IMG/VR virus record: IMGVR_UViG_3300046170_000524
Length of the DNA stretch: 64,000 nucleotides
From: a virus
Direction: 5' to 3' (one strand)
Positions 1-64,000 of the stretch are shown here, one piece after another. Position numbers and translations under genes: made by a program. Positions within the stretch are counted from its first letter, which is position 1. Every line of letters starts with the position of its first letter. The notes under the pieces are model-generated. The model did no database searches. It saw only the letters and a program-made list of their open reading frames with translations, and had not been told where the DNA came from.

Positions 1-713
1 CACTGGTTATTACCAAAAAAACACTGGCAACCATTACGGAAAAGTAAGAATAAACTCTACTTACGACAGTAGCTCAAATGCTGCTAGTTTAAAATTTTAC
101 ACTGCTACTGGGTGGTGCTAATTCAAGTAGATATGTTTTCGGGGTTGGATTCTGATGGCACAGCAAAATGGTGTATATGATTTAGAGGTTAGTGGTAATG
201 TAACAAAGAGTTCTGGAAATTTTAAGATTGATCATCCATTACCTGAGAAATCAGAAACTCATCACTTAGTTCATTCTTTTATTGAAGGCCCACAAGCTGA
301 CAATATCTATCGAGGTAAGGTTGAATTGGTAGCAGGTAAAGCTGAAGTAAATATTGATGCAGTATCTGGAATGACTGAAGGAACTTTTGTTGCACTCAAT
401 CGTGACATCCAAGTGTTTACATCTAATGAAAGTGACTGGGATGCCGTGCGCGGAAAAGTGGAAGGCAATAAAGTAATTATTGAATGCCAAAACACTGAGT
501 CTACCGCAACTGTCTCATGGTTAGTAATAGGTGAGAGGACAGGATGAGCATATGCTTAAGTCTAAGACTACAGATGAGAATGGTAAGCTTATTGTCGAGC
601 CACTTAAACCTGAGTCTGAGCCTGTGTACGAGGAGATAGAACCTGAAGAAGTAATTACAGAAGAACCAGTAACAGAGGAAGCGTCTGTCTCAATAGGAGA
701 AAGTAGTCTCTGA
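1..713 (+). CDS. Tail fibre protein, C-terminal part (5' truncated by window edge), with chaperone-like domain and acidic tail; ORFs 155..547 and 531..713 merged
   Basis: Motif FKIDHPL...HSFIEGPQADNIYRGKV...SGMTEGTF...WLVIGER(Q)DEHM...TDENGKLIVEP is typical of marine phage fibre C-termini. The frame is restored by removing one base each at ggg 110-112, gggg 141-144, aaaa 165-168 and gg 537-538. Confidence 0.7.
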
Positions 714-757
714 TTGAAACCCCTTGAGCAATAATTTATTAAATTAAAAAAAATAAT

Positions 758-3400
758 ATGAAAGATTTTACAGCAACAAACGCAGAATTTGAAAGTATAG
801 ATATATCTGAAAAGTTTCAGGTTAGTGAAAGTGGGGCGATTGGTGGTGTTATTCCTAGTGGGGTAAATGATATTATTAAGTGGGATGGAAGTCAATGGAT
901 CGCAGGAATTAATCCCGGAGGAAACGGTGGAGGCGGAGGAGGCGGAGGAGGATCTGGTGTTGCAGATCCATTTACAACCAATTTAATTAGCGGCCAATCT
1001 CTGCAAAATATTTCATTTAATCAAACATTAGATTCTGCGCCAAGTATTGCTACTGATTTAGAAATAGATGGAGATGGATCTATTATTCCATATACAATAT
1101 CTGGATTAAGTACTACTGGTTATACAGCTATATTTGCAGAAGAAATTCCAAATAATAATTATAAAATACATACGGTTTTTGGAGGGGGATCTTCGAGCGG
1201 AGGTGGCGAATTATCTGGAGAAGAATTAAGAGCAATAAATAAAACTATTGTTGATAGTCCAGTGGATGTTTTTGTGTATGATACCAGTCGTGACAGTGAT
1301 GGTGGCGCTTGGAGAAAGCGTACACAGAATACCAGTTGGTATAATGAGGAGTTGAATACCGCGACTAGGGGTGCTCGCCGCGAATTTCCCGCGGTTGCAG
1401 TGATTGTAGCTGAAGCTGATAAAGTAACCATTTATGATGGCGATGATCCAGATTTAAGTATGTGGATGGTGTTTGATATTGGGTCCGGAAAGATGATTTG
1501 GGCAACTCTACTTAGTTGTGTAAACTCATTAAATGCTAAGTTATCAATGGGTTCTCCAGGTTCTGGTTTTAGATATATTGATTTTATTTCAGATACAATG
1601 AGAGAATGGAGAACAGCTGGAGAGCGAGGGGTATCTGGTAATATATCTGAACGAAACGCTGGAGATTTAGCTCGCATAACTGGTTCTGCGGAAAATACTA
1701 TAGTAAATCAAACAATAAACGACGTCGCCATGACCGTACTACCAAATGCACCAATTGATGAAAATACTGGTTTACCGGTGCCCACAATTGCTGTGGCCAC
1801 CGATGGTGGTGTGAGTGTAATAAAGGATGATGGAACGGTGGTCAATTCCGATGAAACCAACAAGGTTCGAACAGTACATTTTAATAAAAATGAATTATTG
1901 ATTTCAACACTTGTTGATTTTGATAATGTTAGAATATATAGTTTTTCTAGTTCTATTGATAAACTTTATGAATATTGGGCTGGTAGTTCAGATGGATTTT
2001 GGCATTTGGCTAATGCTCACAACTCAACTTACAGTTCAATTTTTACAGAAAATACTTCTGCGAATATATTGGGTTTAACTAAATTTGATTTAGAGAAAAA
2101 CAAAAATGATAGTAGCATGTGCTATATAACAAGCAAATACAACACCGGTTGGATGCCTGGCGACATCAAACTTGCTGCATTGAGTGACACAACAGTGGAA
2201 ACAATTGGAACAGATAGTAGTGAATTGGTAACGAATGGCGATTTTTCAACAGATAGTGATTGGACGAAGGGAACTGGATGGTCAATTGTTGGTGGGATTG
2301 CTTCAAAGGTAAGCTCCGCAGACTCATCTAACCTTACTCAAGAGATTCATTGTTTGATTGGTCAAACATACGTGGTTAGTTGGGATATAACTAGCAGAGA
2401 TTCAAGTGTAGTAGGATTTTATACCCAAAGCGGCGGTAGTATAACTGCAGTTCAGAATTATTATGAATCAGTCGGCAGTTACAGCGAAACATTTACTGCT
2501 ACTTCAGAGTCTGTAACCATAGCTTTACGAGCTGGTAGCACTGCATTTTTATCAGTCGACAACATCAGTGTTCGTCCCGCTGAGGCAGATCGCAGTGTCA
2601 ACAATAAAGGATTACAAATTGTTGGTGAAATCAATAAAACACCCGTTGCAAGCGGCGCGGATCTTGTGGCATACAGTGGATTCAGTGGGAACAATTATTT
2701 GATGCAATCATATAATGCAGATTTGGATTTTGGTACAGGGGATTTTTATGTGATGGCATGGATTAAAGATTTTGCAATTAACGGCGACTATCAAAGAATT
2801 TTTGGTAGAGGTATTGATGGAAGTACTGGCTTTGAATGGGATTTATATTTTCATATATCAAGCCCGGAGCTTAGGCTTAGAACTTATTCTAATGGTGTTA
2901 GTAATGGAGATGTTTACTTAGATTATATAAGTAATATGAGTGTTGGTTCATGGAATCAAATTGTTTTACTAAGAAAGAGTGGAATGTTAAGCATGTATAT
3001 AAATGGAGTAAAAACAGAATATGGCGATCAAGCCTTTGATTATAATATGAGCAATCCTGGTGCTAGTTTGTATATAGGAAATAGATTTACGCCAAGCGAC
3101 AGCAATTCTTTTAATGGATCTATTGCACTAGCAAGAATCTCCAAGACCGCTCCAACACCCGAACAAATCGCCAGGATCTATCGCGATGAAAAAGTATTAT
3201 TTCAGGAAGGCGCGCAATCCACATTATATGGCACAAGCGATGCCGTGACTGCACTTGCATACGATGACAGCGAGCAACTACTACATGTTGGCACAGCCAG
3301 TGGTCGCAGTGATTTCCGCGGACTTGCTCGTGTAAACAATACAACCACCGCAATTTCAAACAGCATCAGCACAGCTGAAGGCACAATCATTCAAAACTAA
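758..3400 (+). CDS. Tail fibre/adhesin paralog A: N-terminal lectin-like module, poly-Gly linker, beta-propeller-like region, 1 CBM-like domain, LamG/ConA-like domain
   Basis: 880-aa ORF. ELVTNGDFS...DNISVR (CBM4/9-like); LDFGTGDFYVMAWIK...MYINGV...LYIGNR...FNGSIAL (LamG-like). Collinear with 3402..6290 and 8864..11659. Confidence 0.75.
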   Translation: MKDFTATNAEFESIDISEKFQVSESGAIGGVIPSGVNDIIKWDGSQWIAGINPGGNGGGGGGGGGSGVADPFTTNLISGQSLQNISFNQTLDSAPSIATDLEIDGDGSIIPYTISGLSTTGYTAIFAEEIPNNNYKIHTVFGGGSSSGGGELSGEELRAINKTIVDSPVDVFVYDTSRDSDGGAWRKRTQNTSWYNEELNTATRGARREFPAVAVIVAEADKVTIYDGDDPDLSMWMVFDIGSGKMIWATLLSCVNSLNAKLSMGSPGSGFRYIDFISDTMREWRTAGERGVSGNISERNAGDLARITGSAENTIVNQTINDVAMTVLPNAPIDENTGLPVPTIAVATDGGVSVIKDDGTVVNSDETNKVRTVHFNKNELLISTLVDFDNVRIYSFSSSIDKLYEYWAGSSDGFWHLANAHNSTYSSIFTENTSANILGLTKFDLEKNKNDSSMCYITSKYNTGWMPGDIKLAALSDTTVETIGTDSSELVTNGDFSTDSDWTKGTGWSIVGGIASKVSSADSSNLTQEIHCLIGQTYVVSWDITSRDSSVVGFYTQSGGSITAVQNYYESVGSYSETFTATSESVTIALRAGSTAFLSVDNISVRPAEADRSVNNKGLQIVGEINKTPVASGADLVAYSGFSGNNYLMQSYNADLDFGTGDFYVMAWIKDFAINGDYQRIFGRGIDGSTGFEWDLYFHISSPELRLRTYSNGVSNGDVYLDYISNMSVGSWNQIVLLRKSGMLSMYINGVKTEYGDQAFDYNMSNPGASLYIGNRFTPSDSNSFNGSIALARISKTAPTPEQIARIYRDEKVLFQEGAQSTLYGTSDAVTALAYDDSEQLLHVGTASGRSDFRGLARVNNTTTAISNSISTAEGTIIQN
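1262..1414 (+). repeat. Conserved block 1 of fibre paralogs (copies at 3612-3764 and 9080-9232)
   Basis: 153-nt block encoding VDVFVYDTSRDSDGG...ARREFPAVAVIVAE; about 6 mismatches between the B and C copies by eye. Confidence 0.9.
1716..1833 (+). repeat. Conserved block 2 of fibre paralogs (copy at 9558-9675; shorter, diverged copy near 4113-4193)
   Basis: 118 nt with a single mismatch between A and C. Confidence 0.9.
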
Positions 3401-3401
3401 T

Positions 3402-6290
3402 ATGAGCGAAGTACAAAAAAAACAAACAAATCTACGCGAAAAACTCGCCGAGCTTCTGGATTTTAGAAAGATGCGCGACCGCTTGAGTGGTCTGGGCTTG
3501 TATATTGGAAAGGATCGTACAAACACCGATGAAAATTTATTGGTTCGCGGTGGTGCCAATGTGGATGATCTACAGCTTGCTGAAATTTCTGCGGCCGTGG
3601 GTGGCACAGCAGTGGATGTGTTTGTGTATGATACTAGCCGTGATAGTGATGGTGGAAAGTGGCGCGAGCGTACACAGAATACCAGTTGGTATAATGAAGA
3701 ATTGAATACCGCGACTCGTGGTGCTCGCCGCGAATTTCCAGCAGTAGCAGTGATTGTGGCGGAAAGTGGAAATGTAAAAAAACTCAAGATATATGACGGT
3801 GACGATCCAGATCTACCTTTATGGATGTCTTTTGAGGCTAGTGGACTTGGTTCTGCTTTAGGTAGATCTTCAAACGCTATTTTTGGTATTAGCTCTGTTT
3901 GCGTGTTGAACGGACTGTTGTGCGTGACCGGTTTAGGTTCAGGCGGCAATATTGAAACTCTTTGTCAGATTTCTTTTATTGATGATGTATTTTGGCAATG
4001 GCATAAATATGGCTTTGGTGATGCAGGTATTAGCGAAAGAAATGAAGCTCATTCAGTAAGTACTCAAGAGTATCGAGGTAGGATAAATGAACCAATAAAT
4101 GTTGGCGGTTATAACGACGTCGCCATGACCGTACTACCAAACGCACCTGTTGATCCAGCGACCGGTTTGCCGACTCCCACAATTGCTGTGGCGTGCGGAG
4201 ATGGATCGAGCTCGGGGTTTTCAATTATTAATCATGATGGCACAGTAGCAAACAAATCGTATATAGAAAGTGCAAAAAGTCAAAGTGTATCATTTACTTC
4301 TGATAACAGATTGGTTGTTTCTCAAAAAAGAAATAGTAATGGTGATATTTGGGTGGCTATATACGACAATTTAACGACCAGCACAAGCACAACTGGTGTT
4401 ATTGTTCATGATCCAAACATATCTGTCAAGTATAATGATATTAATTATTTGAATTTACCCAATATTTTAAGTAGAACCACTGGTACTATTGGTGATAAAT
4501 ATATAATGTCTGAGAATGGACTAACTTTGATTGATGAAGGGGAGACTTATGTGGATGATGATGGTGCAAAAATTTACGGTATGGCTGCATACGCCACCTC
4601 CAAATACAACACCGGTTGGATGCCCGGTGACATCAAGCTTGCTGCATTGAGTGATAGTGTTGTGGAGAATGTGGGGGTGGATGAAAGTGAATTAGTTCCC
4701 AATGGAACTTTCGATTTAAATACAAATAACTGGAGCTCTACTAACTCAACCACATTGAGTGTCGATAATCAAAGATTAAAACTTCAAGGCATGGGAAGCT
4801 CTTATCCCACCGCATATACTTCGGTAAATGTTGTTGAAGGTATTGAGTACGAAGTTTCTGCGGAATATATCAGTAACTCTAACTCTTTTAGCGGAAGAAT
4901 TCGAGTTAGTTCATCTAGTCCATTGGGTGGAGATATAGTTAATGGAACTATTAAAAGTGCAGGAACTACTCACGTTAATAGGTTTACTGCACCATCTACA
5001 GGAAGCGTTTATATTGCATTAATGCTTCAGGACTCAGGTGGTAATAGTTCAGGAATATGGGATAATGTTTCTGTAAAGAGGAGCGGCGAACTAATAACAA
5101 ATGGCGATTTTTCAAATGGAACAACTGGGTGGAGTGGTTTATCTGGAGGTGTTTTATCCATAGACAATGAGCGATTAAAAATAGAAGAAACAACCAACGC
5201 TGTAGATGCTTATGCTGTTAATTCTAGCGTTATTCCAACTGTAGTTGGCAAAAAATATATAATAACATGGCAATTTATAAAAGGCACCAATACGGGATTT
5301 TCGGTGCGTTTTGGTAATGGCGGCGATCAGACTTCTGATTACAAGTCTAACACTGTCGGGGAGTATACTGATGATGGATATTATTCATTTGAATTTACCG
5401 CAACAGCAACTGAGCTCAATTTATCTTTTATTGTAAACGAGGCGAGCACTTACGGTTTTGTAGACAACGTCAGTGTTCGTCCCGTCGAAGCGGATCGTAG
5501 TGTTAACGACAATGGTTTGCAAATTTTTGGCGAAATAAACAAAACACCCGTTGCACCCGGCGCGGATCTTGTGGCATACAGTGGATTTAGTGAGAACAAT
5601 TATTTGGTTCAGCCATATAATGCGGATTTGGATTTCACTGACACAATGTCTATAATGCTTTGGGTCAAAGGTGTTACAGGTAATTTTAATCCGATCGATA
5701 GAGGAACAAGAGGTGTTGATCATTCATATGGCTTGTATTTAAAGGATGCAGGTGGTGATATAAGATTTTATTATAGTGTTGATGGAACAACCGATCTTCG
5801 GGTTGAAATTGCAGATGGCGCTTCGTTGATACAATCGGGTTGGCACCATGTAGCTGTTTGTACATCGGAAGGAAAAATTAAAATGTATGTCGATGGAAAA
5901 TTATTAAAAACCGCCGATCAGGTGGGCAATTTTTACTCACAATCAATCAATCAAAATGGACTTAGGGTTGGGAGAGGATCTATTAATTCTGCTAGTTGGG
6001 AAGATCACCTATTAGCTGCACTTCGCATTTCTGCCACTGCTCCAACCGCCGAACAAATCGCCAAAATCTACCGCGATGAAAAACCATTATTTCAACAAGG
6101 CGCGCAGGCCACACTATATGGCACAAGCGATGCCGTGACTGCACTTGCATACGATCAAAAAACCGAACTTCTACATGTTGGTACAAGTGCTGGTCGCAGC
6201 GACTTTTCTGGATTATCTAGAGTTCACCAAACAAATTCTCCAGTAACTACTTGTATTGACGCCGAAGACGGATTAATCGCAGAAAATTAA
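3402..6290 (+). CDS. Tail fibre/adhesin paralog B: beta-propeller-like region, 2 CBM-like domains, LamG-like domain
   Basis: 962-aa ORF with the same conserved blocks as paralogs A and C; N-terminus KQTNLREKL is shared with the S74 fibre genes. Confidence 0.75.
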   Translation: MSEVQKKQTNLREKLAELLDFRKMRDRLSGLGLYIGKDRTNTDENLLVRGGANVDDLQLAEISAAVGGTAVDVFVYDTSRDSDGGKWRERTQNTSWYNEELNTATRGARREFPAVAVIVAESGNVKKLKIYDGDDPDLPLWMSFEASGLGSALGRSSNAIFGISSVCVLNGLLCVTGLGSGGNIETLCQISFIDDVFWQWHKYGFGDAGISERNEAHSVSTQEYRGRINEPINVGGYNDVAMTVLPNAPVDPATGLPTPTIAVACGDGSSSGFSIINHDGTVANKSYIESAKSQSVSFTSDNRLVVSQKRNSNGDIWVAIYDNLTTSTSTTGVIVHDPNISVKYNDINYLNLPNILSRTTGTIGDKYIMSENGLTLIDEGETYVDDDGAKIYGMAAYATSKYNTGWMPGDIKLAALSDSVVENVGVDESELVPNGTFDLNTNNWSSTNSTTLSVDNQRLKLQGMGSSYPTAYTSVNVVEGIEYEVSAEYISNSNSFSGRIRVSSSSPLGGDIVNGTIKSAGTTHVNRFTAPSTGSVYIALMLQDSGGNSSGIWDNVSVKRSGELITNGDFSNGTTGWSGLSGGVLSIDNERLKIEETTNAVDAYAVNSSVIPTVVGKKYIITWQFIKGTNTGFSVRFGNGGDQTSDYKSNTVGEYTDDGYYSFEFTATATELNLSFIVNEASTYGFVDNVSVRPVEADRSVNDNGLQIFGEINKTPVAPGADLVAYSGFSENNYLVQPYNADLDFTDTMSIMLWVKGVTGNFNPIDRGTRGVDHSYGLYLKDAGGDIRFYYSVDGTTDLRVEIADGASLIQSGWHHVAVCTSEGKIKMYVDGKLLKTADQVGNFYSQSINQNGLRVGRGSINSASWEDHLLAALRISATAPTAEQIAKIYRDEKPLFQQGAQATLYGTSDAVTALAYDQKTELLHVGTSAGRSDFSGLSRVHQTNSPVTTCIDAEDGLIAEN

Positions 6291-6294
6291 TAAT

Positions 6295-8862
6295 ATGAAG
6301 ATTACAAAACAAAAAATAAATCTCCGCGAAAAACTAAAAATTTTAGACAATAAGGTAAACTTTGAAGAGGTTGTTCGCGGCCTTGGAGAATACGATGGGA
6401 ATGTAGGTATTGGTACTCCAAATCCTAGTAGGAAATTACAAGTTCATACAGATACTAATGAGGCACAGACTATTGCTTGCACTTCTACTTTGTCTGGGAT
6501 TGATGTTCAACATGCATCTATTGGTCATGGCACAAATAAAGATGGTAACCTTCAATTGGGTAATAGTTTTGGCAATTTAAAGGTTTATTTAAAATCTAAT
6601 GGCGATTCATATCTTAACGGAGGCAACGTAGGTATTGGTACTACGAATCCTTTTGCAAAACTACATTTACGAGGTAGCAAAACAGTTGCTTCGGCTGATG
6701 TTGAGGATCAATTAATTTTTCATAGAGGTTTTAACTCAGGGGTTCAAGACACACGCTTTGGTGCGTTAAGTTTTGGTACTAGTGGAAACCTAGGTCATGC
6801 TGGAAGGCTTGATTTTAAGCTTTCATCTCCATACGCAACTCCTGGAAGCACTCCTACGAATTTAGGAGATGTAACCACAGTAATGACTTTAGATGGAAGC
6901 GGCAACGTAGGTATTGGTACTACGGATCCTAGTGCTGAGCTTCATGTAAATAACGACTCAACTTCATCGACGATTAGGCTAACATCATCCTCAACTGAAA
7001 CCAATACAGATGGTGCATTTTTAAGGCTGGATAGCTCTGGAGACTTTATATTAAACAATAAAGACAGCGGAGTAACTAAATTTCAAGAGCAAGGCAGTGA
7101 TGTAATGATTATCGACTCCAACGGCAACGTAGGTATTGGTACTACGAGTCCTGATGGAAAGCTAGAAGTAAACTCTGATGATTTTGATACGCTTTACCTG
7201 AATAGAAATAGCAATACGGGTTCTGCTACAATAATTTTGAAGAATAATGGAGATTCAGGTGGTGCTGTGCAGTCAAAACATGGTGGCGGTTTAGGGTTTT
7301 TTAACCGAAACAACTCAGAAGCTCTTACTCCGACGATGGACATCGACCCCGACGGCAACGTAGGTATTGGTACTACGAATCCTGGTTCTTATAAATTGAA
7401 TGTAAATGGAACAGCTCGCGTTGTGCATTCTGTCAATCAGTCTCAAGAAGTTACTTCTGACGACCGTGTCAAACACAACGAACAACCAATCGTTGGCGCA
7501 CTTGAAACACTCGGCAAGATAACTCCCAAAAAGTACATCAAAACAACCGAAATGTACGATGCAAATCACGATTTCGAACTTGATGCCGACGGCAATCCAA
7601 TTGATGCAAATGGTGAACCAGTTGAGCATCGCATTGAAGCAGGTGTGATCGCGCAACAAGTATTGACTGTGGATGAATTGGCATTTGCGGTCAGCCCAGA
7701 AGATATAGACGAAGATGGAGTTGTAACAAGCCCACACGGACTCGATTACAATAGTTTATTCACTTATGCAATCGCCGCAATTCAGGAATTAAAGTCCGAA
7801 ATTGATTCTCTAAAGTCTCAGCTTAATCCTGATAATTCAAGCCCCACACAAGAGCCAGTTTCAGACGAAACCTCAACTGAAGAAGTTGTCGATCAACCTA
7901 TAGTAGACGAAACCTCAACTGAAGAAGTTGTCGATCAACCTATAGTAGACGAAACCTCAACTGAAGAAGTTGTCGATCAACCTATAGTAGACGAAACCTC
8001 AACTGAAGAAGTTGTCGATCAACCTATAGTAGACGAAACCTCAACTGAAGAAGTTGTCGATCAACCTATAGTAGACGAAACCTCAACTGAAGAAGTTGTC
8101 GATCAACCTATAGTAGACGAAACCTCAACTGAAGAAGTTGTCGATCAACCTATAGTAGACGAAACCTCAACTGAAGAAGTTGTCGATCAACCTATAGTAG
8201 ACGAAACCTCAACTGAAGAAGTTGTCGATCAACCTATAGTAGACGAAACCTCAACTGAAGAAGTTGTCGATCAACCTATAGTAGACGAAACCTCAACTGA
8301 AGAAGTTGTCGATCAACCTATAGTAGACGAAACCTCAACTGAAGAAGTTGTCGATCAACCTATAGTAGACGAAACCTCAACTGAAGAAGTTGTCGATCAA
8401 CCTATAGTAGACGAAACCTCAACTGAAGAAGTTGTCGATCAACCTATAGTAGACGAAACCTCAACTGAAGAAGTTGTCGATCAACCTATAGTAGACGAAA
8501 CCTCAACTGAAGAAGTTGTCGATCAACCTATAGTAGACGAAACCTCAACTGAAGAAGTTGTCGATCAACCTATAGTAGACGAAACCTCAACTGAAGAAGT
8601 TGTCGATCAACCTATAGTAGACGAAACCTCAACTGAAGAAGTTGTCGATCAACCTATAGTAGACGAAACCTCAACTGAAGAAGTTGTCGATCAACCTATA
8701 GTAGACGAAACCTCAACTGAAGAAGTTGTCGATCAACCTATAGTAGACGAAACCTCAACTGAAGAAGTTGTCGATCAACCTATAGTAGACGAAACCTCAA
8801 CTGAAGAAGTTGTCGATCAACCTATAGTAGACGAAAACCCAGAAGAAACAAACAACAATTAA
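6295..8862 (+). CDS. Tail fibre protein D with 5 GNVGIGT modules, peptidase S74 intramolecular chaperone and 23x acidic repeat tail
   Basis: GNVGIGT repeats; TSDDRVKHNE...EAGVIAQQV...LDYNSLFTYAIAAIQEL (S74 signature) from about 7456; then (DETSTEEVVDQPIV)n. Confidence 0.85.
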   Translation: MKITKQKINLREKLKILDNKVNFEEVVRGLGEYDGNVGIGTPNPSRKLQVHTDTNEAQTIACTSTLSGIDVQHASIGHGTNKDGNLQLGNSFGNLKVYLKSNGDSYLNGGNVGIGTTNPFAKLHLRGSKTVASADVEDQLIFHRGFNSGVQDTRFGALSFGTSGNLGHAGRLDFKLSSPYATPGSTPTNLGDVTTVMTLDGSGNVGIGTTDPSAELHVNNDSTSSTIRLTSSSTETNTDGAFLRLDSSGDFILNNKDSGVTKFQEQGSDVMIIDSNGNVGIGTTSPDGKLEVNSDDFDTLYLNRNSNTGSATIILKNNGDSGGAVQSKHGGGLGFFNRNNSEALTPTMDIDPDGNVGIGTTNPGSYKLNVNGTARVVHSVNQSQEVTSDDRVKHNEQPIVGALETLGKITPKKYIKTTEMYDANHDFELDADGNPIDANGEPVEHRIEAGVIAQQVLTVDELAFAVSPEDIDEDGVVTSPHGLDYNSLFTYAIAAIQELKSEIDSLKSQLNPDNSSPTQEPVSDETSTEEVVDQPIVDETSTEEVVDQPIVDETSTEEVVDQPIVDETSTEEVVDQPIVDETSTEEVVDQPIVDETSTEEVVDQPIVDETSTEEVVDQPIVDETSTEEVVDQPIVDETSTEEVVDQPIVDETSTEEVVDQPIVDETSTEEVVDQPIVDETSTEEVVDQPIVDETSTEEVVDQPIVDETSTEEVVDQPIVDETSTEEVVDQPIVDETSTEEVVDQPIVDETSTEEVVDQPIVDETSTEEVVDQPIVDETSTEEVVDQPIVDETSTEEVVDQPIVDETSTEEVVDQPIVDETSTEEVVDQPIVDETSTEEVVDQPIVDENPEETNNN
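6622..7377 (+). repeat. Dispersed 24-nt direct repeat ggcaacgtaggtattggtactacg
   Basis: Exact copies at 6622, 6901, 7123, 7354 and 12274; variants at 6397, 11764 and 11989. Confidence 0.9.
7864..8829 (+). repeat. Perfect 42-nt tandem repeat x23 (gacgaaacctcaactgaagaagttgtcgatcaacctatagta)
   Basis: 966 nt = 23 x 42, no visible substitutions, in frame, encodes DETSTEEVVDQPIV. Confidence 0.95.
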
Positions 8863-8863
8863 A

Positions 8864-11659
8864 ATGAAAAATTTCTCCGCAAAAACCGCAAACTTCCAAA
8901 ATTTAAAAGTTAAAGATGCTAATGTCATATCTGAGGTTAATCTTGGTACAGCTCCAAATCAAATACCATTGAACAAAGATTTAGGGTCGTTAGCTTATCA
9001 GGACGCGGTGAATCTTGATGATGTTAGCGCCGATATGGTTGAGTTGCGTGCAATTGCTGCTGAGATTAGCGATAGCGCAGTGGATGTGTTTGTGTATGAT
9101 ACTAGCCGTGATAGTGATGGTGGAAAGTGGCGCGAGCGTACACAACATACCAGTTGGTACAATGAAGAATTGAATACCGCGACTAGAGGTGCTCGCCGCG
9201 AATTTCCAGCAGTGGCAGTGATTGTGGCGGAAGTAAACAAGGTAACTATTTATGATGGTGATGATCCAGATATGGGCATGTGGATGGTATTTGAGGTAGA
9301 TGTTTCTCAAGGATTTAACATCCTTGCTTCTGGCTCTGATTTGGTTCTCAGTGTTGAATTTTTAAATGGAATTATTTGTGTAGGTATGGACTCAGGAGGA
9401 TTAGTTTCATGTAATTTTATTAGTGAGTCAATTAGGTATTATCGCTTAATCGAAAGTTCGTTTACAGGAGGTTATTATCAGGGGGTTATCGCTGATAGGA
9501 ATTCGCATAAAGGGTATCGGGGTAATTATAATGAAACTGCTCTTATTAACGATAACGTAAACGACGTCGCCATGACCGTACTACCAAATGCACCAATTGA
9601 TGAAAATACTGGTTTACCGGTGCCCACAATTGCTGTGGCCACCGATGGTGGTGTGAGTGTGATAAAGGATGATGGTAGTGTGGTTGATATTGTTTATACA
9701 AATCAAACTATAGAAAGTTTATGGTTAAAACAAAATCGTATTTGGATTGCTCCAGGAAATGGAAGCTTGATTGTTGGCGATATACCTAATACAGACAAAT
9801 CATCTGGCACGGCAAGCGGACTATCCTCTTTGATAAACGGATGGAATGCATTTGCTAATACAAATGAAACATTGTCAACACTTGGTTCAACAAATACTTT
9901 AACTCATGGAGGGGTATTTGGTTCAGATCAAGGGTTAAATTTAATTTATGAGGAAAAAAGTAACCCAGCAAGCTCATTGGTTGCATATACCACCTCCAAA
10001 TACAACACCGGTTGGATGCCCGGTGACATCAAGCTTGCTGCATTGAGTGACACAACAGTGGAAACAATTGGAACAGATAGTAGTGAATTGGTAACGAATG
10101 GCGATTTTTCAACAGATAGTGATTGGGAAAAGGGAACTGGATGGAGTATTTCCGGAGGAGTTGCATCTTGTGATGGTACTAATTATGCAACTTTAATTCA
10201 AGATAATGTGTTTTCTGTTTTTGGGGTTAAATATGTTATAACGTTTACTGTTTCATCATATACTAGTGGAGATATTGAGGCAAGGTGGTATGATACTGAT
10301 TGGCGAACAATAGGTAGTGCAGTTTCTGGAGATGGCACTTATACTTTTACTTTTACTTTAGGCGAAAATAGTAATGGCTCATTGACTTTTAGGTCAGGTT
10401 CGTTCGATGGATCTATCGACAACATGAGTGTTCGCGCCACAACAGAACTAATAACAAATGGCGATTTTTCAAATGGAGATGATGGTAGTTGGACTGACTA
10501 TAGTGCCGCAAATCTAACAACCAGTGAAATATCTATAGAGCAGTCTTATTTAGGGAATAATAGCTGGAAGTTTGTTTCATCACTTGCAAATTCTGGAATA
10601 AGTCAGAGCCACGGAGTTTACACTGAAAAGGGAAAAACATATACATTATCTGGTTATGTTTATAGTAGCACAGGAAAGCTTTGGTTAAGATGGAGAAATG
10701 GAAATGATGGTGGTTATATTGTGGATAATTATGAGCTTGTTTCTGGCACTCCAAACACTTGGCTTGCGTTTTCAGTTACCGCCAAAGAAACTAGTAGTGG
10801 TTCGTTAGGTGGAATTAGACTTGTCGCGAATGCAGCTGGAACATTTTATGTTGACGGATTGAGCATTCGTCCCGCCGAGGAAGATCGATCTGTTAATGAC
10901 AATGGTTTGCAAATCGTTGGCGAAATACAAAAAACACCTGTTGCGCCCGGCGCGGATCTTGTGGCATACAGTGGATTCAGCGCGAACGATTATTTGGTTC
11001 AGCCATATAATGCGGATCTTGATTTTGGCACAGGGGATTTTTGTGTGATGGGGTGGTTTAAACAATCACCAACCACAAATTTTCATAATTATCTTTCCCG
11101 AGGAGGTCGTATAAATGTGTACGTTGATGCAGCCACGTCCCTATTGAATTTTAGAGTGACTGATGGCACGATTTTTATGAATTGTTTGTCTACTAGTGTT
11201 ATTGATAATGATACATGGACATTTTTTGTTGGAGTTAAATCTGATGGAACAACATACAACTATATCAATGGAAAACTGGAGCAAACAGCTAATTATAGAC
11301 AAGTTGGTTCTTTAGATGGTGAATTTATAACTCATATCGGACGTTCTCATGATCCTAGTGATCCTAGACCTGCTGATACATTGGCTCTCTGGCGCATCTC
11401 TGCCACTGCTCCAACACCCGAACAAATTGCCAAAATCTACCGCGATGAAAAACCATTATTTCAACAAGGCGCGCAGGCCACACTATATGGCACAAGCGAT
11501 GCCGTGACTGCACTTGCATACGATCAAAAAACCGAACTATTACATGTTGGCACAGCCAGTGGTCGCAGCGACTTTTCTGGATTACGCAGAATCAACAACA
11601 CAACAACCGCCATCACCACATCAATCAGCGCCCATAACAATCTAATCGCAGAACAATGA
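8864..11659 (+). CDS. Tail fibre/adhesin paralog C: beta-propeller-like region, 2 CBM-like domains, LamG-like domain
   Basis: 931-aa ORF collinear with A and B; nucleotide mosaic of A-like and B-like tracts. Confidence 0.75.
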   Translation: MKNFSAKTANFQNLKVKDANVISEVNLGTAPNQIPLNKDLGSLAYQDAVNLDDVSADMVELRAIAAEISDSAVDVFVYDTSRDSDGGKWRERTQHTSWYNEELNTATRGARREFPAVAVIVAEVNKVTIYDGDDPDMGMWMVFEVDVSQGFNILASGSDLVLSVEFLNGIICVGMDSGGLVSCNFISESIRYYRLIESSFTGGYYQGVIADRNSHKGYRGNYNETALINDNVNDVAMTVLPNAPIDENTGLPVPTIAVATDGGVSVIKDDGSVVDIVYTNQTIESLWLKQNRIWIAPGNGSLIVGDIPNTDKSSGTASGLSSLINGWNAFANTNETLSTLGSTNTLTHGGVFGSDQGLNLIYEEKSNPASSLVAYTTSKYNTGWMPGDIKLAALSDTTVETIGTDSSELVTNGDFSTDSDWEKGTGWSISGGVASCDGTNYATLIQDNVFSVFGVKYVITFTVSSYTSGDIEARWYDTDWRTIGSAVSGDGTYTFTFTLGENSNGSLTFRSGSFDGSIDNMSVRATTELITNGDFSNGDDGSWTDYSAANLTTSEISIEQSYLGNNSWKFVSSLANSGISQSHGVYTEKGKTYTLSGYVYSSTGKLWLRWRNGNDGGYIVDNYELVSGTPNTWLAFSVTAKETSSGSLGGIRLVANAAGTFYVDGLSIRPAEEDRSVNDNGLQIVGEIQKTPVAPGADLVAYSGFSANDYLVQPYNADLDFGTGDFCVMGWFKQSPTTNFHNYLSRGGRINVYVDAATSLLNFRVTDGTIFMNCLSTSVIDNDTWTFFVGVKSDGTTYNYINGKLEQTANYRQVGSLDGEFITHIGRSHDPSDPRPADTLALWRISATAPTPEQIAKIYRDEKPLFQQGAQATLYGTSDAVTALAYDQKTELLHVGTASGRSDFSGLRRINNTTTAITTSISAHNNLIAEQ

Positions 11660-12873
11660 CAGTAAGAATAAATAAACAAAAAATAAATCTCCGCGAAAAA
11701 CTCGCTGGGGTAGAAGAAAAGGTAAACTTTGAAGAGGTTATTCGCGGCCTTGGAGAGTACGATGGGAATGTAGGTATTGGTACTACGAATCCTAGTAGTA
11801 TGTTACATATATCAGGCGCATCTCCTGTTATAACATTAACCGATACGAATACAAATGCTGATAGTAGTATTTCGGCAGATTCAGGCAAGGGGAGCTTGTT
11901 TATAAATGCGGATATTAATAACGAGGTAACTGATTCAGCTATATTGTTGAACGTAGACGGAGCCGAAAAAATGCGCGTCGACTCTAACGGCAATGTCGGT
12001 ATTGGTACTACGAGTCCTAATATTAGCCAAGGAGCCCTAGGAAGTACTATCTTAACTATTTCCGCGAGCGCTAGTGATAATACTAATAAATCGAGTGTTT
12101 TAGAGTTTAGAGGCACTAGAAACTCTGATGATCTTGTCGTATCATATATTCGGTCATTTAATAATTCAGGGACTAGACCAATCACTGATATTCAATCAAT
12201 CAGGGGGGCAGATGATGAGGGGAAATTATTGTTTCGTACAAGTGACCAAGATGCGATGTTCATCGACTCCGACGGCAACGTAGGTATTGGTACTACGAGT
12301 CCTGGTGTGAAGTTAGACGTTCGTGGTGGAGATGATACTTATGTTGCTAAATTTACTTCAACCTATACAGATCCAGGATCTGCTAACTATAAGGGAATAA
12401 AAATTCAAGCAGGCATGGGTAACTCAGGTACAGCTGGAAATAATAAATGGATAGAGTTTTATAATGGTAACGGTTCCACTCTTATAGGTGGTATACAAAA
12501 TACCAGTAATACAACCGTTGCATTTTTTAGTGGATCTGATCGTAGGATCAAAAAAAATATCAATGATACCTCAATCAAGGGCATTGATTCAATTAAAGCT
12601 TTAAAATTGAGAAGTTGGGATTGGAATTCAACAGAGCCAATGACTTCTGTTGATATTGGTCTTGTTGCTGACGAACTTGAAGAGGTTTATCCAGAATTGA
12701 TATCTAGGCAAAAAATAGACGGCTGGGAACATTGCATTGGTGAAGGGGAAGAAGATTTAAAAACGATTCCAACTGAATCTAAAATTACTCTTACTTTGAT
12801 AAAAGCCGTCCAAGAACAACAACAAATAATCGAAGACTTGAAATCCAGACTTGAAACTCTCGAGCAACAATAA
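11656..12873 (+). CDS. Tail fibre protein E with 3 GNVGIGT modules and peptidase S74 chaperone
   Basis: GSDRRIKKNI...IGLVADELEEVYPELI...LIKAVQEQQQIIEDLKSRLETLE. Its 5' end matches gene D (66 nt with 2 mismatches: 6352-6417 vs 11719-11784). Confidence 0.85.
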   Translation: MTVRINKQKINLREKLAGVEEKVNFEEVIRGLGEYDGNVGIGTTNPSSMLHISGASPVITLTDTNTNADSSISADSGKGSLFINADINNEVTDSAILLNVDGAEKMRVDSNGNVGIGTTSPNISQGALGSTILTISASASDNTNKSSVLEFRGTRNSDDLVVSYIRSFNNSGTRPITDIQSIRGADDEGKLLFRTSDQDAMFIDSDGNVGIGTTSPGVKLDVRGGDDTYVAKFTSTYTDPGSANYKGIKIQAGMGNSGTAGNNKWIEFYNGNGSTLIGGIQNTSNTTVAFFSGSDRRIKKNINDTSIKGIDSIKALKLRSWDWNSTEPMTSVDIGLVADELEEVYPELISRQKIDGWEHCIGEGEEDLKTIPTESKITLTLIKAVQEQQQIIEDLKSRLETLEQQ

Positions 12874-12876
12874 AAA

Positions 12877-14736
12877 ATGAACTATCCACAAATCAAACCA
12901 AGTTTAAACCTCGATTTCTCAAACACGAAAACGCTCGATCCGCGCATCAATTTTCGCCGCGGCACACCTGGCGCATATTATGATGGAAAAACATATGCAA
13001 AAGCAGAAGAGAATTTAATTAGTCATAGTGAGGATTTTAGTCAAGCTGGAACCTCTTTTGGGGATTGGGACTCAAGAAATGTTAATACAACAACTGACAG
13101 TACAGATGAATTTTTAGCTCCAAATGGAGAGCAAACTGCATGGAAGTTATCAGATTCAACTTCAAATAGTTCGAACCATTCTCTGTTTCAACTAACATAT
13201 GTGACCGATTCATCACAAGAAGTGATTACTAGTTCTATTTTTGCGAAAGCTGGCGACTCAAATAGATATCTACAGCTTTTATTTGGTGTCGATGATACTG
13301 ATTATGGGCTTCCTTTTGCTAATTTTGATTTATTTGAAGGAACAATCACTAGAAATGAAAAAACAATAAATGCTTCAATGACGGATGCTGGTAATGGTTG
13401 GTATAGGTGTTCTATTACTATTTTTACAACAACAATTTCTGGAACGTCGATAAATCCTGTGTTTTACATGATTGATGATCCGCTGGCAAATAGAGATCAA
13501 CATTATGTTGGAGATGGATCTTCTGGTTTGTACATCTGGGGCGCGCAGCTTGAACAACGCGATGCAGCCACAGCATACACACCCACAAATGGTGCCCCCG
13601 TAACAAAATATCAACCACAACTAATGTTCGCCTCGCCAGATCAACCGCGATTTGATCATGATGTGTTGACTGGTGAAAGCAAAGGATTGTTGATTGAAGA
13701 AAGTAGAACAAATTTGATTGAATATAGTCAAGATTTTGATAATGTGGCTTGGACAGAGTCGCGTTCGTTTTTTTCTCTAAATAAAATAATCGCGCCTGAC
13801 GGAACATTAACTGGTAGAGAGTTCATCGAAAATACAGAGTTGGGTGGTCATTATGTTCGTTCTACATTTTCAGTACAAAGTGGTAATTTAACCTTTTCTG
13901 TGTACGCGAAAAAAGCAAACGGATCACGTTATATACAATTAAGACCTTATGGACTTGGAAATGGAATAGCATATGCAAATTTTGATGTAACCAATGGTGT
14001 TGTTGTTGAGAATGGAACAGGAGGGTCGGAATTTGTTTCTGCTAAAATTATTGATGTTGGAAATGGATGGTATCGCTGTATCATGACTGCAAATTATTCG
14101 ACATCACCTACAGGTGCATTATTTGGATTGTCTAATACCGCAGTAGAAATTCCTTATATTACTGGTGATAATTACAGCGGAATTTATATCTGGGGTGCAC
14201 AAGTAGAGGCAGGTTCTTTTGCATCCAGCTACATCAAAACATCAGGCGCGAGTGCCACACGAAGCGCCGATGATGCCAGCATAACAGGTGAAAATTTTAG
14301 TAGTTGGTATAGACAAGATGAGGGTAGTATTTATAGTGAGGCAAGTACGTCTGATTTTCGTAGTTCTTATCCTAGGTTTATGATTAATGACGGAACTGCT
14401 AATAATAGAATTGTAACATCTTTTTTTGGTCAACAAGGATTGCGCGTTCAAAGTAATGGTAATGATTATATTAATGTAAGTAATGCAGTTTCTTCAGATA
14501 ATCGAAATTATCATAAGAGAGCAATTGCTTTAAAAAAAGATTCCTTTTCTTTTTATACTGGTGGAGAAAGTATATTGAGTGATTCCGCGGGTGAAATGCC
14601 AATAAGCGTTAATACTTTTGCTTTTTATAATAATCTTGCGGCAGATGGAGCGGATTACTTGAATGGCCATATCAAAAAACTATCCTACTACCCCCAACGC
14701 CTAACAAACGAACAATTACAACAACTCACAAAATGA
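12877..14736 (+). CDS. Tail fibre-associated protein with two CBM-like repeats and a C-terminal LamG-like domain
   Basis: Duplicated ENLI.YS.DF...DAGNGWYRC...GIYIWGAQ.E module; ends NGHIKKLSYYPQRLTNEQLQQLT, a typical LamG-like terminus in phage proteins. Confidence 0.7.
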   Translation: MNYPQIKPSLNLDFSNTKTLDPRINFRRGTPGAYYDGKTYAKAEENLISHSEDFSQAGTSFGDWDSRNVNTTTDSTDEFLAPNGEQTAWKLSDSTSNSSNHSLFQLTYVTDSSQEVITSSIFAKAGDSNRYLQLLFGVDDTDYGLPFANFDLFEGTITRNEKTINASMTDAGNGWYRCSITIFTTTISGTSINPVFYMIDDPLANRDQHYVGDGSSGLYIWGAQLEQRDAATAYTPTNGAPVTKYQPQLMFASPDQPRFDHDVLTGESKGLLIEESRTNLIEYSQDFDNVAWTESRSFFSLNKIIAPDGTLTGREFIENTELGGHYVRSTFSVQSGNLTFSVYAKKANGSRYIQLRPYGLGNGIAYANFDVTNGVVVENGTGGSEFVSAKIIDVGNGWYRCIMTANYSTSPTGALFGLSNTAVEIPYITGDNYSGIYIWGAQVEAGSFASSYIKTSGASATRSADDASITGENFSSWYRQDEGSIYSEASTSDFRSSYPRFMINDGTANNRIVTSFFGQQGLRVQSNGNDYINVSNAVSSDNRNYHKRAIALKKDSFSFYTGGESILSDSAGEMPISVNTFAFYNNLAADGADYLNGHIKKLSYYPQRLTNEQLQQLTK

Positions 14737-15701
14737 TCTACTATTTAAAAACCGCGAATCGAGAAGAATTATATGCTGCGTTAGTTTCAGCTGATACCGC
14801 ACGTGAAATCGAAAACGAAGACGGCAAAAAGGTTTATGCTTTCGTTGAAGGTGCAGAGTTTGATGAAATTGGTGATATTATTGCACCACTTAAAAAGTTT
14901 GTTCGTGATGAAAATGGTGAGATTGTTTTCGAGACCCGCGAGGAACTCGTCGCAGAGGCTGTACAAGAGGTTTTATGGACTGAAAGTGACGGACTGCCAG
15001 AGGGAGTATTAATCGGTGACATTAAGGTAGCTTACGAGCCTGCAAAGTATGAAATGCAAGAGGTTGAAGCTGAGGTTGTCGAGGAGTTGTGGGCTGAAGA
15101 AGATGAGCTTCCCGAAGGAGTAAATGTTGGTGACGTTAAAGTTGAGGGTAAACCTGCGGTCGCCGAAGAGGTTTTAATTTCAGAAGAAGTTGCTCAAGTT
15201 CTATGGACATCTAATGATGTACAATTACCAGAGGGTGCAGAACTTGGATCTGTTAAACAAGCAGCTAAACCTGCAGAATACAAAACAGTAACCACCGACC
15301 GCCCAGAAACAGAAATTGTATATGAAGAAGTTGATGGCGAAAATGTTGCTGTCACTGTACCCCTAAAGATGTTATCTCTTGGGGATATCAAAACCCCCAA
15401 AAAAGAACAAGAGCTTGAAAAAATTCTGATTCAGGAAGCAGTTGAGGAAGTGCTTTGGGAAGAGGGCGAAGAGCTTCCAGAAGGTACTGAAGTTGGCGAC
15501 GTCAAAATTGTTGGCCAAGAAGCAGTATACGAAACAAAAGTCGTACAAGCTGCTGTACCCGCAGAATATTATACTGAAGAGGAAGTCGCCGAATCGGGCG
15601 ATGCATATCATGCAAATCTTCGCGGTGTCCCTGGAGAGTTAGCAAAAGATCTACCTTGTATTTGTGCGCCAGGCAATCCAGTACGGGTTTGGTGGAGTTA
15701 A
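14733..15701 (+). CDS. Acidic protein, putative fibre assembly/partner protein with four ~33-aa internal repeats
   Basis: Ends YHANLRG...LP...PGNPVRVW, a motif of small genes that follow LamG fibre genes; repeats EVLW.E.D.LPEG...GDVK...PA.YE. Confidence 0.45.
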   Translation: MIYYLKTANREELYAALVSADTAREIENEDGKKVYAFVEGAEFDEIGDIIAPLKKFVRDENGEIVFETREELVAEAVQEVLWTESDGLPEGVLIGDIKVAYEPAKYEMQEVEAEVVEELWAEEDELPEGVNVGDVKVEGKPAVAEEVLISEEVAQVLWTSNDVQLPEGAELGSVKQAAKPAEYKTVTTDRPETEIVYEEVDGENVAVTVPLKMLSLGDIKTPKKEQELEKILIQEAVEEVLWEEGEELPEGTEVGDVKIVGQEAVYETKVVQAAVPAEYYTEEEVAESGDAYHANLRGVPGELAKDLPCICAPGNPVRVWWS

Positions 15702-15729
15702 TTTATTTTATATAATTTACATTATAGCG

Positions 15730-15735
15730 GTGTAA
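15730..15735 (+). promoter_or_regulatory. GTGTAA motif, candidate phage late promoter
   Basis: 9 nt upstream of ATG 15745; the same motif and spacing occur at 4 other operon starts. Confidence 0.55.
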
Positions 15736-15744
15736 TTTTATTTG

Positions 15745-16821
15745 ATGAATATATTATTGACCGCCAGTTATAAGAATGGAATATTTAGTAATGGTTTACA
15801 GCAAAATATTATATTTCTTAGTGAATTATTAATTGATATAGGTTTTACTCCTATTATTGTGGTTGATCATTCTATTGATAAATGTGTTGATCCTCCGTCT
15901 AATATATTGATTGTTGAAGAGAATGAAATTGGTGATTACTGCGATAATTTGTATGCGGTGCTGCAAACAGGGTGGGTATTAAAAAAATCAACGATAGATT
16001 TAATAAAGGATCGAAATCTTTCTACTAAAAATATATATATACATTACGGAAATAGATTGCTTGCAGATATTGAGCAATCTAGTTGGAATCATACGAGATG
16101 TATCAGTGATTACAGAGTGGATGAAAATTGGGTGTCTCCTCATTATCAATTCTCTATTCCTTATTTTAAAACTTACTTTAAAACGCAAAAAGTCTTTAAA
16201 TTGCCTTATATTTGGAGTCCTAAATATATTGATATGCACGAAAAAATATGGAATAAGACGGGGAAAACTTGTTACTACTCAAAAGATAAGGAAAAAAATA
16301 TAGGAATATTTGAACCGAATTTAAATATAACAAAGCACTGCTTGCCTTCTATCATGATTGCAGAAGAATTATATTCTCAAGATCGAGGGCTATTTAATAA
16401 AGTAAATGTTTATTGTACTTCAAAATTAAGAGAAGCTAATTATTTTAAAGGTTTAATGTGGCAACTAGATTTGCAAAAAGAAGGAAGAGTTAATTTCTTG
16501 AATAGAACAATGGTGAGCAAAGCGTTGTCTCATGATGTTAGTGTATCTTTATCTAATCAATTGTTAAACGGCTTGAATTATACATACTTAGAAGCTTTAT
16601 ATTTTAATTTGCCATTAGTGCATAATTCTGAGTATATTAAAAACGCAGGATATTATTATCCTGAATATGATATTCAAAGAGGTGCTAATGCATTAAGAGG
16701 GGCGTTAGTTAATCACGAGTATCATCTAGAAGACTATAAAAAACAATCTCAAATTATTTTAAATCAATATTCACCAAAAAATCCACTTGTTATAGAAAAA
16801 TATAAAAAATTATTGTCATGA
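15745..16821 (+). CDS. DUF2827-like putative glycosyltransferase (paralog 1)
   Basis: FSNGLQQN...HYGN...WVSPH...PYIWSP...IGIFEPNLNITKHCLPSIMIAE...NQLLNGLNYTYLEALY...PLVHNS...GYYY; this pattern matches the DUF2827 GT-B-like family as recalled. Confidence 0.6.
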   Translation: MNILLTASYKNGIFSNGLQQNIIFLSELLIDIGFTPIIVVDHSIDKCVDPPSNILIVEENEIGDYCDNLYAVLQTGWVLKKSTIDLIKDRNLSTKNIYIHYGNRLLADIEQSSWNHTRCISDYRVDENWVSPHYQFSIPYFKTYFKTQKVFKLPYIWSPKYIDMHEKIWNKTGKTCYYSKDKEKNIGIFEPNLNITKHCLPSIMIAEELYSQDRGLFNKVNVYCTSKLREANYFKGLMWQLDLQKEGRVNFLNRTMVSKALSHDVSVSLSNQLLNGLNYTYLEALYFNLPLVHNSEYIKNAGYYYPEYDIQRGANALRGALVNHEYHLEDYKKQSQIILNQYSPKNPLVIEKYKKLLS

Positions 16822-17932
16822 AAATAGGAATTACACTTGATATGTCCATCGCATTTTGGGCGAATGGAATGCAGCAAAATATTGTCTTTCTTTATGATTT
16901 ATTTAAAAGAATAGGTCATGAATGTTATTACATAACTAAAGATATACCGAAAAATAAAATGCATTTAAAGCATGAAGGTATGTTAATTAAAGACCTTGTT
17001 GAAGATAAAAATGAAACGCTTGATATATTAATTATTGCTGGTTACGATATTCCTTCAGGGAATATATAAAACACTTAAGGCAGCGTAATCCAAATTTAAA
17101 AATTATCATTGCTCATTTTGGTCATAAATTATATATAGATACATATAATGTATTATTTGATGAAAGATACAAAGATTATGATATTAAATTAAATGAAAAA
17201 AATACAAATCAATATATTGATCAGGTGTGGATTTTACCTCATCACTCTTCTGGTATAGAATACATTAAAACGTACTATGGAATAGATGATGTCGTAGTCA
17301 CCCCTATGATATGGGAGCCTTCGTTTGTTCAAGATAAAATTAAAGACTTAAAGAAAAAGAATCTAAATCCATTTTTTAAACCTGAGTATGTTAATAAAGT
17401 TTGTATTTTTGAACCAAATATTAACCCCATGAAAACATGTTTTGTTCCATTAATGATTTGCGAAAGAATGGAGTCGGAATACCCGAACACTTTAAATTCT
17501 ATAAATACTTTTTGCGCAGAAAAAATAAGAAATAGAAAATATTTTGAAAATTTTGTAAAAAGATTAAACATTTTAAGTAAGAAAGATTTCTGCTTTTTTA
17601 ATAACAGGTGGGGTTCGCTTGATGCGTTAAGTAAATTTGGTAGCACAATAGTTAGTCATCAAATAGACTGGCAATTTAATTATGCAAACTTTGAGCAGCT
17701 TTATATGGGATTGCCTTTAATTCATAATTGCCCTAGCTTGTGTGATGTAGGTTACTATTACGAAAAACATGATATAAAAATGGGAGCTAATCAATTATAT
17801 AATGCTATTCTAAATCACGAAAAAACACTGAAGGAATACACCGAGCAAGCTCGCTCCCATCTGAAACAATTTAGCCCTTTTGAGGATAAAAATATAAATA
17901 CATATTCTAAATTAATAGATGACATTAAATAA
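16818..17932 (+). CDS. DUF2827-like putative glycosyltransferase (paralog 2); ORFs 16818..17069 and 17225..17932 merged
   Basis: Collinear with paralog 1 (ANGMQQN...HFGHK...WILPH...PMIWEP...IFEPNI). The frame resumes as EYIKHLRQRNPNLK after one shift at ggg 17058-17060. Confidence 0.6.
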
Positions 17933-20910
17933 AATAAGTAAAGCTTTTTTTATAAATTTAGATAGAAGAGAAGATAGATTAGAACATATAAATAAAAGTC
18001 TACCTTTTTTGGCTGAAAGGTTTAGTGCTGTAGATGCAAGAAGCCTTGAATTAAGTAAAGAGGTGAAAAAATTATTTCCTAAAACTTGGAACTCAAGAAG
18101 TAAGGCGGAAATATGTTGTGCTATTAGTCATTATAGAGTATGGAAAAAATTGGTAGAGGATAAGTCTTCTGATAATTTTTTAATTCTCGAGGATGATGTT
18201 GTTTTTAATTCAAGATTTGTTGATTTTTGGAATAAGGTTTTTTCCGAGAATATGCCATCAAATTATAGTTTGATTTACTTGGGAGGGTGTCAGCCGTGGA
18301 ATAAGCCTCATTATCATAAAGTACTAGCTAAGTATAATGATTATTTTTGCAATATTAAGAAGAATGATTATTTTTCTAAAGATGATCATTTTTGGCATAT
18401 GAATGCAAGCTCATATATTTTAAGCAAAAATGCAGCGAGCGTGTTGTGTCAGTGGGTTGATCAGAACGGAATAGACGATGCTGTTGATAACTTTATTCAG
18501 AAGTTTTTCAACAAAAATGTATTATTTACTGCACCAAAAAGCATATATCATTTAAATCCGCTTATGGCTCGACAATTGCATGAAGAGAATAATAATACAG
18601 AAATAGATAAAAATTCTGATATTAGATTTGCTGAGGAGAAATTTAAGAGCAATAACAAGATATCTATTATAATCCCCACAATTTGGCGTGCAAATGATTA
18701 TATAATGCGGTCATTATTGGATTTAGATAAAGTTGATTGCGTTGGGGAAGTAATTGTAATTAATAACGATAAAGCTAAAACTCCTCACTGGATAAACTCA
18801 TTCAAAAAAGTCAAATTAATAGACCCTAAAAAGCGAATGTATTTTAATGAAAGTGTGAATTTTGGTATTGATTTGTGCGAAAATAATATATGCTGCATTT
18901 ATAATGACGACATAATTAGTGATACTAGAGTATTTGATTATGTGAGAAATAATTTAACGCAAAAAGATGGATGCATTTTTATATCTCCGGAATATATCAA
19001 TAAAAAAAGCTCATCCAACGGGAACTTAAGGGGAGTAAGTGGTTTTTTGGCTAACGGATTACAAGGTGGCTCTGGAATGATGATGTTTTTAATGAAACAG
19101 AGTTTCATAAAGATTCCGAGGGAATTGGTTCATCACTTTGGTGACGTTTTTATATTCGAGATTAATAAAAGGCAGGGTAAACAAAACTACATTATTGAGG
19201 GTTTCCCCATTAAAACTCCTGGAAGCGCTAGCGAAGACAATGATGTGAGGAAAATTATTTCCCAAGATTGGTCGATTCATAAACAAATTTTTAATAATCT
19301 AGATGAATTTATTGAGAAGGAAGAAATGTGTTTCCCTTTATTAAAGGAGGTATCTAACAAACAGATACCAAAGAAAATTCATCTATCTTGGAAAAATAAA
19401 AATATACTCGATTCGGAATATGAACTTATTAAAAAAGGCGCGAAAAACCTAGAGCTACTGAATCCAGACTGGGATATTGAAGTTTATGATGACGAAGATA
19501 TTAATCGATTACTGCGCGATTCAATTGGTCGCGATAATTGGAATCTAATAAAAGACAGAAAGATCACTGAAAAAACAGATTTATGGAGACTATTAAAAAC
19601 ATATAAGGAAGGCGGATTGTATATTGACATTGATAGATATATTGATACTCCAATATCTGAAGTCGTTAATCGTGAAACATCATATGTTCTACCAACTTTT
19701 CAAGATGTAGATTTTTCTCAAGATTTTATATTGACATGCCCAAAAAATCCGATCGTTGGTCGGGCAATTGCAAATAATTTAAAGTATAGAAAACAGGGAA
19801 AAGCCTTTGTTTTTCTTGGCTGTATATTCTTACATGCAATCGGTGTGTGAAATTTTAGGTACAAAAATTATTGATCGCGGCAACAATCCAGAATATTTTA
19901 ACGACATAAGAAATAAAATTAATAAGTGTGAATACTTAGAGACATATCGCGAGTCAGGCCCTGCCAATCATATTCTATTTAGAAATAAAAACTCTGATTT
20001 CTCCACGCAGCAATTTGAGCGGGATAAAGCGGATTTTTATAATGGTTGCAATGTTACTCATTGGAATAATGACACTAGGAATAAACACGAATCAATTGAT
20101 TTGCGATCAGGACAAAAATTAGATATTAAAAAAGAAAAGAGAATCAGTGCCAATCTAGAAGTAAAACAACAACAATTTATTCAACTCAAAGATCAATGGC
20201 AAAATTTCAAAGATTATGATTTCCTTAAATATGTCTCAAATCAATTACCTAAAGAGCAATCACCTGAAGGTAAATTCAACACATATAATCCAAATCAAAA
20301 AATAGCTATAGTTAGTTTATACACAAAAGAAATATCCGACTATGCCGTTCACTCAGAAAATTCTATAAAAGAATATTGCCAAAAACAAGGTTATACATTT
20401 TATATTTACCGCGAAAAACTTGAAGAAAACTCTAGCCCAAATTGGTCCAAAGCTCAAGCGCTAGTAAATCATATTGACGACCACGAATATATAATATGGA
20501 TGGATTCAGATACTTTAATTTTTAATCCAGAAAAAAAACTAGAGTCAATTATAGAGAAAGCTTCTAGGAAATTCATACTTGCAACAAAAGATATAGGCGA
20601 TAACTGCATGCTAAATAGCGGGGTATTATTTTTTAAATCTCATCAATATACGAAAAACTTAATTACAAAATGGAGAGATTTTGATGGAGATAAATCTTCA
20701 TTATATGCCAGCGGAGGAGATCAAGAAATATTATGCGAGATATTAAAAAAGAGTGATGGCTTTGGTTTTAATAGAAAAATATTTGAAATGAACGAATTTA
20801 ATACTGATCCGAGATTAGTGAATAATGACACATTTATATTACATTTTATGGCTTACCCTTATGCACTGAAGAAAATATTTATGAGTTACTGGAATCACCT
20901 GGAAAGCTAG
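17919..20910 (+). CDS. Multidomain glycosyltransferase (GT25-like + GT2-like + GT32/DXD-like + GT34-like); ORFs 17919..19850 and 19807..20910 merged
   Basis: FINLDRREDR...CAISH...ILEDD (GT25); ISIIIPT...IYNDDI (GT2); IPKKIHLSW...DLWRL...GGLYIDID (GT32); IAIVSLY...WSK...IWMDSDT (GT34). Length 2992 nt = 3n+1; removing one A at 19799-19802 gives a single ~996-aa ORF. Confidence 0.75.
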
Positions 20911-20975
20911 CATTTATCGGGGTTTATTGAAATATAAAGTTCCCAATTTTATATTTTTTACGTAAATATTAATGT

Positions 20976-22139
20976 ATGGCAAAAATATTCCGTACCGAAA
21001 CATTAAATCTTAACGGTAATATCCGTTTAGACTCGAGTACTTCAGACGCTTTTGAAATAAAAAACGTAGCTGGTAGTACACTTATGTCTCGAAGCTCTAT
21101 TGAGAGCGATATCTCCAGCCTTCAAGCTGCAGACGTTAAAAACGAATCTGATCTTAGTGTTGACGTTTCAAGTCTCGCTTCAATCGATTCTGGTCATGAT
21201 ACAGACATCTCCAGCCTTGCTGCTGTAAGCTCAGCTGGAACATCTGATCTTGATGTTGATATCTCCAGCCTTCAAGCTGCAGACGTTAAAAACGAATCTG
21301 ATCTTAGCGTTGACGTTTCAAGTCTCGCTTCAATCGATTCTGGTCATGATACAGACATCTCCAGCCTTCAAGCTGTAGACGTTAAAAACGAATCTGATCT
21401 TAGCGTTGATATCTCTAGCCTACAAGCTGCAGACGTTAAAAACGAATCTGATCTTAGTGTTGACGTTTCAAGTCTCGCTTCAATCGATTCTGGTCATGAT
21501 ACAGACATCTCCAGCCTTGCTGCTGTAAGCTCAGCTGGAACATCTGATCTTGATATTGATATCTCCAGCCTTCAAGCTGCAGACGTTAAAAACGAATCTG
21601 ATCTTAGCGTTGACGTTTCAAGTCTCGCTTCAATCGATTCTGGTCATGATACAGACATCTCCAGCCTTCAAGCTGTAGACGTTAAAAACGAATCTGATCT
21701 TAGCGTTGATATCTCTAGCCTACAAGCTGCAGACGTTAAAAACGAATCTGATCTTAGTGTTGACGTTTCAAGTCTCGCTTCAATCGATTCTGGTCATGAT
21801 ACAGACATCTCCAGCCTTGCTGCTGTAAGCTCAGCTGGAACATCTGATCTTGATGTTGATATCTCCAGTTTAGCTGCAGATATATCAACTAATGACGTTG
21901 TTGCGATAAGTCAAGCTATTAACGGAACAGAAAACTCGCCAATTAGCGAAGTTACCGTAACTTTTGGTAGAACATTTGCTTCTGCGCCAAAAGTAATTGG
22001 TATCATGAAAGCTGGATCGAGCTCTCCAATTATTGCGTGTCAATTATCAAGCATATCAACAACTGAAGCTGTATTCCAGCTTAGTGATGATATTGTAACT
22101 AGTAATGACTACACATTGGAAGTTTTAGCTTCTGTTTAA
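20976..22139 (+). CDS. Ser/Asp-rich coiled-coil repeat protein with C-terminal H-type-lectin-like domain; putative fibre/decoration protein
   Basis: 15 D(I/V)SSL units of 14 or 18 aa; C-terminal VTFGRTFASAPKV...ISTTEAVF...DYTLEVLA. Confidence 0.55.
   Translation: MAKIFRTETLNLNGNIRLDSSTSDAFEIKNVAGSTLMSRSSIESDISSLQAADVKNESDLSVDVSSLASIDSGHDTDISSLAAVSSAGTSDLDVDISSLQAADVKNESDLSVDVSSLASIDSGHDTDISSLQAVDVKNESDLSVDISSLQAADVKNESDLSVDVSSLASIDSGHDTDISSLAAVSSAGTSDLDIDISSLQAADVKNESDLSVDVSSLASIDSGHDTDISSLQAVDVKNESDLSVDISSLQAADVKNESDLSVDVSSLASIDSGHDTDISSLAAVSSAGTSDLDVDISSLAADISTNDVVAISQAINGTENSPISEVTVTFGRTFASAPKVIGIMKAGSSSPIIACQLSSISTTEAVFQLSDDIVTSNDYTLEVLASV
21108..21857 (+). repeat. Higher-order tandem repeat, 300-nt period x2.5, built from 54-nt and 42-nt subunits
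   Basis: Unit order A B C A B A' | A B C A B A' | A B C; sequence at 21121, 21421 and 21721 is near identical. Confidence 0.9.
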
Positions 22140-22162
22140 TAGAAAAATATTTGTTTATTTTT

Positions 22163-22188
22163 GGCGGTCCTTAGGGACCGCCTTTTTT
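22163..22188 (+). terminator. Intrinsic terminator
   Basis: ggcggtcc-ttag-ggaccgcc hairpin followed by tttttt. Confidence 0.9.
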
Positions 22189-22194
22189 GTGTAA
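22189..22194 (+). promoter_or_regulatory. GTGTAA motif, candidate phage late promoter
   Basis: Immediately after the terminator and 8 nt upstream of ATG 22203. Confidence 0.55.
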
Positions 22195-22202
22195 AATAAT
22201 AT

Positions 22203-22883
22203 ATGAATGAAAAAGATTTGTTTAATGATTTATTTTCGGAGAGAGAGAAGCATCCTCTGGGCAAATATGAGCCTGGCAATAAAAAGTTTATTAAAGAAAA
22301 TTTACCAACAAGATATTCTGAACCTCAAGCTCAAAAAAAGTTAAAGAAAATATTTAATAAATTAAGGCATAAAGCTATATATTTGAATATGGAATATGAA
22401 GACTTAGTTGAAGAATTTGATGAAATTAGAAGAGATTTTATAGGTAAAATGCTTGATTACTGTAATAATAAAAAAATACAAGACCCATTTCAGTCCGTTC
22501 CTGATGAAAGAGATGGATCTACTGAGTTATCTAACGATGAGATGAATGATTTATTTCGAGAAGTTGTTAAAAAAACTCATCCAGATTTAAATAAAAACTT
22601 ACCAAAAGACGAATTGAATGAAAGACTAGATATGTATAATGAGGTTATAGAGGGAAAACAAAACGGAGATTTTCGCAAAATACTAAAGGTAGCCTTAGAG
22701 CTAAATATAGGTATTAAAAATATATCTCCAGAATTTATAAGCCAATTAAAGAAAGAGATACAAAAAATGCAAAAACAGATACATCATATTAGGAATGATA
22801 TAATGTATAAGTGGCACAAGGGAAATCCTGATATTAAGAAATCTATATTTGAATTATTGACAAAAAATCAAAAGCCTTTATAA
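22203..22883 (+). CDS. J-domain (DnaJ-like, HPD motif) protein with flanking coiled coils
   Basis: DLFREVVKKTHPDLNK...MYNEV: helix-HPD-helix; no Cys-rich or G/F region. Confidence 0.65.
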   Translation: MNEKDLFNDLFSEREKHPLGKYEPGNKKFIKENLPTRYSEPQAQKKLKKIFNKLRHKAIYLNMEYEDLVEEFDEIRRDFIGKMLDYCNNKKIQDPFQSVPDERDGSTELSNDEMNDLFREVVKKTHPDLNKNLPKDELNERLDMYNEVIEGKQNGDFRKILKVALELNIGIKNISPEFISQLKKEIQKMQKQIHHIRNDIMYKWHKGNPDIKKSIFELLTKNQKPL

Positions 22884-22892
22884 TCATAAACT

Positions 22893-23081
22893 ATGATAGA
22901 GTTTTATAATGTAAAGAAAAAACAAAAGGTATTAATACCTGAAGAAAGAGTTTCTAAAAAAACATATGAAAAGACTACTAAAGCAGGAAAATTATCTATA
23001 AGATATTCTTTAAAAGCTGTAGATGAGGATGGAACTAAATTAACAAAATTTTGTACTAAAGCTGATTTTGATTCAGTTTAA
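22893..23081 (+). CDS. Small basic protein, 62 aa
   Basis: Lys-rich MIEFYNVKKKQKV...RYSLKAVDEDGTKLTKFCTKADFD; ATG start coupled to the upstream gene. Confidence 0.55.
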   Translation: MIEFYNVKKKQKVLIPEERVSKKTYEKTTKAGKLSIRYSLKAVDEDGTKLTKFCTKADFDSV

Positions 23082-25667
23082 TTATTCTGAAACAATAAAA
23101 GTTGCTGGGTTTGCCGTAGAACTATTTGCTGATCTATTTAACTTGTCTAAATTAAAAACATGATCTCCATTACTATCTGTGAGTCCGTTTGAATCACATA
23201 CAGTAAATTTATTATTTAAATCATAAGAATTATCTAATTGTATTCCATCTGAATAATTTTGATATGTGTAAATAGTTCCTCCGTTTACAGCAGTTCCTCC
23301 TTCAGATACGTTTTCGAACGATATATTTGAAGTATTTGTTACGGTTGTTCCTATAGGGGCTAATCCAGCCCCTATGCTATTAGGAGAAGCTATAATTGTT
23401 CTAGAATTAAAACCTTCTAGTGTATAATTTGGATTCGTTGTTATTGCAGTTGTAGTAATTCCTGCTAGATTTGTTGCAGAAACTTGCCAATTAAAAGTCC
23501 CTTTAGTGTTGGAATCTTCAACTGTAATTCTGTAGGCGTTACTAAATTTCCCCACGCCTGAGGCGGTTTGTGTTAAATTTGAAGGGTTTGTTTGATTTGG
23601 GTCTAGACTTAAAATAGGAGATTCTAGCATCAGCTGGTTAGTAGTCAGATTAAAGTTGTCACTAATAGGAGAGGTAGAAGTTTTTATTTTAGAGTTTAAA
23701 TTGTTAATATTTATGGTTAAAGGGGCGTTTGCAATGTTTACTATTTTAAATTTTTCTGTTACGGCGCCATTTGATGAGCGGGTCGCAGAGATCTTAAAAT
23801 TATTTTGACCCCCATCTATATCTATATTGTAGTCTCCGCTTAAATATCTAGCTATCTTTAAACCTTCTTGTTGACTAGGATTATCTATGTTTAATTGATT
23901 GTTTGGAGATGAATAAGAAATTTGGTCAAAGTTTGAGATTAAATTTTCAACTTCTGCAAACTCAGATGATTTAATAGCATCTTGATTTGATGGATACGAT
24001 ACATCTTGAATTTGTATAGACGGAAATGTGGCATTATGTACTTTCGCTGTATCTAAAGTTGTAAATGAATCACTTAAAGTTCCGAAATTATTTTTAACTG
24101 TAAATGTTGCTGATTGATCTCCGTCTCTAGAATTTGATCCAAGCGGACCAAAAACTTTTATTGGCACTAAAAATCTGAAGTTGCCATTTGTTAACGTGCT
24201 TTTTGAGTAATTTGAAGAATAGGAGGTTTGTGAGCCGTCGCTGATTCCATTATTTTTTACAGATATTTGAATCTGATTTAAGTCAACTCCTTTACCATTT
24301 ATTTCTATTGAGGCATTTACCGTATCACCAGACTTAACTTCAGAGGTTCCAATTATGTGAGGTGAAGTGGATAATGAAGCTAATGAATCCATGGATGCTT
24401 CAACTATAACCGGGCCATTTGCGATTTTAATATTAACGTATTCTTTATCTGTAGCTCCATTACTACTTCTTATAGCAAAAATTTCTAAATTATCTTGATT
24501 ATTGTAAACTCCATTTACGTAATTTACTTTTTTTGATAATTGAAATAAGTTAGGGTTTTCTATTGAGATGTCTGAGGTTAACTCTGTGTATTCTACAGAA
24601 TCCGTTGTGTTTGACCAATTTGAAATATTATTATTAAAATTAACACTTTCCCCTTCTCTTAGCCCATCTTGTCTTCCGTTGTAGGACAATGGGTCTGAAA
24701 CTTGTATTTGTGGATAAGTTTGATCCAAGTTTCTTGTTCCGCTTAAATGGTTAAAATCTGAGGATTCTTTTAATTCTCCAGTACTCCCAAAATTATCTAT
24801 AGCTTGAACGGCAACCGATAAAGCTCCATTTCTATTTGATACGGTAACTGGTATAGTTGCTCTATAGTTTGACCCTATACTTTGTAGATTATAGTTTGTA
24901 TAATTTATTTCTTCCGCTAAACCAAAGTCATAAATCTTAATAAGGTCGACATCATTCCTATCGAAGTCTACATATATATTAATAGAATCTCCTTGCTTTA
25001 AGTGAGAAGTACCTAATCTTTGTCCATTTTTGGGTGTAGCATTTTGGATTTCGTCTATTAGTATATTTACTGGGGTAGGTCCTCCTCCTAATTCAGTTAT
25101 TGGTAATAAGGAAGTTCTTCCATTTGCTTCTCCGGTTATATTAGTTAATCCTGCGGCGTTTATACCATCTATGTATCCTCTAAACCTTCTAGTTCCATCG
25201 CCAATTTGATTAATATTAGATCTTGGAATCTCTTCGCCATTTATTGTTGCTGTACCCATATAGGATTCATTTGGTCCGTCCCACTCGAAATAAACTTTTA
25301 AGTCTGAGGCTGTATCTACTGTAACCCCGGAAAGGTATGTTTCGGTATTGGGGGTATTGTAAAAAAATTTTTCTTCAATACCTGCGTTATTTAATACATC
25401 GGAAAAAAAACAGAATTCAGCTGCTCCAGATTGGACTTCTAGTATTGAAGTTCCTAATTTCTGCACATCAACACCATCTAGTGTCAGTCCATTTACAAAG
25501 TTTCCACTAGCGAATTCAACATTATCCGAAGAGCTGAGGGGTTGGTCCATAGAGAATTCGAGTCCTCTAATATATAGATTATCAAAAACCCCTGTCGCCC
25601 AGGCTTTTGATATTTTACCAATGCTTCCTTCTCCGCTATTTCTTGGTACTAAATTTCTTGTCGCCAT
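23082..25667 (-). CDS. Putative virion structural protein (Ig/beta-sandwich-rich)
   Basis: 861-aa Ser/Thr/Asn/Gly-rich ORF with an internally repeated module (RSSNGA...V.IAN.P). Confidence 0.5.
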   Translation of the reverse strand: MATRNLVPRNSGEGSIGKISKAWATGVFDNLYIRGLEFSMDQPLSSSDNVEFASGNFVNGLTLDGVDVQKLGTSILEVQSGAAEFCFFSDVLNNAGIEEKFFYNTPNTETYLSGVTVDTASDLKVYFEWDGPNESYMGTATINGEEIPRSNINQIGDGTRRFRGYIDGINAAGLTNITGEANGRTSLLPITELGGGPTPVNILIDEIQNATPKNGQRLGTSHLKQGDSINIYVDFDRNDVDLIKIYDFGLAEEINYTNYNLQSIGSNYRATIPVTVSNRNGALSVAVQAIDNFGSTGELKESSDFNHLSGTRNLDQTYPQIQVSDPLSYNGRQDGLREGESVNFNNNISNWSNTTDSVEYTELTSDISIENPNLFQLSKKVNYVNGVYNNQDNLEIFAIRSSNGATDKEYVNIKIANGPVIVEASMDSLASLSTSPHIIGTSEVKSGDTVNASIEINGKGVDLNQIQISVKNNGISDGSQTSYSSNYSKSTLTNGNFRFLVPIKVFGPLGSNSRDGDQSATFTVKNNFGTLSDSFTTLDTAKVHNATFPSIQIQDVSYPSNQDAIKSSEFAEVENLISNFDQISYSSPNNQLNIDNPSQQEGLKIARYLSGDYNIDIDGGQNNFKISATRSSNGAVTEKFKIVNIANAPLTININNLNSKIKTSTSPISDNFNLTTNQLMLESPILSLDPNQTNPSNLTQTASGVGKFSNAYRITVEDSNTKGTFNWQVSATNLAGITTTAITTNPNYTLEGFNSRTIIASPNSIGAGLAPIGTTVTNTSNISFENVSEGGTAVNGGTIYTYQNYSDGIQLDNSYDLNNKFTVCDSNGLTDSNGDHVFNLDKLNRSANSSTANPATFIVSE

Positions 25668-25675
25668 TAATATTA

Positions 25676-25681
25676 CTACAC
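25676..25681 (-). promoter_or_regulatory. GTGTAG motif, candidate late promoter
   Basis: 8 nt upstream of the ATG at 25667 on the minus strand. Confidence 0.5.
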
Positions 25682-25688
25682 TTTATTT

Positions 25689-26228
25689 TTAAAAATCAGA
25701 TAAAACAGATCTTTTCCATTCGTTGTCTTTAGTACATACGTACATATAATGTTCGTCGTAAGCTATTTGACCTTTATAGCCTAATGAATTAGATGTTTTG
25801 GGCGCTGGAATGTCGATAGTATCTTGATGCTCATTTCGTTCTACTCCTATAGATATATCTTCAGTGAATGCTTCTGGGCCCATATTATATCTCCAATGAT
25901 TAGCTCTTAATTCAAGATCTCCTTCGTTTCTTAATATCCACATCGAATCTGAGATATAGTTTGATAAAGAAGGCGTTAAATCTCCATTAGCATCTTCTAC
26001 GAAAGCTTCTTCTAATTCATATCTAGATTCAAGGAAATGATTTTTGTCTCCAGTGATATAATCTATGAAATTAACTCCGCTAATAAATAAACCTGTTACA
26101 GCATTAACTTCTTCAACAAAAAGAGATGTATCTTCTAGTGTTAATTGAGGATTTAATGGATTAGGGCCAACAACATACTTTGTCGGTCCAACTCTTTTTA
26201 TAGCTTTTTGTGTGTCAAAAAATTGCAT
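25689..26228 (-). CDS. Hypothetical protein with fibre-type C-terminal motif
   Basis: Ends P.TSNSLGYKGQIAYDEHYMYVC...WKRSVL, a motif common at phage fibre termini. Confidence 0.5.
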   Translation of the reverse strand: MQFFDTQKAIKRVGPTKYVVGPNPLNPQLTLEDTSLFVEEVNAVTGLFISGVNFIDYITGDKNHFLESRYELEEAFVEDANGDLTPSLSNYISDSMWILRNEGDLELRANHWRYNMGPEAFTEDISIGVERNEHQDTIDIPAPKTSNSLGYKGQIAYDEHYMYVCTKDNEWKRSVLSDF

Positions 26229-26234
26229 TTGGTA

Positions 26235-27173
26235 TTAATATGCTGATAAAACTAATCTTTTTAATTGATTGTCACTAGTTTTTATATAAATATAATCATT
26301 ATCATAAGATAATTTGCCTACCGATCCTCCTTTATAATTGATAGAATATTTTATTGTATATCCTGATATAGTATGCGGTCTTTTTACATATATATTTTTA
26401 GCTTCATCTGTGTTGATTTGTACCGCTCCATCTGGGTATAAATATATTAAGTTATTTTCTTCGTCGAGATCCGGATCATATGATTTATCTATTGTGTGAA
26501 ATTGTATAGGGTAGGGGGATTCATTGAATATAACCACGCTCTCCGCTAAACCTGATTGATATAATTCAGAGAAGTCGAGTAACTCGTATGAATTTATTTT
26601 ACTAGCTAGTGAGTTTTCTTGTCTTAGGCTAAAATTAGTATCTGTATGAAATACCCCGTTGGACTCTATACATCTGCCTGTATCTATAGTTTCCTCGTGA
26701 ATAAAATATTCTGGATGTCCTGTCTCTGGAGATTCAGGGTTTGTTCTAGCGTTTTCAAAATGAACATTAAATATATCATTCATTATAAATTTATTTTGAC
26801 CATAACAGCTTTCGGGTGTTGATAACCCTCTAGTTTGATCTGGAATATTTTCCAATAAAATAAAGTCTTCTTCTATTTTTTGATTAACAGTTTTTGTTAT
26901 AGTTGTAGAGTTGAAGATATTACTTTCTTCTTGGTTATCTATAATCTCTCTTATTCCTGATAACAACTGCTCTGAACTAGAAAGCATGCCAGAGTTGGAT
27001 TCATTAAGTTTTATTAATAAATTCTCTACTTCTTCAGATCTAGAGTCCTCTGAAGGTTCCCATCTTCCGCTTTGGATGTTCCACTTATATGAAAAAGTTG
27101 GCTGTGGAGAAAGGTGATCTAGTTTTGTAATGTCCGTATATAACGGATTGTTTTTATAATCTTCGCTTGCCAT
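26235..27173 (-). CDS. Hypothetical protein
   Basis: 312-aa ORF; ends with a degenerate copy of the neighbour's motif (GKLSYDNDYIYI...LKRLVLS). Confidence 0.55.
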   Translation of the reverse strand: MASEDYKNNPLYTDITKLDHLSPQPTFSYKWNIQSGRWEPSEDSRSEEVENLLIKLNESNSGMLSSSEQLLSGIREIIDNQEESNIFNSTTITKTVNQKIEEDFILLENIPDQTRGLSTPESCYGQNKFIMNDIFNVHFENARTNPESPETGHPEYFIHEETIDTGRCIESNGVFHTDTNFSLRQENSLASKINSYELLDFSELYQSGLAESVVIFNESPYPIQFHTIDKSYDPDLDEENNLIYLYPDGAVQINTDEAKNIYVKRPHTISGYTIKYSINYKGGSVGKLSYDNDYIYIKTSDNQLKRLVLSAY

Positions 27174-27182
27174 ACGAAGATA

Positions 27183-27188
27183 TTACAC
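27183..27188 (-). promoter_or_regulatory. GTGTAA motif, candidate late promoter
   Basis: 9 nt upstream of the ATG at 27173. Confidence 0.55.
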
Positions 27189-27194
27189 TTTTTT

Positions 27195-27539
27195 TTAGTC
27201 TGTATCTAGATGGTGTTTTATACCATTTCTTTTTTTCTTATACTCTTTAAAGTATTTTTTTTGAACTGGATCGTATCCTAATTTATCTTTTCTTTTTTGA
27301 CTCAACTCTCTACTTTGATCTATAAGGTCTCCATATGAAACTTTTTGGTTTGATGTTTTTTGTAGAAAAGCTTGGTTATCAAAAGGATCTGTATCTGAAT
27401 CTATATTTGCTTGAGGTATATTCCATACTCTATTCCATTTAATTCCTTCTTTGTCTACGTAAATATGTTCGTCATTCATTCCTTGAATGACATCTACGGT
27501 TTCTTCTGTTTCAGGGTGTTCGTATGTATATAAAGGCAT
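27195..27539 (-). CDS. FmdB-like small protein (zinc ribbon-like N-terminus lacking Cys)
   Basis: MPLYTYEHPETEETVDVIQGM resembles the MP.Y.Y.C..C FmdB pattern with the Cys residues replaced. Confidence 0.45.
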   Translation of the reverse strand: MPLYTYEHPETEETVDVIQGMNDEHIYVDKEGIKWNRVWNIPQANIDSDTDPFDNQAFLQKTSNQKVSYGDLIDQSRELSQKRKDKLGYDPVQKKYFKEYKKKRNGIKHHLDTD

Positions 27540-28594
27540 TATTCTAGTATTTTATTTAAGGTTTTTTCGTAAGTGAATTCATCTTTGAGTTTTTTACCTT
27601 CTTCGTTAACTATTTTACATTTATTTTCTGCAATTTCTAGAGCTGAAATAAATTGATCTTCATTAAAAGAATATATGTTTCCTTGGTTGAAGGAAGCTCC
27701 TTCTTGAAAGAAAATATCATCATAAACAGGCTCTGTACCTAAGGGCTCAATTAACACACTGTTTTCGGAGGTAGCCCAATCGCGATGACTTGTACAATTA
27801 AGAACTATACTCCACTTACCTAAGCAGGTAGCATTGAAGGATGGTAAGTTCCACCCTTCTCCCCCACTCATTCCGCCTAGGTCAATATCTATCGCATTAA
27901 GAAAGTCATTTACCTGACTGTTCTTAGGTAAAAAAGGCATGAAGTTTATATTTCCATATCTTTTGCCCTCTAAAATATTTGCTATTGAAGACTCCATCTG
28001 TTCTTTTTTAAAAAAAGGATTCGTTATGCAACAAGTTAATTGGTATTTATAATTATTTCCATACTTCTTAATCCATGCTCTAATTATTTTTTCTGTATGT
28101 TTTCTTTTTTCGAATTTACCCATTAAACCAAAATGAATTTTGTCTGGCATGTAAGTTTTATTAGTTTCGTAGAAGGATTCGTCGAAACCTAGCGGTGCAA
28201 AATGAGAATCCTTGAATTTACTTGATGCATAACTACTACTGAATACAGTTTTATCTTGAAAATTACATAGTTTTTTTTCTGTATTCGTTGGGGAATCTAG
28301 TTCGTAAAATGTATACAATATCTGCCTATGTGAAATTCTATCTTCGGATCCATTCAAATGCCACATCTGTAGGGTGGTTGAGTCTTTATCTAACTTGTTG
28401 AATCTATTTTTTATGCTATCCTCCAGCCACGCTTTAAAATCTTCAGGAACAACTTCAAATGAACTTATATCTACATTACCCCTAGGAAAAAATGCTATTT
28501 CCATATTTTTTTTAAACATTTGCTTAAGGAGATTGTATGAAACATTCCCGAATGAAAGAGAATTTAGTGGTGCTTTGTATATTAATTTATTCAT
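27539..28594 (-). CDS. GT4-like (GT-B) glycosyltransferase
   Basis: SFGNVSY...FAPLGFD...FGLMGKFEKRK...SGGEGWNLPSFNATCLGKWSIV (EG(F/W)GLP-type signature). Confidence 0.7.
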   Translation of the reverse strand: MNKLIYKAPLNSLSFGNVSYNLLKQMFKKNMEIAFFPRGNVDISSFEVVPEDFKAWLEDSIKNRFNKLDKDSTTLQMWHLNGSEDRISHRQILYTFYELDSPTNTEKKLCNFQDKTVFSSSYASSKFKDSHFAPLGFDESFYETNKTYMPDKIHFGLMGKFEKRKHTEKIIRAWIKKYGNNYKYQLTCCITNPFFKKEQMESSIANILEGKRYGNINFMPFLPKNSQVNDFLNAIDIDLGGMSGGEGWNLPSFNATCLGKWSIVLNCTSHRDWATSENSVLIEPLGTEPVYDDIFFQEGASFNQGNIYSFNEDQFISALEIAENKCKIVNEEGKKLKDEFTYEKTLNKILE

Positions 28595-28596
28595 AA

Positions 28597-28980
28597 TTAA
28601 AACGGAATATCTGCAAATTGGTCATCTTCTATTATTTCTTTAGCTTTTTGCTCGATATTTTTTTGTTGATTATCGTGATTTGAGTTGTCAAGAAAAGTTA
28701 CTAAGTCGGCTCGGCAATATATTTTGCTTCTATTTTCTCCATTTTTTGATTTCCAATTGCTGCACAAAAGCTTTCCTTCTATAAGAACTTTGCGACCTTT
28801 AGAGAGGAATCTGTTACAATTTTCTGCTACATTTCCCCATGATTCTGCGTCTATATAAAAAACTGAGTTATTTGCTTTATTATTTATAGCAAGAGAAAAT
28901 TCACAGACATTATTTCCATTGTTTAGTTTTTTAAAAACAGGGTCTTTAGTTAAATTACCTAGTCCTATAAATTTATTCAT
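28597..28980 (-). CDS. ssb: Single-stranded DNA-binding protein
   Basis: MNKFIGLGNLTKDP...FSLAIN...ESWG..AE.C..FL.KGRKV.IEG.L...W; acidic tail DDQFADIPF. Confidence 0.92.
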   Translation of the reverse strand: MNKFIGLGNLTKDPVFKKLNNGNNVCEFSLAINNKANNSVFYIDAESWGNVAENCNRFLSKGRKVLIEGKLLCSNWKSKNGENRSKIYCRADLVTFLDNSNHDNQQKNIEQKAKEIIEDDQFADIPF

Positions 28981-29573
28981 ACTTCTTTTTCTAATTGATT
29001 TTGGAATGATTTAATTGCAGAGTTGTGTATGTTGATGCACCCCTGTATGCTTAGATTCATTTCGTCACCAATCTGTTTCCATGGCATAACTTTGTTTTTG
29101 TGACCTATAATATATCTCATTTTAAAAATTTTCTCAACCCGTGTGTCGGGATGTTCGGATATTGCGTTTAGTACTTTATTAAATAAGTCTTGTTTTATGC
29201 TTTCTGAAATGGAATCGCATTCAAGCGAATCATCTTTTGGCATATTTTCTATATGATCACTATGCCAAACAGGTCTTCTTTTGTTTCGATTATAAGTATT
29301 TAGGCACATCCACTTAGTTTCATTTCCTAGGTAAGTGCTAAACTTGGCTCCTTTAGTGCTATCAAATTTAATTGCCGCGTTGTATATCTTGTATTCCTTA
29401 TCATTAATTAATTCGTTATAATCTATGTAGGGATTATTGGGGCTGGCGTAACAATTAACCATATCTAGGTATATACCGCTATGCCTTTCGATTAGTAACT
29501 CTAAACTTTCTCTTTGATTAATTTGAGACTGTAAGTTATTAATTAATTCGATATCTTCTATATCTTTATTCAT
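28977..29573 (-). CDS. Phage-encoded RNA polymerase sigma factor (sigma70 family, regions 2 and 4)
   Basis: A..KFDSTKGAKFSTYL...KW (region 2.2-2.4) and C-terminal HTH PWKQIGDEMNLSIQGCINIHN. Confidence 0.8.
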   Translation of the reverse strand: MNKDIEDIELINNLQSQINQRESLELLIERHSGIYLDMVNCYASPNNPYIDYNELINDKEYKIYNAAIKFDSTKGAKFSTYLGNETKWMCLNTYNRNKRRPVWHSDHIENMPKDDSLECDSISESIKQDLFNKVLNAISEHPDTRVEKIFKMRYIIGHKNKVMPWKQIGDEMNLSIQGCINIHNSAIKSFQNQLEKEV

Positions 29574-30121
29574 AAAATAGATTGTATGACTTCTTTAACT
29601 ATTTTCGATATTATTAAATTATTAGTTTCTTCAAAGTTTTTCCAAGTGAATTTTATATCAGATTTATTTAATAGGATTGGGTCGTTTTCAGCTTCTTCTT
29701 TATTAGGTGGAGATATACCTTCTCTTGTTATATGTATCGATTTACCTCCTATATCCCTCACCCAGTCTATTTCGTTTTCAAACCTAACATCTGTAATGAA
29801 TGAAACTCCATTGATCGAGAATGATTTTACTTCGTCATTAATTTTATCTATCCAGCAGTTCGGATTTATTTTTCTTCTTATATGTGTGCCGTAAGTTACC
29901 AGTAGGGGTCTAATTATTTCTTTTTCTGAGGTTTTCTCCGTAAACGCTGATATACCTGTATATTTTTCAAGTATTTCATTGCACTCGCTTTTTAAGCAAT
30001 CCGCGAAAGCAAATCTTCTTGTTCTGATATTCTGACTACTTAGTATACTTGAGGCTATATTAAAAAAACTATCTTTTCCACATCTAGCCAATCCGCTTAT
30101 TCCTATTATGTTAGATTTCAT
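29570..30121 (-). CDS. Deoxynucleoside monophosphate kinase (T4 gp1-like)
   Basis: IIGISGLARCGKDS P-loop; FAD.LK; R.LL..YGT..R; ITDVRFENE. Confidence 0.8.
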   Translation of the reverse strand: MKSNIIGISGLARCGKDSFFNIASSILSSQNIRTRRFAFADCLKSECNEILEKYTGISAFTEKTSEKEIIRPLLVTYGTHIRRKINPNCWIDKINDEVKSFSINGVSFITDVRFENEIDWVRDIGGKSIHITREGISPPNKEEAENDPILLNKSDIKFTWKNFEETNNLIISKIVKEVIQSIL

Positions 30122-30414
30122 GACCCGAATATTTCCCTCATACTAGAGGATAATTCATGTTGCCCTGCATCAGTAAGCATTTTGGATACAGAGTGATAAG
30201 ATACGCTTTCGTCGTAATTTTCGCTCATAACATCAGCTTGTAATTCTTCGGATATCATCACAGAAGATAGTTTTAAGTTCTTACCTCTTCTCTCTAACAT
30301 TTCAACAAGTGCGTCAACACACGCCTCATTCTCGTTATTTGCCTGAATGATAACCGACCAATCAGAGCATTTTATTCTATAAAACTTCCCTTCACTTAAG
30401 TCTAAAAATTTCAT
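30118..30414 (-). CDS. Hypothetical protein, first gene of leftward early operon
   Basis: 98-aa ORF starting 6 nt after a -10 box; ATGA overlap with the next gene. Confidence 0.6.
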   Translation of the reverse strand: MKFLDLSEGKFYRIKCSDWSVIIQANNENEACVDALVEMLERRGKNLKLSSVMISEELQADVMSENYDESVSYHSVSKMLTDAGQHELSSSMREIFGS

Positions 30415-30420
30415 TCAAGC

Positions 30421-30449
30421 ATTCTATCACCATTTCAACTAAATGTCAA
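30421..30449 (-). promoter_or_regulatory. sigma70 promoter (leftward), extended -10
   Basis: TTGACA (30449-30444), 17-nt spacer, TG-n-TAGAAT (30426-30421); ATG 6 nt later. Confidence 0.85.
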
Positions 30450-30507
30450 TTCTTATATTTATATATTAATAATTAATTATATTTATGTATACGTATATTA
30501 TTAACAA

Positions 30508-30525
30508 CGTTCATTTTTTTGAACG
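30508..30525. promoter_or_regulatory. Operator-like inverted repeat CGTTCA-N6-TGAACG
   Basis: Perfect 6-bp arms lying between two divergent promoters. Confidence 0.4.
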
Positions 30526-30552
30526 CCGAGCATTCACTTTTTTGGATATAGC

Positions 30553-30581
30553 TTGACAATTTATTTATTTCTGTATATAGT
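30553..30581 (+). promoter_or_regulatory. sigma70 promoter (rightward)
   Basis: TTGACA (30553-30558), 17-nt spacer, TATAGT (30576-30581); ATG 8 nt later. Confidence 0.85.
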
Positions 30582-30589
30582 TATTATCG

Positions 30590-30910
30590 ATGAAGAAATT
30601 TATACAAATGCCATTAGTTATCCAAGATGATGTAGTTGAAGGAAAGTTGATAGGAAATGATTTATTGATATACTCCTACTTACTTACTAAGGCTAGTCAC
30701 GGAGAACCTATATTTTTTTCAAATAAAAAAATCGGAGACGATCTTGGAGGAATGTCTCATGGGAAGGTATCAGCTTCCCTATCTAGATTATCAAGCGCAG
30801 GACACATACGTAGATTCAGGACTTGTAACAAGACAGGTACCCAATTAAAAACCATGGTGCAAAACAAAGGTAATATGATAATAAGAGGTAAAATTTTAGA
30901 TAAAACTTGA
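30590..30910 (+). CDS. Winged HTH DNA-binding protein
   Basis: DLLIYSYLL...FFSNKKIGDDLGGMSHGKVSASLSRLSSAGHIRR (HTH_36/replication-initiator-like pattern). Confidence 0.65.
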   Translation: MKKFIQMPLVIQDDVVEGKLIGNDLLIYSYLLTKASHGEPIFFSNKKIGDDLGGMSHGKVSASLSRLSSAGHIRRFRTCNKTGTQLKTMVQNKGNMIIRGKILDKT

Positions 30911-30934
30911 AGTATAAAGGCATAGAGGTATAAT
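30907..30934 (+). promoter_or_regulatory. Possible internal sigma70 promoter
   Basis: TTGAAG, 16-nt spacer, TATAAT upstream of ATG 30951. Confidence 0.4.
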
Positions 30935-30950
30935 CTATAAAAAAACAATT

Positions 30951-31523
30951 ATGTCAATATCTCTATATAAACCAAACAGTAAAAACACGGGCTGCGCTTT
31001 TAACTTTTCTATAGGTAATAATAGAAACAAAGAACCCGTAGTATACGTCAACGCAATCCAGCAATTCAGCTGGGACGATAATAAAAAAACAGGAAACTTT
31101 TCCGGAAACGCAAGCGATCCCGATAAAAAAATAAATTTAAAATTTACCGAATTTGAAATCGGAGGAGTAATTAGTGCATTTAAGAATAGAAATGAATTTT
31201 CCTCTTTTCATGCTTTTGAAGAAAATAAAACATCAATTAAATGCGTGCCCTGGGATAAGAAGACTAAAGTGAAAGATGGAGATAATGACAAATGGATTAC
31301 CTTACCCGCATTCGGAATAACATTCACAAGAAACGGAAGTCAAGTTTTCAGGATACCCATCGAACCCGGAGAAGTCGAAAATTTAATAGAGTTCTTTAAA
31401 TTTTATTTAAAATCTTTATATAAACATCGAAAAATAGAAGAAGCCAAAAAGATGGAAAAATACAAACCAAGCAAACAAACACAAAAAGAATCTTCCGCAG
31501 AAGGCGATGATGCCCCCTTTTAA
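30951..31523 (+). CDS. Putative Whirly/PC4-like ssDNA-binding protein with SSB-type acidic tail
   Basis: FSWDD.K...KINLKFTEFEIGGVI resembles the Whirly YDW..KQ.F.LS..E.G pattern; ends EGDDAPF. Confidence 0.4.
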   Translation: MSISLYKPNSKNTGCAFNFSIGNNRNKEPVVYVNAIQQFSWDDNKKTGNFSGNASDPDKKINLKFTEFEIGGVISAFKNRNEFSSFHAFEENKTSIKCVPWDKKTKVKDGDNDKWITLPAFGITFTRNGSQVFRIPIEPGEVENLIEFFKFYLKSLYKHRKIEEAKKMEKYKPSKQTQKESSAEGDDAPF

Positions 31524-33430
31524 TGAAGAAAAAGGTATTAATACACAGCAATCACTGCAAAGCTTATACAGGTTTCGGCAAGCACGCCAAAAATATTCTA
31601 ATACATCTTCAAAAAACAGGCAAATATGAATTAATAGAATTTTGCAATGGAATAAGATGGGGTGACCCATCACTCCGATCATTACCATGGAGAGCTCAGG
31701 GCTCTCTGCCAAACAGTCCATCTCTACTATCAAAACTAAATAAAGATCCTCAATTAGCTAGAAGCGCTGGATATGGCGCAGAAATGATAGATAAGATAAT
31801 AGAGGAAGAGAAACCTGATGTATATATAGGCATAGAGGATATCTGGGCATTTTCTGGGTACACAGAAAAAACATGGTGGAACAACATTAACTGCATGATA
31901 TGGACCACCCTTGACAGCTTACCAATACTACCAGACGCCATACAGTCTGCCCCGAAGATTAAAAATTTTTATACATGGGCAAGTTTTGCGCAAAAATCAT
32001 TAAACCAATCAGGTCAAGAACATGTAAAGACTTTGAGGGGAGCATTAGATACAGGTAATTTCTTCAAAATGAATAAAAAATCACGATCTTTATTAAGAGA
32101 GAAACAGAGTATTTCTCAAGAAGATTTTGTAATAGGTTTTGTTTTTAGAAACCAATTAAGAAAAAGTGTCCCCAATCTACTTGAAGGATTTAAAATCTTT
32201 TGTAAACAAAACCCAGAATGCAAGCCAAAACTTTTACTTCATACTCATTGGGGAGAAGGTTGGGATATTAATAGATTAATAAAAGAAAAAGGGATAGATC
32301 CAGAACAAATTTTAACGACATACTTCTGTGAACATTGCAAAGAGTACGAAATTAAACCCTTCAAAGGAGAGAAGCAGGATTGCGGTTTCTGTGGAAAAGA
32401 AAAATCTCAGTCCACGACAAGCACAAAAGCCGGAGTTAATGAAAATCAATTAAATGAGATTTACAATTTGATGGATGTATACTGTCATCCGTTTACTAGC
32501 GGAGGTCAAGAAATACCAATACAAGAAGCTAAATTAACAGAATTAATCACATTAGTAACTAATTACAGCTGCGGAGAAGACTGTTGCACTGAAGAAGCTA
32601 ATAGCTTACCTTTATCCTGGACAGAGTATAGAGAACCTGGAACTCAATTTATAAAAGCCAGCACTGACCCTAAAAGCATAGCAAACCAACTCAGAAAAGC
32701 GCTAAATATGCCTAGTTCAAAAAAAGAAATTATGGGTAAAAAAGCTAGAGAGTTCGTTCTCAATAACTACAGTACAGATATTATTGGAAAAAAGCTTGAA
32801 CAAATTATAGATAACATGCCAGAAGTAAATTGGGACTTCAATTTCGAAATCGAAGAGAGAGATCCTTTTTATGAACCGCCTGAAATAGAAAGTGACTCAG
32901 AGTGGATAACAGACTTATATAAAAATATATTAAAAGTAGAAACCAATGAATTAGAAGACGGTCATAAACATTGGATGAATAGATTAAACACTGATTTATC
33001 AAGAAAAGATGTAATTAAATATTTTAGAAGCGTAGCAGAAAAAGAAAATAAAGAAAATAAAAAAGTTGAATTAACTGAATTTTTAGATAAAGAAGACGAA
33101 GGTAGTAGATTACTTATAGTTATGCCAGAGAGAATTGGTGATATATATCTATCAACATCATTACTTCCTAATTTCAAAAAACAATATCCAAATTATAATA
33201 TATACTATGCAACAAAACCTCAATATTTTGAAATTCTAGACGGAAACCCTTACGTTCACAAATGCATCCCTTACCATGATTCGCTGGCTAATTTGCCAGC
33301 AATGGAAGGACAAGGGGAGTCGCAAGGATATTTTAATATGGTTTTTATACCATTTTTAGGCACTCAAAGAATAATAAACTTTCCACACAATACAGAAGAT
33401 AAAATACAATTCGAACTATGCACCTTTTAG
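31523..33430 (+). CDS. GT4-like glycosyltransferase with inserted CxxC...CxxC ribbon, DUF4214-like helix bundle and GT9-like C-terminal segment
   Basis: TGFGKHAKNIL; GFVFRNQLRKSV; MDVYCHPFTSGGQEIPIQEA; CEHC...CGFC; WITDLYKNIL...HWM...SRKDVIKYF; ERIGDIYLST...LDGNPYV. Confidence 0.7.
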   Translation: MKKKVLIHSNHCKAYTGFGKHAKNILIHLQKTGKYELIEFCNGIRWGDPSLRSLPWRAQGSLPNSPSLLSKLNKDPQLARSAGYGAEMIDKIIEEEKPDVYIGIEDIWAFSGYTEKTWWNNINCMIWTTLDSLPILPDAIQSAPKIKNFYTWASFAQKSLNQSGQEHVKTLRGALDTGNFFKMNKKSRSLLREKQSISQEDFVIGFVFRNQLRKSVPNLLEGFKIFCKQNPECKPKLLLHTHWGEGWDINRLIKEKGIDPEQILTTYFCEHCKEYEIKPFKGEKQDCGFCGKEKSQSTTSTKAGVNENQLNEIYNLMDVYCHPFTSGGQEIPIQEAKLTELITLVTNYSCGEDCCTEEANSLPLSWTEYREPGTQFIKASTDPKSIANQLRKALNMPSSKKEIMGKKAREFVLNNYSTDIIGKKLEQIIDNMPEVNWDFNFEIEERDPFYEPPEIESDSEWITDLYKNILKVETNELEDGHKHWMNRLNTDLSRKDVIKYFRSVAEKENKENKKVELTEFLDKEDEGSRLLIVMPERIGDIYLSTSLLPNFKKQYPNYNIYYATKPQYFEILDGNPYVHKCIPYHDSLANLPAMEGQGESQGYFNMVFIPFLGTQRIINFPHNTEDKIQFELCTF

Positions 33431-34575
33431 AGCAATACGCACTTTCTTGCGGAATAAAAATTGATAAACCGTTTATAGAAACCTCTTACTACCCAACTGA
33501 AAGCGATAAATACATAACATTGCACACAAGTAATAGGATACAATCCAAAACGTATGACTACTATAATGATGTACTTGATTTAATGCACCCATTTTTGAAA
33601 AAAGAAGGAATTGATATAATTCAAATAGGTTCAAGGAATGAAGAAAAAATTAATCACTGCATACATTACCAAGGAAAAACAACAATAAAACAAGCATCTT
33701 ATTTAATAAAAAATTCTCTATTACATCTTGGTACAGATTCATTCAGTAGCCACGTTGCATCGGGATTCAATAAAAAAATAGTTAGCCTATATTCAGTACT
33801 ATTCAAAGAATGTTGTAAACCATTCTGGGGAGACAGTAACGACCATGTTTTACTTGAGCCTGATTGGTCAAAATCCAAACCTTCATTCTCGGATCAAGAG
33901 TATCCTAAATCGATTAATTCTATAATGCCAGAACAAGTAGCAAAACCTGTACTAGATCTATTGAATATAGCAAATGATTTAAACAGCATAGAAACTTTTC
34001 ATATAGGAAGCGCATACCACGCAGGCTCTTTAAGTGTTATACCCAATCATGTTATGCCAAAAAGTTTTGCGCCAAATCAACCGGCGAATATTTTAGCCAA
34101 CGAACATTTTGATGAAGTAAATATAGCCAAATGGGCATACTCTAGGAAAGTAAACATTTTTCTAGACCAACCAATGCAATATAATTACTTACAAGCAATA
34201 AGAGATAATGTTCATCAAATAAATTATTATATAAAACCCGATGACAATGAAGACTTTTTTAAATTAGTACAAAAAATGGGAATAAAACTAAAATTAATTT
34301 GCGAAGACGAAAACCATATCAACGAAGCAAGATTAAAATTCTTCGATTGGGAAGTTCACTTATCAAAAAAGAAAACAAAAAAAGACATTGACAATTATCA
34401 AAAAATATGTGATAATACTCGTTATAAAAGCGCTCAAATCATATCATCAAACAACATGCTTTACGCAAGTAAAAGCGCATGGAAAAATGATATACCTGGC
34501 AGGCACAATAAAATTATAGACGAACCTGACTTTTGGGACAACGCAATCAACTTAAAACTTTATAACAAAAAATAA
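33418..34575 (+). CDS. GT9-like (heptosyltransferase-like GT-B C-terminal half) protein
   Basis: IIQIGS...YQGKTTIKQASYLIKNSLLHLGTDSFSSHVAS.F.KKIV.LY, a GT9 pattern. Confidence 0.6.
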   Translation: MHLLEQYALSCGIKIDKPFIETSYYPTESDKYITLHTSNRIQSKTYDYYNDVLDLMHPFLKKEGIDIIQIGSRNEEKINHCIHYQGKTTIKQASYLIKNSLLHLGTDSFSSHVASGFNKKIVSLYSVLFKECCKPFWGDSNDHVLLEPDWSKSKPSFSDQEYPKSINSIMPEQVAKPVLDLLNIANDLNSIETFHIGSAYHAGSLSVIPNHVMPKSFAPNQPANILANEHFDEVNIAKWAYSRKVNIFLDQPMQYNYLQAIRDNVHQINYYIKPDDNEDFFKLVQKMGIKLKLICEDENHINEARLKFFDWEVHLSKKKTKKDIDNYQKICDNTRYKSAQIISSNNMLYASKSAWKNDIPGRHNKIIDEPDFWDNAINLKLYNKK

Positions 34576-34576
34576 A

Positions 34577-35398
34577 ATGTCAACAAAAACAACCACAGAT
34601 AATTCAGTAACATACGAATCACAAGCTTCAATCCAAACACCTAAAAGATCAATTCCTGAAAAATACTTAAAAGGCCCAGGACGTTTTTGTAGAAACGAGT
34701 ACGGTTTATTAAATGAAGTGAGTTATGAATTTGACGAAGATGGCTCTGTTAATTGGAGATCTATGATTAAAGATGAACATTTGTTTCCCAACAAGTCATG
34801 GTTTGATCTTCGAAAAAAAGATTTACCACGAACAATTGATGGATTAAAAGATCACCAATTACTTATTAAACTTTCAGGAATCAAAGAACTTGCAAAGCTT
34901 AGGGGATTCTCAGATGTATCTTATGAAGTCGTGAAGTGCGAAGAAGACCATGTTGCGGTAATTTGCAGAGTTACGTTTTTACCTAATTATGAAACTGGAA
35001 GCAAGGCTGTAACTTTTCAGGATATGGCAAATGCAACCTTAAACAATACAAGTAGCTTTGCGACTAAATTCCTAGAGACTATTGCATGTAATCGCGCATT
35101 TGTTCGTTGTGTTAGAAATTTTCTTAATGTTCATATTGTAGGTGATGATGAGATAGATAAATCATCCAACAATAATAATGCTCAAGTTAATATATCAGCA
35201 ACATTAACACCCTATTCAATGATAGAAAATTTAGCGAAAGATAAATTAAATTGCGGAAATTTCGAAGAGTTTAAAGTTGTTCTTCGTGATTGGTGGTCGT
35301 CAGGAAAATATAAAAACGATGAAGTTAAAAACTGGAATGATTACTCTGATATTCCTGCAACACAAGCAAGAATATTAATGAAAGTTATAAACGGTTAA
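34577..35398 (+). CDS. Putative Rad52/Sak-like single-strand annealing protein
   Basis: L.G.KELA..RG...V.YEV...V.C.V.F...D.ANA...N...ETIACNRAFVRCVRNFLNV resembles the Rad52-family AETRA..RALR signature. Confidence 0.5.
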   Translation: MSTKTTTDNSVTYESQASIQTPKRSIPEKYLKGPGRFCRNEYGLLNEVSYEFDEDGSVNWRSMIKDEHLFPNKSWFDLRKKDLPRTIDGLKDHQLLIKLSGIKELAKLRGFSDVSYEVVKCEEDHVAVICRVTFLPNYETGSKAVTFQDMANATLNNTSSFATKFLETIACNRAFVRCVRNFLNVHIVGDDEIDKSSNNNNAQVNISATLTPYSMIENLAKDKLNCGNFEEFKVVLRDWWSSGKYKNDEVKNWNDYSDIPATQARILMKVING

Positions 35399-38300
35399 TT
35401 TTACTTTTAATTTCTTTTATATCTCTTTCTAGGGAAGAAATTTTATCTTGTTGCTCCTTGATTGCTCCAACTAAAAATGGAATTATACCTTCGTATTTAA
35501 GGCCAAGATATCCATCAGATCTTTTCATTACTAAATGAGGTGCAACTTCACGAACTTCTTGAGCTATTAGTCCATAATCTTTTCCTACATGATTCTTGGA
35601 TTTACTGTTCCATTCAAATTCTACACCTCTTAATGATAGAATTTTAGATAGAGGATTTTCGATCTTAAAGATATTATCCTTAAGTAATATATCTGATTGA
35701 GTATATTGCGCGATAACATCATTGGTAGCGAAAAGATTATTGCACGTGATATCGCCCAATGCTGATAAAGTTATATTGTTATTAGCTATACTTCCTGTTG
35801 AAGAGATTGAACTTACGTTAGAAATAGTTCCTCTTGCAATATTCGCATCAGCAATAGTTCCATTACTAATATTTGCGTAACTTATATTTATGTCATCACC
35901 TTGACTTTTTCCTAATTTAAATTTATTTTTACCATCAACTATTCCGGCGATAAAGAAACTATTATCATGAGTTCGTATATAACCTTTGCCATCAGGGTTA
36001 GAATAGTCAGATTGTTCTCCTAAAGTAATAATATCTTTTACTATAGATGATTCTGTTACTAATAATCCTGTTGCAACATTAGAAAAGCTATTCAGGGCTT
36101 GCCAACGACTTGTGTCGACAGAAGGATTAGGATTTGCGGTATTTCCCACGATATCGGTCTTAGCGATATAATAGTCATTACCATAAGATACTACATCTAC
36201 ATTAAGATTATCTCCTACAGCTCCTGTATAAGAAGTCTCAGGTTTCCATTCTCCCCTAAAGATTGGTCCAGAACCTCGGTTACCCCTATTGCCTTTATCA
36301 GTTACAGAGAAAGTTTGTTTTTTAGTAATTGGAGATGAAGAAACTTGACTCTTAAAATCCTTAACTGTAATATCATAGCTAATAAAAGCTCCATCATCTG
36401 TAGACTTAAATCCAGAAGCGTCAGCAAAAATTAATGTTTTACTTGAAATTGTTTGCGATCCAACAGTTATATTTGAAGAAGGGGTTGCTTGAACAAAAAA
36501 TTCTCCATCCGATAGCTGGGATCCTCTAGTTACTTCGCCCGCTCCGCTTCCATATTTCCTGGGTGTTAACGAAACGCTTCCAAGGAAAACTTGAATACTC
36601 GTACCAGATCCAGTTGGCGACGGATCATTTACTAAATCATAAGTTAAGCCATGATGCTCATTACTTAATACAATGGTAGTGGCATTGGACCCAGCTCTTA
36701 AAGCAAAAATACTTATTTGATCTGAAGCTAATTCAGAGCCGGACGGACCTGTTTCAGAAAAACTACAAGTTATAGTCGCTAAAAGACTTTCTGAAGTACC
36801 TTTAATATCAGAGGGAGGCTCATAAAGAATTTGATTTAAACCTTCAATGTAATAACCTTCGGTATAAGATCCTCCCCCTATTTTTTTTAGTGTGCCGACT
36901 CCACTTTTTGAATATTTATAAAATCCATCCCCCCCAAGATTATTACGAGGGGTAGCTCTTACAGTTATATCACCAGAATTTATTCTGGTTAAATCATCTT
37001 CATTGTAAGATACTGCCTGAGCTGGAGATGCGGTCAGATCAACCGCTCTAGCAGGGCTACCCTCTTTATTGTTACTTAAACTTTGTCTTTTTGTAAAAGT
37101 TTTTAATTGTCCATCTTGATCCTTTACAGTAATTTCGTAATCTATATGAGCTATATTGGAGCTAGATGTCCAACTGGCTACCTTAAACTCGGGTTCTTGA
37201 ATGCTAGAATCAAGAGTTACTCCTGATGTAGTAGTTTTAATATGAAATTGTTTAGGTGCTAAATTTCCCTCTTCACTTTGATAAACAAAAGATGTAGCTC
37301 CCTGAAAAACAGATATAATATTTAAAGTATTATCAAAATTTAAATTTTCTTGGTTATTAGCTCCCAAGGTTACAGGTACGTTTGAAAATTCTTGAGACAT
37401 AACGACCGTCAGGGCATTAGATCCTTCTTTTAAACCGAAAATAGTATATCTATCTTCTGCGACTTCTGTTAATTCATCGCTATCGCTTGACGGACCATCT
37501 TTTGCTTTGCATTTAATTCTTATGGGTAAATTCTTATCATCATATGTTGCCGGTATTTTTAAGAAGGCATTTGATGCTCCTGTTGAAAAAGTTATCTCTC
37601 TTACATTTTCGCTCGTTATACTCTTCCATTCATTATCTATGTATCTAGAAAACTCAAGCAGCATATTTTGACCGCCATCAAAAAAATTAAAATGCTCAAC
37701 GCCAACCGTAATATCACTAGTATTGTTTTTCAATACGCCGAATTGATCATATACTAAAGTCTGAGAATCTGAGACGATCTCAATACCCCTACTCCTACTT
37801 CCTGCTTTCGCTTTTGAGAATGTATATATTTTCTCAAACTCAACAGGAGGAAAGTCGCTGTCATAATCATTACCTCTGTATTTATTATCGAAAACAGGAA
37901 TCTTAAGGGCAACTGTGTCATCCAAGTCAGGAATATTCAAAAATTCTATTTCTAATACCTTCACTGTTTGTTGATTACCAGAACTATCAGTAACTATCCT
38001 TGTTACGTTCTCGCCATAACGTTTATTAATTACAAATTTATCTTTTTCACTATCTGGCACTTCATAATTGTCTTCGTTTTCTTTAAATATTAATTGCTTC
38101 GAAGGATTGCTAGTGATCGTACCTACACTATAACCACTACTAGGCTGCGGATTAACATCATATTTTTTGTAGTCATAGTATTCATGACCTCTTCTGAAAA
38201 TGACCGCTGTTTTACCTTCGTCAAATATTCCTTCTGCAACCTTCCCAAACTCATCAGCAACATATGTATGATTTTCATTATCAAGTAATACCGTATAGGC

Positions 38301-41300
38301 GTCATTACCAGGTTTACTTCCATAAATCGTAACAAAATCAGTAGCCAAAAGTAAGTCTTTAGGATCATCTGCTTCACTATCAGGATCTATATCTTGATTT
38401 TCATGTACCGCAGACGCTTTACAAATAAAAGGAGTCTTATTAAATGTATCCAACTCCTCGTCAAATTTTGATAACACAGCAGTCCCTTCATCTTCATTAA
38501 TATTCCACTTTTTTATAGAATCCTGATTTGGGTTAACTCTCCAATACGACGTATTAGTGGGAAGTTTATTTGGGTCTTTTTTATGATCCTTTATAACTTC
38601 ATATATATTATTTCCATACTTTACATTGTAACCATCTGATATAAAGAAACTTGGATCCAAATCGTTATATTCTTTATAATTCAACCTTATTAGATTCTCA
38701 GGATTTAAGTTCTGGCCAGTAAAAAAGATAATTTTAGCTTCACTCTCTAATTCATCTATTAAGTCAGTTGTAAGAGATAAAGTATTATTATTAAAGGTGT
38801 TTGCACTAGGATCATAATTACCATCGTAATCATAATTATATATTTGATTATTTACGCTTAAATCCATATAGGTAGCTGACTTACCATCAGCAACGAAATC
38901 TACAGCAAGAGATCTTTCCATTGAAGTTCCTTTTCCGGAAACATGAACAACTACAGATCCGTATTTAGGTAAAATTCTATTCGGATTTTCAGTGTCATAT
39001 GAAATCATAGCATTAAATCCAGTGACATCAAATGTAGCTCTGGCAGTTTTTGCTCGAGTAGTTCCAGCATAGTCAGTAAAATCAGTTGGAGGATTATACC
39101 TAAAACCAGATATATCGTAAGCTTCAGGTAAATCTTTATTCTTATTCTTACTCTCGGCAAACTCATCATAAGACACAAAATCCACCAAACCATCAGGAGA
39201 TGATATCCTGAAACGTATATCATCTCGAGTCATTTCACTGTTTTGATAAGTAGCAGTAAATATGCAACTATCAGTATTTCTTGCTGGTTCATAAGATCCA
39301 TCCGATAATTCTAAATACATAAAAGATTTAGGTTCTGCACTTATATCTAAAAACGTAAACTCAGCACCATCAAATTGCTTTATTTTTCCGTAAAGAGTTA
39401 AGACGTCATCGTCAAAAAATAATTTACCATTTTCAGTTTGAAATACGAAAGATCCGTCGCCACTCAAAGCAAACCCTGGATCATTCTTTACGTCATGATT
39501 AGTATTTAAGCCTTGGAAACCAGCACTACGAATCTGTCCTTTTCCACCAGCTTCGGCCAGTTGAATATCTTGCCCTTGAATTACTTCAGATCTTATTTTA
39601 TCTGCGGTTAAATTATGAATTTTTGCGTTAGTGATTGCTGCGTCCTGTATATGAGCGGTTCCTATTGTTGCATTAGCGAAAGCATGCCACATCGGAACAG
39701 GTATACCGCCTGCATTTTTGGCTATAATGAAATCGTCAGTTTCACCGAGTAAAGAAGGTTTTTTTTGATCGACCCCCTCTTGAGTTCCTTCTCCAGCAGG
39801 GTGGTAACTAGAAGTATTATAACTTCCACTATAAACAATATTCCTTAAAGGATTATTAATGCTATTATCAAAAGCTCCACCTCCCGGTCCAGTAAGATTA
39901 AGATCTTCATATAAATCCCCTACATCTATATTATTTTCTTCAGCGTAATCTACTAATTTCACAACACCCTCTCCTGTAGCGCTAAAATAAACAAAAGGAT
40001 CTTGAGTATTACCTTCTGTTACAACATAGCCTTCTCCGTTATAATACAGGAAGTGTTGCACCCAAGATATTCCAGCTCCGTTAGATGAAAAAGGATTATT
40101 TGGAACTAAAGCTAAAACATTAGGAAATGCATTAGTTATGTCTTGTTCAAAATTAGCTATATCTGTTGTCTTAGCCTGCCCAAGAATTAACTCTAAACCC
40201 TCAACATAATCAGAAGTAGAATTCTGTACCCCAGTAAATGGCCCCTTATTACCAGCATAATCAACAGGTCTTACCCAAAAATATCTTTTATCATTTACAG
40301 AGCCTTTATGTAAAGTTTGAATTTTTGAAGAATTCGCGTCTATATTAAAAATATTCTCAGCATTAATAATATCCTCTGCAAAATCATAAAATTCTTCTGG
40401 AATCTCCCCTACGGTATTTTGAACGCCTTCAATTCTTCTATATCCTGTAGAGTTTTCATAAGATCCCAAATAATTTCCTTCTTGATTAATTTCTAATTTG
40501 TCATCTATTGATTGCCAAACTTCATAATAATCAATATCAAGTGGAGCTAAATTTATTACCCCTTCATCATCGATCTGGTAATTAGGCTTTGACCAATTCA
40601 AAAAGTAATTTTCAAATGCAGTATCTCCCTCAAAGCCAACGACAGGTCCAGGTATTTCATCTGTGGTAATATTTAGAGCTGGACCAGGATACGCATTAGG
40701 ACTACTAGAATAATAATTTGAAGGTAAAACCCAAACCAGATCCAACTCTCCTCGATTATCATTGCACCCAAACACCTCTCCACTTCCAAAATCATCAAAA
40801 GGCAATATTTTATAATAATACCCAGTAATTTCCTCTTCTACAGGTGGCTTATCGTCTATAATTTGGTTAATATTATTGCCAAAAGTTAAATCTCCAGCGC
40901 CCAAAACGCTCTTAACAAAAGGTTCACCTTCTCTTATAAGTTTTCCTTCTGAATCTACTATAGAAAAGTCTTTACCAGTAGATCTATACAATAGAACCTC
41001 ACTAGTTTTTTCTCCTCTTCCGTTTGCATAATTAAAATTAAACTTTACTTTAGTAACTTGATCTTGAGAGTCAGAGGTAAATCCTTCACTCAATATAACA
41101 GGAGGAGGATTATCAGCAATAATTCTTTCTTTGTTAATTATTTCTCCTAAATTATTAATAATACCAAGCTCTAAACCCACGGACCTTTTACCACTTTCTG
41201 GCAGATACTTGTCTCCATGTATTTGATTATTTAATTCGCGAGTATATTCAAAATTATAAAAAACTTTAGCGTTATGAATATTTTCAACCAAAGGTCTATT

Positions 41301-42815
41301 ACCCAGATCATCTATATCAGACGAAAGTGTGTCATTTCCTTCTGTAATTCCACTTAAAAATTCATTTGTATGAGGATCAAATAGTGAACCACTAATACCC
41401 ACAACTCCAGGAACCACCCCGTTTTTAAACATAAATTTATATTGATTTAAATCAACTAAATTACCAGCGCCATCAACAACGTCCCAATTAAAAATTAAAT
41501 CATCTTCTCTTTCATTAAACCTAATATTATCAAGCTTTATAGATGAAGTAATTTTTTTAAGAACACCATCTTTCTCCAAACCATTTTCGCTTAAATTCAC
41601 ATAATCTTGTATACCATATTCATCAACAGGAGCAAATGAATAATAATAATCAAATCCAAATTTTTGCTGATGAATAAATGAATCCTTTGATCCAACCTTG
41701 CCAATAGATTCAAAAAATGGTGGTTCTCCTAAATCGGCCCAAAAATCTGTCGAGGGAGGAGCAGTAGAAAAAGGATTATTTTGATGATTGTTTTTGGCTT
41801 CATACACTCTACCGTCTGTATATAATACCCTATCACCTATACCATAAAATACCGATTCTAACTCGGAGTATCTAGGTGCATTTTGCAACGATGTATAATA
41901 ATCTAAATTTTCCGATACACTCTTATCGCTATAAAGTTCAACACCTTGCTGTATATAAAAACCCTGGCAATTTAAATTCATAAAATCGGTGTCATTACAA
42001 AAATAAGATGCATTAAATTCTGCGCCCCGCATATTATATGTAAAGTTACCAATAACAGAAGGATAGTTTATTCCAGTAAGGACACCTGTTGTTGTTCTAT
42101 CAAACTTGTCATGAGCTACAATTTCTATAGCTAGAGTTCTATCGATATTTAATTCATCAAAAAAAGGCTCCTCTAAACTTAAAGAAAATTCCCTATAATT
42201 ATCCAAGGCCCCTAGCACGTCGTCAGATAAAAGATGGTATTTTAAATACTCAGAAGAGGCTAATGTAGCATCATCTATAGCTTCTCCATTTTCTCCCGTT
42301 CTAAAAGATAAAGAAAATTTAGAAAAGAAAGAATCACCAAGAAGTTCATTAGACATAACCTCTCCTTCATTAGGATGACCAAAAGGAGCTATCAAACTCC
42401 AAGATATTTCAGTTTTCCTACCAACGTATTCAGATCTTATATGAAGCGGATCACCTTGAGACGAAGGTTGTAATATAACTTCTTTACCAACACTCGCGTC
42501 GGCTGGCAAATTATCTATATTTATATCAGAAAAAGTAAACGTTGTTTCTAAGAAATTTGGAAATATTTCAATTCTATCTTGAATGAATTCAGATCTAACA
42601 CCTATATCACTTACTGCGAAAACCCTAACGTCAAACACTCCATAATTACCCTGAAGAGGAACTTCTTTAAAAACAGTATCCCCTTCTTCATCCACGAGTT
42701 CGGAACCTCTACCAAGTTCATATTGAAAAGAATAATTATCGGACGTACCAACAACCTCGTATTCTGCATCGAGATCATTTATTTTAAATTCTACACCTAG
42801 AGCTGTTCTTGACAT
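35385..42815 (-). CDS. Large tail-tip/central fibre protein (lambda J C-terminal-like, Fn3-like, DUF1983-like linker, CBM5/12-like modules, S74 chaperone)
   Basis: 2476 aa; YFWVRPVDYAGN (Fn3); IGTAHIQDAAITNAKI..L.ADKI; W...Y..GD.V.Y modules; C-terminal SDILLKDNI...YGLIAQEV...LKYEGIIPFLVGAIKE. Confidence 0.8.
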   Translation of the reverse strand: MSRTALGVEFKINDLDAEYEVVGTSDNYSFQYELGRGSELVDEEGDTVFKEVPLQGNYGVFDVRVFAVSDIGVRSEFIQDRIEIFPNFLETTFTFSDINIDNLPADASVGKEVILQPSSQGDPLHIRSEYVGRKTEISWSLIAPFGHPNEGEVMSNELLGDSFFSKFSLSFRTGENGEAIDDATLASSEYLKYHLLSDDVLGALDNYREFSLSLEEPFFDELNIDRTLAIEIVAHDKFDRTTTGVLTGINYPSVIGNFTYNMRGAEFNASYFCNDTDFMNLNCQGFYIQQGVELYSDKSVSENLDYYTSLQNAPRYSELESVFYGIGDRVLYTDGRVYEAKNNHQNNPFSTAPPSTDFWADLGEPPFFESIGKVGSKDSFIHQQKFGFDYYYSFAPVDEYGIQDYVNLSENGLEKDGVLKKITSSIKLDNIRFNEREDDLIFNWDVVDGAGNLVDLNQYKFMFKNGVVPGVVGISGSLFDPHTNEFLSGITEGNDTLSSDIDDLGNRPLVENIHNAKVFYNFEYTRELNNQIHGDKYLPESGKRSVGLELGIINNLGEIINKERIIADNPPPVILSEGFTSDSQDQVTKVKFNFNYANGRGEKTSEVLLYRSTGKDFSIVDSEGKLIREGEPFVKSVLGAGDLTFGNNINQIIDDKPPVEEEITGYYYKILPFDDFGSGEVFGCNDNRGELDLVWVLPSNYYSSSPNAYPGPALNITTDEIPGPVVGFEGDTAFENYFLNWSKPNYQIDDEGVINLAPLDIDYYEVWQSIDDKLEINQEGNYLGSYENSTGYRRIEGVQNTVGEIPEEFYDFAEDIINAENIFNIDANSSKIQTLHKGSVNDKRYFWVRPVDYAGNKGPFTGVQNSTSDYVEGLELILGQAKTTDIANFEQDITNAFPNVLALVPNNPFSSNGAGISWVQHFLYYNGEGYVVTEGNTQDPFVYFSATGEGVVKLVDYAEENNIDVGDLYEDLNLTGPGGGAFDNSINNPLRNIVYSGSYNTSSYHPAGEGTQEGVDQKKPSLLGETDDFIIAKNAGGIPVPMWHAFANATIGTAHIQDAAITNAKIHNLTADKIRSEVIQGQDIQLAEAGGKGQIRSAGFQGLNTNHDVKNDPGFALSGDGSFVFQTENGKLFFDDDVLTLYGKIKQFDGAEFTFLDISAEPKSFMYLELSDGSYEPARNTDSCIFTATYQNSEMTRDDIRFRISSPDGLVDFVSYDEFAESKNKNKDLPEAYDISGFRYNPPTDFTDYAGTTRAKTARATFDVTGFNAMISYDTENPNRILPKYGSVVVHVSGKGTSMERSLAVDFVADGKSATYMDLSVNNQIYNYDYDGNYDPSANTFNNNTLSLTTDLIDELESEAKIIFFTGQNLNPENLIRLNYKEYNDLDPSFFISDGYNVKYGNNIYEVIKDHKKDPNKLPTNTSYWRVNPNQDSIKKWNINEDEGTAVLSKFDEELDTFNKTPFICKASAVHENQDIDPDSEADDPKDLLLATDFVTIYGSKPGNDAYTVLLDNENHTYVADEFGKVAEGIFDEGKTAVIFRRGHEYYDYKKYDVNPQPSSGYSVGTITSNPSKQLIFKENEDNYEVPDSEKDKFVINKRYGENVTRIVTDSSGNQQTVKVLEIEFLNIPDLDDTVALKIPVFDNKYRGNDYDSDFPPVEFEKIYTFSKAKAGSRSRGIEIVSDSQTLVYDQFGVLKNNTSDITVGVEHFNFFDGGQNMLLEFSRYIDNEWKSITSENVREITFSTGASNAFLKIPATYDDKNLPIRIKCKAKDGPSSDSDELTEVAEDRYTIFGLKEGSNALTVVMSQEFSNVPVTLGANNQENLNFDNTLNIISVFQGATSFVYQSEEGNLAPKQFHIKTTTSGVTLDSSIQEPEFKVASWTSSSNIAHIDYEITVKDQDGQLKTFTKRQSLSNNKEGSPARAVDLTASPAQAVSYNEDDLTRINSGDITVRATPRNNLGGDGFYKYSKSGVGTLKKIGGGSYTEGYYIEGLNQILYEPPSDIKGTSESLLATITCSFSETGPSGSELASDQISIFALRAGSNATTIVLSNEHHGLTYDLVNDPSPTGSGTSIQVFLGSVSLTPRKYGSGAGEVTRGSQLSDGEFFVQATPSSNITVGSQTISSKTLIFADASGFKSTDDGAFISYDITVKDFKSQVSSSPITKKQTFSVTDKGNRGNRGSGPIFRGEWKPETSYTGAVGDNLNVDVVSYGNDYYIAKTDIVGNTANPNPSVDTSRWQALNSFSNVATGLLVTESSIVKDIITLGEQSDYSNPDGKGYIRTHDNSFFIAGIVDGKNKFKLGKSQGDDINISYANISNGTIADANIARGTISNVSSISSTGSIANNNITLSALGDITCNNLFATNDVIAQYTQSDILLKDNIFKIENPLSKILSLRGVEFEWNSKSKNHVGKDYGLIAQEVREVAPHLVMKRSDGYLGLKYEGIIPFLVGAIKEQQDKISSLERDIKEIKSKINRL

Positions 42816-45800
42816 TATACGCTTAAATCTGTTAGAATTAAATCCTCAGGAGCTTCAGGTAGACTCATATTAGCCTGAGGAGGTATCGGCATTAAAGGTA
42901 ATTGTATAGAGGCATCTTTATCAACCATATCAAATTTACTCTGGCTATACTCTATGCCCTGAACCTCGAATTGATTATTATCAAGCTCTTTAACCCCAAG
43001 AGTCCTAAATAATTGTGTTTGAAAAATTCTCGAGGTTTTAATATTAATATCTTCAGTAAAAAATATTTCACCCTTATCTACTATTGAAGCAGAATCAATT
43101 GAATTAAATACTTCATGAGAATCGATCAACTCAATTGTATTAGCATCAACATAAATTGTATTCCATTGTTTATTTATTTGTGAATCTAAATCCTGCTCAG
43201 AAGAATTAAAATTTTTAATACTTATATTTCTATTTGCAAATAGATCAACGCCATGGTTATCAATCAACTTAATAATTATAGAATTTTTATTTTGCACAGA
43301 TAGATCTTGAGATTTTTTTTCTATAGAAAAAATTTCACATTCATTATAGCCCGGATTCGAAGAACTATACGAGTTCCCCGACAATTCTTCAGGGATTTCA
43401 CCTGGTGTATCAGTACTATTATCTCCTGAAGTCAATTTAAGTCCTATATATTTTTCACTCACATCTACAATATCAAATTCCTTATCGCCCAATTTATATG
43501 ATTCACCAACTGAATAACCATCAACATTATCATACACATATAGCTTAACGGGATCAGGTTTATTTTGCTCGTAAATTACTGCAGCCCACATTGACTTATC
43601 TCTTAAATCTAAATACCACCAACCAACTCTTTTATTCGGGGAGTTAGAAATTTCAGATATATCATAATTAGTCCACGCCCATCCCACATTTGTCAACCAA
43701 AACCAAAAACCTTCCTCTCCAGTATTAGGCTGCCCTGTTAGTTGGCCTAAATATACCCAACCGAAACTAAAAGTATAAAACCAGTCGTCACCTACATCAA
43801 TTAATGTTCCAAACAAACTAGATTCATACAATTTATTTTTTTCGGGATTACCGGGTTTATCCACAAAAATATTATTTAGTACACCTACGTTAGATGAGTC
43901 TTGTCCGCGAGAACCGCTAGTAGCAAATAAACCATTTAATGAAAATGGAGTACCGATTTCCAGTTGTTTAAACGCTAATAAAGTCACAGGGGAAATAGAC
44001 TGACCTACACTTTCCACACAAACAAAATGCTCTCCACCTTCATTAAGAAAATAATCTTTACCGCTGTCAATTATATTAACTTCTGATCCATTTTCTTGCT
44101 CAGAAACTTTAAAGGTATTTCTTGTAGAATTTACTACAAAATAGGCATTTGCCCCTCTCTTATCTACATTTAAACCAGATGGCAATAAACCTAAAGATGA
44201 AAACCTAACTCGATCGCCATCTTTCAATCCATGCTTATAAATTTTTATAGTATTTGTCCCCAAATCTAAACCAAAACTCATCCTTAAATCTAAATCAGTT
44301 ATTAAAGTTTTTTGTCCCTGAGGCCCTTTTTCGTCTAACTCTTCATCAACAAAAACTCGACCTTCAAATCTAAGTATTTGCGGAGAATAAATAGAATCTA
44401 TGTCTACATCTTGATCTTCTTGACTTTTTTCTACTTTAGCTCTTTGGTTTATAGTTTCATATTTTTCATTATCCAAGCCTACGTTGATAACAATTTCAAC
44501 ATTTCTTATGCTAGGCAAATTAGTCAAATCCTTGTCTACTAAAATACTTAATTTATCTTTTTCCTGAATTTGCCCCTGACTATCAGTATATTTACTTTTA
44601 AAAAACAAATTCAAAATCCTTCCACTCGTAGAATCGCCAGATCTATTTTCGTCAGAAACTTCAAACAATGAACCAGGAAAAAGAAACGAACCCTCAGACC
44701 CTGTAACGAATTGAATTTTTTCAGACTCTAAATTAGATGAAGCTAATACCCATTTAGCTAACCTTCTAGCCATACTTCGAGAAGTTATACCCATACCCAT
44801 AGTTTCCTTTTCTATATATCCATAAATTTGCATTGCAGCAGCGTCCTCTTCGTAAACTACATCTGGCTTATAATTCCTTTCTTTATTATTAAATCTGACC
44901 AAACTTGCAGTTACTTTTTTGTTTTTCGCGAAACCAGAATAAGAAAACCCCTCTTTTTTCCTTACGTTTGAATTATTAAATAACATTATAGGAGTTTTTT
45001 TTGAATCTTGAACTACAGAAATCTTACCCGCAGTATATGTCACCATACCTCTAAATAATGAAGCTAATGAATTTAATGCGTTTATTGCCTCAGACTGCTC
45101 GGTTAGATACAAATTTGATTCAAACCTCGGCTCAACAATAGAGTGGTTAAGTTGGGTGGCGCATGCACCAATAGTTATATTTGCATCTGCGTTTTTGTAT
45201 GAAGAACTGTTACTTGCGAAGGTCGGACCGGTCACTAAAACTAACATATCCCCATTTGTTACTTGAGAATCAACTATAAATCTTTCCTCGATATCATATT
45301 CACCTTTTCTCGTAACAGAGTCTTTAGCTAAAGCGGACTGCACATTATTAGAAGGTGATATCTGATCGTCGGTATAATTATGTTTATGAATAAAAAATGC
45401 AATTTTCTTACCCTTAAACTGATTTCTATCTCCAAAGTCTTTAAGGAAATCTCCTTCAGTATAAGAAAAAGGTATAAAGTCTCCACTTTCATTACTAGAT
45501 CTATCAGGGTGTCTAAACTGGTCTAATTTTATTTTAATATAAAAAGCTCCAGGAGGGTTTTTATATCTCCTTAACCCTATTTTCATGAGAATTTTGATCC
45601 AAAACATTTTCGGTAGTAAAAGCAAGCGGCAATCTATTTGTAGTTTCTACAGGGTAATTAGTTTCAACAAGTTCATCACAATACTTAGCTATTTTATACA
45701 ACTGCCACTTATCAACCATCAAATCCTCAACTCCATATTTACCTAACCCATATCTATAATTAGTCAGTAAATCATAAAAGACCCAAGCCGGGATTATTAC

Positions 45801-47559
45801 TCCAAACTCGTTTTTCATCAGGTATAGAAAACACAGATTCTCCATCTCTTTGCCCTGCAAACAAACCGTTCCAAGGTCCATTATATGTCCTTGACTCCGG
45901 CTCATAATTGGAGGGGACAAGAATTTTTTTCATTTTTATATGATAAGACCTAACAGGAATATTATTAAAATTCTTACTATCAAATTTTATCTTAACAGCA
46001 GCCGTATGTGGATAAATAACCTTTTCTTCTATAGATTCCTGAATATAAGGAATTTTAATAGACTTTTGCCTCATTATACCGCCAACATGACCAAGAAAAG
46101 TAGAATTATTTCCATTAGGATTATCATAACTGACCGAACCAGAGCTATCTACGGATTGATCGAATTCCGAAGTAAGTTTTACAACTGAAAAATTTAATTG
46201 CTCAGAGTTATCAACGAAAAGAATACCGGGATCATACTTTACAGATATAGAAAATTCATAAAATGAAGTTGCTAAGCCTTGTATCATAAAAAAATAATTA
46301 TCCCCCACTTGTATTTTTTGCAGCCCTTTTGTTATTTTCTTTCCATTAACTTCATCAGAATTAGGCGTACCTTCAAGATAATGAATATCATTTGAATTTA
46401 TATCGCTGCTAGGATCAAGTATATTAATTCTTTTTCCGTTTTTAGTGTAAAAAATAACAAATCTAATAGAGTCACTTAATGTGTCTCCAGGATCTTTATT
46501 CATCTGCATCATGTTAACTGCAAATTGAATCGTTATTTTACTAACATTTCTATCGGTTATAGCGTGAGAGAAAATGAAAGCCTGTTTTTTTATCGCAGAT
46601 TCAAAATTATTATATACAGACTTAGCAGTTCCACCTAAATAAGGTCCTGGCCCATACAACTGAGTTCCATATTGAATAGTGTAGGAAATATTACTAGATA
46701 ATGCATCAGAGTCAGAGCTCAAACCTTTTTTTAATTTAGGCAGCTCGTCATCTTCATTTAAAACATAATTAAAACTCTCTATTTCTCCACTGGAAACAGT
46801 ATTTTTAATCTGCACATTATTTAAATATATTCCTTCTCTAATATCAGTGGTGGTTAATAAGTTACCATTTTTATCCACAAGTCCAGCTATCGGACCCTCA
46901 CACAGCAAATCTATATATTCTGTAGTTGAATAAGATTCTAAAACACTAGATTTAGATTTCGAGTTCCTTTTTAAATTAAATGTACTAACTTTCGCATCAA
47001 TATTAGCAGAGCCTATCTTAAGCAATCCATAACCTAAAGGAACAGGAATTCCTTGGGCCTGACGATTTCTTTGTCCAGCAAGCAATAAAGATTTGGAAGA
47101 TACTTTTGTGCCAGGTTTAGGAGGAGCAGGAGGCTTAAATAAAGCTTGAGTTATAAATGATATAGCAACAGCAATCGCTACATAAGTTGCAACAGTTAAA
47201 ACTGTAGCAAGTACTCCTTTTCCTATCATATTCACCCAAAAACCACCAATAACCGTACTAGCAACTGCCCCACCCTTGGGCACCGGTAAAATATGAATCT
47301 CGTCACTTTTTATCTCCGAGTTTAGATTGTTTTTAGTAATTAAACTATCTACAGCATCATTTTCTGATTCAACTTTCAAAGGGTCTTTTAATAGAATTAT
47401 GTACTTATTACCCTTAACATGCTCTCTGACAGTATGTTCAAAAAAACCCGAAGAATTCGCCTCTATAGCAGACAACGCTTCTTGTATAGTCGAAACGTTC
47501 AACTCCCATGATGAGTTGAATTTCTTGCCTAATTCTCCATAAAGACGAACCTTTTTCAT
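42815..47559 (-). CDS. Fused tail assembly I + host-specificity J-like tail tip protein; ORFs 45772..47559, 45561..45920 and 42815..45625 merged
   Basis: KVRLYGELGKKF (gpI); IPVPLGYG, IDLLCEGPI.GL, YPHTA, WSNNPAWVFYDLLTNYRYGLG, EPRFE.N, ARRLAKWVL (gpJ). Span 4745 nt = 3n+2, consistent with two +1 insertions (45790-45792 and about 45575). Confidence 0.85.
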
Positions 47560-47582
47560 TACCTTAAACCTTAATTTAAATA

Positions 47583-47924
47583 TTACACTTTAATTTCATA
47601 AAAACAAAAACAATCTGTTTTCAGACTATATATTAAAAATGAAATACCTAAACTCAATGAATTCTCTATATCCGAAGTGGAAGGTTTTTCGGAAATATTT
47701 AAGTGAGAATGAAATATACAGTAAATATTATCCATCACCAGATAAGCTGGGTTTATAACAAAAGTTTTCTTAGGGCTAGCACTTAAATTATCAAGCTTAA
47801 TAAAATCACTAACCTCAAGAGTATTTTTGTCATATAAAAATAACCCACAAGACTCTTGATGATTATTTTCTATAGAAAATTGCTTGGCCTCTTCCAGTAA
47901 TTTCTCTGGAATTTTATCTTTCAA
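47583..47924 (-). CDS. Tail assembly protein K-like (JAB/MPN domain only)
   Basis: ESCGL...IFHSH...PS.SD JAMM motif; lies between L and I; no NlpC/P60 half. Confidence 0.8.
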   Translation of the reverse strand: MKDKIPEKLLEEAKQFSIENNHQESCGLFLYDKNTLEVSDFIKLDNLSASPKKTFVINPAYLVMDNIYCIFHSHLNISEKPSTSDIENSLSLGISFLIYSLKTDCFCFYEIKV

Positions 47925-48993
47925 TAGGATACTGTTCTGTACCAGGAAAACCGCCGAATCTTAAACCTACATTATCTGTTTGATTATAATCAATTAAGCT
48001 AGGATCATCCTTAGAAAATCTTTTTTTGCAAGACTCTATACTTTTCGTACAGGCATCTTCTAGCCAATAATCTGCATTAAAAAATGGATGGAAATTTTTA
48101 GCCAACTCATGATCTTTAGCGCACACAAAAACTTTTGGCGCTGAAACGTAAGGGTTTTTAGATTTTTCGTTTACTATTTTAACCACATCATTCAATTTAT
48201 AGCCCTTTAAATTTTCTGGATTACCATTTTTACCATATTTGCTCCATTCTGGAATATCAGATATGCCATTAGAATACAGTCCCGGATCTACGCGACCCTC
48301 ACTATCCTTCGAGAAGTTTGAGGTCAATGATTTACTTGAGCCTGTTTCAATAGGTAAACCTTTGTAACCGCAACCTATTTTACATCTATAAGTCCAATTA
48401 CAATATCTAGATAAAATAACTCTAGCCGGAACCATAGAATCTTCTATCTCAAGCACAGAAGTTAATTCAAACTCTATAACAGAATTTTGCTCTCCAACTT
48501 TTTTGTTGATATAGAAAATATCATCCAAGAAGCTAGCGCCTGGATCGCTCATTCCAAAAGGATTCTTTATTAGATCATTAATATTTCTATTTAAATAATT
48601 ATTATTATCTAAAAACCCTGCATAAGTTCTTTTTCTTGTTACCTTGCACCCCAAGAAATCTTTGTTCATTTTAACTATTTTAGACAACAATCCCACTGGA
48701 GAAGCTATTCTTAATGTGGGCCTAGGCATTTTGCCGTCAGATTTATTTTCAAAGCCGGAAGCTTCTATGGGCAATGGCTGATACGCATTACCTTTCCAAT
48801 AAATAGGGTTAGTTCCATTTTGCATTGAAGAAAATCTATATATAGGCTCAGAATTAGGAGAGGTATCCAATAAAGACTCAAATTCCTCAAAAATATATTG
48901 AAGATTACTAAAATCTATTTCAAACAATTCTACCACAACATCTGGCATAATAGATACCATTTGTCTATTTAAATTTATTTCAGAGGAACCCAT
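47914..48993 (-). CDS. Minor tail protein L-like
   Basis: VELFEID...W.G..YQPLPIEASGFE...PRPTL..A...G.KVTRKRTYA.FLD...CNW.YR...CGY.G...C.K....CK.RF...FGGFPG. Confidence 0.9.
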   Translation of the reverse strand: MGSSEINLNRQMVSIMPDVVVELFEIDFSNLQYIFEEFESLLDTSPNSEPIYRFSSMQNGTNPIYWKGNAYQPLPIEASGFENKSDGKMPRPTLRIASPVGLLSKIVKMNKDFLGCKVTRKRTYAGFLDNNNYLNRNINDLIKNPFGMSDPGASFLDDIFYINKKVGEQNSVIEFELTSVLEIEDSMVPARVILSRYCNWTYRCKIGCGYKGLPIETGSSKSLTSNFSKDSEGRVDPGLYSNGISDIPEWSKYGKNGNPENLKGYKLNDVVKIVNEKSKNPYVSAPKVFVCAKDHELAKNFHPFFNADYWLEDACTKSIESCKKRFSKDDPSLIDYNQTDNVGLRFGGFPGTEQYPIER

Positions 48994-51900
48994 TATATAT
49001 TGATAGTAATTAAGCCTTGTAAATTTTCTACAGATCCGTTATTATATACGACATTAAATGAATTTGTGTAAAAATTAGCTGACCTTAAGGCTATTAACGA
49101 GTCCCCGTTTTGATTGATGATATTATTTTCATTTTGGTCTATTATATTTATAATAAATTCTTGAGATCTATACACTACATCTATATAACCTCTTTGTTTT
49201 GCGTCTAAAATTGACACCTTATTTTTCTTGAAAAACTCAACCCCAATAATATAATCTGCATAAGAAGATCCTCCTAGGAAGGAAGACGTTATAAGCCCAT
49301 CATTTCTTTGCCTGAAATGATTTACTCTATTAGCTCCAACTTTTTCATCAGAAAATGCGCCATCGCCATTATCTACAAGAGTCTTGAAAGATATCCCACC
49401 CTCATCTCCATTTGTAAAAAATTTGCTCAGCTTAATATATTTTCCGTTGAGACCAAAAGGTAAATCAGGAGAAGAAGGTAACTGTATAATATAATCTTCG
49501 TTAGTTAAGTCATTCTGAATAATCAGGGGAACTTCATCTTCTTCTTGACCAAGGATTTCGAATAGTAATTTTTCGTGTTGATCTATTATAATTGAAGACA
49601 AAGTAATTGGGGAAACCCCTTTGTTTTCAAAAAATATCCTACGTCTATGATCTCTATTCCTACTACTAGCGTCATTTCCTATAGAAAACGTTACTGGAGA
49701 AGAGAAATTTAACTCTGGTGGGTCAACTGGAGAATCATTAAATCGATTATCTATTTTTTCTGAAGAGAAATTAAACGGAACCTGCTTAAATACAGCGGTT
49801 ATAGTATGAGAATTCTTATAAACATAAGTATGATTCCATGATTCGCACACAAAATTTAATTTCCTATCATATGGAGCAGGCGGAGAGTATATAAAAGGAA
49901 TAAACCCGAGATGATCTTCCAAGAAATGAAGTACAGCATAAGCTTCGGAATCATCTCTTGATTTAAAAGATAAATTTAGCTCCAAAAGACTTTCGTTAAT
50001 TCCATCTTTGTAAAATTGAGAATAACCGTTTGTTGCAGATATTTCTGATAAATTAAATTTTTGATTAACATCTAAACCAATAGAAGGCTTCCATATAAAT
50101 TCCCTTGACCACGTATTTGTGTTTATATCTCTAAATTTTAAAAGATCATCGTCATCTCTATATTCTTCCACCGGAGGAGTATTAGCTATCGGAAAGTTGG
50201 ATATGTTATAATAATACTTATGATTACCTGTTGAGAAAACAACGTCATTATATTCATAGTATTCAGATTGATCATATTCATCAGCCCTTCTCACAAATAA
50301 GCCTTCTGATTTATTCAATATAGATGTATTAAAATTTCTCAAAGTCAAGGACAAATCATTACTATTCTCGAAATTCATTTTATGATCAATCCCTCCACAT
50401 ATAAATCTTGTCGTTTGAGCATTTAAAGAGTCATAGGGGTGAAAAGTTGAACCTCCATCCCACCTAAAACCTGATATTCCCTGAGAATATTTCAGGAAAT
50501 CTGAAGGAGCATCCTTTTCTAATTGACCTTGATGATTCTCTATAAAATGAACGATAGCGTTAGCCTCTTTATTTGTTCGATTTTTAAAATTTAATTTAGC
50601 TTCAAAACCAAGAGCATTAATAGACTTAGGGCTTCTATGGGTATATCCGTTAGAATATTCAATCATATTGTTTTCTACCTTATATGAAGCTGTTGACCCA
50701 TAATCTGCATCAAAGAAAAACACATCCGAAGCCCAGACATCTGGACTGTCAGAAGGAAACGAGTCAGTAATAGTTATATACAGTTCATTTGAAGACTTAT
50801 GTTCGTAATTCCTAATGTAGGTAGAGTCATTTATACCTTGAATTAATATCCTAGCCCTATAATCTTCTGTACTTGTTGGAACCGAAACTTCAGGATCTTC
50901 TGGTAAATTTACCTCAGGAACCTTAGACTCACTTGTTTCGTATACTGCCCTGGGCTTATTATCAGATTGTAACGTGTTAGTTATTTTATACCATTTAGAT
51001 TCGGAAAAATTATATACCCCTATAGATTCAGATTCGAGTTTAGATGTTTGCGAAGATGCCCCGGGATATCTTTGCCAAAAAGTCCACCCTAGATTTCCGA
51101 AATCAGACTTACCCTCAGATATCATAAATGCTAGACCCCTTCTCGCCAAACTATCATTAGTATAAAACCACGTTGGATTAGAATCGTCCAAAATATTAAC
51201 CTGAGACAAGTAAAAACATATTTCTCTACTTGACCCATGCAATGTAGAAAATTGAACTTTACCCAAACTTTCGTGATCAATTTGGATATCATCTATAGGT
51301 AAAGGAGTAGTTAAAGAGCTAGATGGATCACTATCGTATAAAAATCTACCAAAACCTTCTTTATCTAAACCTTCAGGGAATTGAGGGTGAGAAGATCCAT
51401 TGCTTGATTGGTAATTCTGCCATTGAGAAGATACAGAATCAAAAGAGTCCACCCATCTTACAAAATTTCTTCCATACCAATAAAAGTTATTTTTAACAAT
51501 ATTATCAGAACCAGCGTCATCGCTATCAAAGAACCAAGAGTTAGTAAAGTAATTAAGTCCGTTATTAATATCAGCTTCATTTCCGCCTAAAATCTGATTT
51601 AAACTTAAATCTGATTTAATTCTTACATCGTAATTAGTATCAATACCTTGAATGATATATTGACCATCAGAACCATTTTCCGAACCCTGCAAATCTATGG
51701 TTTGACCAATCTTAAAAGTATTACTAATTGTATCTAGTTGATTATATTCATCGATAATACTATTGGTAGGCCTACCATCAATTTTAATAGATTGATTTTC
51801 ATCAGGATACAAAGAAAATCTATTAGACCCTTCTATAGTTGCTCCACCACCCAGAACATTATCTTTTTTTGCATAATAAAACAATCCGTCCCCAGTATTA

Positions 51901-52007
51901 TAAACAAAATCAAATTTTTCATAAACTGCATTTTGATCAAAGACTCCGCTATAGTTACTAATATGGCTTTGTTGTTGATTATAAAAATGTTGATATGATG
52001 AAGTCAT
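48993..52007 (-). CDS. Minor tail protein M-like (distal tail) with two gpM-type domains and inserted modules
   Basis: Two segments of the form L.F..R...EA.A..HF.E.H.G...F...PP...; position directly upstream of L. Confidence 0.65.
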   Translation of the reverse strand: MTSSYQHFYNQQQSHISNYSGVFDQNAVYEKFDFVYNTGDGLFYYAKKDNVLGGGATIEGSNRFSLYPDENQSIKIDGRPTNSIIDEYNQLDTISNTFKIGQTIDLQGSENGSDGQYIIQGIDTNYDVRIKSDLSLNQILGGNEADINNGLNYFTNSWFFDSDDAGSDNIVKNNFYWYGRNFVRWVDSFDSVSSQWQNYQSSNGSSHPQFPEGLDKEGFGRFLYDSDPSSSLTTPLPIDDIQIDHESLGKVQFSTLHGSSREICFYLSQVNILDDSNPTWFYTNDSLARRGLAFMISEGKSDFGNLGWTFWQRYPGASSQTSKLESESIGVYNFSESKWYKITNTLQSDNKPRAVYETSESKVPEVNLPEDPEVSVPTSTEDYRARILIQGINDSTYIRNYEHKSSNELYITITDSFPSDSPDVWASDVFFFDADYGSTASYKVENNMIEYSNGYTHRSPKSINALGFEAKLNFKNRTNKEANAIVHFIENHQGQLEKDAPSDFLKYSQGISGFRWDGGSTFHPYDSLNAQTTRFICGGIDHKMNFENSNDLSLTLRNFNTSILNKSEGLFVRRADEYDQSEYYEYNDVVFSTGNHKYYYNISNFPIANTPPVEEYRDDDDLLKFRDINTNTWSREFIWKPSIGLDVNQKFNLSEISATNGYSQFYKDGINESLLELNLSFKSRDDSEAYAVLHFLEDHLGFIPFIYSPPAPYDRKLNFVCESWNHTYVYKNSHTITAVFKQVPFNFSSEKIDNRFNDSPVDPPELNFSSPVTFSIGNDASSRNRDHRRRIFFENKGVSPITLSSIIIDQHEKLLFEILGQEEDEVPLIIQNDLTNEDYIIQLPSSPDLPFGLNGKYIKLSKFFTNGDEGGISFKTLVDNGDGAFSDEKVGANRVNHFRQRNDGLITSSFLGGSSYADYIIGVEFFKKNKVSILDAKQRGYIDVVYRSQEFIINIIDQNENNIINQNGDSLIALRSANFYTNSFNVVYNNGSVENLQGLITINI

Positions 52008-52924
52008 TATTTAATAATCTCTGTTATTGTTATTTGCGAGGAAGATCGACCCCCTTCTTCCATAGATATAGATTGCCCTTGTATTTTTCCATCTACAGAA
52101 AATTTAGCTAACTTATTTCCGTTTAAACCATACAAATAAGCAGATATTCTAGAATTAGCTATATTATCAACAGTATTCAGTCCCTGATAATCTCCAAATA
52201 TATTCATATCATCAATAATTTCATTAGCAGTGACAGACATTTCAGACTCTATTTTTTCTATTGAAACTCTGTGAGGAACAGGTCCGTCAGAATCCGTCAT
52301 GATATAACTGCTTTCGTTTTCTCTTATTTTGTGACTTTCTTTTCTTTCAATTTTTGCAGCATACTTTAATGAAGAAATCTCGAATTGACCACCAATTAAG
52401 TTATCTGCATCTATACTTGAGATTTTTACGTTCCCAAAAGATTTAATAGAATGAGCGAAATCAACAATATTTTTCCTAAACCTTCTACCAACAGACCTTC
52501 TAATAGTTCCATATATATCATATTCGGCAGAGGCAGATATAACAGAAAAAGGAGTCATTGAAAAAGAAAAAGACTTTAAGTACATATTATTAAATGAATA
52601 TCTTCCTACCTCATTATTATGTATAGGATCTTCAGACATTCCAGCCTTAATATCAAAAAGCCTATCAATAGAATTAGCAGCCCCATCTTGAGCAAATGTT
52701 TCTGCTGATATATAAAAACTGATAGATAGAGAACCTTTTAATCCGCCACTAGGAGAATATTTCAAAAACTCTGTTTTAGCGCCTGCGATAGATAAATCAA
52801 GATCTCCATAAACTCTTTCCGCTTCTAATGATGGGCGAATAGATAAAGATGCACTACTAACCATAATATTTTGACCATTTAACGTGATCTTTCCGTCTTC
52901 AAATCTTAAAAAAGGATTTTTCAT
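52007..52924 (-). CDS. Putative tail-tube-fold/tail hub protein
   Basis: Alternating beta-strand pattern (G.LSISFY, MYLKSFSFSM...ASAEYDIYG); lies between TMP and gpM. Confidence 0.4.
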   Translation of the reverse strand: MKNPFLRFEDGKITLNGQNIMVSSASLSIRPSLEAERVYGDLDLSIAGAKTEFLKYSPSGGLKGSLSISFYISAETFAQDGAANSIDRLFDIKAGMSEDPIHNNEVGRYSFNNMYLKSFSFSMTPFSVISASAEYDIYGTIRRSVGRRFRKNIVDFAHSIKSFGNVKISSIDADNLIGGQFEISSLKYAAKIERKESHKIRENESSYIMTDSDGPVPHRVSIEKIESEMSVTANEIIDDMNIFGDYQGLNTVDNIANSRISAYLYGLNGNKLAKFSVDGKIQGQSISMEEGGRSSSQITITEIIK

Positions 52925-54051
52925 GATACTGGATTATGATAGGTGTCATAACCTTTATATGTTAAAGATATAGACATTTCGCCTTCTACAGAAGAATTAA
53001 TAGATTCTCCTATAAGCCTAATATTATTGCCAGTAAAAGAATTAATAACTACATCCCTCTGAGAGTCTCTTAATTCTATTTCTATACTGCTCTTTGGAGC
53101 AGATTGAATACGATCTTTAATTTCTCTTATTTCATACTCATCTGCGATCATTGTAAAATTAATGTTAGTCTCAATAGGGTATTGAGTTTCTACCTGAACT
53201 GGCTCTAGGTTCTTATAAGTTGGCTCATTATTAACAGTCCAATCCTCATCATCTCCTTTTGGTAGTGCATATATAGGATTCAAGCTTAGTGACCTACTAT
53301 AACTAAAGTCGCTGATAGCATCAACCTCGAAATCACTAACCTTTAGTTTTATCGTTGACTGATCAGTAAAACTAATATCAGGATGTTCTTTGTATGCAAT
53401 TTCTGATAAATTATAAGGCACAATTTCAAAGGCGTCTTGACCTAACCCTAAGATAGTATTACCCTCAATAGTTCTTGATTTTGGATATAAACTTGAATAC
53501 AGAGCATCGTGAATAGATAATTCTTTTTTAAAAAAATAATCATAAAGATTAGGTCTACCATCAATTAAAATTTGGCCAAAGTTATCAGTATAAAATACTT
53601 GATCCCCATTAAAATATTCCATATGATCTTCTTTTAAAACATAAGATACAGTTTTCATTACATTTTTACCAAGCTCTCCATATACAGTAATATCAGTCTG
53701 TATCTCAGGAATTTGTCCTACAGAACAAGATATAGAATAATTATTTACTCTACCTTTTTTAAAACCAAACCCCTTTCTATTATTGTCGTACAAAATAACA
53801 CCATTAATATCATCTTCATCAAATGAATACTTACCTAAAGCGTTTGTCTCTAATAAAGGGTCAAAGCTCACCATTTGACGTGATATAGAAAAATTACCTT
53901 CTAATGGTTTCTGAATTAACGCATCTATGAAACCCACACCAGCCACTTTAATTGTCTTTTCACTTATTCCGTAATTTCCATCGATACTAGTAACACCAGA
54001 TAAGGCGCAACCATTAACAACAATAGTTTGTTCGTAATTAGAGTAACTCAT
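52921..54051 (-). CDS. Putative tail-tube-fold/tail hub protein (start revised to ATG 54051)
   Basis: Begins 1 nt after the corrected TMP stop (TAG-G-ATG); similar strand pattern to the neighbour (VNNYSISCSVG.IP...ITVYG). Confidence 0.45.
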   Translation of the reverse strand: MSYSNYEQTIVVNGCALSGVTSIDGNYGISEKTIKVAGVGFIDALIQKPLEGNFSISRQMVSFDPLLETNALGKYSFDEDDINGVILYDNNRKGFGFKKGRVNNYSISCSVGQIPEIQTDITVYGELGKNVMKTVSYVLKEDHMEYFNGDQVFYTDNFGQILIDGRPNLYDYFFKKELSIHDALYSSLYPKSRTIEGNTILGLGQDAFEIVPYNLSEIAYKEHPDISFTDQSTIKLKVSDFEVDAISDFSYSRSLSLNPIYALPKGDDEDWTVNNEPTYKNLEPVQVETQYPIETNINFTMIADEYEIREIKDRIQSAPKSSIEIELRDSQRDVVINSFTGNNIRLIGESINSSVEGEMSISLTYKGYDTYHNPVS

Positions 54052-54052
54052 C

Positions 54053-57000
54053 CTACTTAGTATCCTGCAGTAACCCTCCAGGTTTTTGCTCCTCAACGAT
54101 AACAGATAAAACTTGCATTTTTATTTTTTCAGTAAACTCCTTCATTCTTTCTCTTTGATCCTTGGAGTCGCCATTCCCCATCCTGAGATTGCTCTTCTGA
54201 TTTCTTACCTGATTTATCGAGGTTTAAAGTTATATTAATATTATTAGTAGATGACGAAGAACTATCCCGAGATCCACTTGAGCCATCCCCGACCAATCCG
54301 CCATCATAAAATTTACCAGCATTTATTTTATCTAATAAAGGCTTACCCATTTGCCTAACAGAATTAGCTTTTATGACATATTCTCCTTCGCTAAGCATCG
54401 CTGGAATTTGGTCGATCCCAGATTTGCCGTTAATCATGCCACCTGATGCATATTTTTTTACCGACCCCCCACTGGAGAACGGATCAATTTTGTAAGGATT
54501 AAAGCCTAACCTATTTGTCATAGAATCAAATTGAGCAGGAGCATCAAAATTAAAAGCTCCTTCTGGCATTCTACTTATGGTGTCAGCCCCTAAACCCATT
54601 TTATCACCACCGCCACCACCAAATAATCCCCCTTCAAATGCGGCATTTATCCCAAAACTCAATCCAGCAGATAATGCAGTACCCAACAGTTGATTTCTTA
54701 GAGCCTTCTTTTTCATTTTTTTCTGCAAAGCTTCCATTTTTCGCTTCTTTTCTTCTCGTAAAATCTCATTCATGGAATCAACGTCTTCTTGAATCGCGAC
54801 GCTTTCTGCTTGACCACTATAGAAGAATCCAGACATCGGCATACTTTGATAAGCTCTGCCAGAATCTACACCTTTACCAGGACCAAAATTTGCAGCCAAT
54901 GCAGACCCAGGAGCAGGACCTCCCGCAGAAAACCTTTTTACTGCCCCCACTCCGTAACTACCAAAACCGTAACTTTTATAACTTGTATCTATCGGTTTAT
55001 TTTTTATAAAATCAGGTAATAAATAATTAGGGCTACCCTTTTGCCACCACTTATTAGGCGTAGCGTAATCAAAAGGATTTACCTTAGGATTATTTATTTT
55101 ATCCGTTAAGTAATTATATTTAGCTTCAATTTTTGGGATCTCAAGAGAAGTTCTGGCATTTCTAATTTCCAAGTCTTTTTGTTTAACTAAAGACTTTCTT
55201 GTTTCTTCAAAAATATTAGCATTTTTATTCACAGGAAAGTCGGGTAAAGAAGCGGAGCCTGTTTTAATTGGCGAACTAAAAGCCTCTGCCAAGCCGATCT
55301 GAGAGCCTGACTTAATTGGCGAACTAAAAGCTTCGGCTAAACTAGTTTTTTTAATTGTTGATTGTTGTAAGTTTTTTAATTGAGCTTTTTGATATTCTTG
55401 CTGGAAAAGTTTCATATTCTTTTCGTTTTGAAAGAAATCCATCATACGATCCTTAAAATTTCTTGGAGGAAGAACGCTAAACTGAGGTTGAGGAGAGAAA
55501 AAGCTTTCTAATGAATTTACTGATCCTCCAGAATTATATTTTGGAACCTTACCTCTGGCATTTATTTGATGCATAAAATTAGAGCCGTATTTATTAACCG
55601 CCCTTCTATTCATGACATATTCTCCATTAGAAACCATAGCGGGAACACCTCCTCCATTAGAGTAATTTCTAACATTCCCTCCTGAAGATAAGCCTATTGC
55701 CCCTACAACTGTATTAGCTGCGGAAGTTAAAAACGCGCCTTGCATAGCTTGCAAAAATCCCATAGCAACACCTTGCAGCGCATCACCTAAATCTTTACTA
55801 CTATCTATCGCTGCATCCATGGCGGTCACAAGTCCATCACGAAAATGAGTTGCGGTTATTGTACCCAATTGGTAATCTAATCTGCTAGCATCATCCAACA
55901 TTTTATCAGATGCGTCAGTGAAACCACCAGAAAAAGATGCTTCATGCTTAATTTGTTCTGCAGCTATTTGTTTTTCTAGAGAAAGCTGTTTTATTTTTTG
56001 ATCAACAATAACATCATTTGTTACCCTGATTTGCTCACTTCGGTCTTCACTTTTTTGAAGTTCTACATTTAATTCTTTTTCTAGTTGAGCTTTCGTTTTA
56101 CCTTTGTCATCTTTGTAATCATCTTTTTTAGATTCTAAAGCTTTTTGCCTTTGAGTTAAATCCAATCGCTTTTCAGCTTCTTTACTTTCTTCTATTAGTT
56201 GATTTTTTCTAATTTCAGCTATTTGATAATTTAAATCTATTTCTTTTTCTCTAAATTTTATATCGTGACTCTCTTGTATTCGTTTATAATCAGGGCCATC
56301 AGAAAGAGTGCGTTGCAGTTTTGCGGTTTTCCTAGCTTCATTACTGATTTTGTCTCCTAATGCCATCGTCCTAATATAATCTTGGTGAGCTTCTTTTTGC
56401 TTCTTTATTGCATCAAGTCTATTGGCAACAAGATTATTTATCTCTTTTTCCTTGTCAGCCCTTTCTCCAGCTAACTCTTTCTCTTTTTCTGCAAGGTCAA
56501 CGGAGTTTTTCTTTGCGGTGATAAAATTTTCTATTTGTAATTTAATTTCAACACCAACCTTGAGTTGATTATATAAATTTATTAACTCTTCTTCAGTTAA
56601 TTTTGCTAACTCTTTTTCTAGCTCCATCTTTTCAGCTAGAGCTTTCTTTTCTTCGTCGCTCTTATCAGAAAAGCCCTCTTCTCTTTCAAGCAGCGCTTGC
56701 TTTAAAGCATTTTTGGTTGTATTATCTCCAGCAGCTATTCCCATAAGCTGCTCTTTCAAGAGGTTCGATGCAGAATCTTCTTTGAGAGCTAGTTGTTCAG
56801 AGGCTTTATTTAAAGCTTCTTGGTATTTAATTTCTGATTTTTGCCGTTCTGTCAAAAATTCACCGCCAAGAGAAGTTAGAGCTTTTAAATCTATTTGTTG
56901 TTTATCATATTCATCTTTTATCTTTAACTGGCTCATCGCCGCCGCTTTTTGAGCTTTTAATTGAGCTTTTTGGAGATTAAGTTGAAGAATAATCCCTGCA

Positions 57001-60000
57001 TTTTGTTTTGACAAGGATCGATTAGCTTCTTCCTCCAGCAATAGACGCTTAGCATCTATATCAGATTTAGATTTCTTAAAGTCCTCAAGAGGCAACCCTT
57101 CTATCATATTCGCATATTCCGAACCAGTAAAAATTTTATTCTTTTTATCTTCAGGATCAAGAAGATTCTGACTTATAATTTTTTGATCTGCAGGTAATTC
57201 TCTAAATAAATTTGCGAAGTTCTTTCTTTCTAATCTGGTTCTTTCATCTTTTAATGCCGCTTTCTCTAATTCCATGGCAAATTTCTTTGGATTCATATTG
57301 AAGGACTCAAATTGTTTAGATTGAAAACTAGGATACGAAGCCTTAGCGGCGACTAGAAGAGGGTCTTTTTCTTTTTTATATACAAGCCCACTTCTATTTT
57401 TGAATTCATCAATCAATCCTTGAGTTGTTTTTCGCTTGAAAGCAACTGGAGCAGCTTTAGATAGTCTATCTTTAACATCTTGATCGGAAAATTCTTTCAA
57501 TTTACCCATTTTAGCTGCTTGACTGACAACATTCATTACATCCTGATTAGAAGTTATAGAAGTAGATATACGCATAGATCTAACTCTAGCTTCTTCCTTA
57601 ATAGCTTCCTCGCTTTCATCTAAAGCTCCCGTAAGGCCAGATATTGCCCCAATTACTCCGCCGATTGCCGTACCAAGAGGTCCAAACATCATACCCATGG
57701 CAGCGCCTGTACCTGCGCCCATCAAGGCCCCACCAGCAGCATAACTTCCTCCTTGCATTCTTTGAACTCTTTCTCGCTCGGTTTCTCCTTGCCTCCCTTC
57801 TTGCAAAAAGCCAGCAATCATTGGGGCTCCCATCATCAACCCCATACCTCCAAATCCAGATAGCCCTCTTCCAACTGCATTGTTTGAAAAAGCTTGGTTA
57901 GCGTTGATAGCTTTTTGCGTTAGACCTCCAGCTCTAGCAACAACCCCCATTTTTTTAGTAGATTCTGCAGCCATTTTTGACGCATAAGCTTGATCTTGAA
58001 GATTTCTCGTTAATTGTTTTTCAACGCCTTGCAATCTTTTAGTTACATCTTTTCCAGACTTCTTTAGTTGGTTAAGTTCTTTTTGTTCTTTAAGTAATTT
58101 TTTATTTTCAACATTTAATTCTTTTTGTAATTCGGCTGCGGACTTATATTCATCTCTTCCTGCACTAAAATCAGATAAAAAGTTTGAAGCGTAATTAGGC
58201 ACATATCCTTTTGCTCCAAATACATCTTTTAATCCGTTTGGTTCGTCTCTTGTATTAGTTACTCCAAGACCGATTGGATTACCTTTATTCATTAGAGCTG
58301 GATGTGTTCCTACTCTGATTTGAGAAACGGGGAATTCCTGCGTCACGCTCTCTACCTATTGCATCAGATAATGGGTTTGCGAAATTAGGAATGTAACCGT
58401 TCAGCGTGACCTTGATAGATCTGATTTATTACCTTTCTTAGGGTATATTAGTTGCTGCAGCAGAAGTATACTTCATCTCAATAGCGCTCAGCGAATCATT
58501 ACCGACCATGAAATTACTTAAAATTCTTGCGTCTTTTCCAAGAAAATCAAAAGCAGCTTGTTCATTATCAACTTTATTACCTCCGAGCGCAGCTCGTAAA
58601 GAAGCTTCGTATAAATCCCCTAAAGCTCCAGCTCCAACATGTTTGGTTACGTCTTTTACTCCTCCAGAATTTTCACCTAATATTTTTTTTTGTAAAGTCT
58701 GTGCGAACCTAGACAAACCATTTTTTATTTCATCTGAAATAACATTTCTAACTTTTTGAGTTTCTGCGAGATTTTGATCTCTTTTAGCTGCCTCTATGTC
58801 TCCAGAAGTGATAGGATCTAGCGCTTTAGTGGGTAATGATACTTTTAGTGTTTTAGAGTTTAAATGTTTCGTTGCGGTTTTAAAATCTAAACCAGTCATT
58901 TTAGCGTAATTAGCAGCAAGTCTATCTTTTTTAGATTTTGAGTTATTCCGCTGATAGGCATACTATAACTTTTCGCGTTAAACCTTCAGGTCCGGCTCCT
59001 AAAATTACGCCCATACTTTTAATACCTGTTAGACCAAGAGGTTTTGCAAATTTATTTAAATCAATAACAGGATTACCGGTTTTTTGGTTTTCAAAAATTT
59101 TTTCTCTCGACGAGGTTTTCTTGCCCATGGTCATAGATTGAAAAGTAAAAGTATCTTCTGGATCCAGGAAATTTTTTATTAAAGTTCGGAATGTATCCTT
59201 TAGCTGCGTATGGATCAAATCCATGCACAGGAACCAAACGCTTGCTGATAATTTTTGCCTGCCTTACTAGATAAAGGAGGCATTATTGCTGGTTGACTTA
59301 ATCCTGAGAATGTTTTAACTTTTTCTGCGCTATTATAAATAACAGATCCTTCGCCAGGCATATCCATTGATCGAATACTTCCTGCGGCATATCCACCACG
59401 AGCAGCCTGTTCTCTTTCTGGGTTCGCAAAATTTGGTATATGACCGTAAGCACGGCCTCTGCGAGGTGTTAGGTTTGCTCCAAAGCCTTTCGAGTATAAT
59501 GTAGCTGCACTGCTTTTAGCGACAGAGTCGAGCATTTTTGCTTCAGCTACTTGAGCTCTTAAAAGTCCAAGAATTATTTTTTCTTTTTCTGTTCGAGAAA
59601 TGTCTGTGCGCAACATTTCTTTACTTAATTCAGAACTTCTTCCAAACAGTCCTACAAGAGATGTTTGAATTGCTTTTTGTTTCTGAGCTTCGCTAGTTAC
59701 TCCAATTAATGAAGTTAAACTTTCTTTAGCGAAACTTGCAGCTTTTAAAAATAACTTACCGAATACGGCTGTTATAATAACTAAACCTGGACCACTAATT
59801 ACATTACCCAATCCTTTTAAAAACCCATTAGCAAATTTATTCCCGCTTCCTTCTCCGTCCCCTAAAATTCCAGACAAGCCTTCTGCTCCACTTTTTACTA
59901 TATTTAAAACTTTTTCAATTCCTGGGGCAAGCATTATCTCTCCGATTTGAGCAGATACCTGTTTAATTGCCAACCCAGTTTCGGTTGCAACTGCCGCCAT

Positions 60001-61068
60001 GGTATTTCTTAATTGTTCATTTTTCTCTATAGCTTCATTTGTTGCTCCTGCAGAAATTTGAGTTGCGTTTGCAAGGATACCATTTTGTTTCGCGGCATCA
60101 CCAAGAACAGCTTTTAAAACGTTGATTTGAAAAACGCCACCGACTGTCTGAGCTATTTGCGCTTTTTGGGCCTCGGATAATGAATCAAAAGTGTTTGCGA
60201 GATCAGTTAATATTTTCTTCGCTCCAAGAGTCTTACCTTCGATATCTCTAACAGCAATTCCTAAATTCTCTAGTTGATTTAAAGTATCAGTTCTTCCGAT
60301 ACGAGTAAAAATAGTTTTAAAGGAGTTACCAATAACCTTGCCGCCTCGAGCTGTTTGTTGCTGAGCGGCAGTGACTAAGCCAATTAACTCATCAATATTG
60401 ACTCCAGCTCCTTTAGCTGCTGCACCAGTTCTAGATATAGCGTCAGCAAAATCTTCTGCGCTAACCGCAAACTTAACATCAACTGCGGCGAATTTACTTA
60501 CTAATTGAGTAGTATCCTTGATTTGATTACCATAGGTATTCATTGCGGCAGTTAATGACTTTACTGCCTCCGCAGAATCCATACCTGTTAATCGAGTAAG
60601 AATAAGAGCGTCTTTTGTTCTTTTTAAAGATTCTTCTACATTAAGGCCTTGACGAGCATACTCTGTCGCAGCGTCAGCTGCAACCTTAAATGCTGCACCA
60701 GTTTCTTTAGCTACTTTAAATAAACCATCACTAAACGCTTCAAGCTTTTGAGTGCTCAGACCCATAACAACATTAATATCCGCCAAAGATTTTTCAACTT
60801 CAACCATATTGCGAACCATTCCTTTAAATGCGTCCGCCATACCGTTGATTATTGCCATCGAAGCGCCGAAAGCTATAATACGAGCATTCGCGGCTTCCAT
60901 AGACTTACTGAATTCATCAGCAGCCCGCTTCATATTACCTAAAGGTTGGGTCGCGCCCTTATCGTCAACACTTATTTTAATAGGTTGACGCCTAATTCTG
61001 TTTACAGCAGACTGAACCGCTGCCTCAAGAGGTTGTGTATTACCGTGTACGTCAAGATTTATAGCCAT
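54053..61068 (-). CDS. Tape measure protein (~2,300 aa after correcting several frameshifts); ORFs 59215..61068, 58943..59224, 58438..58899 and 54129..58346 merged
   Basis: N-terminal TP901-type TMP domain (VEKSLADINVVM...AATEYARQG...GNSFKTIF.RI); long coiled coil; C-terminal PAMLSEGEYV.KA.SV...G..LL.KIN; corrected end ...VIVEEQKPGGLLQDTK*. Confidence 0.9.
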
Positions 61069-61096
61069 ATTACCTTATTCCTTAATTCAGGTAATT

Positions 61097-61102
61097 ATAC
61101 AC
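61097..61102 (-). promoter_or_regulatory. GTGTAT motif plus tandem AAGG(A/T) leader ahead of TMP
   Basis: tagtgtataattacctgaattaaggaataaggtaatATG on the minus strand. Confidence 0.45.
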
Positions 61103-61108
61103 TAAATA

Positions 61109-62095
61109 TTATTCTACGCCATGTAATTTCATTAAATCTTCCATATTTAAAGTGCCACCTTTTTTCTTTGCTTCTTCATGAAGGTTAATACCTCCCTTAG
61201 GTTTTTGTATACCAAGAAACTCATAATCTTCATCTTTAGCGCCGACAAGAGTACCTGCGTCCCCTTCAGATAATTTTTCCTTTACCTTATCTCTTTCTTC
61301 TTTAGAGCTACTACCAAATTCTAGTAGTTTAGCGGGATCTTGCTTTATATTTTCTGGAATATTTTCATTACTATCGAATATATTTTTAAATACTCTAGTA
61401 TAAACAATTAATCTTATTTGATTATATGTCAATGCACAAAACGGCTTTCCATAAAACTGCATACTATCTTCCGCAAAACTTAAATATGGATTATAAAATT
61501 CTTCTAATATAGTATATTGTATATTTTCTTCAGTAAAGCCCTCAAATATTTGATTATAATTAAATATATATTTTTTAATATCATGATCTTCTAATTCATC
61601 ATAAACTTCTTCACTAAATAATACTTCATTTAAATCTTTGTCTTTGTAAAAACTTTTAATCATATAAAAATCATTCATACGATCTTTTGCATATTTTTCA
61701 CAAGTATTACCAATTAACGATGCTCTCTGAGACTCTAATTCATTAAGCTCTCTAGATTCTTTATCAATCAATTCATTTTGTTTATCAATCGCATTTTTAA
61801 GAACCATCTTATCTCTACCGTCTTTTAAGCCTTTGATAAATATTTTCTTACGCTCAATGCTATCTTCATCAGAATTACTCCATTCACCTTCTTTATTCAA
61901 GAAAACAAGCATGTCACTTTCTGTGGGCACACCTCTTTTTTCGGCAATCTTAAAATACTTATATTCTATTTCCTCAAGCTCTACTTGATCGTGAGGAGTA
62001 AGATGTTTAATGTATACAAACTCTTCTTCAATAATAGAAGTAGAGTATCCACGAACTATATCTCTAAATATTTTTCTTCGTGCTACAGTTTCCAC
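61109..62095 (-). CDS. Putative tail assembly chaperone (second gene before TMP)
   Basis: 328-aa helical ORF immediately upstream of TMP; assignment is positional. Confidence 0.45.
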   Translation of the reverse strand: METVARRKIFRDIVRGYSTSIIEEEFVYIKHLTPHDQVELEEIEYKYFKIAEKRGVPTESDMLVFLNKEGEWSNSDEDSIERKKIFIKGLKDGRDKMVLKNAIDKQNELIDKESRELNELESQRASLIGNTCEKYAKDRMNDFYMIKSFYKDKDLNEVLFSEEVYDELEDHDIKKYIFNYNQIFEGFTEENIQYTILEEFYNPYLSFAEDSMQFYGKPFCALTYNQIRLIVYTRVFKNIFDSNENIPENIKQDPAKLLEFGSSSKEERDKVKEKLSEGDAGTLVGAKDEDYEFLGIQKPKGGINLHEEAKKKGGTLNMEDLMKLHGVE

Positions 62096-62100
62096 GCATA

Positions 62101-62922
62101 TTAAACCCTACCCTCTTCAATATCTTCGTCTAGTTTAGCGAAATCAGCGGTCGATACTGCGCCAGAACTATAATACCAAAAACTAAACAATGCAGCAACT
62201 TTACCGCCAACAATATCGTAAAGCTCATCACCCTCTTCTTCTAGTTCGTAATACCTTTCAAGCTTTTGTTCAAAATCATTACCCTCAAAAAGAGGAACAA
62301 GGTCATCACTATCTTCCTTTTGGGTATATGTTAAGTGAAGGATATACCACTGAATAACTTTATTTTCTGCACGAACATCTGCAGTATGATTAAATAAATT
62401 AGAATATGAAGTTTCTACATCAACGATATTTTTCCTAAGCTCAGTAATTTCAGCGGAAATTTCATCTAACTTTTTTTGATCTTCGTCAGAGATTTTACTT
62501 TTAATTCTTACCCTTTCGCTTTCTTGAGATAATTCTCCATAGCGAATATACATTTTGGTTAAAGCTTTTGCGTCTTCTTCTGGAAGCAGTCCTCCGGTGT
62601 CACTATATTTTTTTGCGAGCATAGCTTTAGTAAGAATCCCCTTTTTAACGCACTTGCTCATTTCAACGCTAAATTCTAATTCCGCGTCTTCAATCTGCCT
62701 TCTGCTAGGTTGCTTCATGACTAACCTATAAGGAATTTTTTCTTCAACTTCTTTAGTTACGGAAACCTCCTCTTCCTCGCCTGTCTCTTGATTTTTGACT
62801 TTATTCGTTTCAGTTTTTTTAACTTTTTCTTTTTTCTCAAAAGTAAAACTATAAATTTCGCGCAGTTTTTTGCGAGTATCATTCATAGTTGGAGTCTTGT
62901 CTAGTGTTTCTGTGTTTTCCAT
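62101..62922 (-). CDS. Putative tail assembly chaperone
   Basis: 273-aa acidic coiled-coil ORF; assignment is positional. Confidence 0.45.
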   Translation of the reverse strand: MENTETLDKTPTMNDTRKKLREIYSFTFEKKEKVKKTETNKVKNQETGEEEEVSVTKEVEEKIPYRLVMKQPSRRQIEDAELEFSVEMSKCVKKGILTKAMLAKKYSDTGGLLPEEDAKALTKMYIRYGELSQESERVRIKSKISDEDQKKLDEISAEITELRKNIVDVETSYSNLFNHTADVRAENKVIQWYILHLTYTQKEDSDDLVPLFEGNDFEQKLERYYELEEEGDELYDIVGGKVAALFSFWYYSSGAVSTADFAKLDEDIEEGRV

Positions 62923-62928
62923 AATATT

Positions 62929-63216
62929 TTATTTAAATATAAATCCTATAGTATAATTATCTAATTCACTTTCGATATTTCTAATAGTTTCATTACCAAT
63001 ATCTAAAGTTTTTTTTCGAAGATGTTTTAATTTCTCTTCACTGAAATAATCGGCCTGGTCAACAACAGGTATACAACCCTCTGGTAGATTGTTTTTTAAT
63101 TTATCAAAATTTATTTGATGCTCTTTATGTAAATCCTCTAGAATAATCAGAAACCCCTTAAAGAGGGAAACTGTATTCCGATGGTAACATTTTTTAAAAA
63201 TGTCTTCTGCTTCCAT
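62929..63216 (-). CDS. Hypothetical protein
   Basis: 95-aa ORF leading the leftward operon. Confidence 0.6.
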   Translation of the reverse strand: MEAEDIFKKCYHRNTVSLFKGFLIILEDLHKEHQINFDKLKNNLPEGCIPVVDQADYFSEEKLKHLRKKTLDIGNETIRNIESELDNYTIGFIFK

Positions 63217-63254
63217 ATACTTATACCTTTATTTTACCTTGTGCCTATAATGAG

Positions 63255-63281
63255 ATACACAAAAAATAATCTTTAGTGTAA
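63255..63281. promoter_or_regulatory. Divergent pair of GTGTA motifs (minus: 63255-63260 GTGTAT; plus: 63276-63281 GTGTAA)
   Basis: Back-to-back motifs in a 73-nt intergenic gap; the plus copy is 8 nt before ATG 63290. Confidence 0.6.
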
Positions 63282-63289
63282 AACTATCT

Positions 63290-63766
63290 ATGGCAGACTT
63301 TTTATCACAAGAAGAAAAAGAAAAAATTGCAGTAAATTTACTGGATCTTCATGATACTTTTGCAAGAGATATAGTTGTTTATAAAGAAGCTAAAAAAGTA
63401 ATTATAAATACAGACCCAAACTATAACTACCTTTACGGAAGCTCTGGTAAATCAACACCTAGCGTAAAAAATGTTCCTGTTAAAAAAATATTTAAAGCAA
63501 GAATAAGATATGATACAGACAGAAACTTGGAGTACTTCGGAGAGACTGGAACTCAGATAAAAGTAAATCGCCCTGATCCAAACAGCACAGTAAGAATTAA
63601 ATTAAAGCTCGAAGATTATGAATTTATAAAAGAAGCTAAAAGAGTTGAATTAGATGGAAGAATGTTTCACGTTGAATCAGATCCTAGGCCTCATGGATTA
63701 TTTGACTCTATTCAGTTTATAACTCTTTTCCTCAAACCAATAGAAGCTAATGGTAAAACGTCTTGA
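63290..63766 (+). CDS. Putative head-tail joining/closure protein
   Basis: 158 aa, beta-rich (KARIRY...VRIKL...RVELDG..F.V.SDPRPHGLF...ITLFL); size and pattern fit head-closure proteins. Confidence 0.35.
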   Translation: MADFLSQEEKEKIAVNLLDLHDTFARDIVVYKEAKKVIINTDPNYNYLYGSSGKSTPSVKNVPVKKIFKARIRYDTDRNLEYFGETGTQIKVNRPDPNSTVRIKLKLEDYEFIKEAKRVELDGRMFHVESDPRPHGLFDSIQFITLFLKPIEANGKTS

Positions 63767-64000
63767 TAGATCTATAAAACTTGCAATAAATAAGCAAATA
63801 AAAAACGACAGAGATCTTAATTCTCAAGCTCGATTAATTATTGAAAAACAATTTAGAGTTATTAAACAAAAGATGCTTTCAGAATTTGAATCTCATCCGG
63901 TAACACGAGAATTGAAAGCGGGCTCGGCATCTTCAAATATAACAAATTCCTTAGATGAAGGTAATCTATATGGCTTCATTGGTTTTGAGGCTGGGTCAGA
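63750..64000 (+). CDS. Hypothetical protein, 3' truncated by window edge
   Basis: Open frame MVKRLDRSIKLAINKQIK...HPVTRELKAG...GNLYGFIGFEAGS, overlapping the previous stop. Confidence 0.6.
   Translation, partial: MVKRLDRSIKLAINKQIKNDRDLNSQARLIIEKQFRVIKQKMLSEFESHPVTRELKAGSASSNITNSLDEGNLYGFIGFEAGS

What the first reader, a model, noticed from the sequence alone, without database searches (positions are those of the whole stretch)
758..11659. Three fibre paralogs are nucleotide mosaics of one another: a cassette-exchange receptor-binding array
Seen: genes A (758-3400), B (3402-6290) and C (8864-11659) alternate near-identical DNA blocks with barely alignable intervals, and the identity switches partner inside a block. 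C matches B exactly over 61 nt (9990-10050 = 4594-4654), then matches A exactly over an overlapping 93 nt (10034-10126 = 2171-2263). At the 3' end C matches B over 110 nt (11429-11538 = 6060-6169), then A over 28 nt (11541-11568 = 3282-3309). Block 2 is A-like (118 nt, 1 mismatch) and block 1 is B-like. Synonymous sites are identical within these tracts. Inference: recent or continuing intragenomic gene conversion or recombination uses the constant blocks as crossover anchors to swap propeller, CBM and LamG cassettes. This would diversify host range without an invertase or a DGR reverse transcriptase.
Basis: partly seen in the sequence, partly recalled or inferred. Interest (0 to 1): 0.82.

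Follow-up and report, generated by a model that had tools for sequence, protein, structure and literature searches.

The report
Recombining mosaic phage tail-fibre paralogs
Three neighbouring tail-fibre-like genes of an uncultured marine phage share five conserved stretches at which recombination has swapped the variable sugar-binding parts between gene copies and between strains; this is a clear natural example of a way of changing host recognition already known from T4-like phages.

Summary
All four exact tracts exist as stated, and further ones were found (C=A 103 nt, C=B 68 nt). Gene C is 100% identical in nucleotides on four independently assembled metagenome contigs, so it is not an assembly artefact.

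A, B and C belong to a large unnamed family of viral metagenome proteins: N-terminal tag, propeller-like region, one or two CBMs, LamG. Five blocks keep the same order in every full-length member of about 40 examined. Against distant phages the blocks are conserved mainly at protein level. On top of that, C carries synonymous-identical tracts of A or B, with partner switches inside blocks (permutation p<5e-5). A and B show no such exchange.

Two sister strains about 97% identical (L001, L019) show cassettes in other gene positions:
- A's block1-to-block2 segment sits, nearly identical, in L019's C-position gene, with the crossover inside block 1.
- C's second CBM sits in L001's B-position gene.

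Best reading: ordinary homologous, partly ectopic, recombination at conserved motifs, as in T-even gp37/gp38. Not shown: that exchange is intragenomic, continuing or programmed, or that it changes host range. This is a new member of a known kind, of moderate interest. An untested earlier scan note reports a second such gene pair elsewhere in this genome.

The parts
758..3400 (+). Gene A, 880 aa: long N-terminal extension, propeller-like region, one CBM-like domain, LamG
   Evidence: ORF; Laminin_G_3 52.8 bits against cut-off 27.6; exact copy on JGI contig L056
3402..6290 (+). Gene B, 962 aa: type-2 N-terminal tag (KQKxNLREKL-like), two CBM-like domains, LamG
   Evidence: exact copy on L056
6295..8862 (+). 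Gene D: S74-chaperone fibre between B and C, with a perfect 42-nt x23 repeat at 7863-8836 (context)
8864..11659 (+). Gene C, 931 aa: the mosaic hub, with type-1 N-terminal tag, two CBMs and LamG
   Evidence: 0 nucleotide differences over 2796 nt on four independent contigs L052-L055
11656..12873 (+). Gene E: S74-chaperone fibre after C. The B-D and C-E junctions are alike (context)
   Evidence: (D2, D10)
1247..1466 (+). Block 1 in A
   Evidence: family-wide conserved columns; block HMM
1718..1835 (+). Block 2 in A
2129..2192 (+). Block 3 in A
2570..2750 (+). Block 4 in A
3134..3362 (+). Block 5 in A
3597..3825 (+). Block 1 in B
4113..4242 (+). Block 2 in B, the divergent copy (about 70% nucleotide identity to all others)
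4596..4659 (+). Block 3 in B
5475..5652 (+). Block 4 in B
6024..6252 (+). Block 5 in B
9065..9284 (+). Block 1 in C: B-like core, including 9077-9144 exact to B 3609-3676, and A-like 3' end
9560..9677 (+). Block 2 in C. The A-identical tract is 9558-9660 = A 1716-1818 (103 nt exact)
9990..10126 (+). Block 3 of C plus the start of the first CBM: B-identical 9990-10050, then A-identical 10034-10126, with the partner switch in the 17-nt overlap
10445..10477 (+). Border motif of C's second CBM (ELITNGDFSNG), exact to B 5088-5120
10865..11045 (+). Block 4 in C
11393..11621 (+). Block 5 in C: 11429-11538 exact to B 6060-6169, 11541-11568 exact to A 3282-3309
1427..1818 (+). Conversion-like tract in A (end of block 1, interval 1-2, most of block 2). 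It is shared with the C-position gene of strain L019 (2 adjacent differences in 392 nt) and is replaced in A's orthologue in strain L001
10407..11056 (+). Second-CBM cassette of C, found at 98.5% in the B-position gene of strain L001 (0 differences over 10507-10864)

Best explanation
A, B and C are tandem paralogs of a modular, probably receptor-binding, tail-fibre-like protein of an uncultured marine tailed phage. Its layout is an N-terminal attachment tag, a beta-propeller-like region, one or two CBM4/22-like jelly rolls, a LamG/concanavalin-like domain and a conserved C-terminal part. Five stretches of 64-230 nt are held constant across the whole family by selection on the protein. Because they stay 80-99% identical in DNA, they act as homology patches for general homologous recombination. 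Crossovers or heteroduplex tracts that begin and end in these blocks replace the variable segments between them. This happens between allelic genes of co-infecting strains and, ectopically, between paralogs at different positions in the array. In the window this has left C with short tracts identical to A or to B. In sister strains whole cassettes sit in other gene positions. The likely outcome is a combinatorial repertoire of sugar-binding modules spread over several fibres per virion. Shown: the mosaic structure, crossovers inside blocks, cassette movement between gene positions and strains, and the domain folds. Inferred: the recombination machinery, receptor binding and any effect on host range.
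For: Exact tracts and clustered partner switching. Saturated intervals against low-dS blocks. Two layers of conservation: the same-codon fraction at identical residues is 0.57-0.66 against distant phages (0.79 for block 2), but 0.86-0.95 for the window's A-C or B-C pair in blocks 1, 2, 3 and 5, with A-B at 0.64-0.70. All five blocks occur in the same order in every full-length member of about 40 metagenome members. Strain comparisons: L001 is syntenic at 97-98% except for replaced cassettes, with differences piled up in the blocks beside them and none over 1775-3370. L019 is syntenic downstream at 98%, yet its C-position gene holds A's interval 1-2 at 100% over 249 nt, with the switch inside block 1. 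C's second CBM lies in L001's B-position gene. Tract T3: C=A=L001a, while C differs from L019 at 40 of 72 sites. Tract T4: C differs by at most 1 of 111 sites from B, and B=L001b, while C differs from L019 at 11 of 111 sites. This suggests A-to-C and B-to-C transfer. Not an artefact: gene C is identical on four independently assembled contigs. Unitigs of four runs from four studies match C's cassettes with 0 differences and break at the shared tracts. Twenty runs from 19 studies hold the stretch. Folds: CBM4/16/22 at Z about 15 and LamG/pentraxin at Z 16-20; propeller-like by the Atlas model, TM 0.49-0.57. Phage tail context. The precedent for recombination at conserved adhesin motifs is described in PMC3157838.
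Against: No recombinase was identified in the window, and the rest of the genome is not held. Breakpoints at block edges are partly a tautology, because alignability ends where conservation ends. Only the identity switches inside blocks are independent evidence. Block 2 is unusually conserved at synonymous sites across distant phages (0.79), which plain protein-level selection does not explain. Receptor binding and host range are inferred from domain types and gene position only. The host is unknown.
Confidence: 0.8

Rival explanations
1. A dedicated, continuing intragenomic gene-conversion system. The paralogs of one genome (three here, perhaps five) serve as a cassette library. They convert one another often enough to create host-range variants within a single phage population, as in pilE/pilS or vlsE antigenic variation.
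For: C shares tracts with zero synonymous differences with both A and B of its own genome. Cassettes changed gene position between strains about 97% identical. Within-genome type1-type2 pairs share somewhat longer exact block tracts than between-genome pairs (233 vs 169 nt, p=0.015). An earlier scan note reports a second pair of the family elsewhere in the genome (untested).
Against: No cassette is duplicated within the window, as copy-paste conversion would sometimes produce. A and B show no exchange. Equally long exact tracts occur between genes of different genomes. Gene C is invariant across four samples. No within-sample alternative linkage could be seen, because unitigs cannot bridge the tracts. 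No dedicated enzyme or signal sequence was found.
Confidence: 0.13
2. No recombination: the shared tracts reflect only strong purifying selection on conserved protein motifs in old paralogs.
For: The blocks are conserved in protein sequence across the whole family, and against distant phages their synonymous sites are near background.
Against: Exact tracts of 61-110 nt include all synonymous sites, while A-B in the same blocks is at background. The partner switches inside blocks (p<5e-5). Cassettes sit at other positions in sister strains.
Confidence: 0.02
3. Assembly or polishing artefact: the tracts arise from collapse or cross-polishing of paralogs, or from chimeric metagenome contigs.
For: Metagenome assemblies can mis-join at repeats longer than k. 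Unitigs of the four laid runs do break at the tracts. The linkage across 10020-10096 was not seen directly in the pieces listed.
Against: Gene C is nucleotide-identical over 2796 nt in four separately assembled JGI samples, and A plus B in another contig. C-specific unitigs run exactly 30 nt into each tract, as expected for true repeats at k=31, and depth rises 2.5-4 fold in the blocks. L019's block 1 differs by 10-15% from both A and C of the window, so L019 is not a chimera of a window-like genome. The B-to-A switch lies in a 17-nt overlap, too short for a de Bruijn mis-join.
Confidence: 0.03

Closest known systems
T-even phage distal tail-fibre and adhesin genes (gp37/gp38): recombination at conserved motifs (His boxes, glycine-rich motifs) swaps specificity segments. 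Tetart et al. 1996 and 1998, and Trojet et al. 2011 (PMC3157838)
   Same: Conserved motifs alternate with hypervariable segments in host-recognition genes. Natural and laboratory chimeras have junctions in or near the conserved motifs. General homologous recombination is used, with no site-specific enzyme. The result is a population-wide library of interchangeable modules.
   Different: The protein family and folds are unrelated (propeller-like, CBM and LamG rather than a beta-helical fibre plus gp38). Here five anchors divide a gene of about 2.8 kb. Exchange is documented between tandem paralogs at different positions in the array as well as between alleles. No experimental crosses or host-range data exist.
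Multi-RBP phages with branched tailspike or fibre sets (CBA120 TSP1-4, Klebsiella phages with many depolymerases), which evolve by exchange of modules behind conserved N-terminal anchors
   Same: Several receptor-binding proteins are encoded in tandem. Conserved anchoring parts combine with exchangeable distal domains. CBA120 TSP and Kp7 fibre domains appear among the structural matches to the CBM region (Z 13-15).
   Different: In those phages the conserved part is mainly the N-terminal anchor, and whole C-terminal enzymes are swapped (own knowledge). Here several internal anchors allow exchange of sub-domain segments, including parts of one propeller-like region.
Invertase-driven fibre switching (Mu Gin, P1 Cin, p15B Min shufflon) and diversity-generating retroelements
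   Same: The outcome is alternative receptor-binding ends from one locus.
   Different: There are no inverted crossover sites. All genes lie on one strand. No invertase or reverse transcriptase was found in the ORFs tested. Tract differences are not adenine-specific. Not a member.

Membership tests
Mosaic tail-fibre/adhesin genes shuffled by homologous recombination at conserved motifs (T-even gp37/gp38 type; a functional class, not a sequence family) | The genes encode virion host-recognition proteins | tested here: inconclusive
   They lie in a tail-fibre operon beside S74-chaperone fibres and tail genes, with PHROG tail-fibre hits and CBM and LamG folds. There is no virion proteome or binding assay.
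Mosaic tail-fibre/adhesin genes shuffled by homologous recombination at conserved motifs (T-even gp37/gp38 type; a functional class, not a sequence family) | Conserved motifs alternate with hypervariable segments | tested here: met
   Five blocks are conserved in the same order in every full-length member of about 40 members, and the intervals are saturated.
Mosaic tail-fibre/adhesin genes shuffled by homologous recombination at conserved motifs (T-even gp37/gp38 type; a functional class, not a sequence family) | Recombination junctions of natural variants lie in or next to the conserved motifs | tested here: met
   Identity switches lie inside block 1 (L019, A about 1426/1427), block 2, block 3 (C 10034-10050) and block 5. 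Strain differences pile up in the blocks flanking replaced cassettes.
Mosaic tail-fibre/adhesin genes shuffled by homologous recombination at conserved motifs (T-even gp37/gp38 type; a functional class, not a sequence family) | Chimeras have changed host specificity | not testable with these tools
   No isolate and no known host.
Sequence homology to T-even gp37/gp38 | Detectable sequence or fold similarity | tested here: inconclusive
   No gp37/gp38 family appears among the Pfam, PHROG or PDB profile hits or in the fold-search lists. Absence from such lists does not exclude a relationship.
Pfam Laminin_G_3 (PF13385) | Score above the gathering cut-off of 27.6 bits | tested here: met
   A 52.8, B 52.0 and C 44.7 bits. 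Structural matches to pentraxin and PAPP-A LamG at Z 16-17.
Pfam CBM_4_9 (PF02018) | Score above the gathering cut-off of 25.9 bits | tested here: inconclusive
   C reaches 26.0 bits (just above), B 18.0 (below), A has no hit. The fold is supported for C: CBM4 1gui and 4bj0 at Z 15.6-15.8 with rmsd 2.3-2.4, and CBM16/22 at Z 13-15.
Diversity-generating retroelement | Reverse transcriptase plus a template/variable repeat pair with adenine-specific differences | tested here: not met
   No RT was found in the window ORFs tested. The repeats are exact or differ at all base types. The rest of the genome was not searchable.
Invertase shufflon (Gin/Cin/Min type) | Site-specific recombinase and inverted crossover sites flanking invertible fibre segments | tested here: not met
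   Only one weak inverted pair (28 nt, 71% complementary) in 1-13000. All the fibre genes are co-directional. No recombinase hit.

The most novel reading that the evidence does not exclude
The array, with the second pair reported elsewhere in the genome, works as an evolved cassette library. Ectopic gene conversion among five or more paralogs would then continually create new fibre combinations within a single phage population. This would be a recombination-based analogue of bacterial and protozoan antigenic variation, operating on a virus's receptor-binding proteins, with the blocks (especially block 2, which is conserved at synonymous sites) selected at DNA level as conversion anchors.
Probability: 0.13. 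Interest if true: 0.8.

Novelty: new member of a known kind. Interest (0 to 1): 0.45.

Why it matters
This is a clean, strain-resolved natural record of how an abundant marine phage lineage rebuilds its probable receptor-binding proteins. The lineage is held by 20 seawater runs from 19 studies. Individual events are visible to within a few nucleotides, for example a 392-nt tract that moved between gene positions. The protein family is large (8,524 representative clusters at E<=1e-30, though that count may include proteins matching only the LamG or CBM part) and carries no family name in the sources checked. The five anchors define natural splice points that could guide chimera design for binding studies. 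The principle itself is already known, so the value lies in the example and the family, not in a new mechanism.

Tried and rejected
- Megablast of 1-16000 against cultured phage genomes found no match. tblastn of A gave only a 28% LamG hit in a Synechococcus phage. So there is no cultured relative and no host.
- The window's own assembly is not held. The nearest record, G001, is a 17.8-kb fragment with no match to the region.
Only 8840-13000 was laid. Logan unitigs (k=31) cannot bridge the tracts, so neither within-sample alternative linkages nor the C-specific B-to-A junction could be read from the listed pieces. The 'joints' in that output are paralog unitigs, not deletions.
- The first AF2 model, from 31 sequences, was poor (pLDDT 59.5). 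The second, from 117 sequences, reached 69.5 but left block 3 and the N-terminus below 50. The idea that block 3 supplies a strand to the LamG domain (alignment range 381..869) is therefore only a hint.
- The propeller was not recovered convincingly by the PDB fold searches: GH43 and sialidase rows had rmsd 10-30. Support comes only from the Atlas model.
- No single-strand annealing protein, recombinase, RT or invertase was recognised in the window ORFs tested.
- Literature searches for gene conversion or concerted evolution among phage fibre paralogs returned nothing specific.
- Counting 'breakpoints at block edges' as a statistic was rejected as partly circular.
Full report
**1. The observation**

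A list of maximal exact matches adds to this:
- C-A: 9558-9660 = 1716-1818 (103 nt). The '118 nt, 1 mismatch' claim for block 2 holds for 9558-9675.
- C-B: 9077-9144 = 3609-3676 (68 nt) and 10445-10477 = 5088-5120 (33 nt).
- A-B: nothing longer than 41 nt.

A codon alignment shows five islands of 70-99% nucleotide identity, separated by intervals at 30-50% identity. Nei-Gojobori estimates give dS 1.2 to over 2 and dN about 1 in the intervals, and dS 0.18-1.0 in the blocks.

**2. More than chance, and more than conservation**

Each variable site in the blocks was labelled by which two genes agree. The labels are strongly clustered: 62 changes of label against 143 +/- 7 expected, p<5e-5. The result holds when labels are permuted only within each block.
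- The longest concordant runs are 36 sites for A-C and 18 for B-C (both p<5e-5).
- The longest run for A-B is 3 sites, which is not significant.
- C is therefore the mosaic partner of both A and B, and A and B do not exchange with each other.

Rate variation cannot produce a change of nearest relative inside a block. The switch from B-like to A-like at C 10034-10050 is an example.

**3. Not an artefact**

- The exact protein C is encoded on four JGI contigs from four samples. The nucleotide sequence of the gene has 0 differences over 2796 nt in all four. A plus B are identical on a fifth contig.
- Twenty seawater runs from 19 studies hold at least 57% of the sampled words of the stretch.
- In four runs from four studies, unitigs match C's cassettes without a difference.
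- Those unitigs stop exactly 30 nt inside each shared tract, and depth rises 2.5-4 fold in the blocks. This is the behaviour of true repeats at k=31.

**4. What the genes are**

- Pfam finds Laminin_G_3 in all three genes, and CBM_4_9 just above its cut-off in C. PHROGs gives tail-fibre and virion-protein hits. The neighbours D and E are S74-chaperone fibres and F is a tail protein. Elsewhere the window has a PHROG tail-sheath hit, tape-measure and tail-tip genes.
- An AF2 model built on 117 relatives (pLDDT 69.5) has two CBM4/16/22-like jelly rolls (residues about 404-527 and 526-671; Z about 15, rmsd 1.9-2.6). It also has a LamG/pentraxin-like domain (about 698-870; Z 16-20).
- The ESM Atlas's own model of this exact protein (pTM 0.78) resembles Reg_prop and WD40 propellers over residues 60-400 (TM 0.49-0.57). 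The 'propeller' label is thus moderately supported.
- Blocks 1-3 lie in that region. Intervals 1-2 and 2-3 are therefore parts of one domain rather than separate domains.
- A profile search of 1.84 billion representatives finds 8,524 clusters at E<=1e-30. That count may include proteins matching only the LamG or CBM part. The best 150 all score above 845 bits over most of the profile. None of the ten looked up has a name beyond 'hypothetical protein'. No cultured phage has a close relative.

**5. Two layers of similarity**

The five blocks occur in the same order in every full-length member of about 40 metagenome members examined.

The measure used is the fraction of identical residues that also use the same codon.

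| Comparison | Blocks | Outside blocks |
|---|---|---|
| Window genes vs distant phages | 0.57-0.66 (block 2: 0.79) | 0.55 |
| Window A-C or B-C (blocks 1, 2, 3, 5) | 0.86-0.95 | not compared |
| Window A-B | 0.64-0.70 | not compared |

- Background divergence in neighbouring genes is similar, with a same-codon fraction of 0.53-0.73 and dS of 0.65-1.9.
- The blocks are therefore old and kept by selection on the protein.
- The C-A and C-B tracts are a recent overlay on that old similarity.

**6. Direct evidence of cassette movement**

Two sister strains were found.

L001 (an IMG/VR contig) is syntenic with A-B-D at 97-98% identity.
- It lacks A's interval 1-2 (window 1478-1715).
- Its B-position gene keeps B's N-terminus and 3' end, but the interior differs. 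That interior includes window C 10407-11056 at 98.5%, with 0 differences over 10507-10864.
- Between the window and L001 there is no difference at all from 1775 to 3370. The differences pile up in the blocks that flank the replaced cassettes: 1441-1475, 1762-1774, 3635-3803 and 6029-6038.

L019 is syntenic with the end of D, C, E, F, G and beyond, at 96-98% identity.
- Its C-position gene has C's N-terminus with no difference until 9003.
- It is C-like through most of block 1. It then becomes identical to window A from 1427 to 1818, apart from two adjacent private changes.
- It has a B-like block 3 (96.6%), an A-like CBM plus block 4 (89%) and a C-like block 5 (92%).
- Its block 1 differs by 10-15% from both A and C of the window, so it is not a chimera assembled from a window-like genome.

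In tract T3, C=A=L001a, while C differs from L019 at 40 of 72 sites. In tract T4, C differs by at most 1 of 111 sites from B, B=L001b, and C differs from L019 at 11 of 111 sites. The likely direction is therefore A to C and B to C.

Strains L053 and L054 carry the exact gene C. They diverge from the window right after the conserved N-terminal tag of E (11711) and rejoin at 14161. The same principle thus extends to the neighbouring fibres.

**7. Exchange within a genome or between genomes**

- Tandem pairs of a type-1 and a type-2 gene are common in relatives (L001, L021, L023).
- Within-genome type1-type2 pairs share somewhat longer exact block tracts than between-genome pairs. The mean summed length is 233 nt against 169 nt, one-sided p=0.015, with n=5 against 40 and non-independent pairs.
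- Tracts of 95-133 nt also occur between genes of different genomes.
- No cassette is duplicated within the window.

The data show ectopic exchange, meaning a change of gene position. They cannot say whether it happened within one genome or between co-infecting relatives, and they say nothing about its rate today.

**8. Mechanism**

- There are no inverted repeats of note, and all the fibre genes run in one direction.
- No invertase, reverse transcriptase or recombinase was recognised in the ORFs tested. The rest of the genome is not held.
- The simplest mechanism is general homologous recombination, by host or phage enzymes, acting on 64-230-nt patches of 80-99% identity. Short conversion-like patches of 9-30 nt, such as B 6182-6190, are consistent with heteroduplex repair. 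This step is inferred.

**9. Comparison with what is known**

The closest precedent is the T-even distal fibre and adhesin locus. [quoted passage not shown] The present case works the same way, but it is not a sequence relative. It differs in three respects: several internal anchors, exchange documented between tandem paralogs, and a new and very large family. It fails the defining features of DGRs and of invertase shufflons.

**10. Verdict**

It overreaches on 'intragenomic', 'continuing', 'three mosaics of one another' and on novelty. This is a new member of a known kind, with interest 0.45.

An earlier scan note (e1-5811945) reports a second tandem pair of the same family about 124 kb beyond the window in the same genome. 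That could not be tested here.

Noticed in passing
window 7863-8836 (gene D): There are 23 perfect copies of a 42-nt unit (a 14-aa acidic repeat) after the S74 chaperone domain. The repeat is also present in strains L001 (93%) and L019. Contigs of other assemblies (L001, L052, L056) end or begin in it, so the copy number is uncertain in short-read assemblies.
   Followed up: partly
window 3402-3470, 6295-6440, 11656-11810: B, D and E share an N-terminal KQKxNLREKL-type tag. Strains L053 and L054 carry the exact gene C but diverge from the window immediately after this tag in E (11711) and rejoin at 14161. The tag therefore also behaves as a crossover anchor.
   Followed up: partly
window 1775-3370 vs L001 9560-11146: There are zero differences over 1,596 nt between two strains that differ by about 3% in the flanks. 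This points to a very recent transfer or sweep of most of gene A.
   Followed up: partly
window 12877-14736 (gene F) vs L019: F is itself a mosaic between strains: 12802-13752 at 96%, 14182-18781 at 98%, and the stretch between them replaced. It is only 79% identical in protein overall.
   Followed up: no
window 9560-9677 and the block 2 copies in relatives: Block 2 keeps 88-98% nucleotide identity, and a same-codon fraction of 0.79, even against distant phages. This is well above the other blocks and the background. B's copy is the lone outlier at about 70%. This is unexplained; it could be a frequent exchange point or a constraint at DNA level.
   Followed up: partly
window 6373-7400 and 11740-12320: A motif of about 24 nt (GNVGIGTT) recurs in D and E. 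In all four metagenome runs many different sequences continue from it (loose ends at 11793, 12018 and 12306), so many other fibres in the sea share it.
   Followed up: no
window 23082-25667, 42815-45625, 47914-48993: A PHROG tail-sheath hit coexists with lambda-like tail-tip genes (Phage_tail_L and Phage-tail_3). This is an unusual combination worth checking.
   Followed up: no
same genome, about 124 kb beyond the window end: An earlier scan note reports another tandem pair of this family with the same pattern of blocks and intervals. The genome would then hold at least five paralogs and exceed about 190 kb.
   Followed up: no
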